Below, piece after piece: positions 1 through 55,177 of a DNA stretch of 55,177 nt (the first letter of the stretch is position 1; each line of letters opens with the position of its first letter). The notes beneath the pieces were generated by a model. That model saw only the letters and a list, made by a program, of their open reading frames with translations. It had not been told where the DNA came from and did not search any database. The DNA comes from Pseudolabrys sp. (GTDB taxonomy: Bacteria > Pseudomonadota > Alphaproteobacteria > Rhizobiales > Xanthobacteraceae), in the NCBI GenBank assembly GCA_019247925.1, contig JAFBAG010000342.1, forward strand, positions 1 through 55,177, given 5' to 3'. The translations under genes were made by a program, and so were the position numbers.

Positions 1-305
1 AACGCGACGGCAACGACCAAGCCGACATGCTCGAATTGCGGGAATACCAAACCCGTCGCCGCCATCAATCCCGCGCTCGCCATGAGGAGAGCGCGCAGAT
101 CGTGCCGGGGCGCGACAAAGCCGATACCGAGCGTCAGCAATGCAGTGCCGAGCAGGGCCGAGGTCGCGACTAATCCTATCTGCGCCGCGTCATAGCCAAG
201 CGCTGCGAGATAAGCCGGCAAGATGATGATGGCGAAGCCGTCGCCGAAGCCGCGCAAGCCGCGAGCGGTGAGAAGGAGCAAAATATCTTTGTAGCGGCGC
301 GTCAT
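1..305 (-). CDS. MFS transporter (5' part, runs off the window start)
   Basis: Manual translation of the minus strand from ATG at 305 gives MTRRYKDILLLLTARGLRGFGDGFAIIILPAYLAALGYDAAQIGLVATSALLGTALLTLGIG, a hydrophobic MFS-type N-terminus. ATGA overlap with the DUF1127 stop. Confidence 0.8.
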   Translation of the reverse strand, partial: MTRRYKDILLLLTARGLRGFGDGFAIIILPAYLAALGYDAAQIGLVATSALLGTALLTLGIGFVAPRHDLRALLMASAGLMAATGLVFPQFEHVGLVVAVA

Positions 306-538
306 TTCCAGAATGGCTTTCTTGCAGCAGCAACCGCTTGATCGCGCGTCAGGCCGATATCGTCCAGAAGGCGGTCGTCAAGATCGAGCAATTGCTGGCG
401 CTGGCGGTGGCGCTCGAACAGGAAGGCAGTGTCGCGCAGCGCCGCGCGAATGTCGGGAACGGTCAGAAAGCTCCGCCAGCGCTGCGGAACTACGAATTCG
501 TTTTGCTTTGGTGTGCAGGTTTTGCTGCCGCAAGACAT
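302..538 (-). CDS. DUF1127 (YjiS-like) small protein
   Basis: Family signature RQRQQLLDLDDRLLDDIGLTR...KPFWK; GGAG RBS upstream. Confidence 0.9.
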   Translation of the reverse strand: MSCGSKTCTPKQNEFVVPQRWRSFLTVPDIRAALRDTAFLFERHRQRQQLLDLDDRLLDDIGLTRDQAVAAARKPFWK

Positions 539-671
539 GCCTCATCTCCGCTTCAGGAGAGAGACAACGCTTGGCTGCAAGCAGCTAATGGGCGGTTGCC
601 GTTAGCCCAGCCCCTTTTTAGCGCAACCGTCCTTTCGGGACAAGCCAAGAAGAAGGCGGGATAAGCCGCGC

Positions 672-703
672 TTGACAGAACCGGATCTAGGATTATTTTC
701 TTA
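672..703 (+). promoter_or_regulatory. Sigma70-type promoter overlapped by a near-palindrome
   Basis: Exact TTGACA at 672-677 and AT-rich TATTTT at 694-699 (16-nt spacer). TAGGA-N6-TCTTA inverted repeat at 688-703. Confidence 0.55.
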
Positions 704-710
704 CACACTT

Positions 711-975
711 CGCCGTCGGCGCGTCATGAAACGCCGGGCGGATGGAGCGCCAGGAGGGCGCTGCACCCCGATCGCAAGGGGTGCGCGCGCCTCGCAAGCG
801 CGCGGTGGCCGATCGCAAGGCCACCGAGAGGCCTCGCAAGCCTCTCGCGCCCTCCCGGCGCTCCATTCCCCTTCGGGGAAACGGAAAAAGGGATACCGGC
901 GTGCCCGCGCCGTTCAAGAACAGGGCCGCTTTCGTATGAGCGAAAATAGCAGGGTGGGTTGCCTGCTCCACCCCG
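711..975 (+). ncRNA. Candidate structured ncRNA or leader with a five-way junction (unassigned family)
   Basis: Outer stem 742-761/847-866 encloses four contiguous perfect hairpins (763-784, 785-803, 804-825, 826-846) whose loops all end in TCGCAA. Further hairpins at 711-740, 866-880, 897-912, 930-945 and 952-973. Confidence 0.65.
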
Positions 976-1035
976 CCATCGCATAGTCGCGCCGCCTTCA
1001 CGGCCCAATAAAAATTCAGCCCGCGGGAGTACGAA

Positions 1036-1887
1036 ATGAAGCTTGTGCGTTATGGAGCGCCCGGCAAGGAAAAGCCCGGCATCATCGACAAGGATGGCAA
1101 GATCCGTGACTTGTCGAAGATCGTCGCCGACATCGACGCCGAGGCGCTGTCGCCCGCCGGCCTCGCGAAGATCAAGAAGGCGGATATCCGCAAGCTTAAA
1201 GTCGTCCCCGGCAAACCGCGGCTCGGCCCCTGCGTCTCGCGCAAGGCGGTCGGCAACTTCATCGCGATCGGCCTGAATTACGCGGACCACGCCGCCGAGG
1301 CCGGCATGCCGCTGCCCAAGGAGCCGATCATCTTCAACAAGGCGCCGTCCTGCATCTGCGGCCCGAACGACAACACCATCATCCCGAAGGGCTCGAGCCA
1401 GCTCGACTACGAGGTCGAGCTCGGCATTGTGATCGGCTCGCCGGCGCTCAATCTCGACAAGAAGAACGCGATGAAGGTCGTCGCCGGTTATTGCATCGGC
1501 AATGACGTGTCCGAGCGCGATTTCCAGATCAACCGACACGGCACATGGATCAAGGGTAAAGGCTGCCCAAGTTTCGGCCCGCTTGGCCCCTGGATGGTGA
1601 CCAAGGACGAGATCAAGAACCCGCAGAACCTCGACATGTGGCTCGACGTCAACGGTCAGAAGCGCCAGCGCGGTAACACCAAGACGATGGTATTCGATGT
1701 CGAGCACATCGTCTGGTACTGCTCGCAGTTCTTCAAGATGGAGCCGGGCGACGTCATCGTCACCGGCACGCCGCCTGGCGTCGCGCTCGGCATGAAGCCG
1801 AAGCCGGTCTGGCTCAAGGCGGGCGACGTCGTGACGTTGGGCATCGAAGGGCTGGGCGAGCAGCGCCAGAAGGTTGTCGCGCGCTAG
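1036..1887 (+). CDS. Fumarylacetoacetate hydrolase (FAH) family protein
   Basis: IGLNYADH, DYEVELG, NDVSERD, GKGCPSFGPLGP and TGTPPGV motifs; GGGAG RBS. Confidence 0.93.
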   Translation: MKLVRYGAPGKEKPGIIDKDGKIRDLSKIVADIDAEALSPAGLAKIKKADIRKLKVVPGKPRLGPCVSRKAVGNFIAIGLNYADHAAEAGMPLPKEPIIFNKAPSCICGPNDNTIIPKGSSQLDYEVELGIVIGSPALNLDKKNAMKVVAGYCIGNDVSERDFQINRHGTWIKGKGCPSFGPLGPWMVTKDEIKNPQNLDMWLDVNGQKRQRGNTKTMVFDVEHIVWYCSQFFKMEPGDVIVTGTPPGVALGMKPKPVWLKAGDVVTLGIEGLGEQRQKVVAR

Positions 1888-1894
1888 GGCTACC

Positions 1895-1930
1895 AAAAGA
1901 AAAACCCCGGGCCTGCGCCCGGGGTTTCTG
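1895..1930. terminator. Intrinsic terminator between convergent genes (U-tract best on the minus strand)
   Basis: Stem aaaccccgggc(1902-1912)/gcccggggttt(1917-1927), flanked by an A-tract on the left and ttt on the right. Confidence 0.85.
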
Positions 1931-1951
1931 GTTCAATCCCTTAAACCGGTC

Positions 1952-2611
1952 TTAGAAGCGGTAGTTCACGCCAGCGCGAACGACGTGGCTGTTGAAGCTG
2001 ACATTGTTCGGCGGCGGGCCGCAGGTGCCGCAGGTGAAGCTGCCGAGATCGACGTAGAGGTATTCGGCCTTCACACTCCAGGCCGAGAAGATTGCGTATT
2101 CAACACCCGCGCCGATCGTCCAGCCGAAACGGGTGGAGCTGGTCGTGCCGCCCGGAGCGATTGCTTCGAGGCCGCCAAAGGCCGCGCCGGCAGTCAGGTA
2201 GGGCAAGAAGCTGCCCCAGCCGCCGTAGCCGATACGGGCGCGCGCGGTGCCGAGCCAGCGATCGCGCATTTCGCAGGTGCCGCCGGTGCAGCCCAGGCTG
2301 TCTTTCATGCCGGAGTACGAGAGGTCACCCTCGATGCCCCAAACGATCGAGCCGGTCTGAATGTTGTAGCCAATCGTGCCGCCGGCGAGGAAGCCAGCCG
2401 GCTTCGGCGCGACGCCAGGCGCCGGAGCTTCCCAGTTGGAGCGGCCGAAGCCGTAGCCGATGACGGCGCCAACGTAGAGGCCGCTCCAGCTGAAAGCCGC
2501 GGGCGCGACATAAGACGGCGCTTTATAGCGAGGCAGGTCAGCGGCGTTCGCCGCCAACGGAGCCGCAAGCAGTGCGGCAAAAATTCCGAGTGTGATCTTT
2601 CTCAAGGTCAT
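1952..2611 (-). CDS. Omp25/RopB-family outer membrane beta-barrel protein
   Basis: Signal peptide ending ANA-ADLP, FSWSGLYVG, GWTIGAGVEY, KAEYLYVDLG and C-terminal NYRF. Start moved to ATG 2611. Confidence 0.92.
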   Translation of the reverse strand: MTLRKITLGIFAALLAAPLAANAADLPRYKAPSYVAPAAFSWSGLYVGAVIGYGFGRSNWEAPAPGVAPKPAGFLAGGTIGYNIQTGSIVWGIEGDLSYSGMKDSLGCTGGTCEMRDRWLGTARARIGYGGWGSFLPYLTAGAAFGGLEAIAPGGTTSSTRFGWTIGAGVEYAIFSAWSVKAEYLYVDLGSFTCGTCGPPPNNVSFNSHVVRAGVNYRF

Positions 2612-2727
2612 GTTTCGAACGGTCCTTCCGCCTGGTCTACTAGCGCGGCGGGAGATCGCGAGATCAACCCGGACGCATGGTTTGCTTTGGCGCAACATGC
2701 GCCTTTCCGCACTCTGACCGGGTTTGG

Positions 2728-2746
2728 TTAATTGCAGGTTAACCAT
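2728..2746. promoter_or_regulatory. CtrA binding box
   Basis: TTAA-ttgcagg-TTAACCAT is an exact TTAA-N7-TTAAC match, about 120 bp upstream of the porin start. Confidence 0.8.
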
Positions 2747-2793
2747 GACAGGCCGCGGTATTCGCGTGCCTTTTTGCATCGATGACTCGGCGC

Positions 2794-3852
2794 TCAGCCG
2801 CGCGCGCCGAGCAGTGATTCTATCGAGATTCGCGACCACGCCGCGCTGCGCGCGCGGAACGCCAGATAGGATTCGTGGATCTTGCGTGTCGCGGCGTCCC
2901 GCGCCGCGAGTTCGGCGACAATATCGCGCGCCTGCGTGCGCGCGGCCGCGACGAGATCATTGGGAAATGCGCGCAGCTGCACGCCGTGCTGTCCGGTCAG
3001 GGCCTCCAATGCCAACGCATTGAGCCGCTCCATCTCGGCGAGTGCGTAACTGGCTTCGGCCGCGCAGGCATGCGCGACAATGCCCTTGAGCGCATCATCG
3101 AGTGCGCGCCATGCGCTCAGCGCGACGATGCATTCGCCGGTGCCGTTCGGCTTGTTGAACCCGGGATAATAGTAAAACGGCGCCACGCGATAGAGGCCGA
3201 GCGCGATGTCGGACCCAGGACCGACGAATTCCGCGCCATCAATGACGCCGGTTTGCAGGCTGGTGAGGATCTCACCCGGCGGCGTGGTCTGCGGCGTCGC
3301 GCCGAGCCTGCGGTAAACCTCGCCGCCGAGGCCGAGCGAACGCAACTTGAGGCCGCGCAAATCGGCTAGGCTGCGGACTTCGCGGCGAAACCAGCCGCCC
3401 ATGCAAACGCCGGTATTGCCCCCCATGAATGGCTTCACGCCAAACGGCGCATAGAGATCGTCCCACATCTGCTGGCCGCCGCCGGCATCGATCCACGCGA
3501 CGTGCTCGGCCGGCGTCAGTCCGAACGGCACCGTGGTGAAGAAGGCCGCCGCCGGCGTTTTGCCTTGCCAATAGAACGACGCGGTGTGACCGATTTCGGC
3601 CACGCCATTGCCGACCGCGTCGAGCACTTCGAAGGCGGGGACGAGTTCACCCGCCGCATGCACCGAAATCTCGAGGCGACCGTTCGACAGCGTGCGAATG
3701 CGCTCGGCGATACGTTCTGCCGACATTCCCGGTCCCGGCAGGCGCTTGGGCCAGGACGTCACCATGCGCCATTTCAGTGTTTGCGCGCGCGCGACAGCCG
3801 GCGCAGCGACGCTCAGCCCAAGCACAGCGACAAATTTGCGGCGTGTCGTCAT
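2794..3852 (-). CDS. TRAP transporter substrate-binding protein (TakP-like), Tat signal
   Basis: MTTRRKF twin-arginine signal, WRMVTSWP, YWQGK, MGGWF, GLKLR and DGAEFVGP motifs. ATGA overlap with the thiD stop. Confidence 0.9.
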   Translation of the reverse strand: MTTRRKFVAVLGLSVAAPAVARAQTLKWRMVTSWPKRLPGPGMSAERIAERIRTLSNGRLEISVHAAGELVPAFEVLDAVGNGVAEIGHTASFYWQGKTPAAAFFTTVPFGLTPAEHVAWIDAGGGQQMWDDLYAPFGVKPFMGGNTGVCMGGWFRREVRSLADLRGLKLRSLGLGGEVYRRLGATPQTTPPGEILTSLQTGVIDGAEFVGPGSDIALGLYRVAPFYYYPGFNKPNGTGECIVALSAWRALDDALKGIVAHACAAEASYALAEMERLNALALEALTGQHGVQLRAFPNDLVAAARTQARDIVAELAARDAATRKIHESYLAFRARSAAWSRISIESLLGARG

Positions 3853-4661
3853 GGCGTTCTCCAATGCGCATGAAAATGGTGCAGCGGTCCGCTGCCCTGC
3901 CCGATCGCAAGATCGTCGGCAGCCGCGATCGCACCCGAGACATATTCCTTGGCGCCGCGCACGGCGTCGATGAGGTTGACGCCTTTGGCGAGACCCGCGG
4001 CGATCGCCGATGATAGCGAGCAGCCGCTGCCATGGGTGTTTTTGGTCACGATGCGCTTCGTAGCGAAGCGGATGCTGGGAGCCAGCCGCCGGCCGACCAG
4101 AATATCGACGCTCTCGGCGCCCTGCGCGTGTCCGCCTTTCATGAGGACATTCTGCGCGCCTTCGGTGAGAAGAGACCACGCCTGCCCTTCCATCTCCCGC
4201 TCGTCGCGCGCCAGCGACGCGCCCGTGAGCGCCGCGGCTTCGGGCAGATTGGGTGTGATGATCAGCGCAAGCGGAAATAGCTCCTCGCGCAATGCGGCAA
4301 TGGCGTCGTCCTGAAGGAGTTTGTCGCCCGAAGTCGCGACCATCACCGGGTCAAGCACCATGTTCTTTGCGTTGTGCCGTTTGAGACCATCGGCCACAGC
4401 CTCGATGACGCCGCGGTTCGAGAGCATGCCGATCTTCACGGCATCGACCTTGAGATCGCTAAAAACCGCGTCGATCTGGGCGTTGACGAAATCCGGAGGC
4501 ACGTCGTGGATGCCGCTGACGCCTTTGGTGTTCTGCGCCGTCAATGCGGTGATGACGGAAGCGCCATAGACCCCGAGCGCCGAGAACGTCTTCAGGTCAG
4601 CCTGAATCCCGGCGCCGCCGCTGGAGTCGGAGCCTGCGATGGTCAGTGCGATTGCGGTCAT
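3849..4661 (-). CDS. thiD: Hydroxymethylpyrimidine/phosphomethylpyrimidine kinase
   Basis: LTIAGSDSSGGAGIQADLKT, VKIGML, ITPNLPEA and THGSGC motifs. Confidence 0.97.
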   Translation of the reverse strand: MTAIALTIAGSDSSGGAGIQADLKTFSALGVYGASVITALTAQNTKGVSGIHDVPPDFVNAQIDAVFSDLKVDAVKIGMLSNRGVIEAVADGLKRHNAKNMVLDPVMVATSGDKLLQDDAIAALREELFPLALIITPNLPEAAALTGASLARDEREMEGQAWSLLTEGAQNVLMKGGHAQGAESVDILVGRRLAPSIRFATKRIVTKNTHGSGCSLSSAIAAGLAKGVNLIDAVRGAKEYVSGAIAAADDLAIGQGSGPLHHFHAHWRTP

Positions 4662-5311
4662 CGCGCTCGCCTTTCCTTCAGCGCGCCGTCGATGATGCTG
4701 CGCAGTGCGCGCGCGGCCTGCGCCGGGTCTGCTGCCATCGACAAGGCGGAAATGACGGCAACGCCGTCGGCGCCCGCCGCAATCACCGGCGCGGCATTGC
4801 TGGCATCGATACCGGCGATGGCGGTCACCGGCATTTGCGGGGCGCGTCTGCGTAGCGCGTCGAGAATTTTTTTGAAACCGTCGAGGCCGACCGGCTGCGG
4901 ATTATCCTTCGACTGGGTCAGAAACACGCCGCCGATCGCGCAATAGTCGAGCTGCGCGATCGGCGCCGCTTTCGCTTCTTCGACCGTCTTGAGGCTGAGG
5001 CCGATGATGGCCTTGGGCCCGAGCAGCCGGCGCGCATCGGCGGCATCCATGTCGTCCTGGCCAATGTGCACGCCCTCCGTGCCGGCGGCGAGCGCGACAT
5101 CGACGCGGTCATTGATGACCAGCGGCACGCCGCTAAGCGCTGCGCGGATCTCGCGCGCCTCTGCGATCATGCGGCGCGTATCGCCGTGCTTGTCGCGTAG
5201 CTGAACGAGCGTGCAAGCGGGCGCGATCAGCCGTGCAATGGCAGCCAGCGCGCGGCCATTGGCGCGCTCGGGATCGAGCAAGGCGTAAAGGCTGAGGTCG
5301 ACGGGGTTCAT
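4658..5311 (-). CDS. thiE: Thiamine-phosphate synthase
   Basis: VQLRDK, INDRVDVALA, GVHIGQDD, TQSK and AIAGI motifs. Confidence 0.95.
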   Translation of the reverse strand: MNPVDLSLYALLDPERANGRALAAIARLIAPACTLVQLRDKHGDTRRMIAEAREIRAALSGVPLVINDRVDVALAAGTEGVHIGQDDMDAADARRLLGPKAIIGLSLKTVEEAKAAPIAQLDYCAIGGVFLTQSKDNPQPVGLDGFKKILDALRRRAPQMPVTAIAGIDASNAAPVIAAGADGVAVISALSMAADPAQAARALRSIIDGALKERRAR

Positions 5312-6078
5312 GACACTTTAGCCCGCTTGGCCAATGTCGCCTCGTCGAGATTGAACAGCGCGTCGAGAATGTTCACTGCGAATGAACCCGGTCCCCGCGC
5401 GCTTTCGCCGGCGATCTCTCCGGCGATACCGAGGATCAGCAGCGCCCCGGCGCTGGCGGTGAAGGCGTCCTTGCCGCTCGTGAGGCAGGCTGCCGTGAGC
5501 GCGGAGGCCGCGCAGCCCATTGCGGTGACCCGGGCCATATGCGGATGGCCATGCGAAAACGAAATGACCTGCGCGCCGTCGGCGACCCGGTCCGTCGCTC
5601 CAGACAGCGCGATCACCGTGCCGCTTTGCGCCGCAAACGCACGCATGGCCGCGGGCTCCGGATCGCCGCCGAGTGCCTTGAGTTCGGCCGCGTTCAATCG
5701 CACCGCGGCGGGCTTCTTCGCCAGCAGCGAGCGGGCGAAACCGGCGCGTGCGCTGGAACGATCAATGAGTACGGGGTCGAGCACCCAAGGCTTACCCTGA
5801 TGCCGGGCAACCTCGAGAGCGATTAAAACCGCTTCGCGGCGTTCGCCGTCGAACGTCCCCAGATTGACGAGCAGCGCGTCGGCGCTCTCGACAAAGGCGC
5901 CGATCTCCGCCGCCGAGATCGTCATCGAGGGCACGCAGCCCGCCGCGAGCAGGACATTGGCAGTGAAGGTTTGCGCTACGGAATTGGTGATGCAGTGGAT
6001 ACGCGGGGCGCGCTCGCGCAACGCGGCGAGAAGCTCGCCCGCAGCACGCGGAAGGTCGGCAGTTGTGGCAGCGCGCAT
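5308..6078 (-). CDS. thiM: Hydroxyethylthiazole kinase
   Basis: IHCITNSV, ANVLLAAG, NLGT, WVLDPV and VTAMGC motifs. Start moved to ATG 6078, just 3' of the riboswitch. Confidence 0.93.
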   Translation of the reverse strand: MRAATTADLPRAAGELLAALRERAPRIHCITNSVAQTFTANVLLAAGCVPSMTISAAEIGAFVESADALLVNLGTFDGERREAVLIALEVARHQGKPWVLDPVLIDRSSARAGFARSLLAKKPAAVRLNAAELKALGGDPEPAAMRAFAAQSGTVIALSGATDRVADGAQVISFSHGHPHMARVTAMGCAASALTAACLTSGKDAFTASAGALLILGIAGEIAGESARGPGSFAVNILDALFNLDEATLAKRAKVS

Positions 6079-6081
6079 CTC

Positions 6082-6172
6082 TGCTCCCTCCGCCGGCATG
6101 ACCCGGATCAGGTTCGTTGGGTTGGCCTTGCGGCCTCTCAGCCCGGCACCGCCGGACACCCCACGAGATTGC
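6082..6172 (-). ncRNA. TPP riboswitch (THI element)
   Basis: Minus strand reads GGGGTGTCC...GGGCTGAGA...ACCC..CGAACCTGATCCGGGTCATGCCGGCGGAGGGA, the canonical TPP aptamer motifs, directly upstream of thiM. Confidence 0.95.
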
Positions 6173-6251
6173 AGCCGAAAGCTAGTGCGCGTGGGCCTGC
6201 CTTGCAAGCGCCGCGCCTTTTTGCTGGATTTGCCAGATTGAGGAAAGCGAA

Positions 6252-6491
6252 ATGAAGCCGTTCTTCGTCCAGATCAAATGCCAGCTCGGCAAATCGTATG
6301 AGGTGGCGAACCGCCTCGCCGAAGCCGAAATCGCCTCCGAGGTCTATTCGACCGCGGGTGAATTCGACTTGCTCGTGAAGTTCTATGTCGATGACGGCGT
6401 AGACATCGGCCATTTCGTCAATGAAAAGGTCCAAAGCGTGCCGGGTATTCAAGACACCCGCACCATCATCACCTTCAAGGCCTTCCAGTAA
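6252..6491 (+). CDS. Stand-alone Lrp/AsnC ligand-binding (RAM) domain protein
   Basis: 79 aa with EVYSTAGEFDLLVK and VPGIQDTRTII; no HTH; GAGGA RBS. Confidence 0.88.
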   Translation: MKPFFVQIKCQLGKSYEVANRLAEAEIASEVYSTAGEFDLLVKFYVDDGVDIGHFVNEKVQSVPGIQDTRTIITFKAFQ

Positions 6492-7421
6492 TCAGGTGGG
6501 CGCGCGCGGTCCTGCTTCCTCGAGCCTGCGCTTGAGGCCGAGCTGGCGTTCGCGCCAGATCACGAACAAGCCGGCACCCGCGACGATCGCCGCGCCCACA
6601 TAAACCAGCGCGGTCGGCAATTCGCCGAATAGCCAGAAGCCGAAAATCAGCGCCCACAGCATGGCGCTGTAGTCGAACGGCGCCAGCACCGAGGCGCTGG
6701 CGAAGCGATAGCTTTCCGTCAGGATCAGATGGGCGATGCCGCCAAGAATGCCCATCGATACCAACATGGCGAGTTCGCCCCAGCTCGGCGTGTGCCAGGC
6801 AAACGGCAGCGTCACCGCGCCGGCGATGGCGCATGACAGGGAGAAATAAAACACGATCGATGGCGTGGTCTCGCTCGAGGTCAGCCGGCGTGTCTGAATG
6901 ACGGTACCGGCATTAAACAGCGCCGCGAGGAGCGCGAATATCGCGCCCGCCGTCGCCACGGCAAGGCCGGCGCCGCTGCTGTAATGGCTGAAGTCGAAAT
7001 GCGGGACCAGCATGACGATGACGCCAGTGAATCCGACAACGACGGCGCTCCAGCGGTAGATGCGCACCCGCTCCTTCAAAATCCAGGCCGCGAGCGCGAC
7101 CGTGATGAGCGGCGAGGCAAACGAGATAGCGGTCGCGTCGGCGAGCGGCAGGCGCGCGAGCGAAGCGAAATTGGAGAACATTCCGACGACGCTCAAAGTG
7201 CCGCGGCCGATATGGCCGAACGGCCTGTTGGTGCGTACCGCCTGCATCAGCTCGCGCCGAAAGGCGTAAATGACGACCACCGGAACGATCGCAAACAGCG
7301 CGCGGAAGAAGACGATCTGACCGACCGGCGCGACCTGCCCCATGATCCGCACCATCGCCTGCATGATGGTGAAAAGCAGCGCGGAGGCGAGCTTTAGCCC
7401 GATGGCTTTGAAGAGATTCAT
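6492..7421 (-). CDS. EamA/DMT family transporter
   Basis: About 10 hydrophobic segments; LPLADATAISFASPL, ILKERV and ASVLAPFDY motifs. Confidence 0.92.
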   Translation of the reverse strand: MNLFKAIGLKLASALLFTIMQAMVRIMGQVAPVGQIVFFRALFAIVPVVVIYAFRRELMQAVRTNRPFGHIGRGTLSVVGMFSNFASLARLPLADATAISFASPLITVALAAWILKERVRIYRWSAVVVGFTGVIVMLVPHFDFSHYSSGAGLAVATAGAIFALLAALFNAGTVIQTRRLTSSETTPSIVFYFSLSCAIAGAVTLPFAWHTPSWGELAMLVSMGILGGIAHLILTESYRFASASVLAPFDYSAMLWALIFGFWLFGELPTALVYVGAAIVAGAGLFVIWRERQLGLKRRLEEAGPRAPT

Positions 7422-7515
7422 ACGAGACTATGCATTGGGCTGGGCGCGTCGTCATGCATAACGTGAGCCGATCCGGCGCGTTCCGGCAACGCGATGAAGC
7501 GCCGCGGCCGGGCCT

Positions 7516-8409
7516 TTACCGAGGCTGGAGCGATTTGATGTAGATCGCCATGGCTTGGCGGTCCTCCTTGCTCAGTTGCGCCGTGTTGCGCACGACTTCC
7601 GCCATCTCGCCGCCGACCGGTCCGGCGTCCGGCGTTTGCGCATCCTCGAGCATGAGAGCGATATCTTCGGCCGTCCAGTTGGCGAGTTTGCGTTGGGTGA
7701 TATCGGGCGTGCCGCCCTGGCCGCTTGGGCTGGGGCCGCCCGCGAAGCGCTTGCTCTCGATGATGGCGCCGAGCGCGTTGCGCGGCGAATGGCATTCGGC
7801 GCAGTGGCCCGGGCCGTTGACCAGATAGGCGCCGCGATTCCATTCCGGACTTTGGGCCGGCTCCGGCTTGAATTCACGGCCGTCGAGAAAGAGGAATTTC
7901 CAGCCGCCGATCAGAAAGCGCACGTTGAAGGGGAACGGCACGTCGTGGCCGCGGACGCGGCCGCGGACAGGCGGCAAGGTCTTGATGAAGGCGAACAGGT
8001 CGCGCACGTCGTCCCGCATCATGCGCTGATAGGAAGGATACGGAAATGCCGGAAACAGATGTTCGCCGGCGGGCGATGTGCCTTTGGTCATGGCCGTCAC
8101 GAATTGGGCTTCGGTCCATTTCCCGATCCCGTCGTCCTGATCAGGTGAGATGTTTGGCGCATAGAAGGTGCCGAAGGGAGACCGCAGCGCGACGCCGCCG
8201 CCAAGCTTGGTCGGGTCATCCTGCTTGGGCACCGCATGGCAACCGGCGCAGCCTCCGGCAAAAAACATCGTGCGGCCATTCGTAAGATCAGCGGTGCGCG
8301 CCGGCAGCGCGCTCGCCAAAACCGTCTTCGGGATGGTTAGGATCCAGAACGCAAGAAAGCCCATGACCGCGCAGACCGCGGCCAGTACCGGCAATTTGCG
8401 AATCATCAC
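7516..8409 (-). CDS. Membrane-anchored diheme cytochrome c (dehydrogenase cytochrome-subunit-like)
   Basis: N-terminal TM, CAGCH and CAECH heme motifs, SPFGTFYAPNISPD, FPAFPY and GGEMAEVV. Confidence 0.9.
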   Translation of the reverse strand: MMIRKLPVLAAVCAVMGFLAFWILTIPKTVLASALPARTADLTNGRTMFFAGGCAGCHAVPKQDDPTKLGGGVALRSPFGTFYAPNISPDQDDGIGKWTEAQFVTAMTKGTSPAGEHLFPAFPYPSYQRMMRDDVRDLFAFIKTLPPVRGRVRGHDVPFPFNVRFLIGGWKFLFLDGREFKPEPAQSPEWNRGAYLVNGPGHCAECHSPRNALGAIIESKRFAGGPSPSGQGGTPDITQRKLANWTAEDIALMLEDAQTPDAGPVGGEMAEVVRNTAQLSKEDRQAMAIYIKSLQPR

Positions 8410-8573
8410 CGTCTCTCCCGGGCATGATGACGATATCGCCGCGGCAGCGATCCTTCATACCAATTGCGCACCGGCCTTGCCACCTGCGGCGTTTTGCGGA
8501 CAGCGGCAGGAAATATTTCGGCTATGCCGGTGTTTACCGATAAACGCAGCATCTGTCTGATTGGAGCTTGGCA

Positions 8574-9062
8574 ATGACCCGTTACGTTTGCGCCGCCGCA
8601 TTGGCAGTGGCTTTCATCTTCGCAGGCCCGACGACCGGCTGGTCGCAAGCCCCGGCCCAACTCGTCGAACAGCGGCAAGAGATCATGAAGAGCCTCTGGC
8701 CGGCCTATTATCAGGAGATGGCGCGGGTGGTGCGGGGCCAAAGTACGGACATGCCTGGCGTAGCGAGTCGCGCTTCTCAGGCGAGCGAGGCTTTGAAAAA
8801 AGCGGGTCAGGCTTTCGCCCCCGGCACCGGCCGCGATGCTGTGCCCAAGACCCGTGCAACGCCAGCGGTGTGGACGCAACGCGCCGACTTCGAAGCAGCG
8901 CTGATGAGACTCATCACCGAAACCGACGCAATCGGTAGCGCCGCAAAGAGCGGAAATCTCGATGCCGTCAAAGCGCAGTGGTTGAAAGTCGCGGAAGCCT
9001 GTGGCGGCTGCCACGGCGGACCCGCCAAGAGCGGCGGCAAGTTCCGCTTCGAGGAGCCCTAA
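8574..9062 (+). CDS. Class II cytochrome c (c'/c556 type)
   Basis: Signal peptide, RQEIMK, TRATPAVW and C-terminal CGGCH; GGAG RBS at about 8563. Confidence 0.9.
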   Translation: MTRYVCAAALAVAFIFAGPTTGWSQAPAQLVEQRQEIMKSLWPAYYQEMARVVRGQSTDMPGVASRASQASEALKKAGQAFAPGTGRDAVPKTRATPAVWTQRADFEAALMRLITETDAIGSAAKSGNLDAVKAQWLKVAEACGGCHGGPAKSGGKFRFEEP

Positions 9063-9065
9063 GCT

Positions 9066-11339
9066 CTATCGGGCTTTCTCGATCGCCGCCCAGACCCGCT
9101 GGGGCGTCGCCGGCATGTCGATGTGCCGCACACCGTAAGTACGATAGAGCGCGTCGAGAATCGCGTTGATGATGGCAGGGCACGAGCCGATCGCGCCCGC
9201 CTCGCCCGCCCCTTTAACGCCGAGCGGATTGGTCTTGCACGGCACGTTTTTGGTCTCGAACGAAAACCGCGGAGCGTCAATCGCGCGCGGCAGCGCGTAG
9301 TCCATCAGGCTTGCCGACATCAGCTGGCCCGATTGCGGGTCGTACACCGTGTCCTCCATCAGCGCCTGCCCGATGCCTTGCACGGCGCCGCCATGGACCT
9401 GGCCTTCCAGCATCAGCGGATTGATCGTCACGCCGAAGTCGTCAACCACGACGTAGCCGACAATGCGGGTGCGGCCGGTATCGGGATCGATTTCCACTTC
9501 GGCGATGTGCGTGCCATTGGGATAGGTCGGCTGCTCCGGCGTCCAGGTGTCGTCGGCAGCGAGCTTCTCCTGCGCCTTCTTGGCGACATCCGCGAAGCTA
9601 ACGGCGCGGTCGGTGCCGGCGATGCGGATCATGTTGTCTCCGAATTCGATGTCGCCGGGCGCGGCTTCGAGCTGGTCGGCGGCGAGTTTTTTGATCTGCT
9701 GCGCGAGCTTCTTCACCGCGCCTTCGAGCGAAGCGCCGCCGCAGGGAATTGAACTCGAGCCGCCGGTGCCGCCTCCGGTCGGGATCTTGTCGGTATCGCC
9801 CTGGAACATCCGCACTTTATCGGGAGGCAGCCCGAGCTGCTCCGCAACAAGTTGCGCGTAGGCCGTCGCGTGACCCTGACCGGTAGACTGCGACCCGATC
9901 AGGATCGTCACGCCGCCGTCCTGATCGAGCGCGACGGTCGCTTTTTCGGGGCCCATATTGCCGCAGGCTTCGATGTAGGTCGCGATGCCGATGCCGCGCA
10001 GCTTGCCCTGCTTCTTCGCTGCGGCTGCGCGCTTCTTGAAACCATCCCAGCCGATCGCCTCCTGGGCGCGGGTGAGATGCGTCGCGAAATCGCCGCTATC
10101 GTAGATTTTTCCGGTCGGAGTCGTGTAGGGCATCGCGCGAGGCTTGATGAAGTTCCTGCGGCGGATGACATCCGGCGCAATGCCGGTCTCCCGCGCCGCG
10201 GCGTCCACCAAACGCTCGATCAGATAAGACGCCTCCGGCCGGCCCGCGCCCCTATAGGCATCGACGGGCACCGTATTGGTGAACACCGCGCGCAGCCGGA
10301 CATGCCCGGCCGGAATGTCGTAGACACCCGACGCCATGCCGGCGCCAAGCCACGGAATGTAAGGGGCGTAGCAAGACAGATACGCGCCCATATCCGCAAT
10401 AATGTCCACGTCGAGCGCCAGGAATTTGCCCTGCGCATCGAGACCGAGGCGCGCGCTGGTGATGTTGTCGCGGCCGTGACTGTCGCCGAGGAAATGCTCG
10501 GTGCGCTCCGCCACCCACTTGACCGGCTTGCGCAACTTCTCGGCGGCGACTGCGGTCAGCGCATATTCGCGATAGGGGAACAGCTTCGTTCCGAAACCGC
10601 CGCCGACGTCGGGCGTGATGACCCGCATTTTGTCCGGCGCGATCTTGAGCACTTCGCCGCAAATGATATCGCGGACGATATGACTGCCCTGGCTGCCAAG
10701 CGTGAGCGTGTAGCGCGCGCCGTCGTACTCCGCGATCACGCCGCGTGTATCCATGTAATTCGTGACCAGACGCTGATTGACGATCTTGACTTCGACCTGG
10801 CGGGCAGCCTGCGCCATGGCCGATTTCGTCGCCGCGGCGTCGCCGAGCTCGGTTTCGAAAGAGAGGTTGGGCTGGTCCGGCCAGACTTGAGCGGCGCTTT
10901 TCTCAAGCGCAGCTTCCGCGCCGATCACATGCGGCAGCGGCTCCCAGTCGATCTCGATCGCTTCGGCAGCGTCACGCGCCTGCTGCAGCGTGTCGCCGAC
11001 GATGAAAGCAACTGCGTCGCCCACGTGTCGCACGGTGTCTTTGACCAGGATCGGATAGTGGGGAACCTTGATGGTCGGACCTGGAATGACACCGGGCGTC
11101 GGCAGATTACCGAGATGCGGGATGTCCGACGCCGTCAAAATCAGGCGAACGCCGGGGAGCGCCTTTGCCCGCTCGCGATCGACGATTCGAAATTTGGCAT
11201 GCGCATGCGGCGAGCGCAGCACCACGGCATGTAACGCGCCCGATGGCGCGTAGTCGGCGACGTAACGGCCACCGCCGCGCAGCAGCGGATCGTCCTCTTT
11301 GCGCCGTAGCGCTTGTCCGACCCCGAACTTTGGAGCCAT
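9066..11339 (-). CDS. Xanthine dehydrogenase-family molybdopterin-binding subunit (CoxL-like, form II motif)
   Basis: DVGGGFGTK, AYRGAGRPE, GQGHATA, GQVHGG and KGAGEAG motifs. Confidence 0.93.
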   Translation of the reverse strand: MAPKFGVGQALRRKEDDPLLRGGGRYVADYAPSGALHAVVLRSPHAHAKFRIVDRERAKALPGVRLILTASDIPHLGNLPTPGVIPGPTIKVPHYPILVKDTVRHVGDAVAFIVGDTLQQARDAAEAIEIDWEPLPHVIGAEAALEKSAAQVWPDQPNLSFETELGDAAATKSAMAQAARQVEVKIVNQRLVTNYMDTRGVIAEYDGARYTLTLGSQGSHIVRDIICGEVLKIAPDKMRVITPDVGGGFGTKLFPYREYALTAVAAEKLRKPVKWVAERTEHFLGDSHGRDNITSARLGLDAQGKFLALDVDIIADMGAYLSCYAPYIPWLGAGMASGVYDIPAGHVRLRAVFTNTVPVDAYRGAGRPEASYLIERLVDAAARETGIAPDVIRRRNFIKPRAMPYTTPTGKIYDSGDFATHLTRAQEAIGWDGFKKRAAAAKKQGKLRGIGIATYIEACGNMGPEKATVALDQDGGVTILIGSQSTGQGHATAYAQLVAEQLGLPPDKVRMFQGDTDKIPTGGGTGGSSSIPCGGASLEGAVKKLAQQIKKLAADQLEAAPGDIEFGDNMIRIAGTDRAVSFADVAKKAQEKLAADDTWTPEQPTYPNGTHIAEVEIDPDTGRTRIVGYVVVDDFGVTINPLMLEGQVHGGAVQGIGQALMEDTVYDPQSGQLMSASLMDYALPRAIDAPRFSFETKNVPCKTNPLGVKGAGEAGAIGSCPAIINAILDALYRTYGVRHIDMPATPQRVWAAIEKAR

Positions 11340-11345
11340 GTCCTT

Positions 11346-14300
11346 CTACTCCGCTGGCTGACGCCTCAGGCGCCGGGCCCCGACCCGTTCGGCGATCCAG
11401 CGCGACACGACGTAGAACACCGGCGTGAAGATCAAACCGAACACGGTGACGCCAATCATGCCGGAAAACACGGCCGTGCCAAGGGTCTGGCGCAGTTCGG
11501 CACCGGCCCCCGTCGCCCAGACCAGCGGGACCACGCCGAACACGAAGGCCAGCGAGGTCATCAGGATCGGGCGCAGCCGCAAATGGGCGGCTTCGATCGC
11601 CGCGGCCAACCGGTCTTGGCCCTGATCTTCGAGCTGTTTGGCGAATTCGACGATCAAGATCGCGTTCTTGGCGGCAAGGCCGATCAGCACGATGAACCCG
11701 ACCTGGGTGAGAATATTATTGTCTTGACCGCGCAGCACCACGCCGGTGATGGAAGCGACGAGGCACATCGGAACGATGAGGATGATGGCCAAAGGCAGCG
11801 TCAAGCTTTCGAACTGGGCGGCCAGCACCAGAAAGACGAACACGACGCCGAGAGCGAAGGCAAAGACCGCGGTATTGCCGGCCTTGGCCTGCTGATAGGC
11901 AAGCGTGGTCCACTCGAAGGTAAATCCAGGCGGCAGGGTCTCGGCGGCGAGCCTCTCCATGATCTTGATGGCTTGCCCCTGCGAGTAGCCGGGCGCCGCG
12001 GCGCCATCGAGCTCCGCCGCAGTGTAAAGATTGTAGCGCGGCACGCGGAACGGACCCGATTGACTGCTGACGGTGGTGAACGAGCCCAGCGGCACTGTTT
12101 CGCCGGCCGCGTTGCGCACCCGAAGCTTGAGAACGTCATCCGGCTCCAGCCGAAATTCCGACGAGGCCTGCGCCTGCACGCGGAAGGTGCGGCCGAACAG
12201 GTTGAAGTCGTTGACGTAAGCCGAGCCGATATAGACCTGCAACGCATTGAACACGTCGGGCAGATTGATGCCCAAGAGCTGCGCCTTGGTCCGGTCGATG
12301 TCGAGGAACAGCTGTGGCGTCTGCGTCTCGAACAGCGAGAACACCTGCATCACGCCCGGCGTCTGCGCAGCCCGTCCCATCATCGCATAGACGGCGCCTT
12401 GCAGCGCGGCCGGCCCGGCGCCGCCGCGGTCCTCGACCATCATGCGGAAGCCGCCGGCATTGCCGATGCCCTGCACCGGCGGCGGCTGGACAACGAATAC
12501 GGCTGCTTCCTGGATCGCCATCATCTTGCCGAACAGCGCGCCCTGGATGGCGGCCGCCGATTGGCGCGGATCGCCGGCGCGCTTCTTGAAGTCGTCGAGC
12601 ACCAGGAAGATGGCGCCGGAGTTCGGCGCGTTTGTAAACGTGGCCCCGGAGAATCCGACGACGCGGATCGCGTGACCCACGCCCGGCTGCGATGCCGCGA
12701 TCTCGTAAGCACGCTTCATGACTTCGTCGGTACGCTGCAACGAAGCGCCGGGTGGCAATTGCGCCGCCACGATCAGATAGCCACGGTCCTGTTGCGGGAT
12801 GAAACCTTGCGGCACAAGGCTAAAGCCGGTGAGGCCGCCGACAAGAATGATTGCATAAATACCGACCATCACGACGGCGATGCGCACGACCTTGCCCGTC
12901 AGCCAGCTGTAGCGTTCGCTCAGCCAGTCGAAGCCGCGATTGAAATGCTCGAAGAAGCGGTGGATCGGCACTTCCCACGGCCGCTCCTTGCGCCGGTGGC
13001 GCGGCGTGTGCGGCTTCAGGAAGATCGCGCACATCGCAGGTGACAGCGTCAGCGATACCAGCAGCGAGATCACCGTCGAGCCGGCGATGGTCAACGCGAA
13101 CTGCCGGTAGAACTGGCCGGAAATGCCGGTAATGAACGCCGCAGGGATAAACACCGCGCACAGAACGAGCGCGATCGCGACCAGCGCCGACCCGACCTCG
13201 TCCATGCTTTTGTGCGCCGCCTCGCGCGGCGATAGACCGTTGGCGATGTTGCGCTCGACGTTCTCGACCACGACGATCGCGTCATCGACGACGATGCCGA
13301 TCGCCAGAACAAGGCCGAACAGCGACAGATTGTTGATCGTGAAGCCGAACAGGCTCATCGCGAAGAAAGTGCCGATGAGCGAAATCGGAATGGCGACAAT
13401 GGGAATGATGGCCGCGCGCCACGTCTGCAGGAACAGGATCACGACCAGAACGACGAGCACCATCGCTTCGAAGATGGTTTCGACCACCGCGTCGACCGAC
13501 TGGCGAATGAACGTCGTGGGGTCGTAGATGATCGTGTGCCGGACCCCGAGCGGAAAATCGCGCGCCAAAGTCGCCATGGCGCTGCGGATGGCCTCGCCCG
13601 TCGCCAACGCATTCGATCCGGGGCGCTGAAAGACGGCGAGCGCGATCGATTGATCCTTGTCGAGATAGGAGCTCGACGAATAATCCTGCGCGGCGAGCTC
13701 GGCCCGGCCGATATCCTTGATGCGCACGACGGCGTTCGCCGTCTGCTTGACGACAATATTACCGAACTCCGCGGGATCGCTGAGCCGGCCCAACGTGCGC
13801 ACCGCGATCTGGAAGGCGAGTTGCTCCGTGACCGGCGGCTGATTGAGAACGCCGGACGCCACTTGGATGTTTTGGCCCTGCAGCGCCTGCGTCACGTCCG
13901 CCGCGGTCAAATTCAATGACTGCATGCGGTCGGGGTCGAGCCAGACCTGCATGGCGTAGTCGCGCGCGCCGAAGATGATGATCGAACCCACGCCGTCGAT
14001 GCGGCTGAGAACGTCCTTTACCTGAAGATTGGCGAAGTTCGACATGAACAACGCGTCGCGCGATCCGTCCGGCGAGAACAGGTTCACGACCATCAAGATA
14101 TCGGGCGAACTCTTGGCGACGGTCACGCCGATCTGCTGCACCGTCTGCGGCAAGCGCGGCGTCGCGGTCGAGACCCGGTTCTGGACCTGCACCTGCGCGA
14201 TATCGAGGTTGGTGCCGATATCGAACGTGACGGAGATGGAAAACTTGCCGTCCGCCGTCGCGTTCGACGACAGGTACAGCATGTTTTCAACGCCGTTCAC

Positions 14301-14510
14301 CTGTTGCTCGATCGGCGCCACCACGGTTTCGGCGACCACCTCGGCGCTAGCGCCCGGATATTGACCGTTGATGTTGATGATCGGCGGCGCGATCTCCGGA
14401 TACTGCGCGATGGGCAGGCGTATGAACGAAACGCCGCCGAGGATGATGAACACGATCGAGACGACAGAGGCGAAGATCGGCCGGTCGATAAAGAAGTGCG
14501 ATATGCGCAT
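11346..14510 (-). CDS. HAE1-family RND efflux permease
   Basis: FFIDRPIFA, LPIAQYP, GIVVDDAIVVVEN, AKNAILIVEFA and RLRPILMT motifs. Start at ATG 14510. Confidence 0.96.
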   Translation of the reverse strand: MRISHFFIDRPIFASVVSIVFIILGGVSFIRLPIAQYPEIAPPIININGQYPGASAEVVAETVVAPIEQQVNGVENMLYLSSNATADGKFSISVTFDIGTNLDIAQVQVQNRVSTATPRLPQTVQQIGVTVAKSSPDILMVVNLFSPDGSRDALFMSNFANLQVKDVLSRIDGVGSIIIFGARDYAMQVWLDPDRMQSLNLTAADVTQALQGQNIQVASGVLNQPPVTEQLAFQIAVRTLGRLSDPAEFGNIVVKQTANAVVRIKDIGRAELAAQDYSSSSYLDKDQSIALAVFQRPGSNALATGEAIRSAMATLARDFPLGVRHTIIYDPTTFIRQSVDAVVETIFEAMVLVVLVVILFLQTWRAAIIPIVAIPISLIGTFFAMSLFGFTINNLSLFGLVLAIGIVVDDAIVVVENVERNIANGLSPREAAHKSMDEVGSALVAIALVLCAVFIPAAFITGISGQFYRQFALTIAGSTVISLLVSLTLSPAMCAIFLKPHTPRHRRKERPWEVPIHRFFEHFNRGFDWLSERYSWLTGKVVRIAVVMVGIYAIILVGGLTGFSLVPQGFIPQQDRGYLIVAAQLPPGASLQRTDEVMKRAYEIAASQPGVGHAIRVVGFSGATFTNAPNSGAIFLVLDDFKKRAGDPRQSAAAIQGALFGKMMAIQEAAVFVVQPPPVQGIGNAGGFRMMVEDRGGAGPAALQGAVYAMMGRAAQTPGVMQVFSLFETQTPQLFLDIDRTKAQLLGINLPDVFNALQVYIGSAYVNDFNLFGRTFRVQAQASSEFRLEPDDVLKLRVRNAAGETVPLGSFTTVSSQSGPFRVPRYNLYTAAELDGAAAPGYSQGQAIKIMERLAAETLPPGFTFEWTTLAYQQAKAGNTAVFAFALGVVFVFLVLAAQFESLTLPLAIILIVPMCLVASITGVVLRGQDNNILTQVGFIVLIGLAAKNAILIVEFAKQLEDQGQDRLAAAIEAAHLRLRPILMTSLAFVFGVVPLVWATGAGAELRQTLGTAVFSGMIGVTVFGLIFTPVFYVVSRWIAERVGARRLRRQPAE

Positions 14511-14520
14511 GCCGGACGGC

Positions 14521-15726
14521 CTATTTCGGCGCCGCGGCGCCCGGGGCACCTTGCACGGGTTGCTGACCCTCTTTCATCGGTGTGACCTTGGCGCCGGGGC
14601 GCGCCCGCATCAGCCCGTTGACGATTACCTGATCGTCGGGCCCGAGCCCCTCTTTTATCACGCGAAGCTTGTCGGCCGTGAGCTGGCCCGCAGTCACGTA
14701 TTTCGGGACCACCGTGCCGTCCGGCGCGACCGTCAGCACAAATTTCCGGACCTGCTCGGTACCGATCGCGGCATCCGGAACCAAGAGACCTTCGTAGGGC
14801 GGCGAGCCCGGAACCCGGACCCGCGCGAACATCCCCGGCGTGAACACGCCCTTGGGGTTGGCGAAGACGCCGCGGCCACGAATCGTGCCCGACGTGCGGT
14901 CAATCGCGTTATCGACAAAGTCCATGCGGCCGGCATGATCGAAATCCCGCTCATCGATTAGTTTGAGCGCGATTTCAAGTCCGGCGCTGCGGCTTTGGCC
15001 GTCCGGCGTCTGGGTGCCGGCGGCTTGCGCGCTGCGCTCGTAGCGCAGATAGGATGCTTCGTCGAAGGTGAATTCGAGCCGGATCGGGTCGATCGAGACG
15101 ATGCTTGCCAGCATCGTCGTCGTACCCCCAGCGCCGCCGGTCACAAGATTGCCTGGCGATACGCGGCGGTCGCCGATGCGGCCCGCAATCGGCGCGCGCA
15201 GCTCGGTGAACTCGATGTCGAGTTCGGCTTGGCGCAGGGCCGCCTCACCCGAGGCAACGGCGGCTTGCGCATTGCGGAAAGCCTGAGAGCGCTGCTCGAA
15301 GGTCTGCTCGGTGATCGTCTTGTCGCGTACGAGCTGCTGGCCGCGGTTGAAGTCAGCTTCGCTGAAAGACAGGTTGGACTTCGCCTGCGTCAGTGTCGCG
15401 CGGGCCTGCTCGACGACATTCTGGAACGGACGCTTGTCGATCGTGAACAGGAGATCGCCCTGCTTCACGAGCTGACCGTCGGTAAAATGCACGGCTTCGA
15501 GGTAGCCGGACACGCGCGCGCGAACTTCAACGGAATTCACCGCGACAAAGCGGCCCACATATTCATCGTAGTCAACAACCGTGCGTTTGATCGGGTTCGC
15601 GACGGTGACTGGCGGCGGTGGAGCGGCTTGCTGCTTTTGACTGTCGCCGCAGCCGGCGAGCGTCAACGATGCCGCCGCGGCGAGAAGCAGCGCGATTCGA
15701 TGCGTGAACGAGAGAGCGTCTTTCAT
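14521..15726 (-). CDS. RND periplasmic adaptor (MFP), lipoprotein
   Basis: Lipobox LAGC, VEVRARVSGY, LRAPIAGRIG and PGMFARV motifs. Confidence 0.94.
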   Translation of the reverse strand: MKDALSFTHRIALLLAAAASLTLAGCGDSQKQQAAPPPPVTVANPIKRTVVDYDEYVGRFVAVNSVEVRARVSGYLEAVHFTDGQLVKQGDLLFTIDKRPFQNVVEQARATLTQAKSNLSFSEADFNRGQQLVRDKTITEQTFEQRSQAFRNAQAAVASGEAALRQAELDIEFTELRAPIAGRIGDRRVSPGNLVTGGAGGTTTMLASIVSIDPIRLEFTFDEASYLRYERSAQAAGTQTPDGQSRSAGLEIALKLIDERDFDHAGRMDFVDNAIDRTSGTIRGRGVFANPKGVFTPGMFARVRVPGSPPYEGLLVPDAAIGTEQVRKFVLTVAPDGTVVPKYVTAGQLTADKLRVIKEGLGPDDQVIVNGLMRARPGAKVTPMKEGQQPVQGAPGAAAPK

Positions 15727-15835
15727 GAGGATTAGAACCAACCAGCCGTCGGGCCCGGGCTCGTTTCACTTAATGTTTGGAGAGAATTATGTCCACCTCA
15801 CCCTGCGACCGCGCGAGGCTGTCACATGATTGTTT

Positions 15836-17371
15836 TCATGGATTCTTTTGATGAATCCGCCGCAGCCGGCTGATGCCAAACAAGGCCATAAGCGCGCCGC
15901 CGTAAACCAGCGCGCCGACCAGGAGCAAAATCGCAAGCACGCTTTCAGCGCGCAGCGATACGGCGTGCTGCACGAAGCGCTCCGCGAGTGGCCCCGCGAG
16001 ATACAGGCACACCGCCAGCGCAACGCCTGCGACGGCGAGCCGCACCAGCACTGTACGCACGCCGGCGTCGGGACGCGTCAATCCAGCGCGCCGCGCGAAC
16101 CAGGCCACGAGCACAAAATTGACCCAGGCGCCTATCGAAGTTGCGAGCGCCAGGCCGACCTGTTGCAGCAGGCCCATCAAAAGAATCTTGAGAACGATGT
16201 TCACGCCGACGCCGACCAAGGCGGCCTTTACCGGCGTCGCGGTATCGCCGCGCGCGAGGAAGCTCGCGACGGTCGAGCGGATCAGCACGAAGGGCAGCAG
16301 GCCGATTGCATAAGCCATCAATGTTTGCGCGGCGGCCGCTGCGTCGGCGGCGGTGAAAGCGCCCCGCAGGAAGAGCGCGCGCACGATGACTTCGGGCACG
16401 ACCAGGAAAGCGGCGAGACACGGAATGCTCAGCAGTAGCGTGAATTCAATGGCGCGATTCTGCGCCGCCCTGGCCCCGCTCTCATCGCCGGCTGCGATCC
16501 GGCGCGCCATTTCCGGCAGGATCACTGTGCCCGCCGCGATGCCGATCACGCCGATCGGCAATTGATTGAGCCGGTCGGCATAATAAAGCGCCGAAATCGC
16601 ACCGACCGGCAGAAACGTGGCGATGATCGTGTCGGCAAACAATGCGAGCTGCACGCCACCGGATCCGATCGTCGCCGGGCCCAACGCGCGGAAAAATTGT
16701 TTTACGTCGGGATTAAATTTGGGCTTGGCCAAGCCGGGCAATACACCGGTGCGCTTCGCGTCCCACCCGACCAGAAGAGCTTCGAGGATACCTGCGGCAA
16801 GCACGCCCCACGCCGCGGCGTGGCCGGCCGTGGGAAAGAAGGCGGCAAACGCGAGAGCGACGATCATCGACAGATTGAGAAAGATCGGCGCCGCCGCCGG
16901 GCTCGCGAAGTGCTGTAGCGTGTTCAACATGCCGCTGTAGAGCGTCACCAGGGTGACAAGCAGCAAATAGGGAAACGTGATCCGCGTGAGTTCGATCGCG
17001 AGCGAATAGCGCGCGGGATCCTTGGCGAGACCCGGAGCCAGAATGTCGATGACCTGTGACGTGAACAGGAGCGCCAAAGCGAGCAGCCCAAGTTGGCTCG
17101 CCAGAAGCAGGGTAAAAATCCGGTCCGCAAAAACCGCGGCGCGCGGCGCGCCTTGCTGTTCGCGGACGCGGGCATAGGAAGGCACGAAGGCGGCGTTAAA
17201 AGCGCCTTCGGCGAAGATGGCGCGGAAATGATTGGGGAGCCGCAGCGCGACGAAGAACGCGTCAGCGACCGGGCCGGCGCCGAGCACCGCGGCGAGAATG
17301 ATATCGCGGACGAATCCGGTGATCCGCGAGAGCAGCGTGAAGCCGCCGACGGTGAGGATGCGCCCTATCAT
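15836..17371 (-). CDS. murJ: Lipid II flippase MurJ
   Basis: SRITGFVRD, RLPNHFRAIFAEGAF and LYYADRLNQLP motifs. Confidence 0.96.
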   Translation of the reverse strand: MIGRILTVGGFTLLSRITGFVRDIILAAVLGAGPVADAFFVALRLPNHFRAIFAEGAFNAAFVPSYARVREQQGAPRAAVFADRIFTLLLASQLGLLALALLFTSQVIDILAPGLAKDPARYSLAIELTRITFPYLLLVTLVTLYSGMLNTLQHFASPAAAPIFLNLSMIVALAFAAFFPTAGHAAAWGVLAAGILEALLVGWDAKRTGVLPGLAKPKFNPDVKQFFRALGPATIGSGGVQLALFADTIIATFLPVGAISALYYADRLNQLPIGVIGIAAGTVILPEMARRIAAGDESGARAAQNRAIEFTLLLSIPCLAAFLVVPEVIVRALFLRGAFTAADAAAAAQTLMAYAIGLLPFVLIRSTVASFLARGDTATPVKAALVGVGVNIVLKILLMGLLQQVGLALATSIGAWVNFVLVAWFARRAGLTRPDAGVRTVLVRLAVAGVALAVCLYLAGPLAERFVQHAVSLRAESVLAILLLVGALVYGGALMALFGISRLRRIHQKNP

Positions 17372-17404
17372 CGGCGCGAGCTTACGCGAAAAGCCTGAGT
17401 CGCG

Positions 17405-18397
17405 TCAGCCAACGACGGCGCGTGGCGCCTGCCGCGCGGGCGCATTGGCGGGCCGGTGATCGAGACAGCGCAGCGCGATTTCGAGTGAAGCCACAGCCTC
17501 CTCACCGGTCACGGCGGGTTTGCCGCCGGTGCGAGCGGCCTCGATAAACGCCAGCAGTTCCGCCCGCAGCGGTTCGGCGTGGCCGACGGAGAGATGGCGC
17601 ATCGAGTAACTGCCGTCAGGCTGGAAGCCGAAACATTCCGTGACCTGACGCGTGATCAAATCGGCCATCACATATTTGCCACGCGTGGCCACCGTGACGT
17701 TGCGGGCCTTGAAGGGCGTGAGCCAGTTCGTGTTGATGTGAGCGAGCACGCCCGATGCGGTGCGGAATTGCAGGAGCGCGATGTCCTCGCGTTCGGCGAC
17801 TGCGCTCGAGATCTGCGACTGAACGTCGATAATGTCGGAATCCGTGAACCAGCGGATCAGGTCGATATCGTGGACGGCGAGGTCGACCACCACGCCGACA
17901 TTCGACATGCGCGGGGGAAATGGCCCCACCCGGGTGATGCCGATCGAAAGGATATCCTCGTCGCGGATGGCCGCCTTGACCGCTTCCACCGCCGGATTGA
18001 AGCGTTCGACATGGCCGACCATCAGAGTGACGCCGGCGCGGCGGGCGGCGGCCACCAGCTCCCGCCCTTCCTCGGCACTCGACGCGATCGGCTTTTCGAC
18101 CAGGATGTGGACGCCTCGCGCGATGCAGGCGAGCGCGATGTCGTGATGCAAATGGGTCGGCGCGGCAATGGTGACAGCCTGCGGGCCGGCTGCGAGCAAT
18201 TCATCGACTGAGCTGAACGCGGCACAGCCAAGCGTCCGCGCCACAAAATCTGTCTGTTTGCGGTCCGGATCGGCGACGCCAACGAGAGTCGCGCCGTTCA
18301 GCCCGGCGAGAACGCGGGCATGGTTCGACCCCATGACGCCGACGCCAACGACGCCGATGCGGATTGGCTTTGCTTCTTCGACTGTGGCGGAAGTCAT
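17405..18397 (-). CDS. Gfo/Idh/MocA oxidoreductase (GnnA/WlbA-like UDP-sugar 3-dehydrogenase)
   Basis: GVVGVGVMG, LVEKPI, VGHVERFNPA and DLAVHDIDL motifs; LPS gene context. Start probably ATG 18397. Confidence 0.85.
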   Translation of the reverse strand: MTSATVEEAKPIRIGVVGVGVMGSNHARVLAGLNGATLVGVADPDRKQTDFVARTLGCAAFSSVDELLAAGPQAVTIAAPTHLHHDIALACIARGVHILVEKPIASSAEEGRELVAAARRAGVTLMVGHVERFNPAVEAVKAAIRDEDILSIGITRVGPFPPRMSNVGVVVDLAVHDIDLIRWFTDSDIIDVQSQISSAVAEREDIALLQFRTASGVLAHINTNWLTPFKARNVTVATRGKYVMADLITRQVTECFGFQPDGSYSMRHLSVGHAEPLRAELLAFIEAARTGGKPAVTGEEAVASLEIALRCLDHRPANAPARQAPRAVVG

Positions 18398-18519
18398 CGA
18401 GCTTCTCGTGTCAGCTTTTGGATGCGTGCCTAGCATGCCCGCCGATGGCTTGGCGACCCGGCGCGCCACACACTGCGAACACCTTTTGCGTCGATTTTTT
18501 ACGCCGCGCCATCCCGGAT

Positions 18520-19992
18520 TTAGCGGCTTTTGCCGGCACGCAGCCGCTCGACCGTCGATGTGGTCGATTGCCCGGGCACAAGGTCGATAAAGACGACCTC
18601 GCCACCTGATTTCTCGACCACGTCGCGCCCCGGCAAATCCTTGCCGCGGTAGTCCGCGCCCTTGACCAGCACGGACGGTTGCACCTGCTCGATCAATTTC
18701 TGCGGCGTATCGTCCTCGAACACCGCAACCAGATCAACCGCTTCCAGCGCTGCCAGCATCTCCGCGCGCATGTGCACGTCTTGGACGGGACGGCCCGCGC
18801 CCTTGAGGCGGCGCGTTGACGCGTCGGAGTTCAGTCCCAGGACGAGGCGATCGCAATGGGCGCGCGCGCCAGTGATCACCTTGATATGTCCGGGATGGAG
18901 CAGGTCGAAACAGCCATTGGTGAAACCGATGCGCAAACCCTGTGCCCGCCATTCGGCCAGGCGGTCGTTGAGTTGGGCGGCGTCGAAGATGATCTTGTGC
19001 TCCACCGCAAGGGCCGCGGAGGGCAAAAGCTGGCTGCGCAGTTCGTCCAACGAAGCCGTCGCGGTGCCACGTTTGCCCACGACCACGGCCGCCGCGGCAT
19101 TGGCGGCGCGCGCGGCGACTTCGAAAGAGGCGCCGGCCGCCATGAGCAGAGCGAGAGACGCAGACACCGTGTCGCCGGCGCCGGATACGTCTCGTACTTT
19201 CACGGGATAAGAAGGCAAATGCAGCGGCGCTTCACCGCTGATCAAGACCATGCCCGCTTCGCTGAGCGTGACCAGCGTGGCCTTCGCTCCGAGATCTTTG
19301 CGAAGCTTCTCCGCCGCTTCGATAATGGCTGCCTGGCTGTCCAGCGCGCGGTCGGCCACTTCGGCGAGCTGCTGTTTGTTTGGCTTGATGAGAGTGGCGC
19401 CGGCATAGCTCGAGTAATCCCGGCCGCGCGGATCGACGAGCACCGGCTTCCCGGCCTTGGTCGCCGCCTCGATGACGGCGTGCACAACGCGGCGCGTGAG
19501 TAGGCCCAAGCCGTAATCGGCGATGACGATCGCGCTGACTTTGCCCAGCGCTTTCAACGCATGGTCGATCAGCGCATCTTCGGTCGTCTTGGCGATCGGC
19601 GCCGCCGCTTCCCAGTCGGCGCGCGCCAGATGGGTCCAGTGCTTTTCGGACACGAAGCGCACCTTGCGCGTGCTTTGCCGGCCGCGCTCGACGATCAGAT
19701 GCGCCTCGATACGCGGCTCATTCTTAACGGCCGCGGTGAGAGCTTTCCCGGTCTCGTCGTCGCCGATCACGCCCAGAAAAATACAGCGCCCGCCCAGCGC
19801 GGCGATGTTGCGCGCGACGTTGCCGGCGCCGCCGAGCATCTGCTCGGTGCGCTTGACGACCAAGACCGGCGTCGGCGCCTCCGCCGATATGCGCGCGACA
19901 TCGCCATAGACGAACTCGTCCTGGACGACGTCACCGACGCACAGCACGGTCTGTTCGCTCAGCCGAGCCAGATATTTTTCGAAGTCGATCAT
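18520..19992 (-). CDS. hldE: Bifunctional heptose-7-phosphate kinase / heptose-1-phosphate adenylyltransferase
   Basis: RISAEAP, GGAGNVA and DVSGAGDT kinase motifs; FTNGCFDLLHPGH and LVKGADY nucleotidyltransferase motifs. Confidence 0.93.
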   Translation of the reverse strand: MIDFEKYLARLSEQTVLCVGDVVQDEFVYGDVARISAEAPTPVLVVKRTEQMLGGAGNVARNIAALGGRCIFLGVIGDDETGKALTAAVKNEPRIEAHLIVERGRQSTRKVRFVSEKHWTHLARADWEAAAPIAKTTEDALIDHALKALGKVSAIVIADYGLGLLTRRVVHAVIEAATKAGKPVLVDPRGRDYSSYAGATLIKPNKQQLAEVADRALDSQAAIIEAAEKLRKDLGAKATLVTLSEAGMVLISGEAPLHLPSYPVKVRDVSGAGDTVSASLALLMAAGASFEVAARAANAAAAVVVGKRGTATASLDELRSQLLPSAALAVEHKIIFDAAQLNDRLAEWRAQGLRIGFTNGCFDLLHPGHIKVITGARAHCDRLVLGLNSDASTRRLKGAGRPVQDVHMRAEMLAALEAVDLVAVFEDDTPQKLIEQVQPSVLVKGADYRGKDLPGRDVVEKSGGEVVFIDLVPGQSTTSTVERLRAGKSR

Positions 19993-20119
19993 GGGTTGGA
20001 GCTGCCAAAGCCGTATTTGTTATATCAAAGGCTGAAAAATACTCGACCCGTCCCTACGAAAATCGCTTCGTTCCGTTAAAACCCATGTCTCGCGCGAAGT
20101 TTTGGGGCAAAGTCAAAGC

Positions 20120-21178
20120 ATGAACATCGCGTCGAGAGGCGGGGGCGATCCGGCCCTGGTCGTCACCTATTCGTGGATCGGCGACTTCGTGCGCAGCCAC
20201 ACCGTTGTGAAGCTGTTACGCGCGCAAGACCCTGACCGCCCGGTCGACATGTTGGCGAGCTCGTTGTGCGCGCCATTAGCCGATTATATGCCGGGCGTTC
20301 GCAAAGCCGTCGTCGCGGACTTCCCTCATGGCCGCTTCTCCTTTAGCGCACGGCGCGTGCTGGCGCGACGCCTGCGCGAAGAGCGCTACGGTCAAGCGAT
20401 CATAACCTTGCGCACATGGAAATCCGCGCTCGCGCCTTATCTTGCGGGCATTCCAGTGCGCACCGGATTTCTTGGCGAGCTTCGGTTCGGCCTCATCAAC
20501 GATATTCGCTCCGGCGAAGAAAGCTTGCCGCGCATGATCGATCATATGGGCGCGCTCGCTTTGCCAAGGGGCGCGCCTCTACCGGCGCACTGGCCGGAGC
20601 CGGAATTGATCGTGCCCGAACGCGAGCGCGTCGCGTGGCGCCAACGCGAGGGATTGATCGAAAGAGACACGCCGGTGGTTGCGCTCGCCCCCGGCGCCGT
20701 TGGCCCCGGCAAGGCATGGCCCGCGGCCCATTACGCCCGGCTGGCTCAGGATCTCAGCAAGGATGGCGTTTCAATTTGGGTGGTGGGAGGACCGAAAGAG
20801 AGCGCTGCCGCCGCATTGATCGCCGAAGCCGGGGGCAAAAGCGTTCGCGACCTCACTGGCCAGGACCTGTGCGTCGCGATCCGCGCGCTCGCCGAAGCCG
20901 ATGTTACGGTCGCTAATGATTCCGGCCTCATGCATGTCGCGGCCGCGCTCGGCAAGCCGACTGTCGCGATCTTTGGCCCGAGCAGCGTATTTCATGGCGC
21001 GCCGCTGAACCCGCTCGCCGCAGTGATCGAGCCGCCGACGCCGCTCGACGTCCTCAGCCGCATCAAAATGGAAGGAACGCGCGCCGCGCGCCACCGCAAC
21101 ACGGCGGATGTGCCCCTCTCGGAGGTATCCGCTGCCGTCCGCGCGGCCCTTGCAAAGGTATTGGCCAACCGCGGTTGA
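20120..21178 (+). CDS. waaF: GT9 LPS heptosyltransferase II-like
   Basis: WIGD, KSAL.P, LAPGA..GKAWP and NDSGLMHVAAALG motifs. Confidence 0.8.
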   Translation: MNIASRGGGDPALVVTYSWIGDFVRSHTVVKLLRAQDPDRPVDMLASSLCAPLADYMPGVRKAVVADFPHGRFSFSARRVLARRLREERYGQAIITLRTWKSALAPYLAGIPVRTGFLGELRFGLINDIRSGEESLPRMIDHMGALALPRGAPLPAHWPEPELIVPERERVAWRQREGLIERDTPVVALAPGAVGPGKAWPAAHYARLAQDLSKDGVSIWVVGGPKESAAAALIAEAGGKSVRDLTGQDLCVAIRALAEADVTVANDSGLMHVAAALGKPTVAIFGPSSVFHGAPLNPLAAVIEPPTPLDVLSRIKMEGTRAARHRNTADVPLSEVSAAVRAALAKVLANRG

Positions 21179-21256
21179 TAAATGTGCGCCGCGTCGGCGG
21201 GCGGATAGGTGCAAGCGGCGACTCAAGTTAGGGATGACTGACGGGAGAGCGCGCGC

Positions 21257-22246
21257 ATGGCAATTTTAGTGACCGGCGGTGCCGGCTATATCGGCAGCCA
21301 CATGGTGCAAGAGCTGGTCGACGCCGGCGACCAGGTCGTCGTGCTGGATAATCTCTCGACCGGCTTCCGCTATTTGTTGCCAAACCAGGTTCCGGTCATC
21401 GTCGGTTCGACGGGCGACCGCGACCTGCTCACCCAGGCGATGACCAAGCACCGTATCGATGCCGTCATCCATTTCGCGGCGTCGGTGGTCGTTCCGGATT
21501 CCGTGCGCGATCCGCTCGGCTACTACCTCAACAACACGATGAACACGGCCATCCTGGTCGATGCCGCCGTCCATTCCGGTGTGAAGCAGTTCATCTTTTC
21601 ATCGACCGCGGCCGTCTACGGCAATGCCGAGACCTCGCCGGTCCGCGAGGAGACGCCGACCAAGCCGATCTCGCCTTACGGCACTTCGAAGCTGATGTCC
21701 GAAATCATGCTGCATGATGCCGCGCGTGCGCACGACTTGCGCTTCGTCGTGCTGCGCTATTTCAACGTCGCGGGCGCCGATCCGAAATTGCGGACGGGAC
21801 AATCCACACCGAACGCCACGCACCTGATCAAAGTGGCCTGTGAAGTCGCGCTGGGCCGCCGCCCGAAACTCGATGTTTTCGGAACTGACTATCCGACGCG
21901 CGACGGCACCTGTATCCGCGATTACATCCATGTCAGCGATCTGGCTCGCGCGCATTCAGCCGCGCTCGGCTATCTGCGCCGCGGCGGCGCAAGCGCCACA
22001 TTCAACTGCGGCTACGGACATGGCTTTTCGGTTCTCGAAGTGATCGAAGCCGTCAAGCGCGCGAACGGCGGCGATTTTCCAGTCGAGGCCACGGAGCGGC
22101 GCCCCGGCGATCCAGCCACACTGGTCGCGGACGTCGGCAGGCTCCGCGCCACCCTCGATTGGCGGCCGCAATTCGACAATCTCGACACCATCGTCACGCA
22201 TGCATTGGCGTGGGAACGCCGGCTGGGCAGCCGACGCAGCAGCTAA
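21257..22246 (+). CDS. galE: UDP-glucose 4-epimerase
   Basis: TGGAGYIGSH, FSSTAAVYG, YGTSK, LRYFNVAGA and DGTCIRDYIHV motifs. Confidence 0.94.
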   Translation: MAILVTGGAGYIGSHMVQELVDAGDQVVVLDNLSTGFRYLLPNQVPVIVGSTGDRDLLTQAMTKHRIDAVIHFAASVVVPDSVRDPLGYYLNNTMNTAILVDAAVHSGVKQFIFSSTAAVYGNAETSPVREETPTKPISPYGTSKLMSEIMLHDAARAHDLRFVVLRYFNVAGADPKLRTGQSTPNATHLIKVACEVALGRRPKLDVFGTDYPTRDGTCIRDYIHVSDLARAHSAALGYLRRGGASATFNCGYGHGFSVLEVIEAVKRANGGDFPVEATERRPGDPATLVADVGRLRATLDWRPQFDNLDTIVTHALAWERRLGSRRSS

Positions 22247-22303
22247 CGCCCGTGAGTCATAGAGGGTGAATCCCGCACCGCTTTGTGCTAACGCACCGCG
22301 CGC

Positions 22304-24112
22304 ATGACCGATTGGGATCGCGGCTCACAAAGTGACAAGGCTCACGGCGCGCTAGCTCTCATAAAGCGCCTCCTTACCGAGCAGGGTCGCCTTTACTGGA
22401 AAAAATACGCGTTTGCGATGGTCCTCGGGGGCATCGCAGCCGGCGCCACAGCCTTGTCCGCGTATCTCGTCGGTAAGGTCGTGAATGCAGCTTACGTCTT
22501 CGGCGATCTGCGCGCGGTGCTGGCGTTAAGTGCCGCGACGATGGCTTTGTTTATGCTCAAGGGTTTTGCGACGTACGGTCACGTCGTCGTGCTCATGCGC
22601 ATCGGCAATCGCGTGATCGCGAGCTACCAGCGACGCGTATTCCAGAAACTACTCGACGAAGGTCTCGATTTTTTCGCCCAGCGGCACTCGACGGAATTCA
22701 TCGCTCGCCTGAACACGGGCGCCGTAGCGGCAACGGGCGTCCTCAATCAGCTTGTCGCCTCCGTCGGCCGCGATTTGTTTTCGATCATCGGTCTCGTCGG
22801 GGTGATGATCGTCCAAGACCCCGTTATGTCGCTGTTCGGGCTGGTGATCGCGCCGCCGGCATTCCTGGTCCTGCGCAAGCTGGTCAAACGAATCCGGGTC
22901 GTGGCGCGCAAGCAGTTTGTCGGCGGCACCCAGATCATCGAAACCCTGCACGAGACGCTGCAAGGCATCCGGATCGTCAAAGCCTTTACCCTTGAAAGCA
23001 CGATGCGCGAGCGGTTCGACCGCCATGTCGCGGAAGTCGAGGCGCATAACAATAAACTGGCGCGCATCGCGAACCGCGCCAGCCCACTCATGGAATCGCT
23101 GGGAGGCATCGCGGTCTCCGCAGCGATCGCCTATGGCGGCTACCGGGTGATCGCGACTGGCGCGACCCCCGGCGAGTTTTTCTCCTTCATGACGGCGTTC
23201 TTGCTGGCCTATGAGCCGGCGAAGCGATTGGCGCGGCTCAATCTCGACATCAACAATATGCTGATCGGCGTGCGGGTGCTCTTCGAGGTACTTGACAGTC
23301 CGCCGACTGAACAACCCGACGACGGCAAGCCGGCGCTGCGCCGCGGCAGCCGCGCCGAAGGCCGCATTGCGTTCCAGAATGTCCACTTCCGTTACCGCAA
23401 CAGCGACCCGGTGCTCCGGGGCATGACATTCACAGCGGAGCCCAACAGCCTCACCGCGCTGGTCGGCCCCTCCGGCAGCGGCAAGTCGACGGTTTTCAAC
23501 CTGCTCCTTCGGTTTTACGACCCGCACGGCGGCCTCATCACTATAGACGGCGAAAATATTCTGGACGTCTCGCGCCGATCGTTGCGCTCGCAAATCGCCT
23601 ATGTCGGGCAGGACGTGTTCCTGTTTCGCGGCACGATCCGCGACAACATCGCGTTCGGCCGCCTCGGCGCCACCGAAAACGAAATCGTCGCTGCGGCCCA
23701 GGCTGCGAACGCTCATGACTTTATCTCTGCTTTTCCCAAGGGATACGACACCGATGTCGGCGAGCAAGGCATGCAACTTTCAGGAGGGCAAAGGCAGCGC
23801 ATCGCGATCGCCCGTGCGTTGATCAAGGATGCACCGATCATCCTCCTTGATGAAGCGACCGCTGCGCTCGATTCGGAATCGGAATTGCAGGTGCGTAACG
23901 CGATGGAACGCCTTGAAGCGGGCCGCACCACGCTCGTCATTGCCCATCGGCTGCACACGATTTCTCACGCCGATCGCATTCTGGTCATCGAAAACGGCAG
24001 CGTCGCCGAAAGCGGTCGGCATGACGAACTCTTGGCCAAGAACGGCCGCTATGCCGCCTTCTACAGGCTTCAACTCCAAGAACAGGAAGAGCGCCCCGCG
24101 GCCGCCGTCTAG
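22304..24112 (+). CDS. msbA: MsbA-like ABC exporter (TMD+NBD)
   Basis: N-terminal TMD, Walker A GPSGSGKS, signature LSGGQRQR, LLDEATAALD and IAHRL; LPS context. Orthology inferred only. Confidence 0.8.
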   Translation: MTDWDRGSQSDKAHGALALIKRLLTEQGRLYWKKYAFAMVLGGIAAGATALSAYLVGKVVNAAYVFGDLRAVLALSAATMALFMLKGFATYGHVVVLMRIGNRVIASYQRRVFQKLLDEGLDFFAQRHSTEFIARLNTGAVAATGVLNQLVASVGRDLFSIIGLVGVMIVQDPVMSLFGLVIAPPAFLVLRKLVKRIRVVARKQFVGGTQIIETLHETLQGIRIVKAFTLESTMRERFDRHVAEVEAHNNKLARIANRASPLMESLGGIAVSAAIAYGGYRVIATGATPGEFFSFMTAFLLAYEPAKRLARLNLDINNMLIGVRVLFEVLDSPPTEQPDDGKPALRRGSRAEGRIAFQNVHFRYRNSDPVLRGMTFTAEPNSLTALVGPSGSGKSTVFNLLLRFYDPHGGLITIDGENILDVSRRSLRSQIAYVGQDVFLFRGTIRDNIAFGRLGATENEIVAAAQAANAHDFISAFPKGYDTDVGEQGMQLSGGQRQRIAIARALIKDAPIILLDEATAALDSESELQVRNAMERLEAGRTTLVIAHRLHTISHADRILVIENGSVAESGRHDELLAKNGRYAAFYRLQLQEQEERPAAAV

Positions 24113-24175
24113 TGATTTGATGGCCGCATCCGATGTGCTAGGTCGCACTCACAATTTCCTCACCGAGAGCAAGCC

Positions 24176-24883
24176 ATGGCCGATAATGCCCGTTACGTGA
24201 TTGCGCCGCCGCCGCAAGCCGAGATCGCTGTTGCCGGAACCGACAAGACTTTCCCGGTTCGCCGGATCTGGTGCGTCGGCCGGAACTACATCGAGCACAT
24301 TCGCGAAATGGGACAGGACGAGCGCGCCCCGCCGTTCTTTTTTGCAAAGCCCGCGGATGCGATCGTTCCGGACGGCGGCACGGTGCCCTACCCGTCCCTG
24401 ACCAAGGATATGCACCACGAGGTGGAGCTTGTCGTCGCGCTCAAGAGCGGCGGACGCAACATTCCTGTCTCGAAGGCCAACGATTGCATTTACGGCTATG
24501 CCGTCGGCATCGATCTGACGCGCCGCGATCTGCAGATCGCCTCCCGCGACGTCAAACGGCCCTGGGAAATCGGCAAGGCCTTCGATCATTCCGCGCCGTG
24601 CGGGCCGCTTAAGCCGGCGGCGGAAACGGGCCATCCGACCAAGGGCAAGATCGTCCTCAAAGCGAACGGCAAGGTGCGCCAGGAAGGCGACCTCAATCAG
24701 ATGATCTGGAACATTCCGGAGACGATTTCGAAGCTTTCGGAAATGGTCGAGCTGCGCGCAGGCGACGTCATCATGACGGGCACCCCTTCCGGCGTTGCCG
24801 CGACGGTCGCTGGAGACAAGCTCGAATGCGAAGTCGAGGGTGTCGGAAAGCTGACAGTCACGATCGGCCCGCCTGCGAAATAG
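24176..24883 (+). CDS. FAH-family hydrolase (fumarylpyruvate/acylpyruvate hydrolase-like)
   Basis: VRRIWCVGRNY, HHEVELVV, DLTRRDLQ, PWEIGKAFD and TGTPSGV motifs. Confidence 0.92.
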   Translation: MADNARYVIAPPPQAEIAVAGTDKTFPVRRIWCVGRNYIEHIREMGQDERAPPFFFAKPADAIVPDGGTVPYPSLTKDMHHEVELVVALKSGGRNIPVSKANDCIYGYAVGIDLTRRDLQIASRDVKRPWEIGKAFDHSAPCGPLKPAAETGHPTKGKIVLKANGKVRQEGDLNQMIWNIPETISKLSEMVELRAGDVIMTGTPSGVAATVAGDKLECEVEGVGKLTVTIGPPAK

Positions 24884-24916
24884 GCAACGCCGCCTCACAA
24901 CCGGTCCAAATCCGCG

Positions 24917-24941
24917 GGAACTGGCTCACTGCTGCGCCGTT
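24917..24941 (+). promoter_or_regulatory. EcfG/RpoE2 general stress sigma promoter
   Basis: GGAAC(24917-24921)-N16-CGTT(24938-24941), an exact consensus match upstream of a small ORF. Confidence 0.7.
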
Positions 24942-25035
24942 AACGGCTCGTCAAACCTCGCCGCCCAGACTGGCGGCCAGCGGTTCGCGCAGGAGCCAGA
25001 GAATGGGCCAAGCTCTCCCCATCGGATCTCAGAAA

Positions 25036-25203
25036 ATGAAGGATCCCTTCGCTATGGCGGAGCGGGTCATGGAATTTTCTCCGGCGAGCGACGCCGAAGC
25101 TCTCAAAATCCTGCGCGCCAGTTTTCCAGATGCGCCCTTGACGCTGCGCGTCGCCGCGCTCGCCTTTCTGACACGCAAAGAATTCCCAACCGCGCGTCTG
25201 TGA
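25036..25203 (+). CDS. Small hypothetical protein (55 aa)
   Basis: MKDPFAMAERVMEFSPASDAEALKILRASFPDAPLTLRVAALAFL...; fills the gap before livF and follows an EcfG-like promoter. Alternative ATG at 25003. Confidence 0.6.
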   Translation: MKDPFAMAERVMEFSPASDAEALKILRASFPDAPLTLRVAALAFLTRKEFPTARL

Positions 25204-25207
25204 TCGC

Positions 25208-25912
25208 CTACATGCCGAGATAGGCCTGCCGCACCCGGTCGTCGGCAAGCAATTCGCTTCCGGCGCCCGATAAAGTGATGCGGCCGTTCTCGAGCACATA
25301 AGCGCGGCTCGCCAGCTTGAGCGACACCGCGACGTTCTGCTCGACCAGGAGGCAAGTCAGGCCAGCGCGATTGAGATCGACGATTGTTTGCAGCACCTGC
25401 TGCACCACCGTCGGTGCCAGCCCCAGCGATGGCTCGTCGAACATCACCAGGTCAGGCGCGCCCATCAAGCAGCGGCCGATCGCGAGCATCTGCTGCTCGC
25501 CGCCGGACAACGTGCCGGCCGCCTGATTGCGGCGCTCGGCGAGCCGCGGAAACATGGTGAGCACGCGATCGAAGTTTTTCTGGGTGTCGGCGCGGGCACG
25601 GGGCAGCATAGCGCCCATCAGCAAATTTTCGCCGACCGAGAGGGTGGGAAAAACCTGGCGGCCTTCGGCTACCTGACCGATCCCGAGGTTGCAGACCTTA
25701 AAGCTCGGCAAGCCATCGATGCCGGTGCCGCGATATACGATGCGCCCGGCGGCCGGCTTATAGATACCGGCGATGGTGCGGATCAGCGAGGTCTTACCCG
25801 CACCGTTCGCGCCGACAATGGCGACGATCGCCCCCTCCTGCACCTCGAGGGTCACGCGATCGAGCGCCTGCGCGTCGCCATGGAAAACGTCGAGATTCTC
25901 CACGAGCAGCAT
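25208..25912 (-). CDS. HAAT ABC transporter ATP-binding protein (LivF-like)
   Basis: GANGAGKT, LSGGEQQMLAIGR and DEPSLGLAP motifs. Confidence 0.95.
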   Translation of the reverse strand: MLLVENLDVFHGDAQALDRVTLEVQEGAIVAIVGANGAGKTSLIRTIAGIYKPAAGRIVYRGTGIDGLPSFKVCNLGIGQVAEGRQVFPTLSVGENLLMGAMLPRARADTQKNFDRVLTMFPRLAERRNQAAGTLSGGEQQMLAIGRCLMGAPDLVMFDEPSLGLAPTVVQQVLQTIVDLNRAGLTCLLVEQNVAVSLKLASRAYVLENGRITLSGAGSELLADDRVRQAYLGM

Positions 25913-26640
25913 CAGTGCACCGCCTCGGCACCAAGATAGGATTCGATCACCGCCTTTTCGCGCACCACGTCCTTAGGCGCGCCCTTCGCAATGGCCGCGC
26001 CGTGATGCAGGACGAGAATTTCCTGCGCGAGCGCCATGACCGCGCGCATGACGTGCTCGATCAGGAGAATCGTAACGCCATGGTTCTGGTTGAGCCGCCG
26101 AAAAACATCGACCATGCGGTCGGTTTCGGTTGGCCGAAGGCCTGCCATCACTTCGTCCAAGAGCAGTAACTTGGGCTCAGTGGCGATCGCCCGCGCGACT
26201 TCAAGGCGTTTCCGGTCAGGCAGGGTCAACGATGACGCGCGCTGCGCGCGCTTGTCAAAAAGATCTAGCCGATCGAGGACGACGCGAGTCCATTCGCGCG
26301 CTGCGCCGATATCGGGCTTTCGCAGCAGCGCGCCGACCATGACGTTGTCCTCGACGCTGAGCGCCGGAAATGGCTTCACGATCTGGAAGGTACGGCCGAC
26401 GCCGCGGCGGCAGATGACGTCGGGCGACAGGCCGTCGACGCGCTCGCCGTTGAAAGCGATCGTGCCGGCATTCGGCGCAAACTCCCCGGCGATCATGTTG
26501 AACAGCGTCGTTTTGCCGGCGCCGTTCGGGCCGATCACCGCATAGATCGCGCCTTGCGGCACTTCGAGCGAAACGTTGTCGACGGCGACGAGGCCGCGGA
26601 AGCGCTTGGTGATGCCTTCGACCTTGAGGAGCACGGTCAT
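25912..26640 (-). CDS. HAAT ABC transporter ATP-binding protein (LivG-like)
   Basis: GPNGAGKTT, RTFQ, LLLLDE, IEHVM and YLG motifs. Confidence 0.95.
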   Translation of the reverse strand: MTVLLKVEGITKRFRGLVAVDNVSLEVPQGAIYAVIGPNGAGKTTLFNMIAGEFAPNAGTIAFNGERVDGLSPDVICRRGVGRTFQIVKPFPALSVEDNVMVGALLRKPDIGAAREWTRVVLDRLDLFDKRAQRASSLTLPDRKRLEVARAIATEPKLLLLDEVMAGLRPTETDRMVDVFRRLNQNHGVTILLIEHVMRAVMALAQEILVLHHGAAIAKGAPKDVVREKAVIESYLGAEAVH

Positions 26641-27641
26641 GGCCCGCGCTCCTTAAGGCCCAGGCGGCGCGCGATCCAGGGCCATACGCCTTCGGGCAGA
26701 GCGATGACGATCGCGAGGAGCACAAACCCCCAGAACACCTGCTTGATGCCGGGCACGTCGATGCCGAATGCTTCGAGGATGACGCGCAAACCCTCCGAGG
26801 CGGTTTCAAGCACGAACGCGCCGACAATGGGCCCGAACAAGGTACCGATGCCGCCCACCATCGGGGCCAGAATGATCTCTATCGAACGCGCGATGTGAAA
26901 GACCTGCTCAGGAAATAGGTTGTTGTAATAAAAAGCGTAGAACACCCCTCCGAATGACGTCATGCCGGCGGAAATCATCACCGCCATCATCTTGTAGCGG
27001 AACGTGTCGATGCCGGTCGCACGCGCGGCCTGTTCGTCTTCACGAATTGCGAGCCAGAAATAGCCGGTGCGGCTGCGCAGCAGGAGATAGCTGATGAGGA
27101 ACGCCAGCGCCGTCGCAACCAGAATAATGTAGTAGAACATCATTGGATTACCGCGCAGCCGCCACAGATCGTTGTGGGCGTACTGTGCGACGGGCAGGAA
27201 AAGCCCCGACGACCCGCTGACCCAGGCAAAATGGTCGAAGCCGATCCGGGCAAATTCGGCGAAGGCGATGGTCAAGATGGCGAAGTAAACGCCTGATACG
27301 CGGAAGCGGAAGGCCAGAAATCCCATCAGACCTGCGACCGCCATGGCGATCGGGATGGCCGCCAGAAGACCGAGCCACGGGGCGACACCGAAGTGAACAA
27401 ACAGCGATGCGGCGCTGTAGGCACCGAGGCCCGTGAAAAGCGCATGGCCCAGCGACAGGTATCCCGTGAAACCCATCAGGATATTCCAGGCCTGTCCCGT
27501 GTACGCGAAATAGAGAATGAGGATCAGGATCGTCAGGACATAGTCGCCGGCAATGAAAGGCACCGCCGCCAGAACGGCGAAAAAGCACGCCAGCAGAACC
27601 AGCGTGCGGCGCGGCACGTCCCTGAGGATGCGCCCGATCAT
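26637..27641 (-). CDS. HAAT ABC transporter permease (LivM-like)
   Basis: WNILMGFTGYLSLGH, AIREDEQAA, GGIGTLFGP and PEG motifs. Confidence 0.94.
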   Translation of the reverse strand: MIGRILRDVPRRTLVLLACFFAVLAAVPFIAGDYVLTILILILYFAYTGQAWNILMGFTGYLSLGHALFTGLGAYSAASLFVHFGVAPWLGLLAAIPIAMAVAGLMGFLAFRFRVSGVYFAILTIAFAEFARIGFDHFAWVSGSSGLFLPVAQYAHNDLWRLRGNPMMFYYIILVATALAFLISYLLLRSRTGYFWLAIREDEQAARATGIDTFRYKMMAVMISAGMTSFGGVFYAFYYNNLFPEQVFHIARSIEIILAPMVGGIGTLFGPIVGAFVLETASEGLRVILEAFGIDVPGIKQVFWGFVLLAIVIALPEGVWPWIARRLGLKERGP

Positions 27642-28507
27642 GCGCGGCGACCCATGATGCCCTGCGGGCGGATGAGCAGGACCAGCACAAGAATAGCGAA
27701 GGTGAACATGCTCTTCATCGAGGGCTGAAAGAGCAGCCCGGCGAGCGCTTCGGTCATTCCGATCAGGACGCCGCCGAGCAGCGCACCCGGCATCGAACCG
27801 AGGCCGCCCGTGATGACGATGACGAAGGCGAGCAGCGTATAAGCCGGCCCGAGCGCCGGTGTGACGTCAAAGATCATCAACAGCATGACGCCCGCGGCGC
27901 CGACGCAGGCCGAACCAAGCGCGAAGGTTAGCGCGTAGAGCTTCTTGACATCGAGCCCGACGACGAGCGCGCCGGTGTGATTGTCCGCGCAGGCCCGGAT
28001 AGCTGTTCCGGTCGCCGTGAACCGGAAGAACGCGAACAGCAGCGCCGTAACCACAAGAGCGGCAAAGGCGGCATAGAGCTTATTGGCGTCGATAATCAGG
28101 CGGCCGATTTCGAAACTGTCGAACGAGTAAGAAGTCTGAACATTGCGGGCGTCGGGGCCATAAATGATGAGAAGGCCATTAACGAGGATGATGGCGATCG
28201 CGACCAACAACAGAAATTGGCTGTGCTCCGGCCGCGTGATGAATGAGTTGATGAGTTTGGCTTGCAGCGCGTAGCCGAATACGAATAGCACGGCGGCGAT
28301 CGGCACCAGCATCACCAGCGGATCGAGACCCAGCACGCTGAACAGCGTGATCGCGAGATACATCGCGATCGTCATCATCTCGCCATGTGCGAAATTGACG
28401 ACGCGCACCACGCCGAAGATCACCGACAGGCCGAGCGCCATCAGGCCGTAGACGAGGCCAGTAAGGAGGCCACCGACGGCGACGTTGAGGTAGACATCAA
28501 GGGGCAC
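27638..28507 (-). CDS. HAAT ABC transporter permease (LivH-like)
   Basis: YGLMALGLSVIFGV..VVNFAHG, GGLGS and RPQG motifs; GTG start. Confidence 0.94.
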   Translation of the reverse strand: MPLDVYLNVAVGGLLTGLVYGLMALGLSVIFGVVRVVNFAHGEMMTIAMYLAITLFSVLGLDPLVMLVPIAAVLFVFGYALQAKLINSFITRPEHSQFLLLVAIAIILVNGLLIIYGPDARNVQTSYSFDSFEIGRLIIDANKLYAAFAALVVTALLFAFFRFTATGTAIRACADNHTGALVVGLDVKKLYALTFALGSACVGAAGVMLLMIFDVTPALGPAYTLLAFVIVITGGLGSMPGALLGGVLIGMTEALAGLLFQPSMKSMFTFAILVLVLLIRPQGIMGRRA

Positions 28508-28533
28508 GGCGGCGGGGCCTGCGAAGAAAATGC

Positions 28534-28558
28534 AGCGGCCGGGACAAGCCCGGCCGCT
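28534..28558 (-). terminator. Intra-operon stem-loop between the binding-protein and permease genes
   Basis: agcggccggg-acaag-cccggccgct perfect 10-bp stem, followed on the minus strand by gcattttcttc. Confidence 0.65.
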
Positions 28559-28570
28559 ATCCTTGGTGCA

Positions 28571-29797
28571 TCAGGCGCGCTTGAGCGGCCAATCCGGCTT
28601 CGCGTTCGCCGACGCCTTCGGCGCCAGCGTCACCAGCTTGCCGCCGCGGTTCTGAATCGCCGAACACTTGAGCTGATCGTTCTGACCCTTGGCGTCGAAC
28701 TGGATGCCGGGGCCGGGGCTGACGTTATCGGTGATCTTCGTGGCGCGGATCGCGTCGGCCAAAGCCTTGGGGTCGGCGGACCCGGCGCGCTTGTAGGCGT
28801 CGGCAGCGACCAGCAGCGCTTCGAACGTATAGACGTGGTTGGTGTTGAGGCCGATACCCGCGTGCGCCTTGGCGAGGGCATCTTCAAGCAACTTGGTCGC
28901 CTTCTTGTTGGGATCGTACCACGGCACGAAGCTGATCGGGCCGTCGGCGTTCTTGCCGAGTGTCTTGAGATACTGGTCTTCGTACCAGCCCGGACCAATC
29001 GACAACACCGACTTCGGCGTCCAGCGCTGCTTGATCATCTCGCGCGTCACAAGAATGGCGTCGTTGAGGCGGCTGACCGCGATCAGCACTTCCGCGTTGG
29101 TCGCCTTCGCCTTGGCGACTTCGACCGACAGGTCGCGCGCCGCCGGATCGTAGGCGATCTCCTCGACGATTTTGTAAGGCATCTCGAAACGCGGAAACAT
29201 CGCCTTGGTGCCGCCGAGGATCGACATGCCGTAGGTATCGTTGACGTGCAGCATCACTGCCGTCTTCGGCTGGTCGTTCACGAGCGCGAAGATTTCCTTC
29301 TGGTTCAAGAAGGCATCGCGCAGAATCATCGGGCCGGTCGGGAAGTTGCGGAACACGAATTTGTAGCCCTGCTCGGTGATCGGCGGGGCGGCCGCAATGT
29401 TGATGACGTAGGGAATGCCCTTCTGCTCCGCGACTTGCGCAATCGCGGTGGATTGCCCGGAGTCGAAGGCGCCGACGAGGAGCTGCGCGCCATCGGCAAT
29501 CAGCTTCTCAGCACGCGCACGCGCAACATCGACGTTGGTTTCGGTGTCGGCATTCATGATCTGAAGGTCCGGCATCTTCATCTGCTTGAGGATGCCGACG
29601 GTGATGTCGACGCCGCGCTGGCAATCCTGGCCGATGCCGGCCTGCGTGCCCGACCGGGGCAACAGCACGCCAACCTTGAGGGGCGCGCCCTGGGCGCGGC
29701 CGATGTTGAACGGCGCGACGCCGGCGAGTGCGGCAGCGCCGATGCCCGCGGTTACGGTGCGGCGGCTCACCCGCGTATCCGAAATTTTGCGACTCAT
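28571..29797 (-). CDS. HAAT-family ABC substrate-binding protein, Tat signal
   Basis: SRRTV twin-arginine signal, LKVGVLLPRSG, LLVGAFDS and IQFDAKG. Start ATG 29797 with GGAGG RBS. Confidence 0.92.
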   Translation of the reverse strand: MSRKISDTRVSRRTVTAGIGAAALAGVAPFNIGRAQGAPLKVGVLLPRSGTQAGIGQDCQRGVDITVGILKQMKMPDLQIMNADTETNVDVARARAEKLIADGAQLLVGAFDSGQSTAIAQVAEQKGIPYVINIAAAPPITEQGYKFVFRNFPTGPMILRDAFLNQKEIFALVNDQPKTAVMLHVNDTYGMSILGGTKAMFPRFEMPYKIVEEIAYDPAARDLSVEVAKAKATNAEVLIAVSRLNDAILVTREMIKQRWTPKSVLSIGPGWYEDQYLKTLGKNADGPISFVPWYDPNKKATKLLEDALAKAHAGIGLNTNHVYTFEALLVAADAYKRAGSADPKALADAIRATKITDNVSPGPGIQFDAKGQNDQLKCSAIQNRGGKLVTLAPKASANAKPDWPLKRA

Positions 29798-29895
29798 GAT
29801 TTGTCCTCCCTCACGGCCTGTCGGCCTTTGTGGCCATATTGCCGGATTGTGATGGCTTGCGCCAAGCGCCCGTTTTGGCAAGCGCAGTCGCGGGC

Positions 29896-29916
29896 ATTGT
29901 TGACGTGGACAACATT
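29896..29916. promoter_or_regulatory. Candidate MarR operator
   Basis: TGTTG-acgtgga-CAACA inverted repeat (29898-29914) in the divergent SBP/MarR intergenic region. Confidence 0.6.
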
Positions 29917-29933
29917 TCAGTCAACCGTGACCT

Positions 29934-30434
29934 ATGGCCCGGGAGCCCACGCTATCGACAAGACCGCGCGGCGCCATGCCGCTGCAGCGCGCGCCCATGG
30001 TGCGGCGCGGCAGCGCGTCGATAAAGCTCGGCGTGCTCGACGCCCGGCTTGGCTATTTCATCCGCCGCGTGCAGCTTTGGGTTTTCCAGGATTTCATCCG
30101 CGCCCTCTCGGGGCTCGACCTGAGCCCCGCTCAATTTTCGGTGGTCGCGGTGGTGGCGGCCAATCCCGGCCTGACCCAAGCGGCTTTGTCGGAAACGCTC
30201 GGCATCGAGCGCGCGCGCCTCGCGCGAATGCTGCACGATCTGGGCCGCCGCGATATCACCCAGCGCCTGCCGTCAGCGCGAGACAAGCGTTCGCACGCCT
30301 TGCACCTGACCGGGGAAGGCCAAAAACTGTTCGCCCGCGCCCGGGCTTTGTCGGCGAAGCACGAAGAGCGGTTGGTGAAGCGGTTCGGCACGAACCGCTA
30401 CAACTCCGTTCTTGCCGCTCTGCGGGATTTCTAG
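29934..30434 (+). CDS. MarR family regulator (CouR-like)
   Basis: LGYFIRRVQLWVFQDF, LSPAQFSV, NPGLTQ and DKRSHALHLTGEG motifs. Start uncertain (29934/29976/29997). Confidence 0.9.
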   Translation: MAREPTLSTRPRGAMPLQRAPMVRRGSASIKLGVLDARLGYFIRRVQLWVFQDFIRALSGLDLSPAQFSVVAVVAANPGLTQAALSETLGIERARLARMLHDLGRRDITQRLPSARDKRSHALHLTGEGQKLFARARALSAKHEERLVKRFGTNRYNSVLAALRDF

Positions 30435-31726
30435 GCGAACAGCCTTTCGACCGCCGCCGCGATCTGCAGCAGTTTCTTGTCGCTGCCGTTTCGCGCAAGC
30501 AGCATCAAGCCTGTCGGTAACTGGCCATTCCGCGGCAGGGGTAACGAGACGGCGGTTAAATCGAAGAAGTTGCCGATTGTCGTATTGCGCAACAGCATCA
30601 TGTTGCGCGCCATGAAGTCTTTCGAGTCGCTCACTTCGTCGATGCGCGGAGCGACAATTGGACAGGTCGGCATCGCCAGCACATCCAGCCTCGCAAGAGC
30701 GGCATCCATTGCCGCGATCATGCGGGCGCGCTCACGCATGATGCGAATATAAGTCGCGGCCGAGAGTTCGCCGCCCTTTTGTATGCGGTTGCAGACGATC
30801 GGATCGACTTCCGCGCTGTGCTTTTCGAGACGCTCCTTGTGAATCGAATAGACCTCGGCGACCAGGATGCTGCCGTACTTGAACAGTTCGGTCATGTCGT
30901 CAAGCAGCGACAGCTTTTCGTCGCTGCGTTTTACGCCGGCTTTCTCGATCGTCGCGAGCGCGGCGGGAAACGATTTGCCGACCGTGTCGTCGAGCTTCTC
31001 AAGTGGCACGCCCTGCGCGACGCCAAATTTGAGGCCCTTGAGCGACGCCTCTTCCAGCGCGGTGGATTTCTCGCCCGCCATGACAGCGTCCGCCAGCGCG
31101 CACTGCGCCACGGTTTTTGCCATCGGCCCAATCGAGTCGAGCGTGTAAGACAGCGGAAAAGCGCCGTCGGTTGGAACGCGTTGACGGCTGGGCTTGAAAC
31201 CGACGATGCCACAGAGCGCGGCCGGGATGCGCACCGATCCACCGGTGTCGGAGCCGATCGCGATTTCGCACATGCCGTCGCCCGCGGCGACAGCCCCGCC
31301 AGAGGAGGAGCCCCCCGGGACCCGCGCGCGGTCCGCGGGATTGCCGGGCGTTCCGTAATGGGGATTTATGCCAATTCCGGTGAAAGCAAATTCCGACATG
31401 TTGGTCTTGGCGATGATGACAGCGCCCGCTTCGCGCAATCGTTTCACCACCGTCGCGTCTTCCGCCGCTTTCTTTCCTTCGGCGGCGAGCACTTTCGACC
31501 CCGCTCGGGTCACTTCTCCGGCGACGTCGAACAGGTCCTTGATCGAAACGATGGTCCCGTCCAGTGGGCCGCGCATTTGGCCGTCACGCGCGCGAGCGTC
31601 CGCCGCATCCGCGGCGATCCGCGCTTCGGTGCGATAAACGGTAAGGCACGCCCGCGCGCCCTCGCCTTTTGGATCGTCAATGCGCGCGAGCGCTTCTTCG
31701 AGCCGATCGCGGGATTTCGTGGCCAT
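30431..31726 (-). CDS. Amidase signature family protein
   Basis: SIKDLFD, KTNMSEFA, PGGSSSG and GSDTGGSVRIPAA (Lys-cisSer-Ser triad). Confidence 0.95.
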   Translation of the reverse strand: MATKSRDRLEEALARIDDPKGEGARACLTVYRTEARIAADAADARARDGQMRGPLDGTIVSIKDLFDVAGEVTRAGSKVLAAEGKKAAEDATVVKRLREAGAVIIAKTNMSEFAFTGIGINPHYGTPGNPADRARVPGGSSSGGAVAAGDGMCEIAIGSDTGGSVRIPAALCGIVGFKPSRQRVPTDGAFPLSYTLDSIGPMAKTVAQCALADAVMAGEKSTALEEASLKGLKFGVAQGVPLEKLDDTVGKSFPAALATIEKAGVKRSDEKLSLLDDMTELFKYGSILVAEVYSIHKERLEKHSAEVDPIVCNRIQKGGELSAATYIRIMRERARMIAAMDAALARLDVLAMPTCPIVAPRIDEVSDSKDFMARNMMLLRNTTIGNFFDLTAVSLPLPRNGQLPTGLMLLARNGSDKKLLQIAAAVERLFA

Positions 31727-31731
31727 GCTTC

Positions 31732-32577
31732 CTACTCAAAAAGTTCCGCGGCGGTGAACGGCCGCGAGACAAGCTTCTGCTGAAACGCGTAACGGGACAA
31801 CAATTCCAGCCCTGCCGCGTTGGCCGCTTTCCCAAACGGCGTGTCGCTTTTCGATCCCGCCGCCTTCCAGCCGGCCTCGAGCAGGCGATAGAGCGCATCA
31901 ACCGCGGATGGATCAGAGCGCGCGAACTCGTCGGTGACGACAACCATATGGTTGACCGGAACCAGCTTGTGCTTGGCAAACCATTTTTGTGCCTCAACCT
32001 CCGGATTTGGAATGACGCTTTGCAGGCGCGGGTCGTCCGGCATGGCCGCGCCGTAAATGGCAGCGTCAAGCTCGCCGTTGATCAGCATGTTGGTCATGTC
32101 TTTTGTGCTGCGCTCGACGCCCGGAGGGTCTTTCCCCTCAGCGACGTGACCGTCTTCGAATGTCAACCACCGCACGCCTGAAAAATCGACGCCGTAGTCA
32201 TTCTGAAGGATGCCGCGCAGCCAAACCCCAGTGGTCTGGCTGTATGAGCGCACGCCGATCCTCTTGTCGGCCAGATCTTTCGGCGTCAGACGCGCGCGCT
32301 CCGCATTGTGCAGCATCGTGTGGTGCTGGAAGCGCGCCAGCATCGCCGCCGGCAGCAGCTTCAACCCCTTGCGGTGCTCCTTGGCCTGTAAAAAAGTCAC
32401 CAGCGCGAGTTCGCTGGCGTCATAGGCATGCTCACGCACCATGGGCTTGAACGCCATATGCATCGGCTTGACCTCGACGAAGTCGAGCTTGAGCGAAGAC
32501 GACGTGATCTCCCCGCGCTTGAGCGGCAGCGTGTGCGGGTAGTCGCCGAGCGCAATGCGGATCGTGGTGGCTGCCAT
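31732..32577 (-). CDS. 4,5-dihydroxyphthalate decarboxylase-like protein (PBP type 2 fold)
   Basis: YDASELA, KRIGVRSYSQTTGVWLRGILQNDYGV, GELDAAI and VPVNHMVVV; no signal peptide. Confidence 0.7.
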   Translation of the reverse strand: MAATTIRIALGDYPHTLPLKRGEITSSSLKLDFVEVKPMHMAFKPMVREHAYDASELALVTFLQAKEHRKGLKLLPAAMLARFQHHTMLHNAERARLTPKDLADKRIGVRSYSQTTGVWLRGILQNDYGVDFSGVRWLTFEDGHVAEGKDPPGVERSTKDMTNMLINGELDAAIYGAAMPDDPRLQSVIPNPEVEAQKWFAKHKLVPVNHMVVVTDEFARSDPSAVDALYRLLEAGWKAAGSKSDTPFGKAANAAGLELLSRYAFQQKLVSRPFTAAELFE

Positions 32578-32639
32578 GACAAGACTTTCGAAGTCGGGAA
32601 TGCTATTGAATTGCTCGCATTTTGAGAATGGAGTTTTGC

Positions 32640-33365
32640 GTGGCTGACGGAAAAACCGGCCTCGTGATCACCGCGCACCCCGGTGACTTTGTCTGGCGCG
32701 CCGGCGGCGCCATCGCGCTGCACGCCAAGCGCGGATACAAGATGAAGATCGTCTGCCTGTCGTTCGGCGAGCGCGGCGAGAGCCAGTTTGCCTGGAAAGA
32801 GGCCGGTGCCACACTCGAGAAGGTCAAGGCCGGACGCAAAGACGAGGCGGCCCGCGCGGCCGAACTGCTCGGCGCCGAGATCGAATTTTTCGACGCCGGC
32901 GACTATCCGCTGCGGCTGACCGACAAGCATTTCGAGCGCATGGTCGACATCTATCGTGAGCTCAATCCCGCTTTTGTGCTCACCCACGCACTCGAAGACC
33001 CCTACAATTTCGATCATCCAAATGCCGCGCATTTCGCGCAGGAAACCCGCGTCGTGGCGCAGGCGATGGGGCACAAGCCGGACGCTAAGTACAAATATAC
33101 GGCGCCTGCGGTCTATCTGTTCGAGCCCCACCAGCCGGAACAGTGCAACTACAAGCCCGACCTCATCCTGAAAATCGATGGGGTGTGGGAGACAAAATAC
33201 AAGGCGTTTCAAATCCTCGCCGCGCAGAAGCACCTCTGGCACTATTATGAGCGCGTGGCGCTCAACCGGGGCATCCAGGGCTCCCGCAATACCGGGATTC
33301 CGATGACCTACGGCGAGGCCTACCAGACCGTATTTCCCCGGGTCGTCACCGACGCTCTAGGCTGA
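32640..33365 (+). CDS. galB: 4-oxalomesaconate hydratase (PIG-L/LmbE family)
   Basis: AHPGDFVWRAGGAIALH, SFGERGES, DPYNFDHP and FEPHQPEQC motifs. GTG start at 32640 with GGAG RBS. Confidence 0.88.
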   Translation: MADGKTGLVITAHPGDFVWRAGGAIALHAKRGYKMKIVCLSFGERGESQFAWKEAGATLEKVKAGRKDEAARAAELLGAEIEFFDAGDYPLRLTDKHFERMVDIYRELNPAFVLTHALEDPYNFDHPNAAHFAQETRVVAQAMGHKPDAKYKYTAPAVYLFEPHQPEQCNYKPDLILKIDGVWETKYKAFQILAAQKHLWHYYERVALNRGIQGSRNTGIPMTYGEAYQTVFPRVVTDALG

Positions 33366-33381
33366 GGTAAAGGACGGGGCC

Positions 33382-34074
33382 ATGAAGAACGTTGTCGTTC
33401 GCAACATCCAGCGCGCCGACGCCGCCGCACTCGCGACGTTCGAAAAGCTCGGCGCCTCCACAGTTCACGAGGCCCTGGGGCGGTATCAATTGATGAAGCC
33501 CTATATCCGCCCGGTCTGGGCCGGCGCATCGATCGCCGGACCTGCGGTGACCGTTCTCGCGCAACCCGGCGACAACTGGATGCTTCATGTGGCCATCGAG
33601 CAGTGCCAGCCCGGCGACATCGTCGTGCTCGCCTGCACCGCTGACAATACCGACGGTATGATCGGCGATCTCATCGCCACATCACTGAAGGCGCGCGGCG
33701 TGAAGGGCGTCGTCATGGATGCCGGCTGCCGCGATGTCGCTGCGCTCAAGGAGATGGGCTTTCCCATCTGGTCGCGTGCGATTTCCTCAAAAGGCACAGT
33801 GAAGGCGACGCTAGGGTCGGTGAATATCCCGGTGGTGTGCGCCGGGGTCTATGTCGAGCCGGGCGACGCGGTGGTCGCCGACGATGATGGGGTCGTCGTC
33901 GTTCCTAAAAAATACTGTGCCGAGGTCGCGGAGAAAGCCCAGAAACGTTTCGACGACGAGGACGCCAAGCGTCAGAAGCTTGCGGCAGGCGTGCTCGGCC
34001 TCGATATGTACAATATGCGCGAGCCGCTCAAGAAGGCCGGACTGATCTACGTCGATAAGCCGGAAGACGTCTAA
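33382..34074 (+). CDS. ligK: 4-carboxy-4-hydroxy-2-oxoadipate/HMG aldolase
   Basis: STVHEA, PGDNWMLHVAIEQ, GCRD, KGTVKATLGSVN and GVLGLDMYNMR motifs. Confidence 0.93.
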   Translation: MKNVVVRNIQRADAAALATFEKLGASTVHEALGRYQLMKPYIRPVWAGASIAGPAVTVLAQPGDNWMLHVAIEQCQPGDIVVLACTADNTDGMIGDLIATSLKARGVKGVVMDAGCRDVAALKEMGFPIWSRAISSKGTVKATLGSVNIPVVCAGVYVEPGDAVVADDDGVVVVPKKYCAEVAEKAQKRFDDEDAKRQKLAAGVLGLDMYNMREPLKKAGLIYVDKPEDV

Positions 34075-34075
34075 C

Positions 34076-35041
34076 GTGACAATCAAAGAACCAAATCTCG
34101 ACATCGCGCATCTCGGGCACCTCGAACTGCTGACTCCGAAATTCGAGCAGAGCGCACGGTTCTTCATTGACGTGCTCGGCATGACCAAAAGTGGCGAAAA
34201 GGGCGATTCGATTTACCTGCGCTGCTACGACGACTACGAGCGTTATTCGATCAAACTTACCGCGGCGAAAACCAACGGCATGGGCCATGTCGCCTACCGC
34301 ACCCGCTCGCCCCAGGCGCTCGAGCGCCGCGCCGCCGCGCTGAAAGGCTCGGGATTCGATGTGGGCTGGACTGACGGCGATCTCGGCCACGGCAAGACCT
34401 TCGTCTGCAAGGATCCGGACGGTCATGTCATCGAACTTTACTACGACACCGAATGGTACGAGGCGCCGCCGGAGCTCAAGCCGTCGCTCAAAAATCAGGC
34501 CCAGCGTTTTCCGGCGCGCGGCTGCAATGTGAGGCGCATCGATCACTGGAATGGACTTGCTGCGGACATTTCGGCGTGCCGCAAGTTCTTTGAGGACTAT
34601 CTCGGCTTTCGCCTGACTGAGCGCATCGTGCTCAATGACGGCAGCGAAGCGGGCATCTGGCTGACCGCCACCAACAAGTCCTACGATTTCGCCTATACGC
34701 GCGACCACACGGGCGTTCCGGGCCGGTTTCATCACGTCACGTTCGCGCTCAATTCACGCGAGGAGGTGCTGCTCGCCGCGGATGTCTTCCTTGAGAACGG
34801 CATCCACATCGAGACCGGGCCGCACAAACACGCGATCCAGCAGACCTTCTTCCTGTATGTCTACGAACCCGGCGGAAACCGTGTCGAGGTGGCCAATGCC
34901 GGCGCGCGCTTGGTGCTCGCGCCGGATTGGAAGCCGATCACCTGGACCGAGGACGAACGCAAGAAGGGCCAAGCCTGGGGGCTCAAGACCATCGAGTCGT
35001 TCCACACCCACGGCACGCCGGAAGTCGCCCACAAAAAATAG
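34076..35041 (+). CDS. VOC-superfamily extradiol ring-cleavage dioxygenase (catechol 2,3-dioxygenase family)
   Basis: IAHLGHLELLTP, DPDGHVIEL, RRIDHWN, RFHHVTF, GPHKH and YVYEPGGNRVE (His-His-Glu metal ligands). Confidence 0.9.
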   Translation: MTIKEPNLDIAHLGHLELLTPKFEQSARFFIDVLGMTKSGEKGDSIYLRCYDDYERYSIKLTAAKTNGMGHVAYRTRSPQALERRAAALKGSGFDVGWTDGDLGHGKTFVCKDPDGHVIELYYDTEWYEAPPELKPSLKNQAQRFPARGCNVRRIDHWNGLAADISACRKFFEDYLGFRLTERIVLNDGSEAGIWLTATNKSYDFAYTRDHTGVPGRFHHVTFALNSREEVLLAADVFLENGIHIETGPHKHAIQQTFFLYVYEPGGNRVEVANAGARLVLAPDWKPITWTEDERKKGQAWGLKTIESFHTHGTPEVAHKK

Positions 35042-35044
35042 CGA

Positions 35045-35060
35045 GCCGCCCGAAGGCGGC
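35045..35060 (-). terminator. Hairpin between convergent genes (C-UUCG-G loop on the minus strand)
   Basis: gccgcc-cgaa-ggcggc; no clear U-tract. Confidence 0.5.
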
Positions 35061-35073
35061 CCGTTCGCGGCTA

Positions 35074-36036
35074 CTACTTCTTCAGCGGCGGGATCTGTAT
35101 GAATTCCTTGACCTGCTCCGCTGTCAGCGGCTGATCGAGAAACTTCAGCTTTACGGCGTCGCGGATCGCACCATCGAGATCGGCCATCTTTTCGGTCTGC
35201 ATCGTCGCGATCGGCTGAAAGTCCTTGGCCGACTGCTCAACGATATCGAGCGGGATTTTCAACTTGTCCGCATACATCTGCATCGCCTTTGGATTCTGAT
35301 ACATCCAGGCTACGCCCTCGCGATAAGCGTCGACGAAACGCATAATGGCGTCTCTTTTCGTCGCCAATGCATTCGCGTTGACGATGACGACGCGAACGGT
35401 TTGCCCCCTGAGCGATGGCACGTCGGACCCGCGCGCGATGATCCGGATTTTTCCCTCTTTCACTTCCTTGAGGCCGATCGGCGGCGCCGCCCAGCCGATA
35501 TCGACCTGACCCGACATCACCGCCGTCATGGTGCCTGGAGGACCGCCGGTCGCCGTCGGCTTTGCCTTGGCGCCAAGCTCTTCCTTGAACGCTACGACGA
35601 TGTTGTTCGACGACGAGCCGTTGGTGGAATAGGCAATGGTTGTCTGCTCGGTTGCGTCTTTCAGTGACTTCAATGGTGAGTCAGCCTTGACGTACCAGTA
35701 GAGATCGCTGGTCCCGGTGAACATCGGGAGCAGGATGCGGATCGGCGCACCCCGCGCCATCGCGCGCAGCGCACCGGCGACACCGACGCCGCCGCCGAGA
35801 TCTGCGCTCCCCGAAACGACCGCCTGGATGGTTTCGCCGGCGCCTTGCGAGCCGGTCATCTCGACGACGAGATTATGCTTTTTGTAGATTCCGGCTTCCT
35901 GACCCAGGACGGGCGACTGATTTTCCCAGTTATTGATCTGGCCCATCACCATCTTGAGGGTGTCTTGCGCATTCGCGGCATTGCCAAAAATAAAAGGCAC
36001 CGCGACAGCCAGCGCCACAAGCGCGTGTCGTTTCAT
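35074..36036 (-). CDS. NMT1/SsuA/TauA-type ABC substrate-binding protein (orphan)
   Basis: Signal peptide ending ANA-QD, ETIQAVVSGSAD, YSTNGSSS and VMSGQVDIG. Start ATG 36036 with GGAGG RBS. Confidence 0.88.
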   Translation of the reverse strand: MKRHALVALAVAVPFIFGNAANAQDTLKMVMGQINNWENQSPVLGQEAGIYKKHNLVVEMTGSQGAGETIQAVVSGSADLGGGVGVAGALRAMARGAPIRILLPMFTGTSDLYWYVKADSPLKSLKDATEQTTIAYSTNGSSSNNIVVAFKEELGAKAKPTATGGPPGTMTAVMSGQVDIGWAAPPIGLKEVKEGKIRIIARGSDVPSLRGQTVRVVIVNANALATKRDAIMRFVDAYREGVAWMYQNPKAMQMYADKLKIPLDIVEQSAKDFQPIATMQTEKMADLDGAIRDAVKLKFLDQPLTAEQVKEFIQIPPLKK

Positions 36037-36100
36037 CTGTGTTCCTCCATCTATCTTTTTGTTGTCCCGCTGATTGAACAACGGGAGGCTCTTGAAGTCA

Positions 36101-36865
36101 TCAGCGGGATTTGAGCCTCGAACTTTTTTTCTGCGCCTTCGGCGGCGTCCCGCCGGCCTTGTCGAGACGGACCGACCAATATTCCCAGGCCCGAACCAAG
36201 CCGGTCGTGTGCGACATGAGAGCTGAAGCTTTTTCGACCTCGCCGGGCGAAAGCGGATTGATCGTGCCGGCATTCATTGCGGCGATCTGGTATTCCGCAT
36301 TACGGGTCGAGTAGATCGCGCGGAACACGCATTCCTGCACCCCGGCGCCGGCGACCGTGACGCCATGGCGGTTCATCAGTACCATCCAGTGCTTGCCGAG
36401 GCGCCGCGCGAGCGAGGCGCCCTCTTCCTGCTTTACGACCAAGAGATTGGTGTCGCCGAATTCCTTGCGCTGATCCCAGAACGGAGGCTTCGCGCCGCCA
36501 GCCGCGCCGAGATGAAACACCGGGACAAAATCGATCCCGTTGATGACGAGCGGCATAAAAGCCGGCGCATGGTGATGACACACAGCCATGACATCTGGGC
36601 GCGCCTTGTAGATTTCGCCGTGGATCACTCGTTCGGAATAAAGCGGCACTTTGGGATCGCGCACCGGCTGCGAATTCAGGTCGTATTCCAGGATGTCATC
36701 CGGCGCGACGAGCTCCGGCGCGCGCGAGCGCGAGAGCAGATACCGGTTGGGATCATCAGGATGACGCGCGCTGACATGACCGAATGCATCCAGCACTCCT
36801 TCATTGGCGAGGATGCGGTTCGCAAGAGCAATTTCGAGCCTCAGTGCGGCGAGTTTGTTCGGCAA
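36101..36865 (-). CDS. Class II aldolase/adducin family protein
   Basis: DAFGHVSARHP, YSERVIHGEIYKARPDV.AVCHHH and LMNRHG motifs. Probable TTG start at 36865. Confidence 0.88.
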   Translation of the reverse strand: MPNKLAALRLEIALANRILANEGVLDAFGHVSARHPDDPNRYLLSRSRAPELVAPDDILEYDLNSQPVRDPKVPLYSERVIHGEIYKARPDVMAVCHHHAPAFMPLVINGIDFVPVFHLGAAGGAKPPFWDQRKEFGDTNLLVVKQEEGASLARRLGKHWMVLMNRHGVTVAGAGVQECVFRAIYSTRNAEYQIAAMNAGTINPLSPGEVEKASALMSHTTGLVRAWEYWSVRLDKAGGTPPKAQKKSSRLKSR

Positions 36866-37070
36866 AGTATTTCCCTGCGATGACCGTTTCTGAGCCGCGA
36901 CTATAAACGCCGCCGCATCGTGAATCCGCTTTTCGGAACTCTCCACAAATGCCTGCTGGCAATTGTGGCGCCAGGGAACTGCGCACCGCCACGCCCTCGC
37001 GCTAAGCTCCCGTTTGCTGGGCCGAATTCGATAAACTTGTCTGTAAGTGTGCCAAATTGGTGCTTGCGAT

Positions 37071-37121
37071 CATGGTTAACGTGCGGAAAACTCGCGGCAC
37101 CTGTAAGGCTTACATGGTTAA
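37071..37121. promoter_or_regulatory. Two TTAACCAT (CtrA half-site type) motifs, minus strand
   Basis: catggttaa at 37071-37079 and 37113-37121, 42 bp apart. Confidence 0.5.
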
Positions 37122-37133
37122 TGAGGTTATCCG

Positions 37134-37625
37134 ATGAAGCATCTGTATTCCGCGTTCTTGGCACTGCTGATCGTCGGATCGGCGGGTCTCGTCGCGGCTC
37201 CTTCTGCGCAGGCGCAGGAGTACCGCTACGATGCGGGCTGTAACTGTAACCGTCCCGTCACCTCCACCCGGACCGTCCGCGAGGCGCCTCGGGTTATTTA
37301 CAACACCCGCGTTGTGAACACCCGCAAGGTTGTTCCGCGCAACCGCACGGTCGAGGAAAACCAGCTGGTTGTCCACGTCCGTCCGGTGATCCGCAAGGAA
37401 ATCGTCCTGCATCGCCAGCACGTCCACTATCAGGACATCGTGACCAAGCGGATCAACACGATCAACCGCTTCCGCGAAGAAGTGCAGCAGGGTGGTACCG
37501 AGAACAAGTACCAGACCACGACTTCGACCAGCGTTTCTTACCGCACCGTTCAGGGCAGCAACTGTAACTGCGGCGGCTACGAGCGCGTGGGTGGCGGATA
37601 TCGCGAAGCGACCTATCGCTACTAA
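37134..37625 (+). CDS. Secreted hypothetical Val/Arg/Thr-rich protein with two CNC motifs
   Basis: GAGG RBS, Sec signal ending AQA, strong downstream terminators and coherent codon usage. Confidence 0.85.
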   Translation: MKHLYSAFLALLIVGSAGLVAAPSAQAQEYRYDAGCNCNRPVTSTRTVREAPRVIYNTRVVNTRKVVPRNRTVEENQLVVHVRPVIRKEIVLHRQHVHYQDIVTKRINTINRFREEVQQGGTENKYQTTTSTSVSYRTVQGSNCNCGGYERVGGGYREATYRY

Positions 37626-37650
37626 TCTTATCGACAACTGACCAAGAACG

Positions 37651-37729
37651 CCGCCCCGCCTCAAACGCGGGGCGGTTTGCTTTTTGGTAACCGCCTCACG
37701 CCAAACGCAGGGGCGGTTTGTTTTCTTGG
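37651..37729 (+). terminator. Tandem duplicated intrinsic terminators
   Basis: ccgccccgc-ctcaaac-gcggggcgg-tttgcttttt (37651-37685) and an imperfect copy ccgcctcacgccaaacgcaggggcgg-tttgttttc starting at 37691. Confidence 0.8.
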
Positions 37730-37831
37730 GCACTCATTGCGTCGACCCGAAAAAAACTTTGAAAATCTTTTTAGTGCGAAAAAATTAGCCGTGCCGAAAA
37801 TCGCGAGAGCGTAGCGCGCGATAAGAGCTAA

Positions 37832-37880
37832 ATTTGAATCCTTACAATTCGAAATTGCCGCACCTTAGAGTGCTTACAAA
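37832..37880. promoter_or_regulatory. Possible Irr/ICE-like boxes in the AT-rich TBDR promoter
   Basis: cttagagtgcttacaaa (37864-37880) has 4 mismatches and atttgaatccttacaat (37832-37848) has 5 mismatches to TTTRGAAYNRTTCYAAA. Confidence 0.35.
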
Positions 37881-37981
37881 TCATTGTTATTGCAGAATTT
37901 TTTTTCGTTTCTACCGTGCCCGTGGGCATCGCGCATCACACAGTGTGAGGAGTTGGTCAGTGCCCAATGGAATGGGGCACA

Positions 37982-40150
37982 ATGCGTACGCACGGCAATA
38001 CGATCAGGTTTTTCCTGGCCGCGACATTTCTGACTTCGATCGCAGCGACCACCGGCCATGCCGAACCTGCGGTTAAGCCCAAACCCGGAAGTGCCGCACA
38101 GAACGCCAACGCGCAGGTCGAACTCGATACGATCACGGTGGAGTCCGGCGACTCCGTTGGCTATCTCGCCACCCGGACGTCCACGGCAACGAAGACCGAT
38201 ACGCCACTGCGCGACGTTCCTCAGTCGGTTTCCGTCGTCACCAAGGAGCAAATCAAAGACATCGGCGCGCAGCGGCTGGAAGACGTCGTGCGCTATATTC
38301 CAGGCGTCGTCTGGCACCAGGGCGAAAATAACCGCGATCAGGTCGTGATCCGTGGCCAGTCTTCCACCGCGGATTTTTTCGTCAATGGCATACGTGACGA
38401 TGCGCAGATCTTCCGCGACCTCTATAACGTCGAACGCGTCGAGGCGATCAAGGGGCCGAATGCCTTGATCTTCGGCCGCGGCGGGGCGGGCGGCGTGCTC
38501 AATCGCGTGCTCAAAGAAGCCGACGGCGTCACACGCCGAGAAGTTACGGTTCAAGGCGGCTCGTTCGCGGACCGGCGCATCTCAGTGGATGCGGGCGGAA
38601 GGGCCTCCGATACCGTATCGGCCCGCATCAACGCGGTTTACGAAAAGGCCGAAAGCTATCGCGATTACGTCGATCTCGAGCGTTACGGAATCAATCCGAC
38701 GCTCACCTGGACGCCGACCGCGGCCACCAGCATCAAGCTGAGCTACGAGTACTTTCACGATTTCCGCCATCAAGACCGCGGCGTGCCGTCGCAAAACGGC
38801 CAGCCCTATTTCCCGGCCGGCTACTCGACTTTCTTCGGCAACCCGCAGCTCAGCGTTTCGCCGGCCACGTCCCATATCGTGATGGCGAAGATCGACCATG
38901 TCTTCGATAGCGGCCTGAAAGTGACGAACCAGACGCGCTATCAACACACGGACCGGTTCTACCAAAACGTCTATCCGAACGGGACTTCGGCGGTCACCGC
39001 CGGCGGACTCGCGACGCTCGCTGCGTATAACAACACCAACAACCGGGAAAATCTGATCAACCAGACGGACTGGACCTACAAGCTCGCAACCGGTCCCATC
39101 GCCCATACGCTGCTCGTCGGCACCGAGTTCGCCGAACAGAAATCTTACAACTGGCGCAACACCGGGTTTTTCCCTGGCAATGCACAGACCATGACCGTGT
39201 CAGCGGCAAACCCGGTCAGCTTCGTTCCGGTCACTTTCAGCGGCCTCGCCAGTGACGCGAGAAACCGGACCAACCTCGCCGTCGCGGCGGTATTTGCCCA
39301 AGACCAGCTAAAAGTGACCCGCTGGCTCGAATTCATTGCCGGCGTGCGTTTTGAACGCTTCGACCTCAATTACGTCAATCTCAACGCGCAGGGCCCCACC
39401 TTGGGTCAGACCTTCAATCGCGTCGACAATCTGACGTCGCCGCGAGTCGGTGTGGTGCTCAAACCGATCGAGCCGCTATCGATCTATGCCAGCCACAGCG
39501 TGTCGTACCTGCCAGCCTCCGGCGACCAGTTCAACAGTTTGACACCAGGCCTTGTCGCGTCCGAACCGGAAAAGTTCGTCAACAACGAAATCGGCGTGAA
39601 GTACGACATCATGCCGAGACTTGCATTTACCGCCGCGGTCTATCAGCTCGACCGCACCAATTCGCGCTTTCCTGATCCTGCAAACGCCGGCTTCTTTATC
39701 CTGAGCGGCGCGACACGCGCGCGCGGATTGGAGACATCGCTCGTTGGATACGTGATGGACAATTGGCAGATCTCTGCCGGCTACGCCTACACCGATGCAC
39801 GCATCGTGGGGAACACGTCGGCCACCGTCGTTGCGGGCAATCGCGTCGCGCTTGTCCCATACAACCAATTCAGTCTTTGGAACCGCTACGACTTTACGGA
39901 GCGCTGGGGCGCCGGCCTCGGCGTCGTGAGCATGAGCGATTTCTACGCGACGTCGGACGACACGGTTCGCCTGCCCGCCTATACGCGCGTCGATGGAGCA
40001 CTTTTCTTCAATCTGAACCGCAATTGGAAGGGGCAGATCAACGTGGAAAACCTCTTCGGAGTGCGGTATTACCCGACCGCCGACGCCAACAACAACATCA
40101 CGCCTGGGTCGCCACGCGCCATCCGCGTCAGCGTCACGGGCAATTTGTGA
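37982..40150 (+). CDS. TonB-dependent siderophore receptor (Fiu-like)
   Basis: Signal peptide, TonB box DTITV, ATKTDTPLRDVPQSVSV, IRG, VERVEAIKGP and NVENLF motifs. Confidence 0.95.
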   Translation: MRTHGNTIRFFLAATFLTSIAATTGHAEPAVKPKPGSAAQNANAQVELDTITVESGDSVGYLATRTSTATKTDTPLRDVPQSVSVVTKEQIKDIGAQRLEDVVRYIPGVVWHQGENNRDQVVIRGQSSTADFFVNGIRDDAQIFRDLYNVERVEAIKGPNALIFGRGGAGGVLNRVLKEADGVTRREVTVQGGSFADRRISVDAGGRASDTVSARINAVYEKAESYRDYVDLERYGINPTLTWTPTAATSIKLSYEYFHDFRHQDRGVPSQNGQPYFPAGYSTFFGNPQLSVSPATSHIVMAKIDHVFDSGLKVTNQTRYQHTDRFYQNVYPNGTSAVTAGGLATLAAYNNTNNRENLINQTDWTYKLATGPIAHTLLVGTEFAEQKSYNWRNTGFFPGNAQTMTVSAANPVSFVPVTFSGLASDARNRTNLAVAAVFAQDQLKVTRWLEFIAGVRFERFDLNYVNLNAQGPTLGQTFNRVDNLTSPRVGVVLKPIEPLSIYASHSVSYLPASGDQFNSLTPGLVASEPEKFVNNEIGVKYDIMPRLAFTAAVYQLDRTNSRFPDPANAGFFILSGATRARGLETSLVGYVMDNWQISAGYAYTDARIVGNTSATVVAGNRVALVPYNQFSLWNRYDFTERWGAGLGVVSMSDFYATSDDTVRLPAYTRVDGALFFNLNRNWKGQINVENLFGVRYYPTADANNNITPGSPRAIRVSVTGNL

Positions 40151-40156
40151 GCGCAC

Positions 40157-40999
40157 ATGAGAACGGCGACAAGCAATCGAAGCGGGGCGGTTATGCGGCG
40201 TAGCGCGCGCATGGTTTTGCCAGCGGCGATCCTGCTGCTTGTCTTGATTCTGCCGGCGGGGGGGCAGGATGCTGCAACACTGCCGCCGGCCAAATTGCCG
40301 CGCGATCTATCGCCCTGGGGCATGTTTTTAGCCGCCGACATCGTCGTGAAAGCAGTGATGCTCGGCCTCGTATTCGCCTCGGTACTCACCTGGACGATCT
40401 GGCTCGCCAAGACGCTCGAACTCTTCGCCGCGCGCCGCCAATTGCAGAAAAGTTATGCCGCCGTCGCTGGCGCGCGGACTTTGTCCGAGGCGGCAGGCCG
40501 GCTCGGGCCGAAGAAAGGCAGCGCCGGTGGGCTGATCGAGGCGGCCGAGCAGGAAATTCGCCTGTCCGCGGATGCGATCGAGCCCGACGGATTCAAGGAG
40601 CGCATCGCGCTGCGATTTTCCCGCATCGAGGCGGCCACCGGCCGCGCCATGATCCGCGGCACCGGACTGCTGGCCACCATCGGCGCGACGGCGCCTTTCG
40701 TCGGCCTGTTCGGCACGGTGTGGGGCATCATGAACAGCTTCATCGGCATATCGAAGCAGCAAACCACGAACCTCGCCGTGGTGGCGCCCGGCATCGCCGA
40801 AGCGCTGCTCGCCACCGCCCTCGGCCTGGTCGCGGCGATTCCCGCGGTCGTGATGTACAACTTCTTCTCGCGCTGGACCGCGTCCTTCCGCGCGCTGCAC
40901 GGCGATGTGGCCGCCGAAGTCATGCGCATTGTCAGCCGGGATCTCGACCGCGGCACCCTGCCCCGGCCCGGCCGCAAGCCCGCCGCCGCCGCGGAATAA
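40157..40999 (+). CDS. exbB: TonB system energizer ExbB
   Basis: [29 protein letters not shown] and VAPGIAEAL motifs. Start uncertain. Confidence 0.95.
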
Positions 41000-41002
41000 C
41001 GC

Positions 41003-41431
41003 ATGGCTGTGCGCCTCGATCATGGCAGCGACGAGCTCGACGAGCTTCACGAAATCAACGTGACGCCCTTCATCGACGTGATTTTGGTCCTTCTCATCAT
41101 TTTCATGATCGCGGCCCCGCTGGCCACGGTCGACATCGCCGTCGACCTTCCGCAAGCCAATGCCCAGCCGCAGCCCCGGCCGGACAAGCCGATCTTTCTG
41201 ACACTCAAGCCGGATTTGACCATCTCGCTCAATAACGAGCAGAACGTGCCGCGCGATGCGCTTGCCTCGACGCTCGACGACCTTACCGGAGCCGATCACG
41301 AGCAGCGGGTGTTCGTGCGTGCCGACAAGGTCGTGCCTTATGGCGAACTGATGACCTTGATGAATGTCCTGAGGAACGCCGGCTATCTTAAGATCGCGCT
41401 GGTCGGCCTCGAAGGCGAGGCCCTTCAGTGA
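41003..41431 (+). CDS. exbD: TonB system protein ExbD
   Basis: EINVTPFIDVILVLLIIFM, RADKVVPYG and KIALVG motifs. Confidence 0.96.
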   Translation: MAVRLDHGSDELDELHEINVTPFIDVILVLLIIFMIAAPLATVDIAVDLPQANAQPQPRPDKPIFLTLKPDLTISLNNEQNVPRDALASTLDDLTGADHEQRVFVRADKVVPYGELMTLMNVLRNAGYLKIALVGLEGEALQ

Positions 41432-42108
41432 TCCCGACCCGCCAGCGGCTCGCTGACGGAGGGCGTTGGGTCCTGTGCTTTGCCATCATTTTGACCGCGC
41501 ACATCGCCGCAGGCGCTGTGGCCCTGCTCGCACGCACGCATGACGACGGCCTTGCGGCTAATCCGCCCGTGATCACGTTGGAGCTTGCGCCTGTCGCGGC
41601 CGCGCCGGAGACGCCGCAGGATGTCGCGATCGGCCCGCAGCAGGTGGAAACGCCGGAAGTTGAAAAGCCCCCGCCACCGCCCGATGCAATCGCCATCGAG
41701 CCGCCCAAGCCGCGCGAAAAGCCTCCGGAAAAGAAAAAGGCCGCAAAGCTGACGACGGTGCCCGCGCCGGCCGAAAAACGCGCCGCCGTCGCAGCGACGC
41801 CGATGTCGGGAGCCGCCGGGTCCAACGCACTTCCGAGCTGGAAGTCGTCGCTGGTCGCGGCGCTCGAGCGCAGCAAGCGCTATCCATCCGACGCCCGCGG
41901 CGACCAGGGCGTGGCGCAACTTGCTTTCAGTGTTGACCGCAGCGGCGGCGTGCACAATGCACGGATCATGCGCAGTTCCGGTTCTTCGGCGCTCGACAAG
42001 GAAACGCTTGCATTAGCGCGACGCGTCTCGCCGCTACCGGCACCGCCGACCGAGATCGCCGGCTCGATGATCCCGATCGTCGTCCCGATCCGTTACCACC
42101 TGCACTGA
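41428..42108 (+). CDS. tonB: Energy transducer TonB
   Basis: N-terminal TM containing His, Pro/Lys/Glu-rich linker, YP..AR, SSGS.ALD and PLPAPP C-terminal domain. Confidence 0.9.
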   Translation: MIPTRQRLADGGRWVLCFAIILTAHIAAGAVALLARTHDDGLAANPPVITLELAPVAAAPETPQDVAIGPQQVETPEVEKPPPPPDAIAIEPPKPREKPPEKKKAAKLTTVPAPAEKRAAVAATPMSGAAGSNALPSWKSSLVAALERSKRYPSDARGDQGVAQLAFSVDRSGGVHNARIMRSSGSSALDKETLALARRVSPLPAPPTEIAGSMIPIVVPIRYHLH

Positions 42109-42302
42109 GCGTCGACTCCCCGCGCGCGTTAACCATATTCAAAAACCGCGGGAACACCCGTCGTTTCGCTCTTGAAAGCGCGGGCCGATCAGAAAATTAT
42201 CGGCGCGTCGTTAACCTTCTTTCGCGGACGGGCCTGATGGGAAGGAACCGCCGCGTTAGAAAGCGCACGGAGGCTGTCGGCGCGAATGCCGCATTGAGGA
42301 CG

Positions 42303-42896
42303 ATGAAAAGGGTCATTGTCACTTCGCTGAGTCTGCTCGCTGTAATCTGCACTTCGCCCGCGCTGGCGACGCCGCAGAAGTCCGTCGAGCGTTTCGCGAA
42401 TACTGTGCCGGCCGAAACCATCTCGCGCAGCCGTTCCGACGCCGCCGAACAGGCAGCGTCCGTGCCGGGCGCCGGCGCTGTTCTGCTCGAAGCCTTGCGT
42501 TGGCGCGGACGCACCGCCAAGCAGCTTGGCCTGCCGTCGCAGCTCTGGTGCGCGGATTTCATGAACTTCGTCATGCGCAAGGCCGGCGGTAAGGGCACCG
42601 ACTCCCGCGCTGCGCGCTCGTTCCTGCAATACGGCAAGAAGCTCGACGGTCCGCGCGTCGGCGCGATTGCCATCTTCACCCGCAAGGGTCCGAACAACGG
42701 CCATGTCGGAATCGTCCGCGGCACCGATGGTGACGGCAACCCCATCGTGATCTCGGGCAATCATGGGCCGACCGTGGTGCAGTCGATGTATCCGAAGCAC
42801 CGCGTGCTCGCGTATGTCATGCCGCCCGACTACGTGCTCGAAGACATCGCCAGCACCGCGCGCGCGCAGGCGATGCAGAACACCGGCCGCAATTAA
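42303..42896 (+). CDS. Secreted CHAP/NlpC-like protein (TIGR02594-type)
   Basis: GAGGA RBS, signal peptide, LWCADFMN, ARSF, GHVGIV and ISGN motifs. Confidence 0.8.
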   Translation: MKRVIVTSLSLLAVICTSPALATPQKSVERFANTVPAETISRSRSDAAEQAASVPGAGAVLLEALRWRGRTAKQLGLPSQLWCADFMNFVMRKAGGKGTDSRAARSFLQYGKKLDGPRVGAIAIFTRKGPNNGHVGIVRGTDGDGNPIVISGNHGPTVVQSMYPKHRVLAYVMPPDYVLEDIASTARAQAMQNTGRN

Positions 42897-43058
42897 TCTC
42901 TCTTAAGCGACGCCGTTAACGCGCGCAGCCCCCGCGCGTGCGGATTAATGTTAACTCCGGGCCAATCACCCCCGCGTGATGGCAGCCGCTAAGTTCGCCC
43001 CCAAACACAAAAGCGGCGCGGCGATTTGCCGAGCGTCCGCTTGACGGGGCAAGGCGGA

Positions 43059-46000
43059 ATGTTCGTACGGCGTCCATACGTTGTACTGAGCGCGGCGATC
43101 ACACTGGCAACGATCCTGCCGGCGGCGAATGCCGTTGCGCAATCGCAGGCGTGTATCAGCAAGGACGCGTCGCCCGACGCCCGTATTGCCAGCTGCACGA
43201 ACACGATCGGCGACAAGAAAGCCACCAAGATCGCAAAGGCCTCCGCGCATCTGGCGCGCGCCAATGCCTATCGCGAAAAGGGCGACGTCGAACGGGCGCT
43301 TGCCGACTACGCCGAGTCAATCAAGCTCAGCCCGAAGCCCGAAGCCTATCTCGACCGCGGCATGCTGCTGCGCGACCAGGGCCAGCTCGAGCGCGCCGCG
43401 CAGGATCTCGAACAGGTGGTGCGGCTCGCCAAGACCAATTCGGCGGCGATGAATGCTCTCGCGCACATCTATTACAACCAGCGCGACTACGACCGCGCCA
43501 TTGCGCACCTCAACACGACGCTCAAGCTCAATCCAAACTATGCCGTCGCGCTCTACAACCGCGGCATGGCCTTTCGTTCGAAGGGCGAGCCCGATCGCGC
43601 CGTGCCGGATTTCGACCGCGCGATCAAGATCAATCCCAATGACGCCGCGTCGTGGCACAGCCGCGCCCTCGCCTACCGCGACATGCGCGACTACGAGCGC
43701 GCCATTCAGGATTTTGACCAAGCGATCAGGCTGACGCCCAATTTCATTCTGGCGCTCAACGATCGCGGTATCGCCTATGCTTCCAAGGGCGAGGTCGAGC
43801 GCGCCATCCAGGACTTCGATCAGGCGATCCTGCTCGATCCACGCGATGCCCTTGCCTACAACAACCGCGGCAACGCCTATCGCAACCGCGGCGAGATCGA
43901 GCGCGCCATCAAAGACTACGACCAGGCGTTGCTGCTCGATGGCAACTACGTGCTCGCTTATTACAACCGCGGCATGGCGTTCTTCGATCGCCGTCAGTAC
44001 GACCGCGCCATCAAGGACTTCGATGAGGCCGTCAAGCTCGATGCCAAATATGCACTCGCGTATTACGACCGCGGCCTGACCTATTATCACAAGGGCGATT
44101 TCGAGAAGGCCGTGGCTGACCTGAGTCAGGCGATCAAGCTCGATCCCAAGGATGGACTTTCGTTCTACAACCGCGGCATCGCCTATACCGCCAAGGGGGA
44201 CGCCGAGCGCGCCATTGCCGACTTCGATCAGGCGGTCCGGATCGATCCGAAAAACGCCCTCGCCTATTTCAATCGCGGCCTTGTTCTGCACGGCAAGGGC
44301 GACGACGACCGCGCAATCGCCGACTTCACGCAAGCGCTGCGGGTCGACGGCAAAAGTGCGCAGGCTTATTACCACCGCGGCCTCGCTTACCGCGGCAAGG
44401 GAGACCTCGACCGCGCGCTCGCCGACTTCGACCAGTCGACCAAGCTCGATCCCAAGCAGGCCGCCGTCTATTTCGAGCGCGGCAATGTGTACGCCGACAA
44501 GCGCGATCCGGATCGCGCGATCGTCGACTACAATATGGCCATCAATATCAAGCCGGACTACGTCGCAGCCTTCAATGCGCGCGGTCAGGCCTACAACGCC
44601 AAAGGCAACTCGGACCGCGCGGTCGCGGATTTCGACCAGGCGGTTCTGCTTGATCCCAAGAGTGCGCTCGGGTTTTCCAATCGCGGCGCCGCCTATCTCG
44701 CCAAGCGCGACTTCGAGCGCGCTGCGGCGGATTTCGAGCGGGCGATCAAGGCCAATCCGAACTTCGCGGGTGCCTACCTCAACCGCGGCCTGGCGTTCAA
44801 GGAATTACGGGAGTTCGCAAAGGCGGTGGAGGATTTCACCGCGGCGATCAAGTTCGATCCGAAAAGCGCCGCGGCCTACAACGCGCGCGGCTATTCCTAT
44901 CGCAATCTCGGAGACTATGACCGCGCCTTCGCCGATTTCGACCAGGCGCTCAAGCTCAACGCCTCGTTGCCGGAGGCCTATTTCAACCGCGGCGTCGCGC
45001 GCTATGAGCATCGCGACTACGAGCGCGCCATTGCCGACCTGTCGCAGGCCGTGCGGCTGGAGTCGCGTGATCCTTCGATCTTCCACGCGCGAGGTCTCGC
45101 CTATCGCGAAAAGCAGGACTACGAGCGCGCCATCGCCGACTTCGACCAGACGCTGAAGCTCAACCCGAAGCTGACCGGGGCCTATGTCGACCGCGGCAAT
45201 GCCTATCAATACAAAGGCGATGCCGAGCGCGCGGTGAAGGATTATGACGCCGCGATCAAGCTCGATCCCAAATATGCCGCCGCCTTCACCGAGCGCGCCA
45301 ATACTTTCGCGGCGCGCGGCAAGATCGAGCGCGCGCTGCAGGACTACGATCAGGCGATCAAGTTCAATCCGACCTATGCCGGCGTGTTCATCAGCCGCGC
45401 CCAGCTTTTCCATCGCCGGGGCGAAAATGCCAAGTCGCTCGCCGATCTCGACCAGGCGATCAAGCTCGATCCGAATTCGGCCTTCGCGCTCAATCAGCGC
45501 GCGCAAATCTATCAGGACCGCGGCGAAACCGACCGCGCCATCGCAGATTTCAGCCAGGCGATCAGAGCCAATCCGCGCTTCGAAACAGCGCTCAACGGCC
45601 GCGGCATGGCTTTCAAGAGCAAAGGCCAGCTCGAACGCGCGGTGGCCGATTTCGACCAGGCGCTGACGATCAATCCGAACTTTGCGGAAGCCCTGGTGAG
45701 CCGCGGCGAGACGCTGGAGCAGATCGGTTATCACGACCGCGCGCTAAAGGACCTTGACCAGGCCCTGCGGCTCAATCCGAACAACGCGGAAGGCTACAAC
45801 GTGCGCGGCCGCATCTACGCCGCCAAGCGCGACTTCGACCGGGCGCTGAGCGAATTTGCCCGCGCTTTGCAGATCGATGGCAAGCTCGCCTCGGCCTATA
45901 ACGGCCGCGGCCTCGCCTATCGCCTTAAGGGCGACCATGAGCGCGCGATTTCGGATTTCAGCGCGGCCGCGCGGCTAGACCCCAATTACGCGATGGCCTT

Positions 46001-49000
46001 CAGCAATCGCGGCAATGTCTATTTCGACCGCCGCGAATACGACCGCGCCATCGCGGATCTGACCCAGGCGATCAAGCTCAATCCCGGCCACGTGCGCGCG
46101 TATTACGACCGCGGCATCGCTTATGGGGCCAAGGGCGACGTCGAGCGGGCCATCGCCGATTTCGGCGAAGCGATCAAGCTGGATCCGAAGAACGCCATCG
46201 CCGTCAACAATCGCGGCGTCGCCTATCACAGCAAGGGCGACACGGCGCGCGCCGCGGCAGACTTCGACCAGGCGATCAAGCTCAACGAGTCCTACTCGAT
46301 GGCCTATTACAACCGGGCCAATCTGAACGTCGAGAAGCGCGACTATGATCGCGCGATCGCGGACTTTTCGCAGGCGATCAAGCTCAATGCGAGGGACTAT
46401 TTCGCCCTGCACGACCGTGGCGTCGCGTTCTACCAGAAGCGCGACTACCAGCGCGCCATCGAGGACTTCGAGCAGGCGATCAAGCTCAAGCCGGACTTCA
46501 GCGTCTCGACCAATGCGTCCGACGACGATACGCGCAACCAGCGCGGCTATGATCGCGACAATCCGGACATCAGCCCGCCGATCAAGGTCAGCCCGGTGTT
46601 CAGCCTTGCCTATAATGACCGGGGCATCGCCAGTGCCGCGAAGGCCGATTATGCGAAGGCGATCGAAAGCTTCGACCGCGCCATCAAACTCAATCCAGGC
46701 CTCGCGGTCGCGCACTACAACCGCGGCAATGCCCTGTTCCAGAAGAACGAGGTCGAGGCGGCGCTGGCAAGTTACAGCAAAGCCATCCAGCTCAATCCCA
46801 AGGACGCCAACGCGCATCATGATCGCGGCGTCGCCTATTACGTGCGCGAGGACTATGACGCGGCAATCGCCGATTTCGACAAATCGCTGGCGCTCGACGG
46901 GAAAAACGCGGCGGCGCATTACAACCGCGGCATCGCCTATTTCGAGAAGCGCAATTACGACCGCGCCATCGAAGGCTTCGAGCGCGCGATCAAGCTCGAT
47001 CCGAAGCTCGCGGCCGCCTACAGCGCGCGCGGCAACGCCCTCGCGAGCCGCGGAGAATTCGAGCGCGCGATCACCGATCTGAGCCAGGCGGTGAAGCTCA
47101 ATCCGAATGACGCGATGGCGCTCACGGATCGCGGCATCGCCTATGGCTTGAAGGGCGAAAGCGAGCGGGCGCTGGCTGATTTTGACGCGGCGATCGCGCT
47201 CGACGGCAAATATGCGCCGGCCTTCAACAATCGCGGCATTGCTTATGCCTTCAAGGGCCAGGGCGACCGCGCGCTCGCCGATTACGACCAGGCGATCAAA
47301 CTCAATCCCGGCTACGCGCTCGCCTTCTACAACCGCGCCAATGCCTATTACGACCGGGGCGACTATGCGCATGCGATCGCGGATTACGACAAGGCGGTGA
47401 AGCTCAATCCCGGTGACGCGCTCGCCTTCAGCAACCGGGGCAACGCGTACGCCAACCGCGGGGAGTTCGACCGCGCGCTCGCCGATTACAACCAGGCGCT
47501 GAAGCTCAATCCGGGCTACGCCCAGGCCTTCAACAATCGCGGCGTGGTCTTTGGCGCCAAGGGCGATGGCGACCGGGCGATCGCCGACTTCGACCAGGCA
47601 AGCCGGCTCGATCCGCAGCATGCGCTCGCCCCCTACAATCGCGGGCTCGCATTGCGCGACAAGAACGAGATCGACCGCGCCGTCCAGGCTTTCGACCAGG
47701 CGCTCAAGGCCAACCCTGCATACCTCGCCGCGCTCTATAGCCGCGGCGGCGCTTATAGCCTCAAGCGCGATTATGACCGCGCCATCGCCGACTACGGCGC
47801 CGCGCTCAAGCTCAAACCGAACTTCGCGCCGGCGGTCTATGACCGCGCTTTGGCCTACGGCATCAAGGGCGACCATGCCCACGCGCTCGCGGATTTCGAC
47901 GAGGCGATCAAGCTCGACCCGAAAAATGCGCTGGCTTGGTTCAACCGCGGCGTCGCCAGCCGCAACAGCGGTGATCTCGACAAGGCCATTGCCGACTTCT
48001 CCGAGGCGCTCAAGCTCGACGGCAAGCTCGCGCAGGCCTATTTCGAACGTGGCGCCGCGCTCGCCGCCAAGCGCGACAGCGACCGCGCCATCGCCGATTT
48101 CGACCAGGCGGTGCGGCTCAAGCCGAATTTCGAGGCGGCCTATTATCAGCGCGCCGTGATCCACCGCGACCGCCGCGACTATGACCGCGCCATCAGCGAC
48201 CTCACGCAGGTGATCCGGCTAGAGCCCAAGAGCACCGCGGCTTACGCGCAGCGTGGTCTTTCTTACCGCGACAAGGGCGACACCGAACGCGCCGCTGCGG
48301 ACTTCGATCAGGCGGCGCGGCTCGACGGCCAGTCCGCCGCCGCCTTCGTCAATCGCGGCACGACACTCGGCATGCGTGGCGAATATGACCGGGCGATCGC
48401 CGACTTCGACCAGGCGATCAAGCTCGATCCGAAAAACGCCGTCGCGTTCAACAATCGCGGCTTCAGCTATCGCAACAAGAGCGATCTTGATCGCGCCGTC
48501 AGCGATTTCGACGCGGCGCTCAAGATCAATCCCAACTACGCCACAGCGCTGTTTAATCGGGCCGGCGTGTTCTACGAAAAGCGCGAATACGACCGCGCCA
48601 TCAAGGATTTCGATGCCGTGATCCGCGGCAACCCGAACATGGCGTCGGCTTATAATGCGCGCGGCCTTGCTTACGACGGCAAAGGCGACGCGAGCCAGGC
48701 GGTCGCCGATTTCGGCAAGGCAATCCAGCTCGATCCCAAGAACGCCCTCGCCTACAACAACCGCGGCTTCGCCTACCGCAGTAAGGGCGATTTCGACCGC
48801 GCCATTGCCGATTACACCCAGGCTTTGGCGCTCAATCCGAAATACGCGCTGGCGCTCTACAATCGCGGCATTGCGCACTACGACAAGCGCGACTTCGACA
48901 AAGCCATGGCCGACATGAACGCGGCGCAGAAGCTCAATCCGAGCTACGGCAATGCGTTCTACGATCGCGGCATCACGTTTTACGACAAGCAGGATTACGA

Positions 49001-49343
49001 CCGCAGCGTCGCCGGCGGAGAGCTCCTCGCCGCGGCCAAGGCGGAATTTGTGCTGAATGTCGGCGCGGGCGGCAGCTTCGAAAATCGCCGCGACGGCGAT
49101 CGCATCATCCAAGACCCGAGCCAGGCGATCCGCTTCAATCACTACAACAGCTTTGCCTTTGCGCCGCAAAACGAAACCAATCCGCCGGTGGAAGCTGCGC
49201 CGCCGCCGGCTGCGGTGCCCATCCCCGCAATGGTCCTCCCGCCGATGCCGGAAGCCATGCCGGAGTTTGAAGCCGCTTCGGTCGCCGCCGCCGCGTCTGC
49301 GGCCAATGTCCCGCTGCCCCTCGCACGCCCGCGCAAGCACTAG
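43059..49343 (+). CDS. Giant secreted TPR-repeat protein (2094 aa, 58 repeat units)
   Basis: Signal peptide, Cys-pair cap, tandem 34-aa units of consensus A.AYxNRGxAYxxKGDYDRAIADFDQAIKLDP, and a Pro/Ala-rich tail. Confidence 0.95.
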   Translation: MFVRRPYVVLSAAITLATILPAANAVAQSQACISKDASPDARIASCTNTIGDKKATKIAKASAHLARANAYREKGDVERALADYAESIKLSPKPEAYLDRGMLLRDQGQLERAAQDLEQVVRLAKTNSAAMNALAHIYYNQRDYDRAIAHLNTTLKLNPNYAVALYNRGMAFRSKGEPDRAVPDFDRAIKINPNDAASWHSRALAYRDMRDYERAIQDFDQAIRLTPNFILALNDRGIAYASKGEVERAIQDFDQAILLDPRDALAYNNRGNAYRNRGEIERAIKDYDQALLLDGNYVLAYYNRGMAFFDRRQYDRAIKDFDEAVKLDAKYALAYYDRGLTYYHKGDFEKAVADLSQAIKLDPKDGLSFYNRGIAYTAKGDAERAIADFDQAVRIDPKNALAYFNRGLVLHGKGDDDRAIADFTQALRVDGKSAQAYYHRGLAYRGKGDLDRALADFDQSTKLDPKQAAVYFERGNVYADKRDPDRAIVDYNMAINIKPDYVAAFNARGQAYNAKGNSDRAVADFDQAVLLDPKSALGFSNRGAAYLAKRDFERAAADFERAIKANPNFAGAYLNRGLAFKELREFAKAVEDFTAAIKFDPKSAAAYNARGYSYRNLGDYDRAFADFDQALKLNASLPEAYFNRGVARYEHRDYERAIADLSQAVRLESRDPSIFHARGLAYREKQDYERAIADFDQTLKLNPKLTGAYVDRGNAYQYKGDAERAVKDYDAAIKLDPKYAAAFTERANTFAARGKIERALQDYDQAIKFNPTYAGVFISRAQLFHRRGENAKSLADLDQAIKLDPNSAFALNQRAQIYQDRGETDRAIADFSQAIRANPRFETALNGRGMAFKSKGQLERAVADFDQALTINPNFAEALVSRGETLEQIGYHDRALKDLDQALRLNPNNAEGYNVRGRIYAAKRDFDRALSEFARALQIDGKLASAYNGRGLAYRLKGDHERAISDFSAAARLDPNYAMAFSNRGNVYFDRREYDRAIADLTQAIKLNPGHVRAYYDRGIAYGAKGDVERAIADFGEAIKLDPKNAIAVNNRGVAYHSKGDTARAAADFDQAIKLNESYSMAYYNRANLNVEKRDYDRAIADFSQAIKLNARDYFALHDRGVAFYQKRDYQRAIEDFEQAIKLKPDFSVSTNASDDDTRNQRGYDRDNPDISPPIKVSPVFSLAYNDRGIASAAKADYAKAIESFDRAIKLNPGLAVAHYNRGNALFQKNEVEAALASYSKAIQLNPKDANAHHDRGVAYYVREDYDAAIADFDKSLALDGKNAAAHYNRGIAYFEKRNYDRAIEGFERAIKLDPKLAAAYSARGNALASRGEFERAITDLSQAVKLNPNDAMALTDRGIAYGLKGESERALADFDAAIALDGKYAPAFNNRGIAYAFKGQGDRALADYDQAIKLNPGYALAFYNRANAYYDRGDYAHAIADYDKAVKLNPGDALAFSNRGNAYANRGEFDRALADYNQALKLNPGYAQAFNNRGVVFGAKGDGDRAIADFDQASRLDPQHALAPYNRGLALRDKNEIDRAVQAFDQALKANPAYLAALYSRGGAYSLKRDYDRAIADYGAALKLKPNFAPAVYDRALAYGIKGDHAHALADFDEAIKLDPKNALAWFNRGVASRNSGDLDKAIADFSEALKLDGKLAQAYFERGAALAAKRDSDRAIADFDQAVRLKPNFEAAYYQRAVIHRDRRDYDRAISDLTQVIRLEPKSTAAYAQRGLSYRDKGDTERAAADFDQAARLDGQSAAAFVNRGTTLGMRGEYDRAIADFDQAIKLDPKNAVAFNNRGFSYRNKSDLDRAVSDFDAALKINPNYATALFNRAGVFYEKREYDRAIKDFDAVIRGNPNMASAYNARGLAYDGKGDASQAVADFGKAIQLDPKNALAYNNRGFAYRSKGDFDRAIADYTQALALNPKYALALYNRGIAHYDKRDFDKAMADMNAAQKLNPSYGNAFYDRGITFYDKQDYDRSVAGGELLAAAKAEFVLNVGAGGSFENRRDGDRIIQDPSQAIRFNHYNSFAFAPQNETNPPVEAAPPPAAVPIPAMVLPPMPEAMPEFEAASVAAAASAANVPLPLARPRKH

Positions 49344-49387
49344 GCTTACGCCCCGATTTGGCTAGATTTGGCGGCCTCCGAGTCGCC

Positions 49388-50110
49388 ATGAACCGTCAGA
49401 CCTATCGAGATCGAATGCGCGCGGTGCTGACGGCGGTGGAGCGCCGGGTGCTGGCGCGGCTCGATACGCCTGGCAAAATCCAGGATTTCCTCGACCGCAT
49501 GCCGATCAATTTCGAGCGCGGTGGGGACACCCATATGTCGCCGCGCCGGATGCTCAAGGCGCGGCTGGCGCACTGCTCGGAAGGCGCTCTGTTTGCAGCT
49601 GCCTGCCTGCTCTATCACGGCAAGCCTGCTTATCTGATGGACTTGCGCGCCGTTCCGAAAGATCAGGATCACATCGTGACGTTGTTTCGCGATGGCGCCT
49701 ATTGGGGCGCGATCAGCAAGACCAATCACGCGGTGCTTCGTTATCGCGACGCGATCTATCGCTCGCCGCGCGAACTCGCCATGTCCTATGCGCACGAATA
49801 TTTCCTGTGGCGCGACGGCCGCAAGTCGCTGCTATCTTTCTCGCGGCCGTTTTCGCTCAAGCGCTTTGCGCCGGCACTCTGGTTGACCGCGACCGACGAG
49901 CTCGATTGGCTGATTACCGCACTCGACGATTCACCGCATGAATCTCTTGCGCCAGCGCCATATCTTCGCAAGCGACGACGCGCCTCGACCCTTGAACGCA
50001 AAATGATGGACTACTCGGAGTGGGCCGAGCCGCGGGTGAAGAACCCGAATGCCTTGCGGCAGCCGCGCGTGAAGCGGCGCGTCAGCCGCCCTTCCAGTCG
50101 GCGCGGATGA
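49388..50110 (+). CDS. Hypothetical protein, putative transglutaminase/papain-like fold
   Basis: AHCSEGALFAA, DQDHIV, WGAISKTN and LRYRDAIY motifs; ATG at 49388 with GAG upstream. Fold is inferred. Confidence 0.7.
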   Translation: MNRQTYRDRMRAVLTAVERRVLARLDTPGKIQDFLDRMPINFERGGDTHMSPRRMLKARLAHCSEGALFAAACLLYHGKPAYLMDLRAVPKDQDHIVTLFRDGAYWGAISKTNHAVLRYRDAIYRSPRELAMSYAHEYFLWRDGRKSLLSFSRPFSLKRFAPALWLTATDELDWLITALDDSPHESLAPAPYLRKRRRASTLERKMMDYSEWAEPRVKNPNALRQPRVKRRVSRPSSRRG

Positions 50111-51764
50111 ATTCGGCGACACGTTCGCCGATCATGATGGAAGGAATATTGGTGTTGGCGCTGGGCGCCTTTGGCATCACCGAAGCATCGGCGACGCGAA
50201 CGCCGCTCACCCCATAGACCCGACAGCGGGGGTCGACCACCGCCAGGGGATCGCTCTCGCTCCCGATCGCACAGGTGCTGGTGGGGTGAAACATCGCCCC
50301 GGTCGAAGCGAGAATCTCCTCGTCCGCGATCGGAAAGCGTTCGCGGCTATCGAAAATGATGCGGCCGGGCTTGAGCGCCAGCCCCAGCATGGCCCGGCGC
50401 AACGCAGCCGGGCTGCGCAGCAACGTTGCCGCCGCGGCGGCTTTTGCCCCTCCGCTCACGCCGCGCCCGTTATAGAGCCGCAGCGGCGGATCGCGCGGCA
50501 ACAGATAGGCGTCCTCGACCGTGCCCCGCAAAGCAGGATCGCAGATCAGGCTTTCGGCCATGCGCGCGACGATCAGCATGCGGGCGCTGTCGCGCGGGTC
50601 AGACAGCAGGCGCTGATTGACGATCGGCGCCACGAGCGGATCGGCCGAGACCAAGTTGACCTCACCGCGCGAGAACGGGGCGTAAAGCGCCGCCGCCACC
50701 ATGCCCATTCGCGTGCCGAAGGCACGGTCACTCACCCTGCCGCCGAAATAGATGAACAGGTCGCCGGCCGGACAATTCTCGACTTGCGAGGAGATGCGCA
50801 GCCCGGTCATAGCATAATGGCGCTGCTCCGGCCGCAGACGCGATGATGGCGCAAGGCCAAGCGCGAAATGCAACTGCGTGTGGTTCTGATAGTTCTTGCC
50901 GACCCCGCGGCGGTCCGCGACAGGAGGAATGCCGAGACGTTGCAAGGTATCGGCAGGACCTATCCCCGAGCGCAGCAGCACCGCCGGCGAATGCACGCCG
51001 CCGGCCGAAACGACGATTTCTCTGGCAGCGATGATGCGGCTCGTCCCGCCGCGCACGACAACGACGCCGGCCGCGCGGGTGCCTTCAAAGACAATGCGCT
51101 GGACGGATGTTTCGCTCAGAATTGTGAGGTTCGGCCGCGCCCGCACCGCCGCAGTGAGATAGCAGCGCGCGCTGGAAGCGCGCTCATCGTCATGGCTCAT
51201 CGGCGTCGCGAAGAAGCCGTCCTGCGCAGTCTCGTTGATGTCTCCATGGCTGACGAGGCCGCGCGCCTTCACCGCCTCCTCGATGCGGCGCATATGCGCG
51301 GGCCAGGCATCGCGTGGCACGCGCCGCACGATGTTCGGCCCATCGGTGTTTTGCGCCCCCCGCGGCAGATCGAGATCGCGCGTCATCGCGCGAAAATGCG
51401 GCAGCACGTCACGCCAGCCCCAATCGCGCGCGCCGGCCTGCTCCCAGGCATCGTAATCGCTGGGCAGGCCGCGCAGCGCGATCATGCCCATGACGCTGGA
51501 GCCGCCGCCCATGATCTTGGGTTGGGGAAAAAGCCGCGCCGCCTCGCCCTCGGCGAAGACGCTGGTCAGGCCGGACCAGAAATAACTTGGATTGAAGTAG
51601 GCCGCCGGGAACGTGTCGCGAATGTCGCGCGGCACCGCGCCGGGCGGCGTGTCCTTGCCGGCTTCGATCAGCAGCACCTTGATCGAAGGATTTTCGGAAA
51701 TGCGCGCCGCAACCGCGGCGCCGGCCGAGCCGGCGCCGATGACGATGATGTCAGCCTGGTCCAT
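50082..51764 (-). CDS. GMC family FAD oxidoreductase (HMF oxidase/aryl-alcohol oxidase-like)
   Basis: GAGSAG, LLIEAG, GGGSS, LLRSGIGP, FHPTST and VADASVMP...ANTN motifs. Confidence 0.92.
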   Translation of the reverse strand: MDQADIIVIGAGSAGAAVAARISENPSIKVLLIEAGKDTPPGAVPRDIRDTFPAAYFNPSYFWSGLTSVFAEGEAARLFPQPKIMGGGSSVMGMIALRGLPSDYDAWEQAGARDWGWRDVLPHFRAMTRDLDLPRGAQNTDGPNIVRRVPRDAWPAHMRRIEEAVKARGLVSHGDINETAQDGFFATPMSHDDERASSARCYLTAAVRARPNLTILSETSVQRIVFEGTRAAGVVVVRGGTSRIIAAREIVVSAGGVHSPAVLLRSGIGPADTLQRLGIPPVADRRGVGKNYQNHTQLHFALGLAPSSRLRPEQRHYAMTGLRISSQVENCPAGDLFIYFGGRVSDRAFGTRMGMVAAALYAPFSRGEVNLVSADPLVAPIVNQRLLSDPRDSARMLIVARMAESLICDPALRGTVEDAYLLPRDPPLRLYNGRGVSGGAKAAAAATLLRSPAALRRAMLGLALKPGRIIFDSRERFPIADEEILASTGAMFHPTSTCAIGSESDPLAVVDPRCRVYGVSGVRVADASVMPKAPSANTNIPSIMIGERVAEFIRADWKGG

Positions 51765-51803
51765 CGATTGAAGCTACTGCGCCGGAAGAAGACGCCGCAA
51801 ACT

Positions 51804-53087
51804 CTATTTCAAGACGACGCTGGGCAACCACAGTGTGAGCGCCGGGATGTAGGTGACCAAGGCAAGCACGATGATCATCGGAATATAGAAAATCAGGATC
51901 GAACGCGACACCGCTTCCATCGATACTTTGCCGATCGCGCAGCCAACCACCATGGTCGGACCAACCGGCGGGGTCAGCAGCCCGATGCCGAGGTTGAGAA
52001 TCATGATGATACCGAAATGCACCGGATCGATGCCGAAGGTCTTGATCACCGGCAGAAAGATCGGCGTGCAGATCAACAGCATCGGTGCGAGATCCATGAA
52101 CGTGCCGAGCAGCAACAGCAAGATATTGATCCACAGCAGGAACATGTATTTGTCGGAGGAGATGTCGATGAAGAACTGCGTCGCGATCGCCGGAATACGC
52201 AGGATCGCCATCATGTAGCCAAAAGCTATCGAGAACCCGATCATGATCATGACCATGCCGAGCGTGCGCGTCACGCGTCCGATCAGTGCGGGCAGCTCGC
52301 TCCACTTCACGTCTCGATAGACGAACATCGTCACCAGGAAGGCGTAAACGCACGCGACCGCGCCGGATTCCGTCGGGGTGAAGACGCCCGACAGAATACC
52401 GCCGATGATGATGACGACGGTCACCATGCCCCAGATAGCGTCGACGAAGATCTTGCCGACATTGCGTAGCGGCACCACCTCGCCCTTCGGGAAGTTGTCA
52501 CGGTGCGCGATGATGAGAACCAGGATGATCAGCGACAGGCCGAGCAACAGCGCGGGAATGATGCCGCCCATGAAGAGATGGCCGACCGAGATCGTTCCAC
52601 CGGCAGCAATCGAGTAGATCACCATGTTGTGCGAAGGCGGCACCAGAAGCGGCTGCAGTGAGCCGGAAATCGTGACGTTGACCGCAAAGAGCCTCGGATA
52701 GCCCTCCTTGATCATCTGGGGGATCATCACCGAACCCACCGCGGCGGTATCGGCGACAGACGAGCCTGAGATACAGCCGAACATGGTCGATGCGAGAATG
52801 TTGACCAGCGCCATGCCGCCGCGGATCGCGCCGACAAAAACCTTCGCGAGGTTCACCAAGCGCTCGGCCATGCCGCCGACCGCCATGATCGCTCCCGCCA
52901 GCACGAAGAACGGAATCGCCAGCAGCGAAAAGCCGCTCATACCGCCTGCCACTTTGAGCATCACAGCTTCTAGCGGAATGCCGGTGTAGAGCGCCGCCAT
53001 GATCGCGGCGAGGCCGAGTGCATAGGCAACCGGCAAGCCGAGTAGACAGACAATCGTAAAGCCGCCGATGAGGATGAAAATTTCCAT
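51804..53087 (-). CDS. dctM: TRAP transporter large permease
   Basis: LLAIPFF, FGCISGSSVAD, FTPTES and GLLTPPVG motifs. Confidence 0.95.
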   Translation of the reverse strand: MEIFILIGGFTIVCLLGLPVAYALGLAAIMAALYTGIPLEAVMLKVAGGMSGFSLLAIPFFVLAGAIMAVGGMAERLVNLAKVFVGAIRGGMALVNILASTMFGCISGSSVADTAAVGSVMIPQMIKEGYPRLFAVNVTISGSLQPLLVPPSHNMVIYSIAAGGTISVGHLFMGGIIPALLLGLSLIILVLIIAHRDNFPKGEVVPLRNVGKIFVDAIWGMVTVVIIIGGILSGVFTPTESGAVACVYAFLVTMFVYRDVKWSELPALIGRVTRTLGMVMIMIGFSIAFGYMMAILRIPAIATQFFIDISSDKYMFLLWINILLLLLGTFMDLAPMLLICTPIFLPVIKTFGIDPVHFGIIMILNLGIGLLTPPVGPTMVVGCAIGKVSMEAVSRSILIFYIPMIIVLALVTYIPALTLWLPSVVLK

Positions 53088-53095
53088 GACTGATC

Positions 53096-53614
53096 CTACT
53101 CGGTCGTCAGGCCGCTGACCGTTTCGGCCTCCGGCTCATGGAAAAATTTCTGGGTCATCATCCGCTCAAGGATGAACAGGATGGTAAGGCCCCCGGCGAT
53201 CGGGATAGGCGCATAGGAGAGGCCGACCGACATAATCGGCAGCTCGGCAATCCACTGAAACCAGGTCGCCTCAACCAGTTTGATGCCCCACCAGAGCATG
53301 AAGAGGTTGGTGGCCAGCATGCAAATTTCGAGCACCCAGCCGAGCGCCTGGCGCGCGTTGCCTTTGAGGAAGGTCGGCAGGACGCCGACGCCGATATGAA
53401 GATATTCGCGGTAACAGACGATCGCCGAGAGAAATGACAGGACGATCATCAGGAGCGTTGCAATCGGCTCCGGCCATGACGCGGCGCTGTTGAGCACAAA
53501 GCGGGTAAAGACCCCATAAGGCACGATCAGCGTGATCACGACGAGGCATGTCCCCGCGATGATCAGGCAGGCACGATGGATCGCGTCCATCGCGCGGCTG
53601 TATTGAGCCAGCAT
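53096..53614 (-). CDS. dctQ: TRAP transporter small permease
   Basis: Four TM segments; TRFVLN..SWPE and HIGV motifs. Confidence 0.92.
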   Translation of the reverse strand: MLAQYSRAMDAIHRACLIIAGTCLVVITLIVPYGVFTRFVLNSAASWPEPIATLLMIVLSFLSAIVCYREYLHIGVGVLPTFLKGNARQALGWVLEICMLATNLFMLWWGIKLVEATWFQWIAELPIMSVGLSYAPIPIAGGLTILFILERMMTQKFFHEPEAETVSGLTTE

Positions 53615-53632
53615 GGCAGTCCCCCCGATTGC

Positions 53633-53671
53633 AAAAAGGCCGGCCAGTGTCCCGTCGGGCCGGCCGGCCTT
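53633..53671 (-). terminator. Terminator-like stem-loop between dctP and dctQ
   Basis: aaggccggcc(53636-53645)/ggccggcctt(53662-53671) with a U-tract on the minus strand. Confidence 0.65.
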
Positions 53672-53692
53672 CGTTCGTCGCCCCGCTAAAGC

Positions 53693-54691
53693 TTACTTCG
53701 TGTCCTGGATACGCTTGACGAGCTCGGTGTATTTCGAACCGTACTTGTCCCACACAGGCTTTACGGCGTCTTGGAAGGGCTTCTTGTCCTTGATCTCGAT
53801 GACATTCACGCCGGCAGCCTTGATCTTATCCATGGCTTGCTTCGTGCGCTCATCCCAGAGCACGCGCTGCTCGAGCTGAGTTTCCTTGCCGAATTTCATC
53901 ACCAGCTCTTGGTCTTCCTTCGACAGCGCGTCGAAGGACTTGCGCGAGAAGACGAGGATTTCCGGGATAATGAGGTGCTCGGTCAAGGAGTAGTGCTTCG
54001 CGACCGGAACGTGGCCGAACGAGTCATAGCTCGGCGGATTGTTTTCGGCGCCATCGACCACGCCGGTCTGCAGCGCATTCATCACCTGATCCATCTGCAT
54101 CGGCACGCCGTTGCCGCCGAGCGCATTCATGGTCTCGACAAACATCGGGTTGCCCATCATACGGATCTTGAGACCCTTGAGGTCCTCGATCGACTTCACG
54201 TCGCGCACTTTGTTGTAGAAGTTGCGCGCGCCGCTATCCATCCAGGCAAGGCCAACAAGGCCGGTCTTCGGATTGTCGCTGATCTTCTTGAGCAGCTCGT
54301 CGCCAATCGGGCCGTCGATCACATGGCGCATGTGTTCGGTGTTGCGGAACACGAACGGCAGATTGAAAACGTTGAGATCGTCGACAACCGTGCCGACGGG
54401 GCCGACCGAAACGCGAGCGATCTGCAAGGCGCCGACCTGCGCCTGCTCGATCATCTCTTTTTCGCCGCCCAGCTGCATCGCCGGGAACATCTGGATTGTG
54501 ATACGGCCATTGGTGGCCTTTTCGAGCTTCTTGCCCATGCGCTCGACGGCTTCGACCGTCGGATAACCGAGCGGATGGACGTCAGCGGCCTTGAGCACCA
54601 TTTTCGATTGCGCGAGCGCGCCTGCCGGCGCCACCGCGAAAGCGGCCGCGACCGCCAAGCCGGCAGCGAGAATTGTCCTGCGAGTCGTCAT
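53693..54691 (-). CDS. dctP: TRAP substrate-binding protein (DctP, sugar-acid type)
   Basis: MTTRR signal, DVHPLGYP, QLGGEKE, DSGARNFY, KGLKIR and DGAENN motifs. Confidence 0.94.
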   Translation of the reverse strand: MTTRRTILAAGLAVAAAFAVAPAGALAQSKMVLKAADVHPLGYPTVEAVERMGKKLEKATNGRITIQMFPAMQLGGEKEMIEQAQVGALQIARVSVGPVGTVVDDLNVFNLPFVFRNTEHMRHVIDGPIGDELLKKISDNPKTGLVGLAWMDSGARNFYNKVRDVKSIEDLKGLKIRMMGNPMFVETMNALGGNGVPMQMDQVMNALQTGVVDGAENNPPSYDSFGHVPVAKHYSLTEHLIIPEILVFSRKSFDALSKEDQELVMKFGKETQLEQRVLWDERTKQAMDKIKAAGVNVIEIKDKKPFQDAVKPVWDKYGSKYTELVKRIQDTK

Positions 54692-54759
54692 TTCGGTAGT
54701 CCTCCCGTTTTTATGCCGCGAAATTTTTTTTTAGCTTGCGCCGTTTCGCGCCAGCTACT

Positions 54760-54778
54760 TATCATGTCATATGATGAC
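54760..54778. promoter_or_regulatory. Candidate FadR/GntR operator
   Basis: tatcatgTCATATGAtgac contains a TCATATGA palindrome nested in TCAT-N8-ATGA, in the divergent dctP/regulator gap. Confidence 0.5.
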
Positions 54779-54805
54779 CTGAACCCCGGCCCGGGTGTCA
54801 AGCCG

Positions 54806-55177
54806 TTGAACAAGCGATCCTCGAAAAATCTGGCGCTGCTGCGCCCGCTCGACGCGCCGCGCGGCCTGACGGCCGAGCTGGTCACGCGGCTGACCTCCGA
54901 CATTACCAGCGGCAAACTCTCGCCGGGATCGCGGCTTCCGACCGAACAGGAAATGATCGCGGCGACGGGCGTTTCGCGCACGGTCATCCGCGAGGCGGTG
55001 GCGGCGTTGCGGGCCGACGGCCTGGTTGTGACCCGCCAGGGCGTCGGTGCATTTGTCGCGGAAAACGTGCGGCGGCCGTTCCGGGTCGACTTTGACGAGC
55101 GTTCCTCACTGCGCGAAGTGCTCAACGTCATGGAGCTGCGCACCGGCATCGAAATCGAGTCCGCCGGGCTCGCGGCC
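54806..55177 (+). CDS. FadR/GntR family regulator (partial, runs off the window end)
   Basis: Manual translation LSPGSRLPTEQEMIAATGVSRTVIREAVAALRADGLVVTRQGVGAFV...MELRTGIE. Start TTG 54806 or in-frame ATG 54764. Confidence 0.9.
   Translation, partial: MNKRSSKNLALLRPLDAPRGLTAELVTRLTSDITSGKLSPGSRLPTEQEMIAATGVSRTVIREAVAALRADGLVVTRQGVGAFVAENVRRPFRVDFDERSSLREVLNVMELRTGIEIESAGLAA

What the first reader, a model, noticed from the sequence alone, without database searches (positions are those of the whole stretch)
742..866. Near-perfect five-way junction: four different stems carrying alternating GATCGCAA/CTCGCAA loops (candidate new structured ncRNA)
Seen: a 19-bp outer helix (atggagcgcc-a-ggagggcgc / gcgccctcc-c-ggcgctccat) encloses four abutting perfect hairpins. 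They are gcacccc-GATCGCAA-ggggtgc (763-784), gcgcgc-CTCGCAA-gcgcgc (785-803), ggtggcc-GATCGCAA-ggccacc (804-825) and gagaggc-CTCGCAA-gcctctc (826-846). Only T762 is unpaired in the junction. Stem sequences are unrelated while loops are conserved in an ABAB order, which is internal covariation and implies selection on structure plus loop. Known: repeated-loop RNAs act as protein sponges (CsrB/RsmZ, GGA loops) or anti-SD regulators (cuckoo/CcsR, CCUCCUCCC loops); these loops match neither. Inference: a multivalent protein-binding RNA, a self-assembling RNA (GAUC in loops 1 and 3 is self-complementary, so kissing is possible), or an ssDNA hairpin element recognised by an HUH-type enzyme. I cannot assign it to a known family.
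Basis: partly seen in the sequence, partly recalled or inferred. Interest (0 to 1): 0.9.

Follow-up and report, generated by a model that had tools for sequence, protein, structure and literature searches.

The report
Multicopy structured RNA, GTA-type promoter
The four look-alike hairpins are the swappable middle of a protein-free, folded repeat carried in up to 39 copies per genome in one bacterial family; it is predicted to be an RNA that pairs with a second copy of itself, likely made under the same repressor that keeps gene transfer agents (domesticated phages) switched off.

Summary
The hairpin cluster is exactly as described (z -10.3; no Rfam match). It is one of five copies in this genome of a dispersed element found in 57 of 140 genomes of the host family, at up to 39 copies. 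This scan noted the family once before on other DNA (e1-4052500).

The unit is larger than the finding: promoter (672-699), a 5' hairpin whose loop is a 6-base palindrome of varying sequence (56 of 58 copies), the four-arm junction, a purine linker and a covarying 3' pseudoknot (897-926). About a third of related copies end in an rRNA-type boxA; this one does not. Interiors are interchangeable, and the ABAB order is incidental (3 of 79).

New here: the promoters share a palindromic operator with the promoters of gafYZ, the gene-transfer-agent activators (15 of 19), resembling the RogA site of Caulobacter.

Best reading: a RogA-repressed RNA that dimerises through its palindromic loop and offers repeated loops to a protein, spreading by DNA duplication and gene conversion. 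Transcription, dimer and partner are untested. No transposase or reverse transcriptase tracks it. Closest analogue: extended TwoAYGGAY repeats of Pseudomonas.

The parts
655..665 (-). TTATCCCGCC motif, here reversed; same motif opens many element promoters and gafY promoters
   Evidence: position; promoter class in 43 of 171 copies; YTATCCYC in 12 of 19 gafY upstream regions, 0 of 57 controls; binding factor not shown
672..699 (+). sigma-70-type promoter TTGACA-16-TATTTT; start site predicted near 706
   Evidence: 1 found, 0.2 expected; promoter pattern upstream of 101 of 171 copies, 4 antisense, 3.9 shuffled
688..703 (.). palindromic operator over the -10 box (family consensus TAGGAH-TATA-DTCCTA), RogA-like
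   Evidence: 80 of 171 copies vs 2.0 shuffled; 15 of 19 gafY upstream regions vs 0 of 57; GGAA-N4-TTCC in PMC9632790
711..740 (+). P1 hairpin
   Evidence: local fold -13.9 kcal/mol; alignment A1
724..729 (+). palindromic loop hexamer TCATGA, predicted self-kissing site
   Evidence: 56 of 58 homologues vs 22+-3 in column shuffles; 31 of 33 vs 2 of 33 in an independent set
742..866 (+). P4 outer helix enclosing the four-arm junction (the finding)
   Evidence: four arms in 79 of 85 and 76 of 92
763..784 (+). arm 1, loop GATCGCAA
   Evidence: covarying
785..803 (+). arm 2, loop CTCGCAA
804..825 (+). arm 3, loop GATCGCAA
   Evidence: folds copy by copy, not recovered in the consensus fold because of indels
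826..846 (+). arm 4, loop CTCGCAA
866..880 (+). P5 hairpin with cUUCGg loop
   Evidence: loop variable in the family
882..893 (+). purine-rich linker CGGAAAAAGGGA
   Evidence: part of my search pattern, so its invariance is partly ascertainment
897..926 (+). 3' H-type pseudoknot: stem 897-902/907-912, loop GCCC 903-906 pairing with GGGC 923-926, A-rich connector 913-922
   Evidence: 4 or more pairs in 77 of 84 vs 51+-3 tail swaps; 82 of 106
957..987 (+). separate promoter-like site of the downstream FAA-hydrolase gene (not part of the element)
   Evidence: similar sequence upstream of orthologues that lack the element
302..538 (-). neighbour: DUF1127 protein, incidental
   Evidence: Pfam PF06568; found beside only this one of 372 element loci
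1036..1887 (+). neighbour: FAA hydrolase, incidental
   Evidence: Pfam PF01557; 0 of 27 informative congener orthologues have the element upstream

Best explanation
The hairpins are the variable middle domain of a protein-free, multicopy repeat with its own promoter, predicted to make an RNA of about 225 bases that likely dimerises through a palindromic loop and likely presents its repeated C/A-rich loops to a protein, and that is likely transcribed when the repressor RogA lets go. Steps: (1) shown: fixed frame of promoter, P1 with palindromic loop, long helix P4, P5, purine linker and 3' pseudoknot, with interchangeable interiors; (2) shown: promoter motifs shared with gafYZ promoters; inferred: RogA repression, hence expression in the same cell state that makes gene transfer agents, with LexA boxes used instead in some copies; (3) inferred: P1-P1 kissing gives a dimer with eight arms; the pseudoknot protects or anchors the 3' end; boxA, where kept, loads the Nus complex; (4) shown: within-genome homogenisation, shared and empty sites beside REP repeats; inferred: spread by DNA duplication and gene conversion without a dedicated transposase. 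The window copy is a compact, boxA-less, lineage-specific insertion.
For: Copies: 5 in this genome, 20 of 36 congeners, 57 of 140 family genomes, 14-39 in five rescored genomes. RNA-level signs on the + strand: promoter 101 of 171 vs 4 antisense; pseudoknot covariation; conserved U-G pair, UG 36 / CG 17; + strand folds lower in 77 of 85; boxA-like motif after 86 of 250 copies, 2 on the other strand, 0 of 619 distal windows, the same motif lying about 230-270 bases before 16S rRNA in 3 of 3 leaders fetched. Palindrome 56 of 58 with eight different hexamers. Constraint within a genome: polymorphic sites 20% paired vs 34% unpaired vs 67% promoter in 22 copies of G216. Operator sharing, same deviant motif in gafY and element promoters of G103. 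Same-genome pairs 0.82 identity, same-locus 0.745, unrelated 0.68. Not a leader: neighbours in all four orientations, 398 genes in 251 clusters.
Against: No transcript, dimer or binding partner has been observed. Promoter and operator patterns were read off the same data that they are counted in. Related sequences inflate all shuffle tests. A fixed-register count of the palindrome was weak (75% vs 69% paired, covariation reached by 38 of 500 shuffles) because the hexamer sits in two registers. Arm loops fall into several classes (CGCAA 142, CGCCA/CACCA 101, other 73), awkward for one sequence-specific protein; some copies lack the arms or P1 altogether. Gene conversion alone could keep copies alike without benefit to the host. 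RogA binding in this family is inferred from sequence.
Confidence: 0.45

Rival explanations
1. Selfish hitchhiker of the gene transfer agent: the RNA is made in GTA-producing cells and biases packaging towards its own locus (or engages the terminase or capsid), so the element homes into empty alleles and converts paralogues by recombination.
For: gafYZ-like promoters; GTA tail gene in 19 of 22 genomes with 10 or more copies vs 61 of 118 others; operator in 16 of 24 and 5 of 5 copies in GTA-positive G216 and G183 but 2 of 26 and 0 of 6 in GTA-negative G203 and G151, which also gave no gafZ hit; no transposase needed; conserved insertion sites beside core genes.
Against: G203 has 39 copies and no GTA gene found; any-match association is weak, 38 of 57 vs 42 of 83, p 0.08; genomes are related; G221, G215, G204 have the operator in only 1 of 3, 2 of 5, 1 of 2 copies tested; no likeness to GTA leaders; RogA-like genes persist in GTA-less genomes.
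Confidence: 0.15
2. Portable cis-acting promoter and antitermination cassette that drives downstream transcription.
For: Own promoter; rRNA-type boxA at the 3' end; P2 loop C-GACAA-Y in 76 of 252 loci resembles P22 boxB.
Against: Downstream gene is convergent more often than not (131 vs 98); boxA in only 20 of 149 four-arm copies and not in the window; the window's downstream gene has its own promoter-like site; the window copy lacks P2.
Confidence: 0.12
3. Trans-acting base-pairing regulator or RNA sponge of the cuckoo kind, loops pairing with targets.
For: Repeated exposed loops, homogeneous within a copy (262 same-class pairs vs 140+-8); DUF1127 gene next door as in CcsR loci (recalled).
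Against: Loops are not anti-Shine-Dalgarno; rigid junction, pseudoknot and 0-39 copy number are unlike cuckoo RNAs; DUF1127 beside 1 of 372 loci. No target search was run.
Confidence: 0.1
4. Non-autonomous DNA transposon or REP-like element whose hairpins are read as ssDNA by an HUH or IS110-type enzyme.
For: Dispersed, patchy, beside REP mosaics (REP-like motif downstream of 113 of 228 vs 47 of 146); one empty site next to a REP dimer; a GIY-YIG gene beside one copy.
Against: Y1 4 of 22 vs 6 of 20, IS110 5 of 22 vs 12 of 20; GIY-YIG in all 42; no terminal inverted repeat or target duplication seen by eye; promoter, boxA, pseudoknot and U-G pair are RNA-level signals.
Confidence: 0.1
5. SINE-like retro-element copied by a reverse transcriptase, with a retrovirus-like dimer signal.
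For: Highest identity starts at the predicted start site: private substitutions per site 0.56 in promoter vs 0.11-0.16 in the transcribed part; the same RNA follows unrelated promoters in G203.
Against: Reverse transcriptase in 7 of 22 vs 6 of 20 genomes, none in complete G216 with 31 copies; promoters and upstream REPs are copied with the unit; conversion edge effects explain the gradient.
Confidence: 0.07

Closest known systems
Extended TwoAYGGAY RNA repeats of Pseudomonas (Rfam RF01731; bioRxiv 10.64898/2026.09.22.753630, section 8 read)
   Same: Multicopy intergenic structured RNA, repeated-loop hairpins on a long basal stem, extra hairpins, 3' pseudoknot, REP arrays downstream, copy number varying from tens to hundreds, function unknown.
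   Different: Two AYGGAY loops there, four C/A-rich loops here; no RF01731 match in 5 genomes tested (no positive control rang); the section read mentions no palindromic loop, RogA-type operator or boxA.
CsrB/RsmZ sponges and cuckoo (alpha-r14/CcsR) RNAs (recalled; Rfam models scanned)
   Same: Several hairpins with one repeated loop motif, own promoter, paralogues.
   Different: No GGA or CCUCCUCCC loops; arms closed into a junction; pseudoknot; repeat-like dynamics.
RogA-gafYZ control of Caulobacter GTA (PMC9632790, PMC11150451; passages read)
   Same: GGAA-N4-TTCC-like inverted repeat over the core promoter; gafY/gafZ and RogA-like genes present in this genome.
   Different: Here the operator fronts dispersed non-coding elements; RogA ChIP in Caulobacter found two targets only.
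rRNA boxA / Nus antitermination signal (PMC5725501, PMC13753749; passages read)
   Same: Motif equals the sequence in the family's own 16S leaders and resembles GYTCTTTAANA and AUGAUCUUUGAAA.
   Different: Lies after, not before, the structured RNA; missing in the window copy.
Self-dimerising natural RNAs: HYER1/5, ARRPOF, OLE, ROOL, GOLLD (PMC12990946, passages read); HIV-1 DIS (recalled)
   Same: Palindromic or kissing-loop homodimer contacts.
   Different: No sequence or Rfam similarity; dimer here only predicted.
Br-REP1/2, CGTC/GTAG REPs and BjsR sRNAs of Bradyrhizobium (PMC5082802, PMC3733652; passages read)
   Same: Same host family; REPs flank many copies; BjsR5/6/7/10 are multicopy sRNAs.
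   Different: REPs are 20-40 bases without promoter; by eye none of the BjsR probes matches the window element; their alignments are images that I could not read.

Membership tests
Any Rfam 15 family | cmscan match at gathering score | tested here: not met
   window 1-3000, 20 homologous loci, 14 long-type loci: nothing near threshold on the element
TwoAYGGAY (RF01731) | two hairpins with AYGGAY loops | tested here: not met
   loop inventory
TwoAYGGAY (extended) | long basal stem, 3' pseudoknot, multicopy, REP-linked | tested here: met
CsrB/RsmZ | repeated GGA loops | tested here: not met
CsrB/RsmZ | binds many copies of a protein | not testable with these tools
   needs pull-down
Cuckoo/CcsR | CCUCCUCCC loops | tested here: not met
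   CCCTCCC occurs only inside the paired P4 helix
MITE / non-autonomous IS | terminal inverted repeats and target duplication | tested here: inconclusive
   none seen by eye in G216 copies and one empty site; ends blurred by REP mosaics
MITE / non-autonomous IS | cognate transposase in the genome or beside a copy | tested here: not met
   Y1 (77), IS110 (82), neighbour clustering (72, 101); other IS families not searched
REP/BIME | 20-40 base GTAG- or CGTC-tagged palindrome | tested here: not met
   unit of 230-550 bases with promoter
Retro-element / retron ncRNA | linked reverse transcriptase | tested here: not met
RogA regulon | GGAA-N4-TTCC-like inverted repeat over the promoter | tested here: met
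   window site matches the family consensus at 13 of 16
RogA regulon | RogA binding and derepression in a rogA mutant | not testable with these tools
   needs ChIP, EMSA or RNA-seq
Expressed non-coding RNA | detectable transcript | not testable with these tools
   no RNA run was listed
Protein-coding gene | conserved reading frame | tested here: not met
   core lengths spread over all three frames, 27/35/23; overlapping ORFs without Pfam match

The most novel reading that the evidence does not exclude
A protein-free selfish RNA element that copies the master promoter of the gene transfer agent, is made in GTA-producing cells, self-assembles through palindromic loops and biases or exploits GTA packaging to spread its own locus: an RNA-only GTA parasite, with LexA-controlled versions where the GTA was lost.
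Probability: 0.15. Interest if true: 0.95.

Novelty: new variant of a known kind. Interest (0 to 1): 0.76.

Why it matters
It defines an uncatalogued family of large, modular structured RNA repeats across Xanthobacteraceae (records labelled Pseudolabrys, Rhodoplanes, Pseudorhodoplanes, Variibacter), with three directly testable handles: a covarying palindromic loop (natural RNA dimer, a cryo-EM target), a RogA-type operator that ties non-coding repeats to the gene-transfer-agent switch, and an rRNA boxA. It bears on two open questions: how transposase-free bacterial repeats such as TwoAYGGAY spread, and whether GTAs are exploited by selfish elements.

Tried and rejected
Rfam scans: no family. 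Expression: no RNA holder listed; no evidence either way. Phages and plasmids: no blastn match for the window element; patterns gave 0, 0 and 1 hit in viral contigs, the one hit a chance match in a coding region; long types gave one 67-base plasmid match and none, not followed up. 5' leader of the FAA hydrolase: rejected. Link to DUF1127: rejected. Dedicated partner gene: none in neighbour clustering. Mobilisers: Y1, RT, IS110 not enriched, GIY-YIG universal. Origin of the 3' domain from the rRNA leader hairpins: no profile hit in 6 leaders with boxA excluded. Origin from the GTA leader: no profile hit above noise in 8 stretches; TTATCCCC motif absent before the terminase in the 6 where it was located, 3 with short upstream DNA, so I do not call it a GafY site. 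Operator pattern at 2 mismatches in 5 genomes was not above its control. Anticodon-loop, ANTAR, sigma-54 and CCA-end mimic readings of the loops (recalled motifs) were considered and dropped because loop variants break them. Hit L204 outside the family looks like a chance coding match; L205 looks real. Literature searches without a description of this family; the library lacks most subscription papers, and the BjsR alignments in PMC5082802 supplements were images (12 files searched; files 10 and 19 read).

Full report
Observation. The cluster folds as a five-way junction with z -10.3 and has no Rfam match. It lies between a DUF1127 gene and an FAA-hydrolase gene.

It is a repeat family. The genome holds five copies plus a truncated promoter-and-P1 piece. 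Blastn found it in 20 of 36 congeners and in none of 24 genomes of other families. In an order-wide draw 2 of 140 matched weakly, one credibly. Named records carrying it are labelled Pseudolabrys, Rhodoplanes, Pseudorhodoplanes, Variibacter, Xanthobacteraceae or unclassified Alphaproteobacteria. At the window's own site the element is a lineage-specific insertion: of 29 congener orthologues of the FAA hydrolase, 27 had enough upstream DNA and none had it.

Anatomy. From 143 sequences I anchored 99 hits, dropped 5 by hand as wrong-strand or duplicate, and merged 9 identical cores, leaving 85. Of these 79 have four terminal hairpins, 5 have five, 1 has two. An independent metagenome set (120 loci, 114 unique, 92 scorable) gave 76 with four and 12 with five. 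Arm stems covary (10 of 36 consensus pairs in 40 of the 47 short cores; arm 3 was not recovered by the consensus). Loops are C/A-rich and fall into classes (CGCAA 142, CGCCA/CACCA 101, other 73), homogeneous within a copy (262 vs 140+-8); ABAB occurs in 3 of 79. The 3' arm of P4 and the purine linker were in my search pattern, so their invariance is partly ascertainment.

The 5' hairpin P1 carries a perfect 6-base palindrome in its loop in 56 of 58 aligned copies, against 22+-3 (max 34) when columns are shuffled; eight different hexamers occur. Two control windows were also palindrome-rich (25 and 28 of 58) but matched their shuffles. The independent set gave 31 of 33 against 2 of 33 in the adjacent window. 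A fixed-register pair count was weak because two registers are used. What is conserved is self-complementarity, the signature of a kissing homodimer; palindromic pairing is a known dimer contact in natural RNAs (PMC12990946, passages). The dimer is an inference.

The 3' end is an H-type pseudoknot: 4 or more loop-tail pairs in 77 of 84 parsed copies against 51+-3 with tails swapped, compensatory changes in 3 of 5 pseudoknot pairs, 82 of 106 in the independent set. Beyond it, 86 of 250 copies carry GCTGTTTGA(C/A)A on the sense strand (2 antisense, 0 of 619 distal windows; 20 of 149 four-arm copies; not the window copy). An extended form has 177 sites in 22 element-rich genomes, none in this one, and 8 sites in 20 element-poor genomes. 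In six of the genomes with a single site it sits in what reads as an rRNA leader; 16S follows about 230-270 bases later in 3 of 3 checked. That position and its likeness to published boxA consensuses (PMC5725501, PMC13753749, passages) make it a boxA; NusB binding is inferred.

The frame is fixed and the middle is swappable. Long subtypes with unrelated interiors share promoter, palindromic P1 and 3' end; deletion derivatives lack the arms or all of the 5' part. Copies within a genome are more alike (0.82, 53 pairs) than copies at the same locus in different genomes (0.745, 130 pairs) or unrelated pairs (0.68, 9687 pairs). Among three species of one genus, 3 of 4 sites tested were filled in all, one was empty in one species beside a REP dimer, and interior variants were shuffled between sites: slow gain and loss plus gene conversion. 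Within G216 (22 copies) and G203 (11 copies of one subtype) paired sites vary less than unpaired ones and both far less than the promoter. Neighbours are ordinary genes in all orientations. Y1/RAYT, reverse transcriptase and IS110 genes are not enriched in element-rich genomes and GIY-YIG genes are everywhere.

Promoters. A sigma-70-type or TTATCCCC-type promoter precedes 101 of 171 copies (4 antisense, 3.9 shuffled) and a palindrome TAGGAH-TATA-DTCCTA 80 of 171 (2.0 shuffled); the patterns were derived from these data. In this genome, of 9 matches at up to 3 mismatches six are element promoters (two of them one locus split over two contigs) and one precedes a Bac_DnaA_C plus DUF6456 gene pair, which I read as the gafY/gafZ activators of gene transfer agents. 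In Caulobacter RogA represses gafYZ by binding GGAA-N4-TTCC repeats (PMC9632790, passages). The operator is present upstream of 15 of 19 gafY homologues against 0 of 57 control windows, the TTATCCCC-like motif upstream of 12 of 19 against 0 of 57. RogA-like genes were found in 5 of 5 genomes tested, this one included. Element promoters therefore look like gafYZ promoters. LexA-type boxes occur upstream of 18 of 171 copies, several of them in G203, which has no GTA tail gene or gafZ hit. Genome-wide, the GTA marker is in 19 of 22 genomes with 10 or more copies against 61 of 118 others, but only 38 of 57 against 42 of 83 for any match; kin are not independent and GTA is not required. This genome has gafYZ and a terminase-like motif but no GTA_TIM hit, at 91% completeness.

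Mechanism. I commit to a RogA-repressed, self-dimerising, multivalent RNA scaffold spread by duplication and conversion (0.45). The family, its frame and its promoter motifs are shown; transcription, dimer, partner and RogA control are inferred. The boldest reading not excluded is a parasite of GTA packaging (0.15).

Comparison. The nearest architecture is the extended TwoAYGGAY repeat of Pseudomonas (bioRxiv 10.64898/2026.09.22.753630, passages and section 8; listed as a motif in PMC2864571, passages). It works like that kind of repeat but is not a member. Ten literature searches gave no description of this family; PMC5082802, PMC3733652 and PMC2267715 (passages) cover other repeats and sRNAs, and image-only supplements of PMC5082802 could hide an overlap with BjsR RNAs. 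The scan itself noted the family earlier on another genome (e1-4052500); the palindromic loop, pseudoknot, boxA, swappable interiors and gafYZ-type promoter are not in the lines of that note that I saw.

Noticed in passing
G000:C193 (about 1236-1340, minus strand): A promoter-plus-P1 fragment of the element without the rest, 1.2 kb from another copy; C193 and C65 overlap at their ends.
   Followed up: partly
L468 (G000:C182:289-1289): gafY/gafZ-like gene pair with the same operator upstream, next to sufE and DUF5330.
   Followed up: yes
L099:1804-2216: One copy lies just upstream of the permuted tmRNA gene.
   Followed up: no
L174, L194: Internal deletion derivatives: promoter motif fused to the 3' domain; P1 fused to the 3' domain.
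   Followed up: partly
L286, L224 (G203): What reads as an insertion sequence has landed in the P1 palindrome of one copy and near another; family not checked.
   Followed up: no
L252 (G151): The interior appears inverted relative to sister copies.
   Followed up: no
L316, L319 (G215): boxA plus REP mosaic without the structured RNA upstream, and a second boxA after a REP dimer.
   Followed up: no
P2 hairpin of homologues, e.g. L003: Loop C-GACAA-Y closely resembles phage P22 boxB GCGCUGACAAAGCGC; absent from the window copy.
   Followed up: partly
L141-L169: The region upstream of the FAA hydrolase is an insertion hot spot, with different small genes and REPs in different congeners.
   Followed up: no
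window 1895-1929: Bidirectional terminator-like hairpin between the FAA hydrolase and the outer-membrane protein gene.
   Followed up: no
L504-L508: RogA-like genes carry a half-site ATAATTCCTA-like sequence upstream, hinting at autoregulation.
   Followed up: partly
G205, G151: Many reverse-transcriptase and IS110 genes (23 RT hits in G205, 43 IS110 hits in G151).
   Followed up: no

Follow-up and report, generated by a model that had tools for sequence, protein, structure and literature searches.

The TRAP binding protein TakP (SmoM) of Rhodobacter sphaeroides (2HZK/2HZL) is secreted and binds pyruvate via Arg177, Tyr100 and a cation that is held by Gln156, Glu214, the Trp215 carbonyl and Glu240 (PMC1839085). 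Related TakP-type structures have been solved (7UG8, 5CM6, 4PET and 4YIC/4YZZ). Of these, 4YIC presumably holds Ca2+ together with picolinate, a heteroaromatic 2-carboxylate like carboxythiazole (cHET). The uptake of vitamin B1 and its vitamers is served by transporters of other kinds, such as the ABC importers ThiBPQ and ThiXYZ (dependent on a binding protein and TPP-regulated), which carry thiamine or pyrimidines. ThiU we take to be an MFS-type predicted thiazole transporter. Its gene ends a TPP-regulated thiM/thiD/thiE operon in Haemophilus influenzae (thiMDEU; PMC3766115 supplement), while ThiW is a predicted thiazole (ECF) transporter component (PMC11223231 supplement). Orphan binding proteins, encoded apart from a possibly shared membrane unit, have been described in the TTT family (Bordetella Bug proteins, AdpC) and are not B1-related in that account, which also considers TRAP ligands hard to predict from sequence (PMC5812351). 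As for the thiazole half of the vitamin, Ostreococcus shows a ThiM-dependent use of cHET, ThiE accepts cHET-P as a substrate, sub-pM cHET sustains growth of an E. coli thiG mutant, and the high-affinity cHET transporter is described as being of 'unknown sequence identity' (PMC5899164).

Here we analysed a 55,177-nt stretch of DNA from Pseudolabrys sp. (hereafter the window, meaning the whole stretch), in which the gene of a TRAP binding protein (SBP) belongs to a thiamine-salvage operon. The SBP resembles TakP in fold and in being a secreted TRAP protein, and differs from it in its cation site and in being encoded within a TPP-riboswitch thiM operon that has no dctQM. In common with thiU, its gene ends a TPP-regulated thiM/thiD/thiE operon; unlike the membrane proteins ThiU and ThiW, it encodes a periplasmic PF03480 binding protein that needs a separate permease. 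The locus is comparable to thiBPQ and thiXYZ in pairing an SBP with TPP regulation, but the SBP is of another family and neither an ATPase nor an ABC permease adjoins it. Moreover, it is encoded apart from a membrane unit in the manner of the orphan TTT proteins, although it is of the TRAP and not of the TTT family.

Operon organization and riboswitch control

The operon lies entirely on the minus strand and reads TPP riboswitch-thiM-thiE-thiD-SBP:

6066..6173, minus strand: TPP riboswitch aptamer (Rfam RF00059, 61.9 bits, gathering score 54.3)
5308..6078, minus strand: thiM, hydroxyethylthiazole kinase (NF006830, 224.5 bits, cut-off 180; PF02110)
4658..5311, minus strand: thiE, thiamine phosphate synthase (TIGR00693, 174.4 bits, cut-off 145.1)
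3849..4661, minus strand: thiD, HMP/HMP-P kinase (TIGR00097, 339.1 bits, cut-off 205)
2794..3852, minus strand: TakP-like TRAP SBP of the thi-linked subfamily, 352 aa (PF03480, NF037995)

The initial annotation had described the four genes as chained by 4-nt overlaps under a TPP riboswitch, with no dctQ/dctM following, and both statements are borne out: the thiM/thiE, thiE/thiD and thiD/SBP junctions are all ATGA overlaps (3/3), the RF00059 aptamer is the sole Rfam match in the whole window, and the next gene 3' of the SBP encodes an outer-membrane beta-barrel (2611-1952, minus strand), with neither dctQ nor dctM beside the SBP. The overlaps suggest that the SBP gene would form one TPP-regulated transcription unit with thiM-thiE-thiD. 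It has an SD-like GGAGA of its own ahead of the ATG. A sigma-70 scan of positions 2400-6600 returned no promoter-like site (shuffle mean 0.5), the operon's own promoter being equally missed. As the 3' P1 strand (GAGAU) of the Rfam-aligned aptamer takes in the beginning of the thiM AUG, and as an SD-like GGAGGGAG tract directly precedes GAGAU and the thiM start codon, control is likely translational, in that ligand binding would directly mask thiM initiation. Folded by free energy, the aptamer does no better than shuffled sequences (z 0.13), as may be the case when no ligand is bound; the aptamer call rests on the Rfam score.

Several further features of the window were recorded. The stretch that separates the SBP gene from the outer-membrane gene (2640-2793, minus strand) folds better than shuffles (z -3.5); it matches nothing in Rfam, and no terminator was called on the minus strand. 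An EamA/DMT transporter gene (6492-7421, minus strand) lies upstream of the riboswitch, as it does in many relatives. Positions 50082-54691 (minus strand) hold a full dctP-dctQ-dctM TRAP operon with a GMC oxidoreductase gene after it, and the SBP of this operon is only ~27% identical to the thi SBP. A 2105-aa protein made mostly of TPR repeats is encoded at 43026-49343 (plus strand) and preceded by a CHAP-domain gene (42237-42896) as well as by tonB-receptor/exbB/exbD genes.

The binding protein and its ligand site

By profile the SBP is a TRAP (DctP-type) protein (PF03480, 153.7 bits against a cut-off of 23.4, E 9e-45; NF037995, 60.3 against 50); PF03480 and two DctP models were its only matches at E<=0.001, and no homology was found to ThiB, ThiY, ThiW, ThiU, ThiV, CytX or ThiT. 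The structural model (pLDDT 84.8), in which residues 1-22 are disordered and, in relation to the helix-swapped dimer of TakP-type receptors, a long C-terminal helix is present, matches TakP-type SBPs with Foldseek TM scores of 0.87-0.90 at 34-41% identity, the best PDB relatives being 7UG8, 4YZZ/4YIC, 5CM6 and 2HZK. Three features of the coding sequence concern secretion and binding:

3784..3852, minus strand: putative twin-arginine-like signal peptide (TRRKFV ... ARA|Q), by inspection
3340..3342, minus strand: R171, carboxylate-binding Arg (TakP Arg177), by alignment to 2HZK, with the role taken from PMC1839085
3142..3165, minus strand: PGFNKPNG, residues 230-237, the signature of the subfamily; its K234 aligns with the TakP cation ligand Glu240

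In the alignment, TakP Arg177, Tyr100, Gln156, Glu214, Trp215 and Glu240 correspond to R171, Y94, C150, E208, F209 and K234, so that the Arg, the Glu and, in this copy, the Tyr are shared, while Gln156 and Glu240 are replaced, as is Tyr99 (by Phe). Furthermore, the residues I47, P243 and V245 of the hydrophobic side-chain pocket of TakP are exchanged for P41, G237 and G239, with N236 and E240 of the SBP invariant.

The SBP falls into a TakP-like subfamily characterized by the motif PGF[NH][KE]PNG. In a tree of 122 SBPs from fetched loci, the 96 with Asn-Gly at positions 236-237 form one clade relative to 26 motif-less relatives, with modest support (FastTree 0.79; SH-aLRT 69.6, the latter on 69 of the 122 sequences). 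Across this clade R171 and E208 (each in 96/96), N236, G237 and E240 are invariant. The Q+E pair of cation ligands, on the other hand, is retained in 8/96 members as opposed to 25/26 of the relatives without the motif (Q being kept in 26/26 of these and E in 25/26), and K234 occurs in 81/96 members, never alongside Q150. Judged by its sequence, the site is not a standard 2-oxo-acid site, as two of the TakP cation ligands are replaced. The amine of K234 may take the place of the bridging cation, and the pocket would be larger and polar enough for a ring with a distal hydroxyl. By parsimony, Lys at position 234 is the derived state and Glu the ancestral one, with three changes on the full FastTree and two on an IQ-TREE fast tree of 69/122 sequences; a convergent (repeated) origin of K234 is not established. 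With regard to the initial annotation, the retention of the carboxylate-binding Arg of its GLKLR region is upheld by the alignment of R171 with TakP Arg177; it had overlooked the replacement of the two cation ligands.

Linkage to thi genes and the missing half of the vitamin

The neighbourhood of orthologues had been proposed at the outset as a check, in which an absence of thi genes would speak against a role in B1 salvage, and the subfamily was found to be thi-linked across families and gene orders. Thi genes adjoin 78 of the 96 motif-bearing loci and none of the 26 motif-less ones; the 96 wide loci are mostly from Xanthobacteraceae (two of them from one genome) and, being kin, are not independent, so that p-values calculated for such counts are too strong. 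Within the genus, 31/36 genomes match the SBP at E below 1e-100 and thiD stands directly upstream of it in all 29 fetched loci. Seven orthologues (51-58% identity) from seven other families all reside in thiM operons, six of them with an Rfam TPP match, while a motif-less paralogue (46% identity) lies outside any thiM operon. Since thiD is upstream in 29/29 genus loci and 7/7 distant orthologues are in thiM operons, the linkage is not due to chance. The best 80 GTDB loci include 62 that are thi-linked, and in even draws over class and phylum the linkage holds for 10/10 top-scoring motif loci and 0/32 motif-less ones (equal 1.5-kb flanks).

Where the flank was long enough (70 linked loci), thiM was found in 67 loci, thiD in 64, thiE in 60 and, by means of a profile built from eight Rfam hits, a TPP-like element in 64, which makes thiM the most constant neighbour of the SBP although gene order varies. 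TPP-thiM-SBP, thiM-SBP and TPP-SBP-thiM-thiE units occur, and the linkage persists through at least six gene orders. A relaxed Rfam search returned no TPP element at five thi-linked loci (L052, L126, L195, L196 and L197, of which L195 has almost no upstream DNA). In 300 alphaproteobacterial genomes, 30 carry thiM and nine the SBP (eight found by pattern and one by profile); all nine carriers have thiM, and 21 of the 30 thiM genomes have no match to the SBP motif. Subfamily records extend to Gammaproteobacteria (Competibacteraceae, Arenicellales), and an estimated ~2,500 GTDB stretches match the subfamily patterns, a figure that may include non-members. Variant arrangements include TPP-thiC-thiM-thiE-SBP (L054 1633-6295), a ThiY-type pyrimidine-binder gene ~1.5 kb downstream of the SBP in the same cluster (L195 4940-5914) and, in a genome without a motif match (G201), an apparent thiM-thiE fusion in which one long frame matches both (L250 4927-6621, minus strand).

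We inspected which part of the B1 pathway the carriers lack. The genome of origin (90.8% complete) has thiL, thiC under a second TPP switch, and five NMT1-family proteins; no thiG, thiS, tenA or over-cut-off thiB was found in it. At the level of the genus thiG is present in 3/36 genomes and thiC in 18/19, and it is therefore the thiazole half that is missing, the members appearing to be thiazole auxotrophs that make their own HMP. Among distant carriers thiG is found in 2/16 and thiC in 4/16; as 12/16 lack thiC, gene content outside the genus does not narrow the ligand to thiazole. The idea that thiG is always absent was rejected; 10/32 thi-linked genomes of one comparison set also possess it.

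We consider it rather probable that the SBP binds some thiazole precursor, and give a probability of roughly 0.55 to the more specific reading in which it is a cHET receptor that delivers to a DctQM encoded elsewhere and thus supplies the missing thiazole half. The invariant Arg argues for an anionic ligand, and the anionic thiazole directly usable by ThiM and ThiE is cHET, which would make it the candidate of choice. The suggestion of the initial annotation that the SBP may capture cHET or another acidic precursor gains support from the conserved thi linkage and from a genus that is mostly without thiG and has thiC. As E. coli uses cHET and its TPP regulon, as given in the supplement of PMC3766115, lists no SBP of the thi-linked TRAP type, the SBP would be one cHET receptor and not the sole one.

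The thiM linkage and the absence of thiG would fit equally well if the SBP took up a different thiazole, i.e. HET, HET-P/cHET-P or an oxidised form such as 4-methylthiazole-5-acetic acid; with two cation ligands lost, the site has changed and its Arg and Lys pair could also hold a phosphate, and oxidised acids have been described as possible salvage substrates (PMC11223231). We nevertheless regard this as unlikely, given that HET offers no anion to the invariant R171, that phosphorylated thiazoles would not need ThiM, that methylthiazole-acetic acid needs a reductase (none is encoded in the operon), and that such derivatives are described as having failed to rescue a C. glutamicum thiG mutant.

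In 18/96 loci (L089, L100, L102, L106-L113, L116, L117, L120, L122, L123, L125 and L131) the SBP is found without thi genes or riboswitch, and these form one nested Xanthobacteraceae clade (support 0.997). Their SBPs are 72-82% identical to the query and have the same pocket residues; the genes, often placed after a LysR gene, are surrounded by LysR, dehydrogenase and FAH-hydrolase genes, the FAH/SDR neighbours being in the same synteny as downstream in the window. A TPP riboswitch of their own was sought by nhmmer and found in none of the 18 unlinked copies, and five thiMED operons of this lineage are without both the SBP and a TPP element, the EamA/DMT gene remaining with thiMED where the SBP leaves. 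This synteny, together with the binding of 2-oxo acids by the closest solved relatives, would suit an SBP that is a mere passenger, namely a carboxylate or keto-acid receptor of the FAH-hydrolase/dehydrogenase genes, acquired by the thi operon and without a role in B1. Such a capture is quite improbable: by parsimony the unlinked state is derived, having arisen by one loss inside the linked clade; the linkage persists over the six or more gene orders and many families while motif-less relatives are never linked; the counterparts of Q156 and E240, both required by TakP to bind keto acids via a bridging cation, are replaced; and thiM is present elsewhere in 15/18 of the unlinked genomes. The split amounts to one rearrangement, but the SBPs of this lineage may bind a different ligand or a wider range of ligands. 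The 18 loci count against the cHET reading, as do the thiG found in 11/18 of their genomes and in 10/32 of the thi-linked ones, the 21/30 thiM genomes without the motif and two loci at which thiD adjoins the SBP and thiM does not.

A pyrimidine precursor (HMP, FAMP or a pyrimidine carboxylate) or intact thiamine as the ligand would agree with the adjoining thiD in 64/70 linked loci, with two loci (L060, L245) in which the SBP and thiD occur without adjacent thiM, with a tenA gene after the SBP in L191 (7098-7808) and with the 12/16 distant carriers that lack thiC. We judge this to be very improbable, since the genus makes HMP (thiC 18/19) yet retains the SBP, since thiM occurs without thiD in six loci from five lineages, and since an invariant Arg and a frequent Lys suit an anion and not the cationic thiamine.

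A candidate membrane partner and its implications

The genome of origin contains 13 DctP and 18 DctM matches, and none of the 96 loci has dctM within 2.5 kb of the SBP (in 82 of them the downstream flank reaches 2.5 kb or more). The initial annotation had placed the TRAP membrane unit elsewhere in the genome, and there is now a concrete candidate for it: a dctQ-dctM pair at G000:C72:1-1430 (dctQ 915-1430), the C-terminal half of whose dctM is probably the piece at the end of C345 (C345:7679-8240), as both match the same 463-aa orthologues and have no sequence overlap. No TakP-type SBP adjoins this dctQM in 20/20 wide loci, and in other families its orthologues (53-61%) stand behind sister-clade SBPs. 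Its presence agrees with that of the SBP in 20/21 genus genomes (17 with both and three with neither, the latter including G017, which is 98% complete and thiG-positive), the discordant genome (58% complete) having dctM only; it was also found in 8/8 tested genomes of the unlinked lineage. On the negative side, the candidate dctM is missing in 9/26 distant carriers, and neither of the two dctM queries matched anything in G244 and G367 (99% complete). The pair (L203, L309) is conserved in the genus and often found beside nitrile hydratase genes, an SDR and an acyl-CoA dehydrogenase.

Modelled as a three-chain complex, the SBP and DctQM orthologues of G010 scored 0.67 as compared to 0.03 for the best control, above a mark reached by 116/157 solved and 2/215 mismatched pairs; runs agreed in at least 84% of contacts, with a partner pLDDT of at least 86. 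Given that solved relatives of TRAP systems exist and that near cousins also reach the mark, the model speaks for compatibility and not for specificity; its score may stem from resemblance to TRAP systems of known structure. Moreover, a classical DctP is encoded a few kb downstream of the candidate dctQM, within the same cluster, in most genus genomes (discordant with it in 4/29), and could be its alternative SBP. The dctQM at C72/C345 is thus a candidate partner only. Another dctQM, at C245, was rejected as a general partner, a near-identical orthologue (89-90%) being present in only 2/14 genus genomes; at that site (G000:C245, L204) one dctQM converges on two tandem canonical TakP-like SBPs, with up to three in related loci (L304), suggesting shared permeases. 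That the SBP binds a thiamine-related ligand and works without any TRAP permease, as a periplasmic store or with another membrane protein, would accord with the lack of a nearby dctM, with G244 and G367 and with the EamA/DMT gene often found upstream, but is hardly to be expected given the 20/21 co-occurrence, the passing complex model and a DMT gene that lies outside the riboswitch unit and stays behind when the SBP leaves.

On the assumption that the cHET reading is accurate, Tat export would carry the SBP to the periplasm, where the carboxylate of cHET would form a salt bridge with R171, the amine of K234 replacing the Na+/Ca2+ of TakP, and where a widened pocket (I47 to P, P243 to G, V245 to G) and its invariant N236 and E240 would accommodate the ring together with its hydroxyethyl arm. 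Ion-coupled import would then proceed via the dctQM on contigs C72/C345; ThiM would yield cHET-P, ThiC and ThiD would provide HMP-PP, ThiE would join the two and ThiL would form TPP, which in turn would close P1 over the thiM start and shut the translationally coupled operon. One extension of this scheme we put forward with more reserve: the subfamily may be a dedicated high-affinity cHET receptor in a TRAP system split across the genome, with the SBP under the TPP riboswitch, the ancestral dctQM kept elsewhere without an SBP of its own, and Lys in place of the bridging metal ion. In that case Pseudolabrys and similar alphaproteobacteria of soil and water would be thiazole auxotrophs that depend on cross-fed cHET.

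The observed feature is genuine and conserved. Profile, fold and Arg identify the protein as a TRAP SBP, one that departs from TakP in the cation site and in the lack of an adjacent dctQM. Among the top results of our literature searches (subscription journals and bioRxiv supplements lying outside their scope) no link between TRAP and thiamine was found. The term 'TRAP' is absent from the main texts of PMC11223231, PMC12442306 and PMC10881298 and from the supplements covered (eight of PMC3766115 and three of PMC11223231), as is 'Thiamin' from the text of the TRAP review PMC5812351 that we covered; the gene lists of B1 surveys contain thiM and, in the parts covered, no TRAP entry (PMC10881298; supplements of PMC3766115 and PMC11223231). 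As cHET supports growth at picomolar levels through a transporter of 'unknown sequence identity' (PMC5899164), the SBP would bear on that gap. If the cHET reading is true, it would add a vitamin-precursor class to the substrates of TRAP transporters, offer an example of a TRAP system working in trans, and provide a marker for thiazole cross-feeding as well as a possible cHET biosensor.
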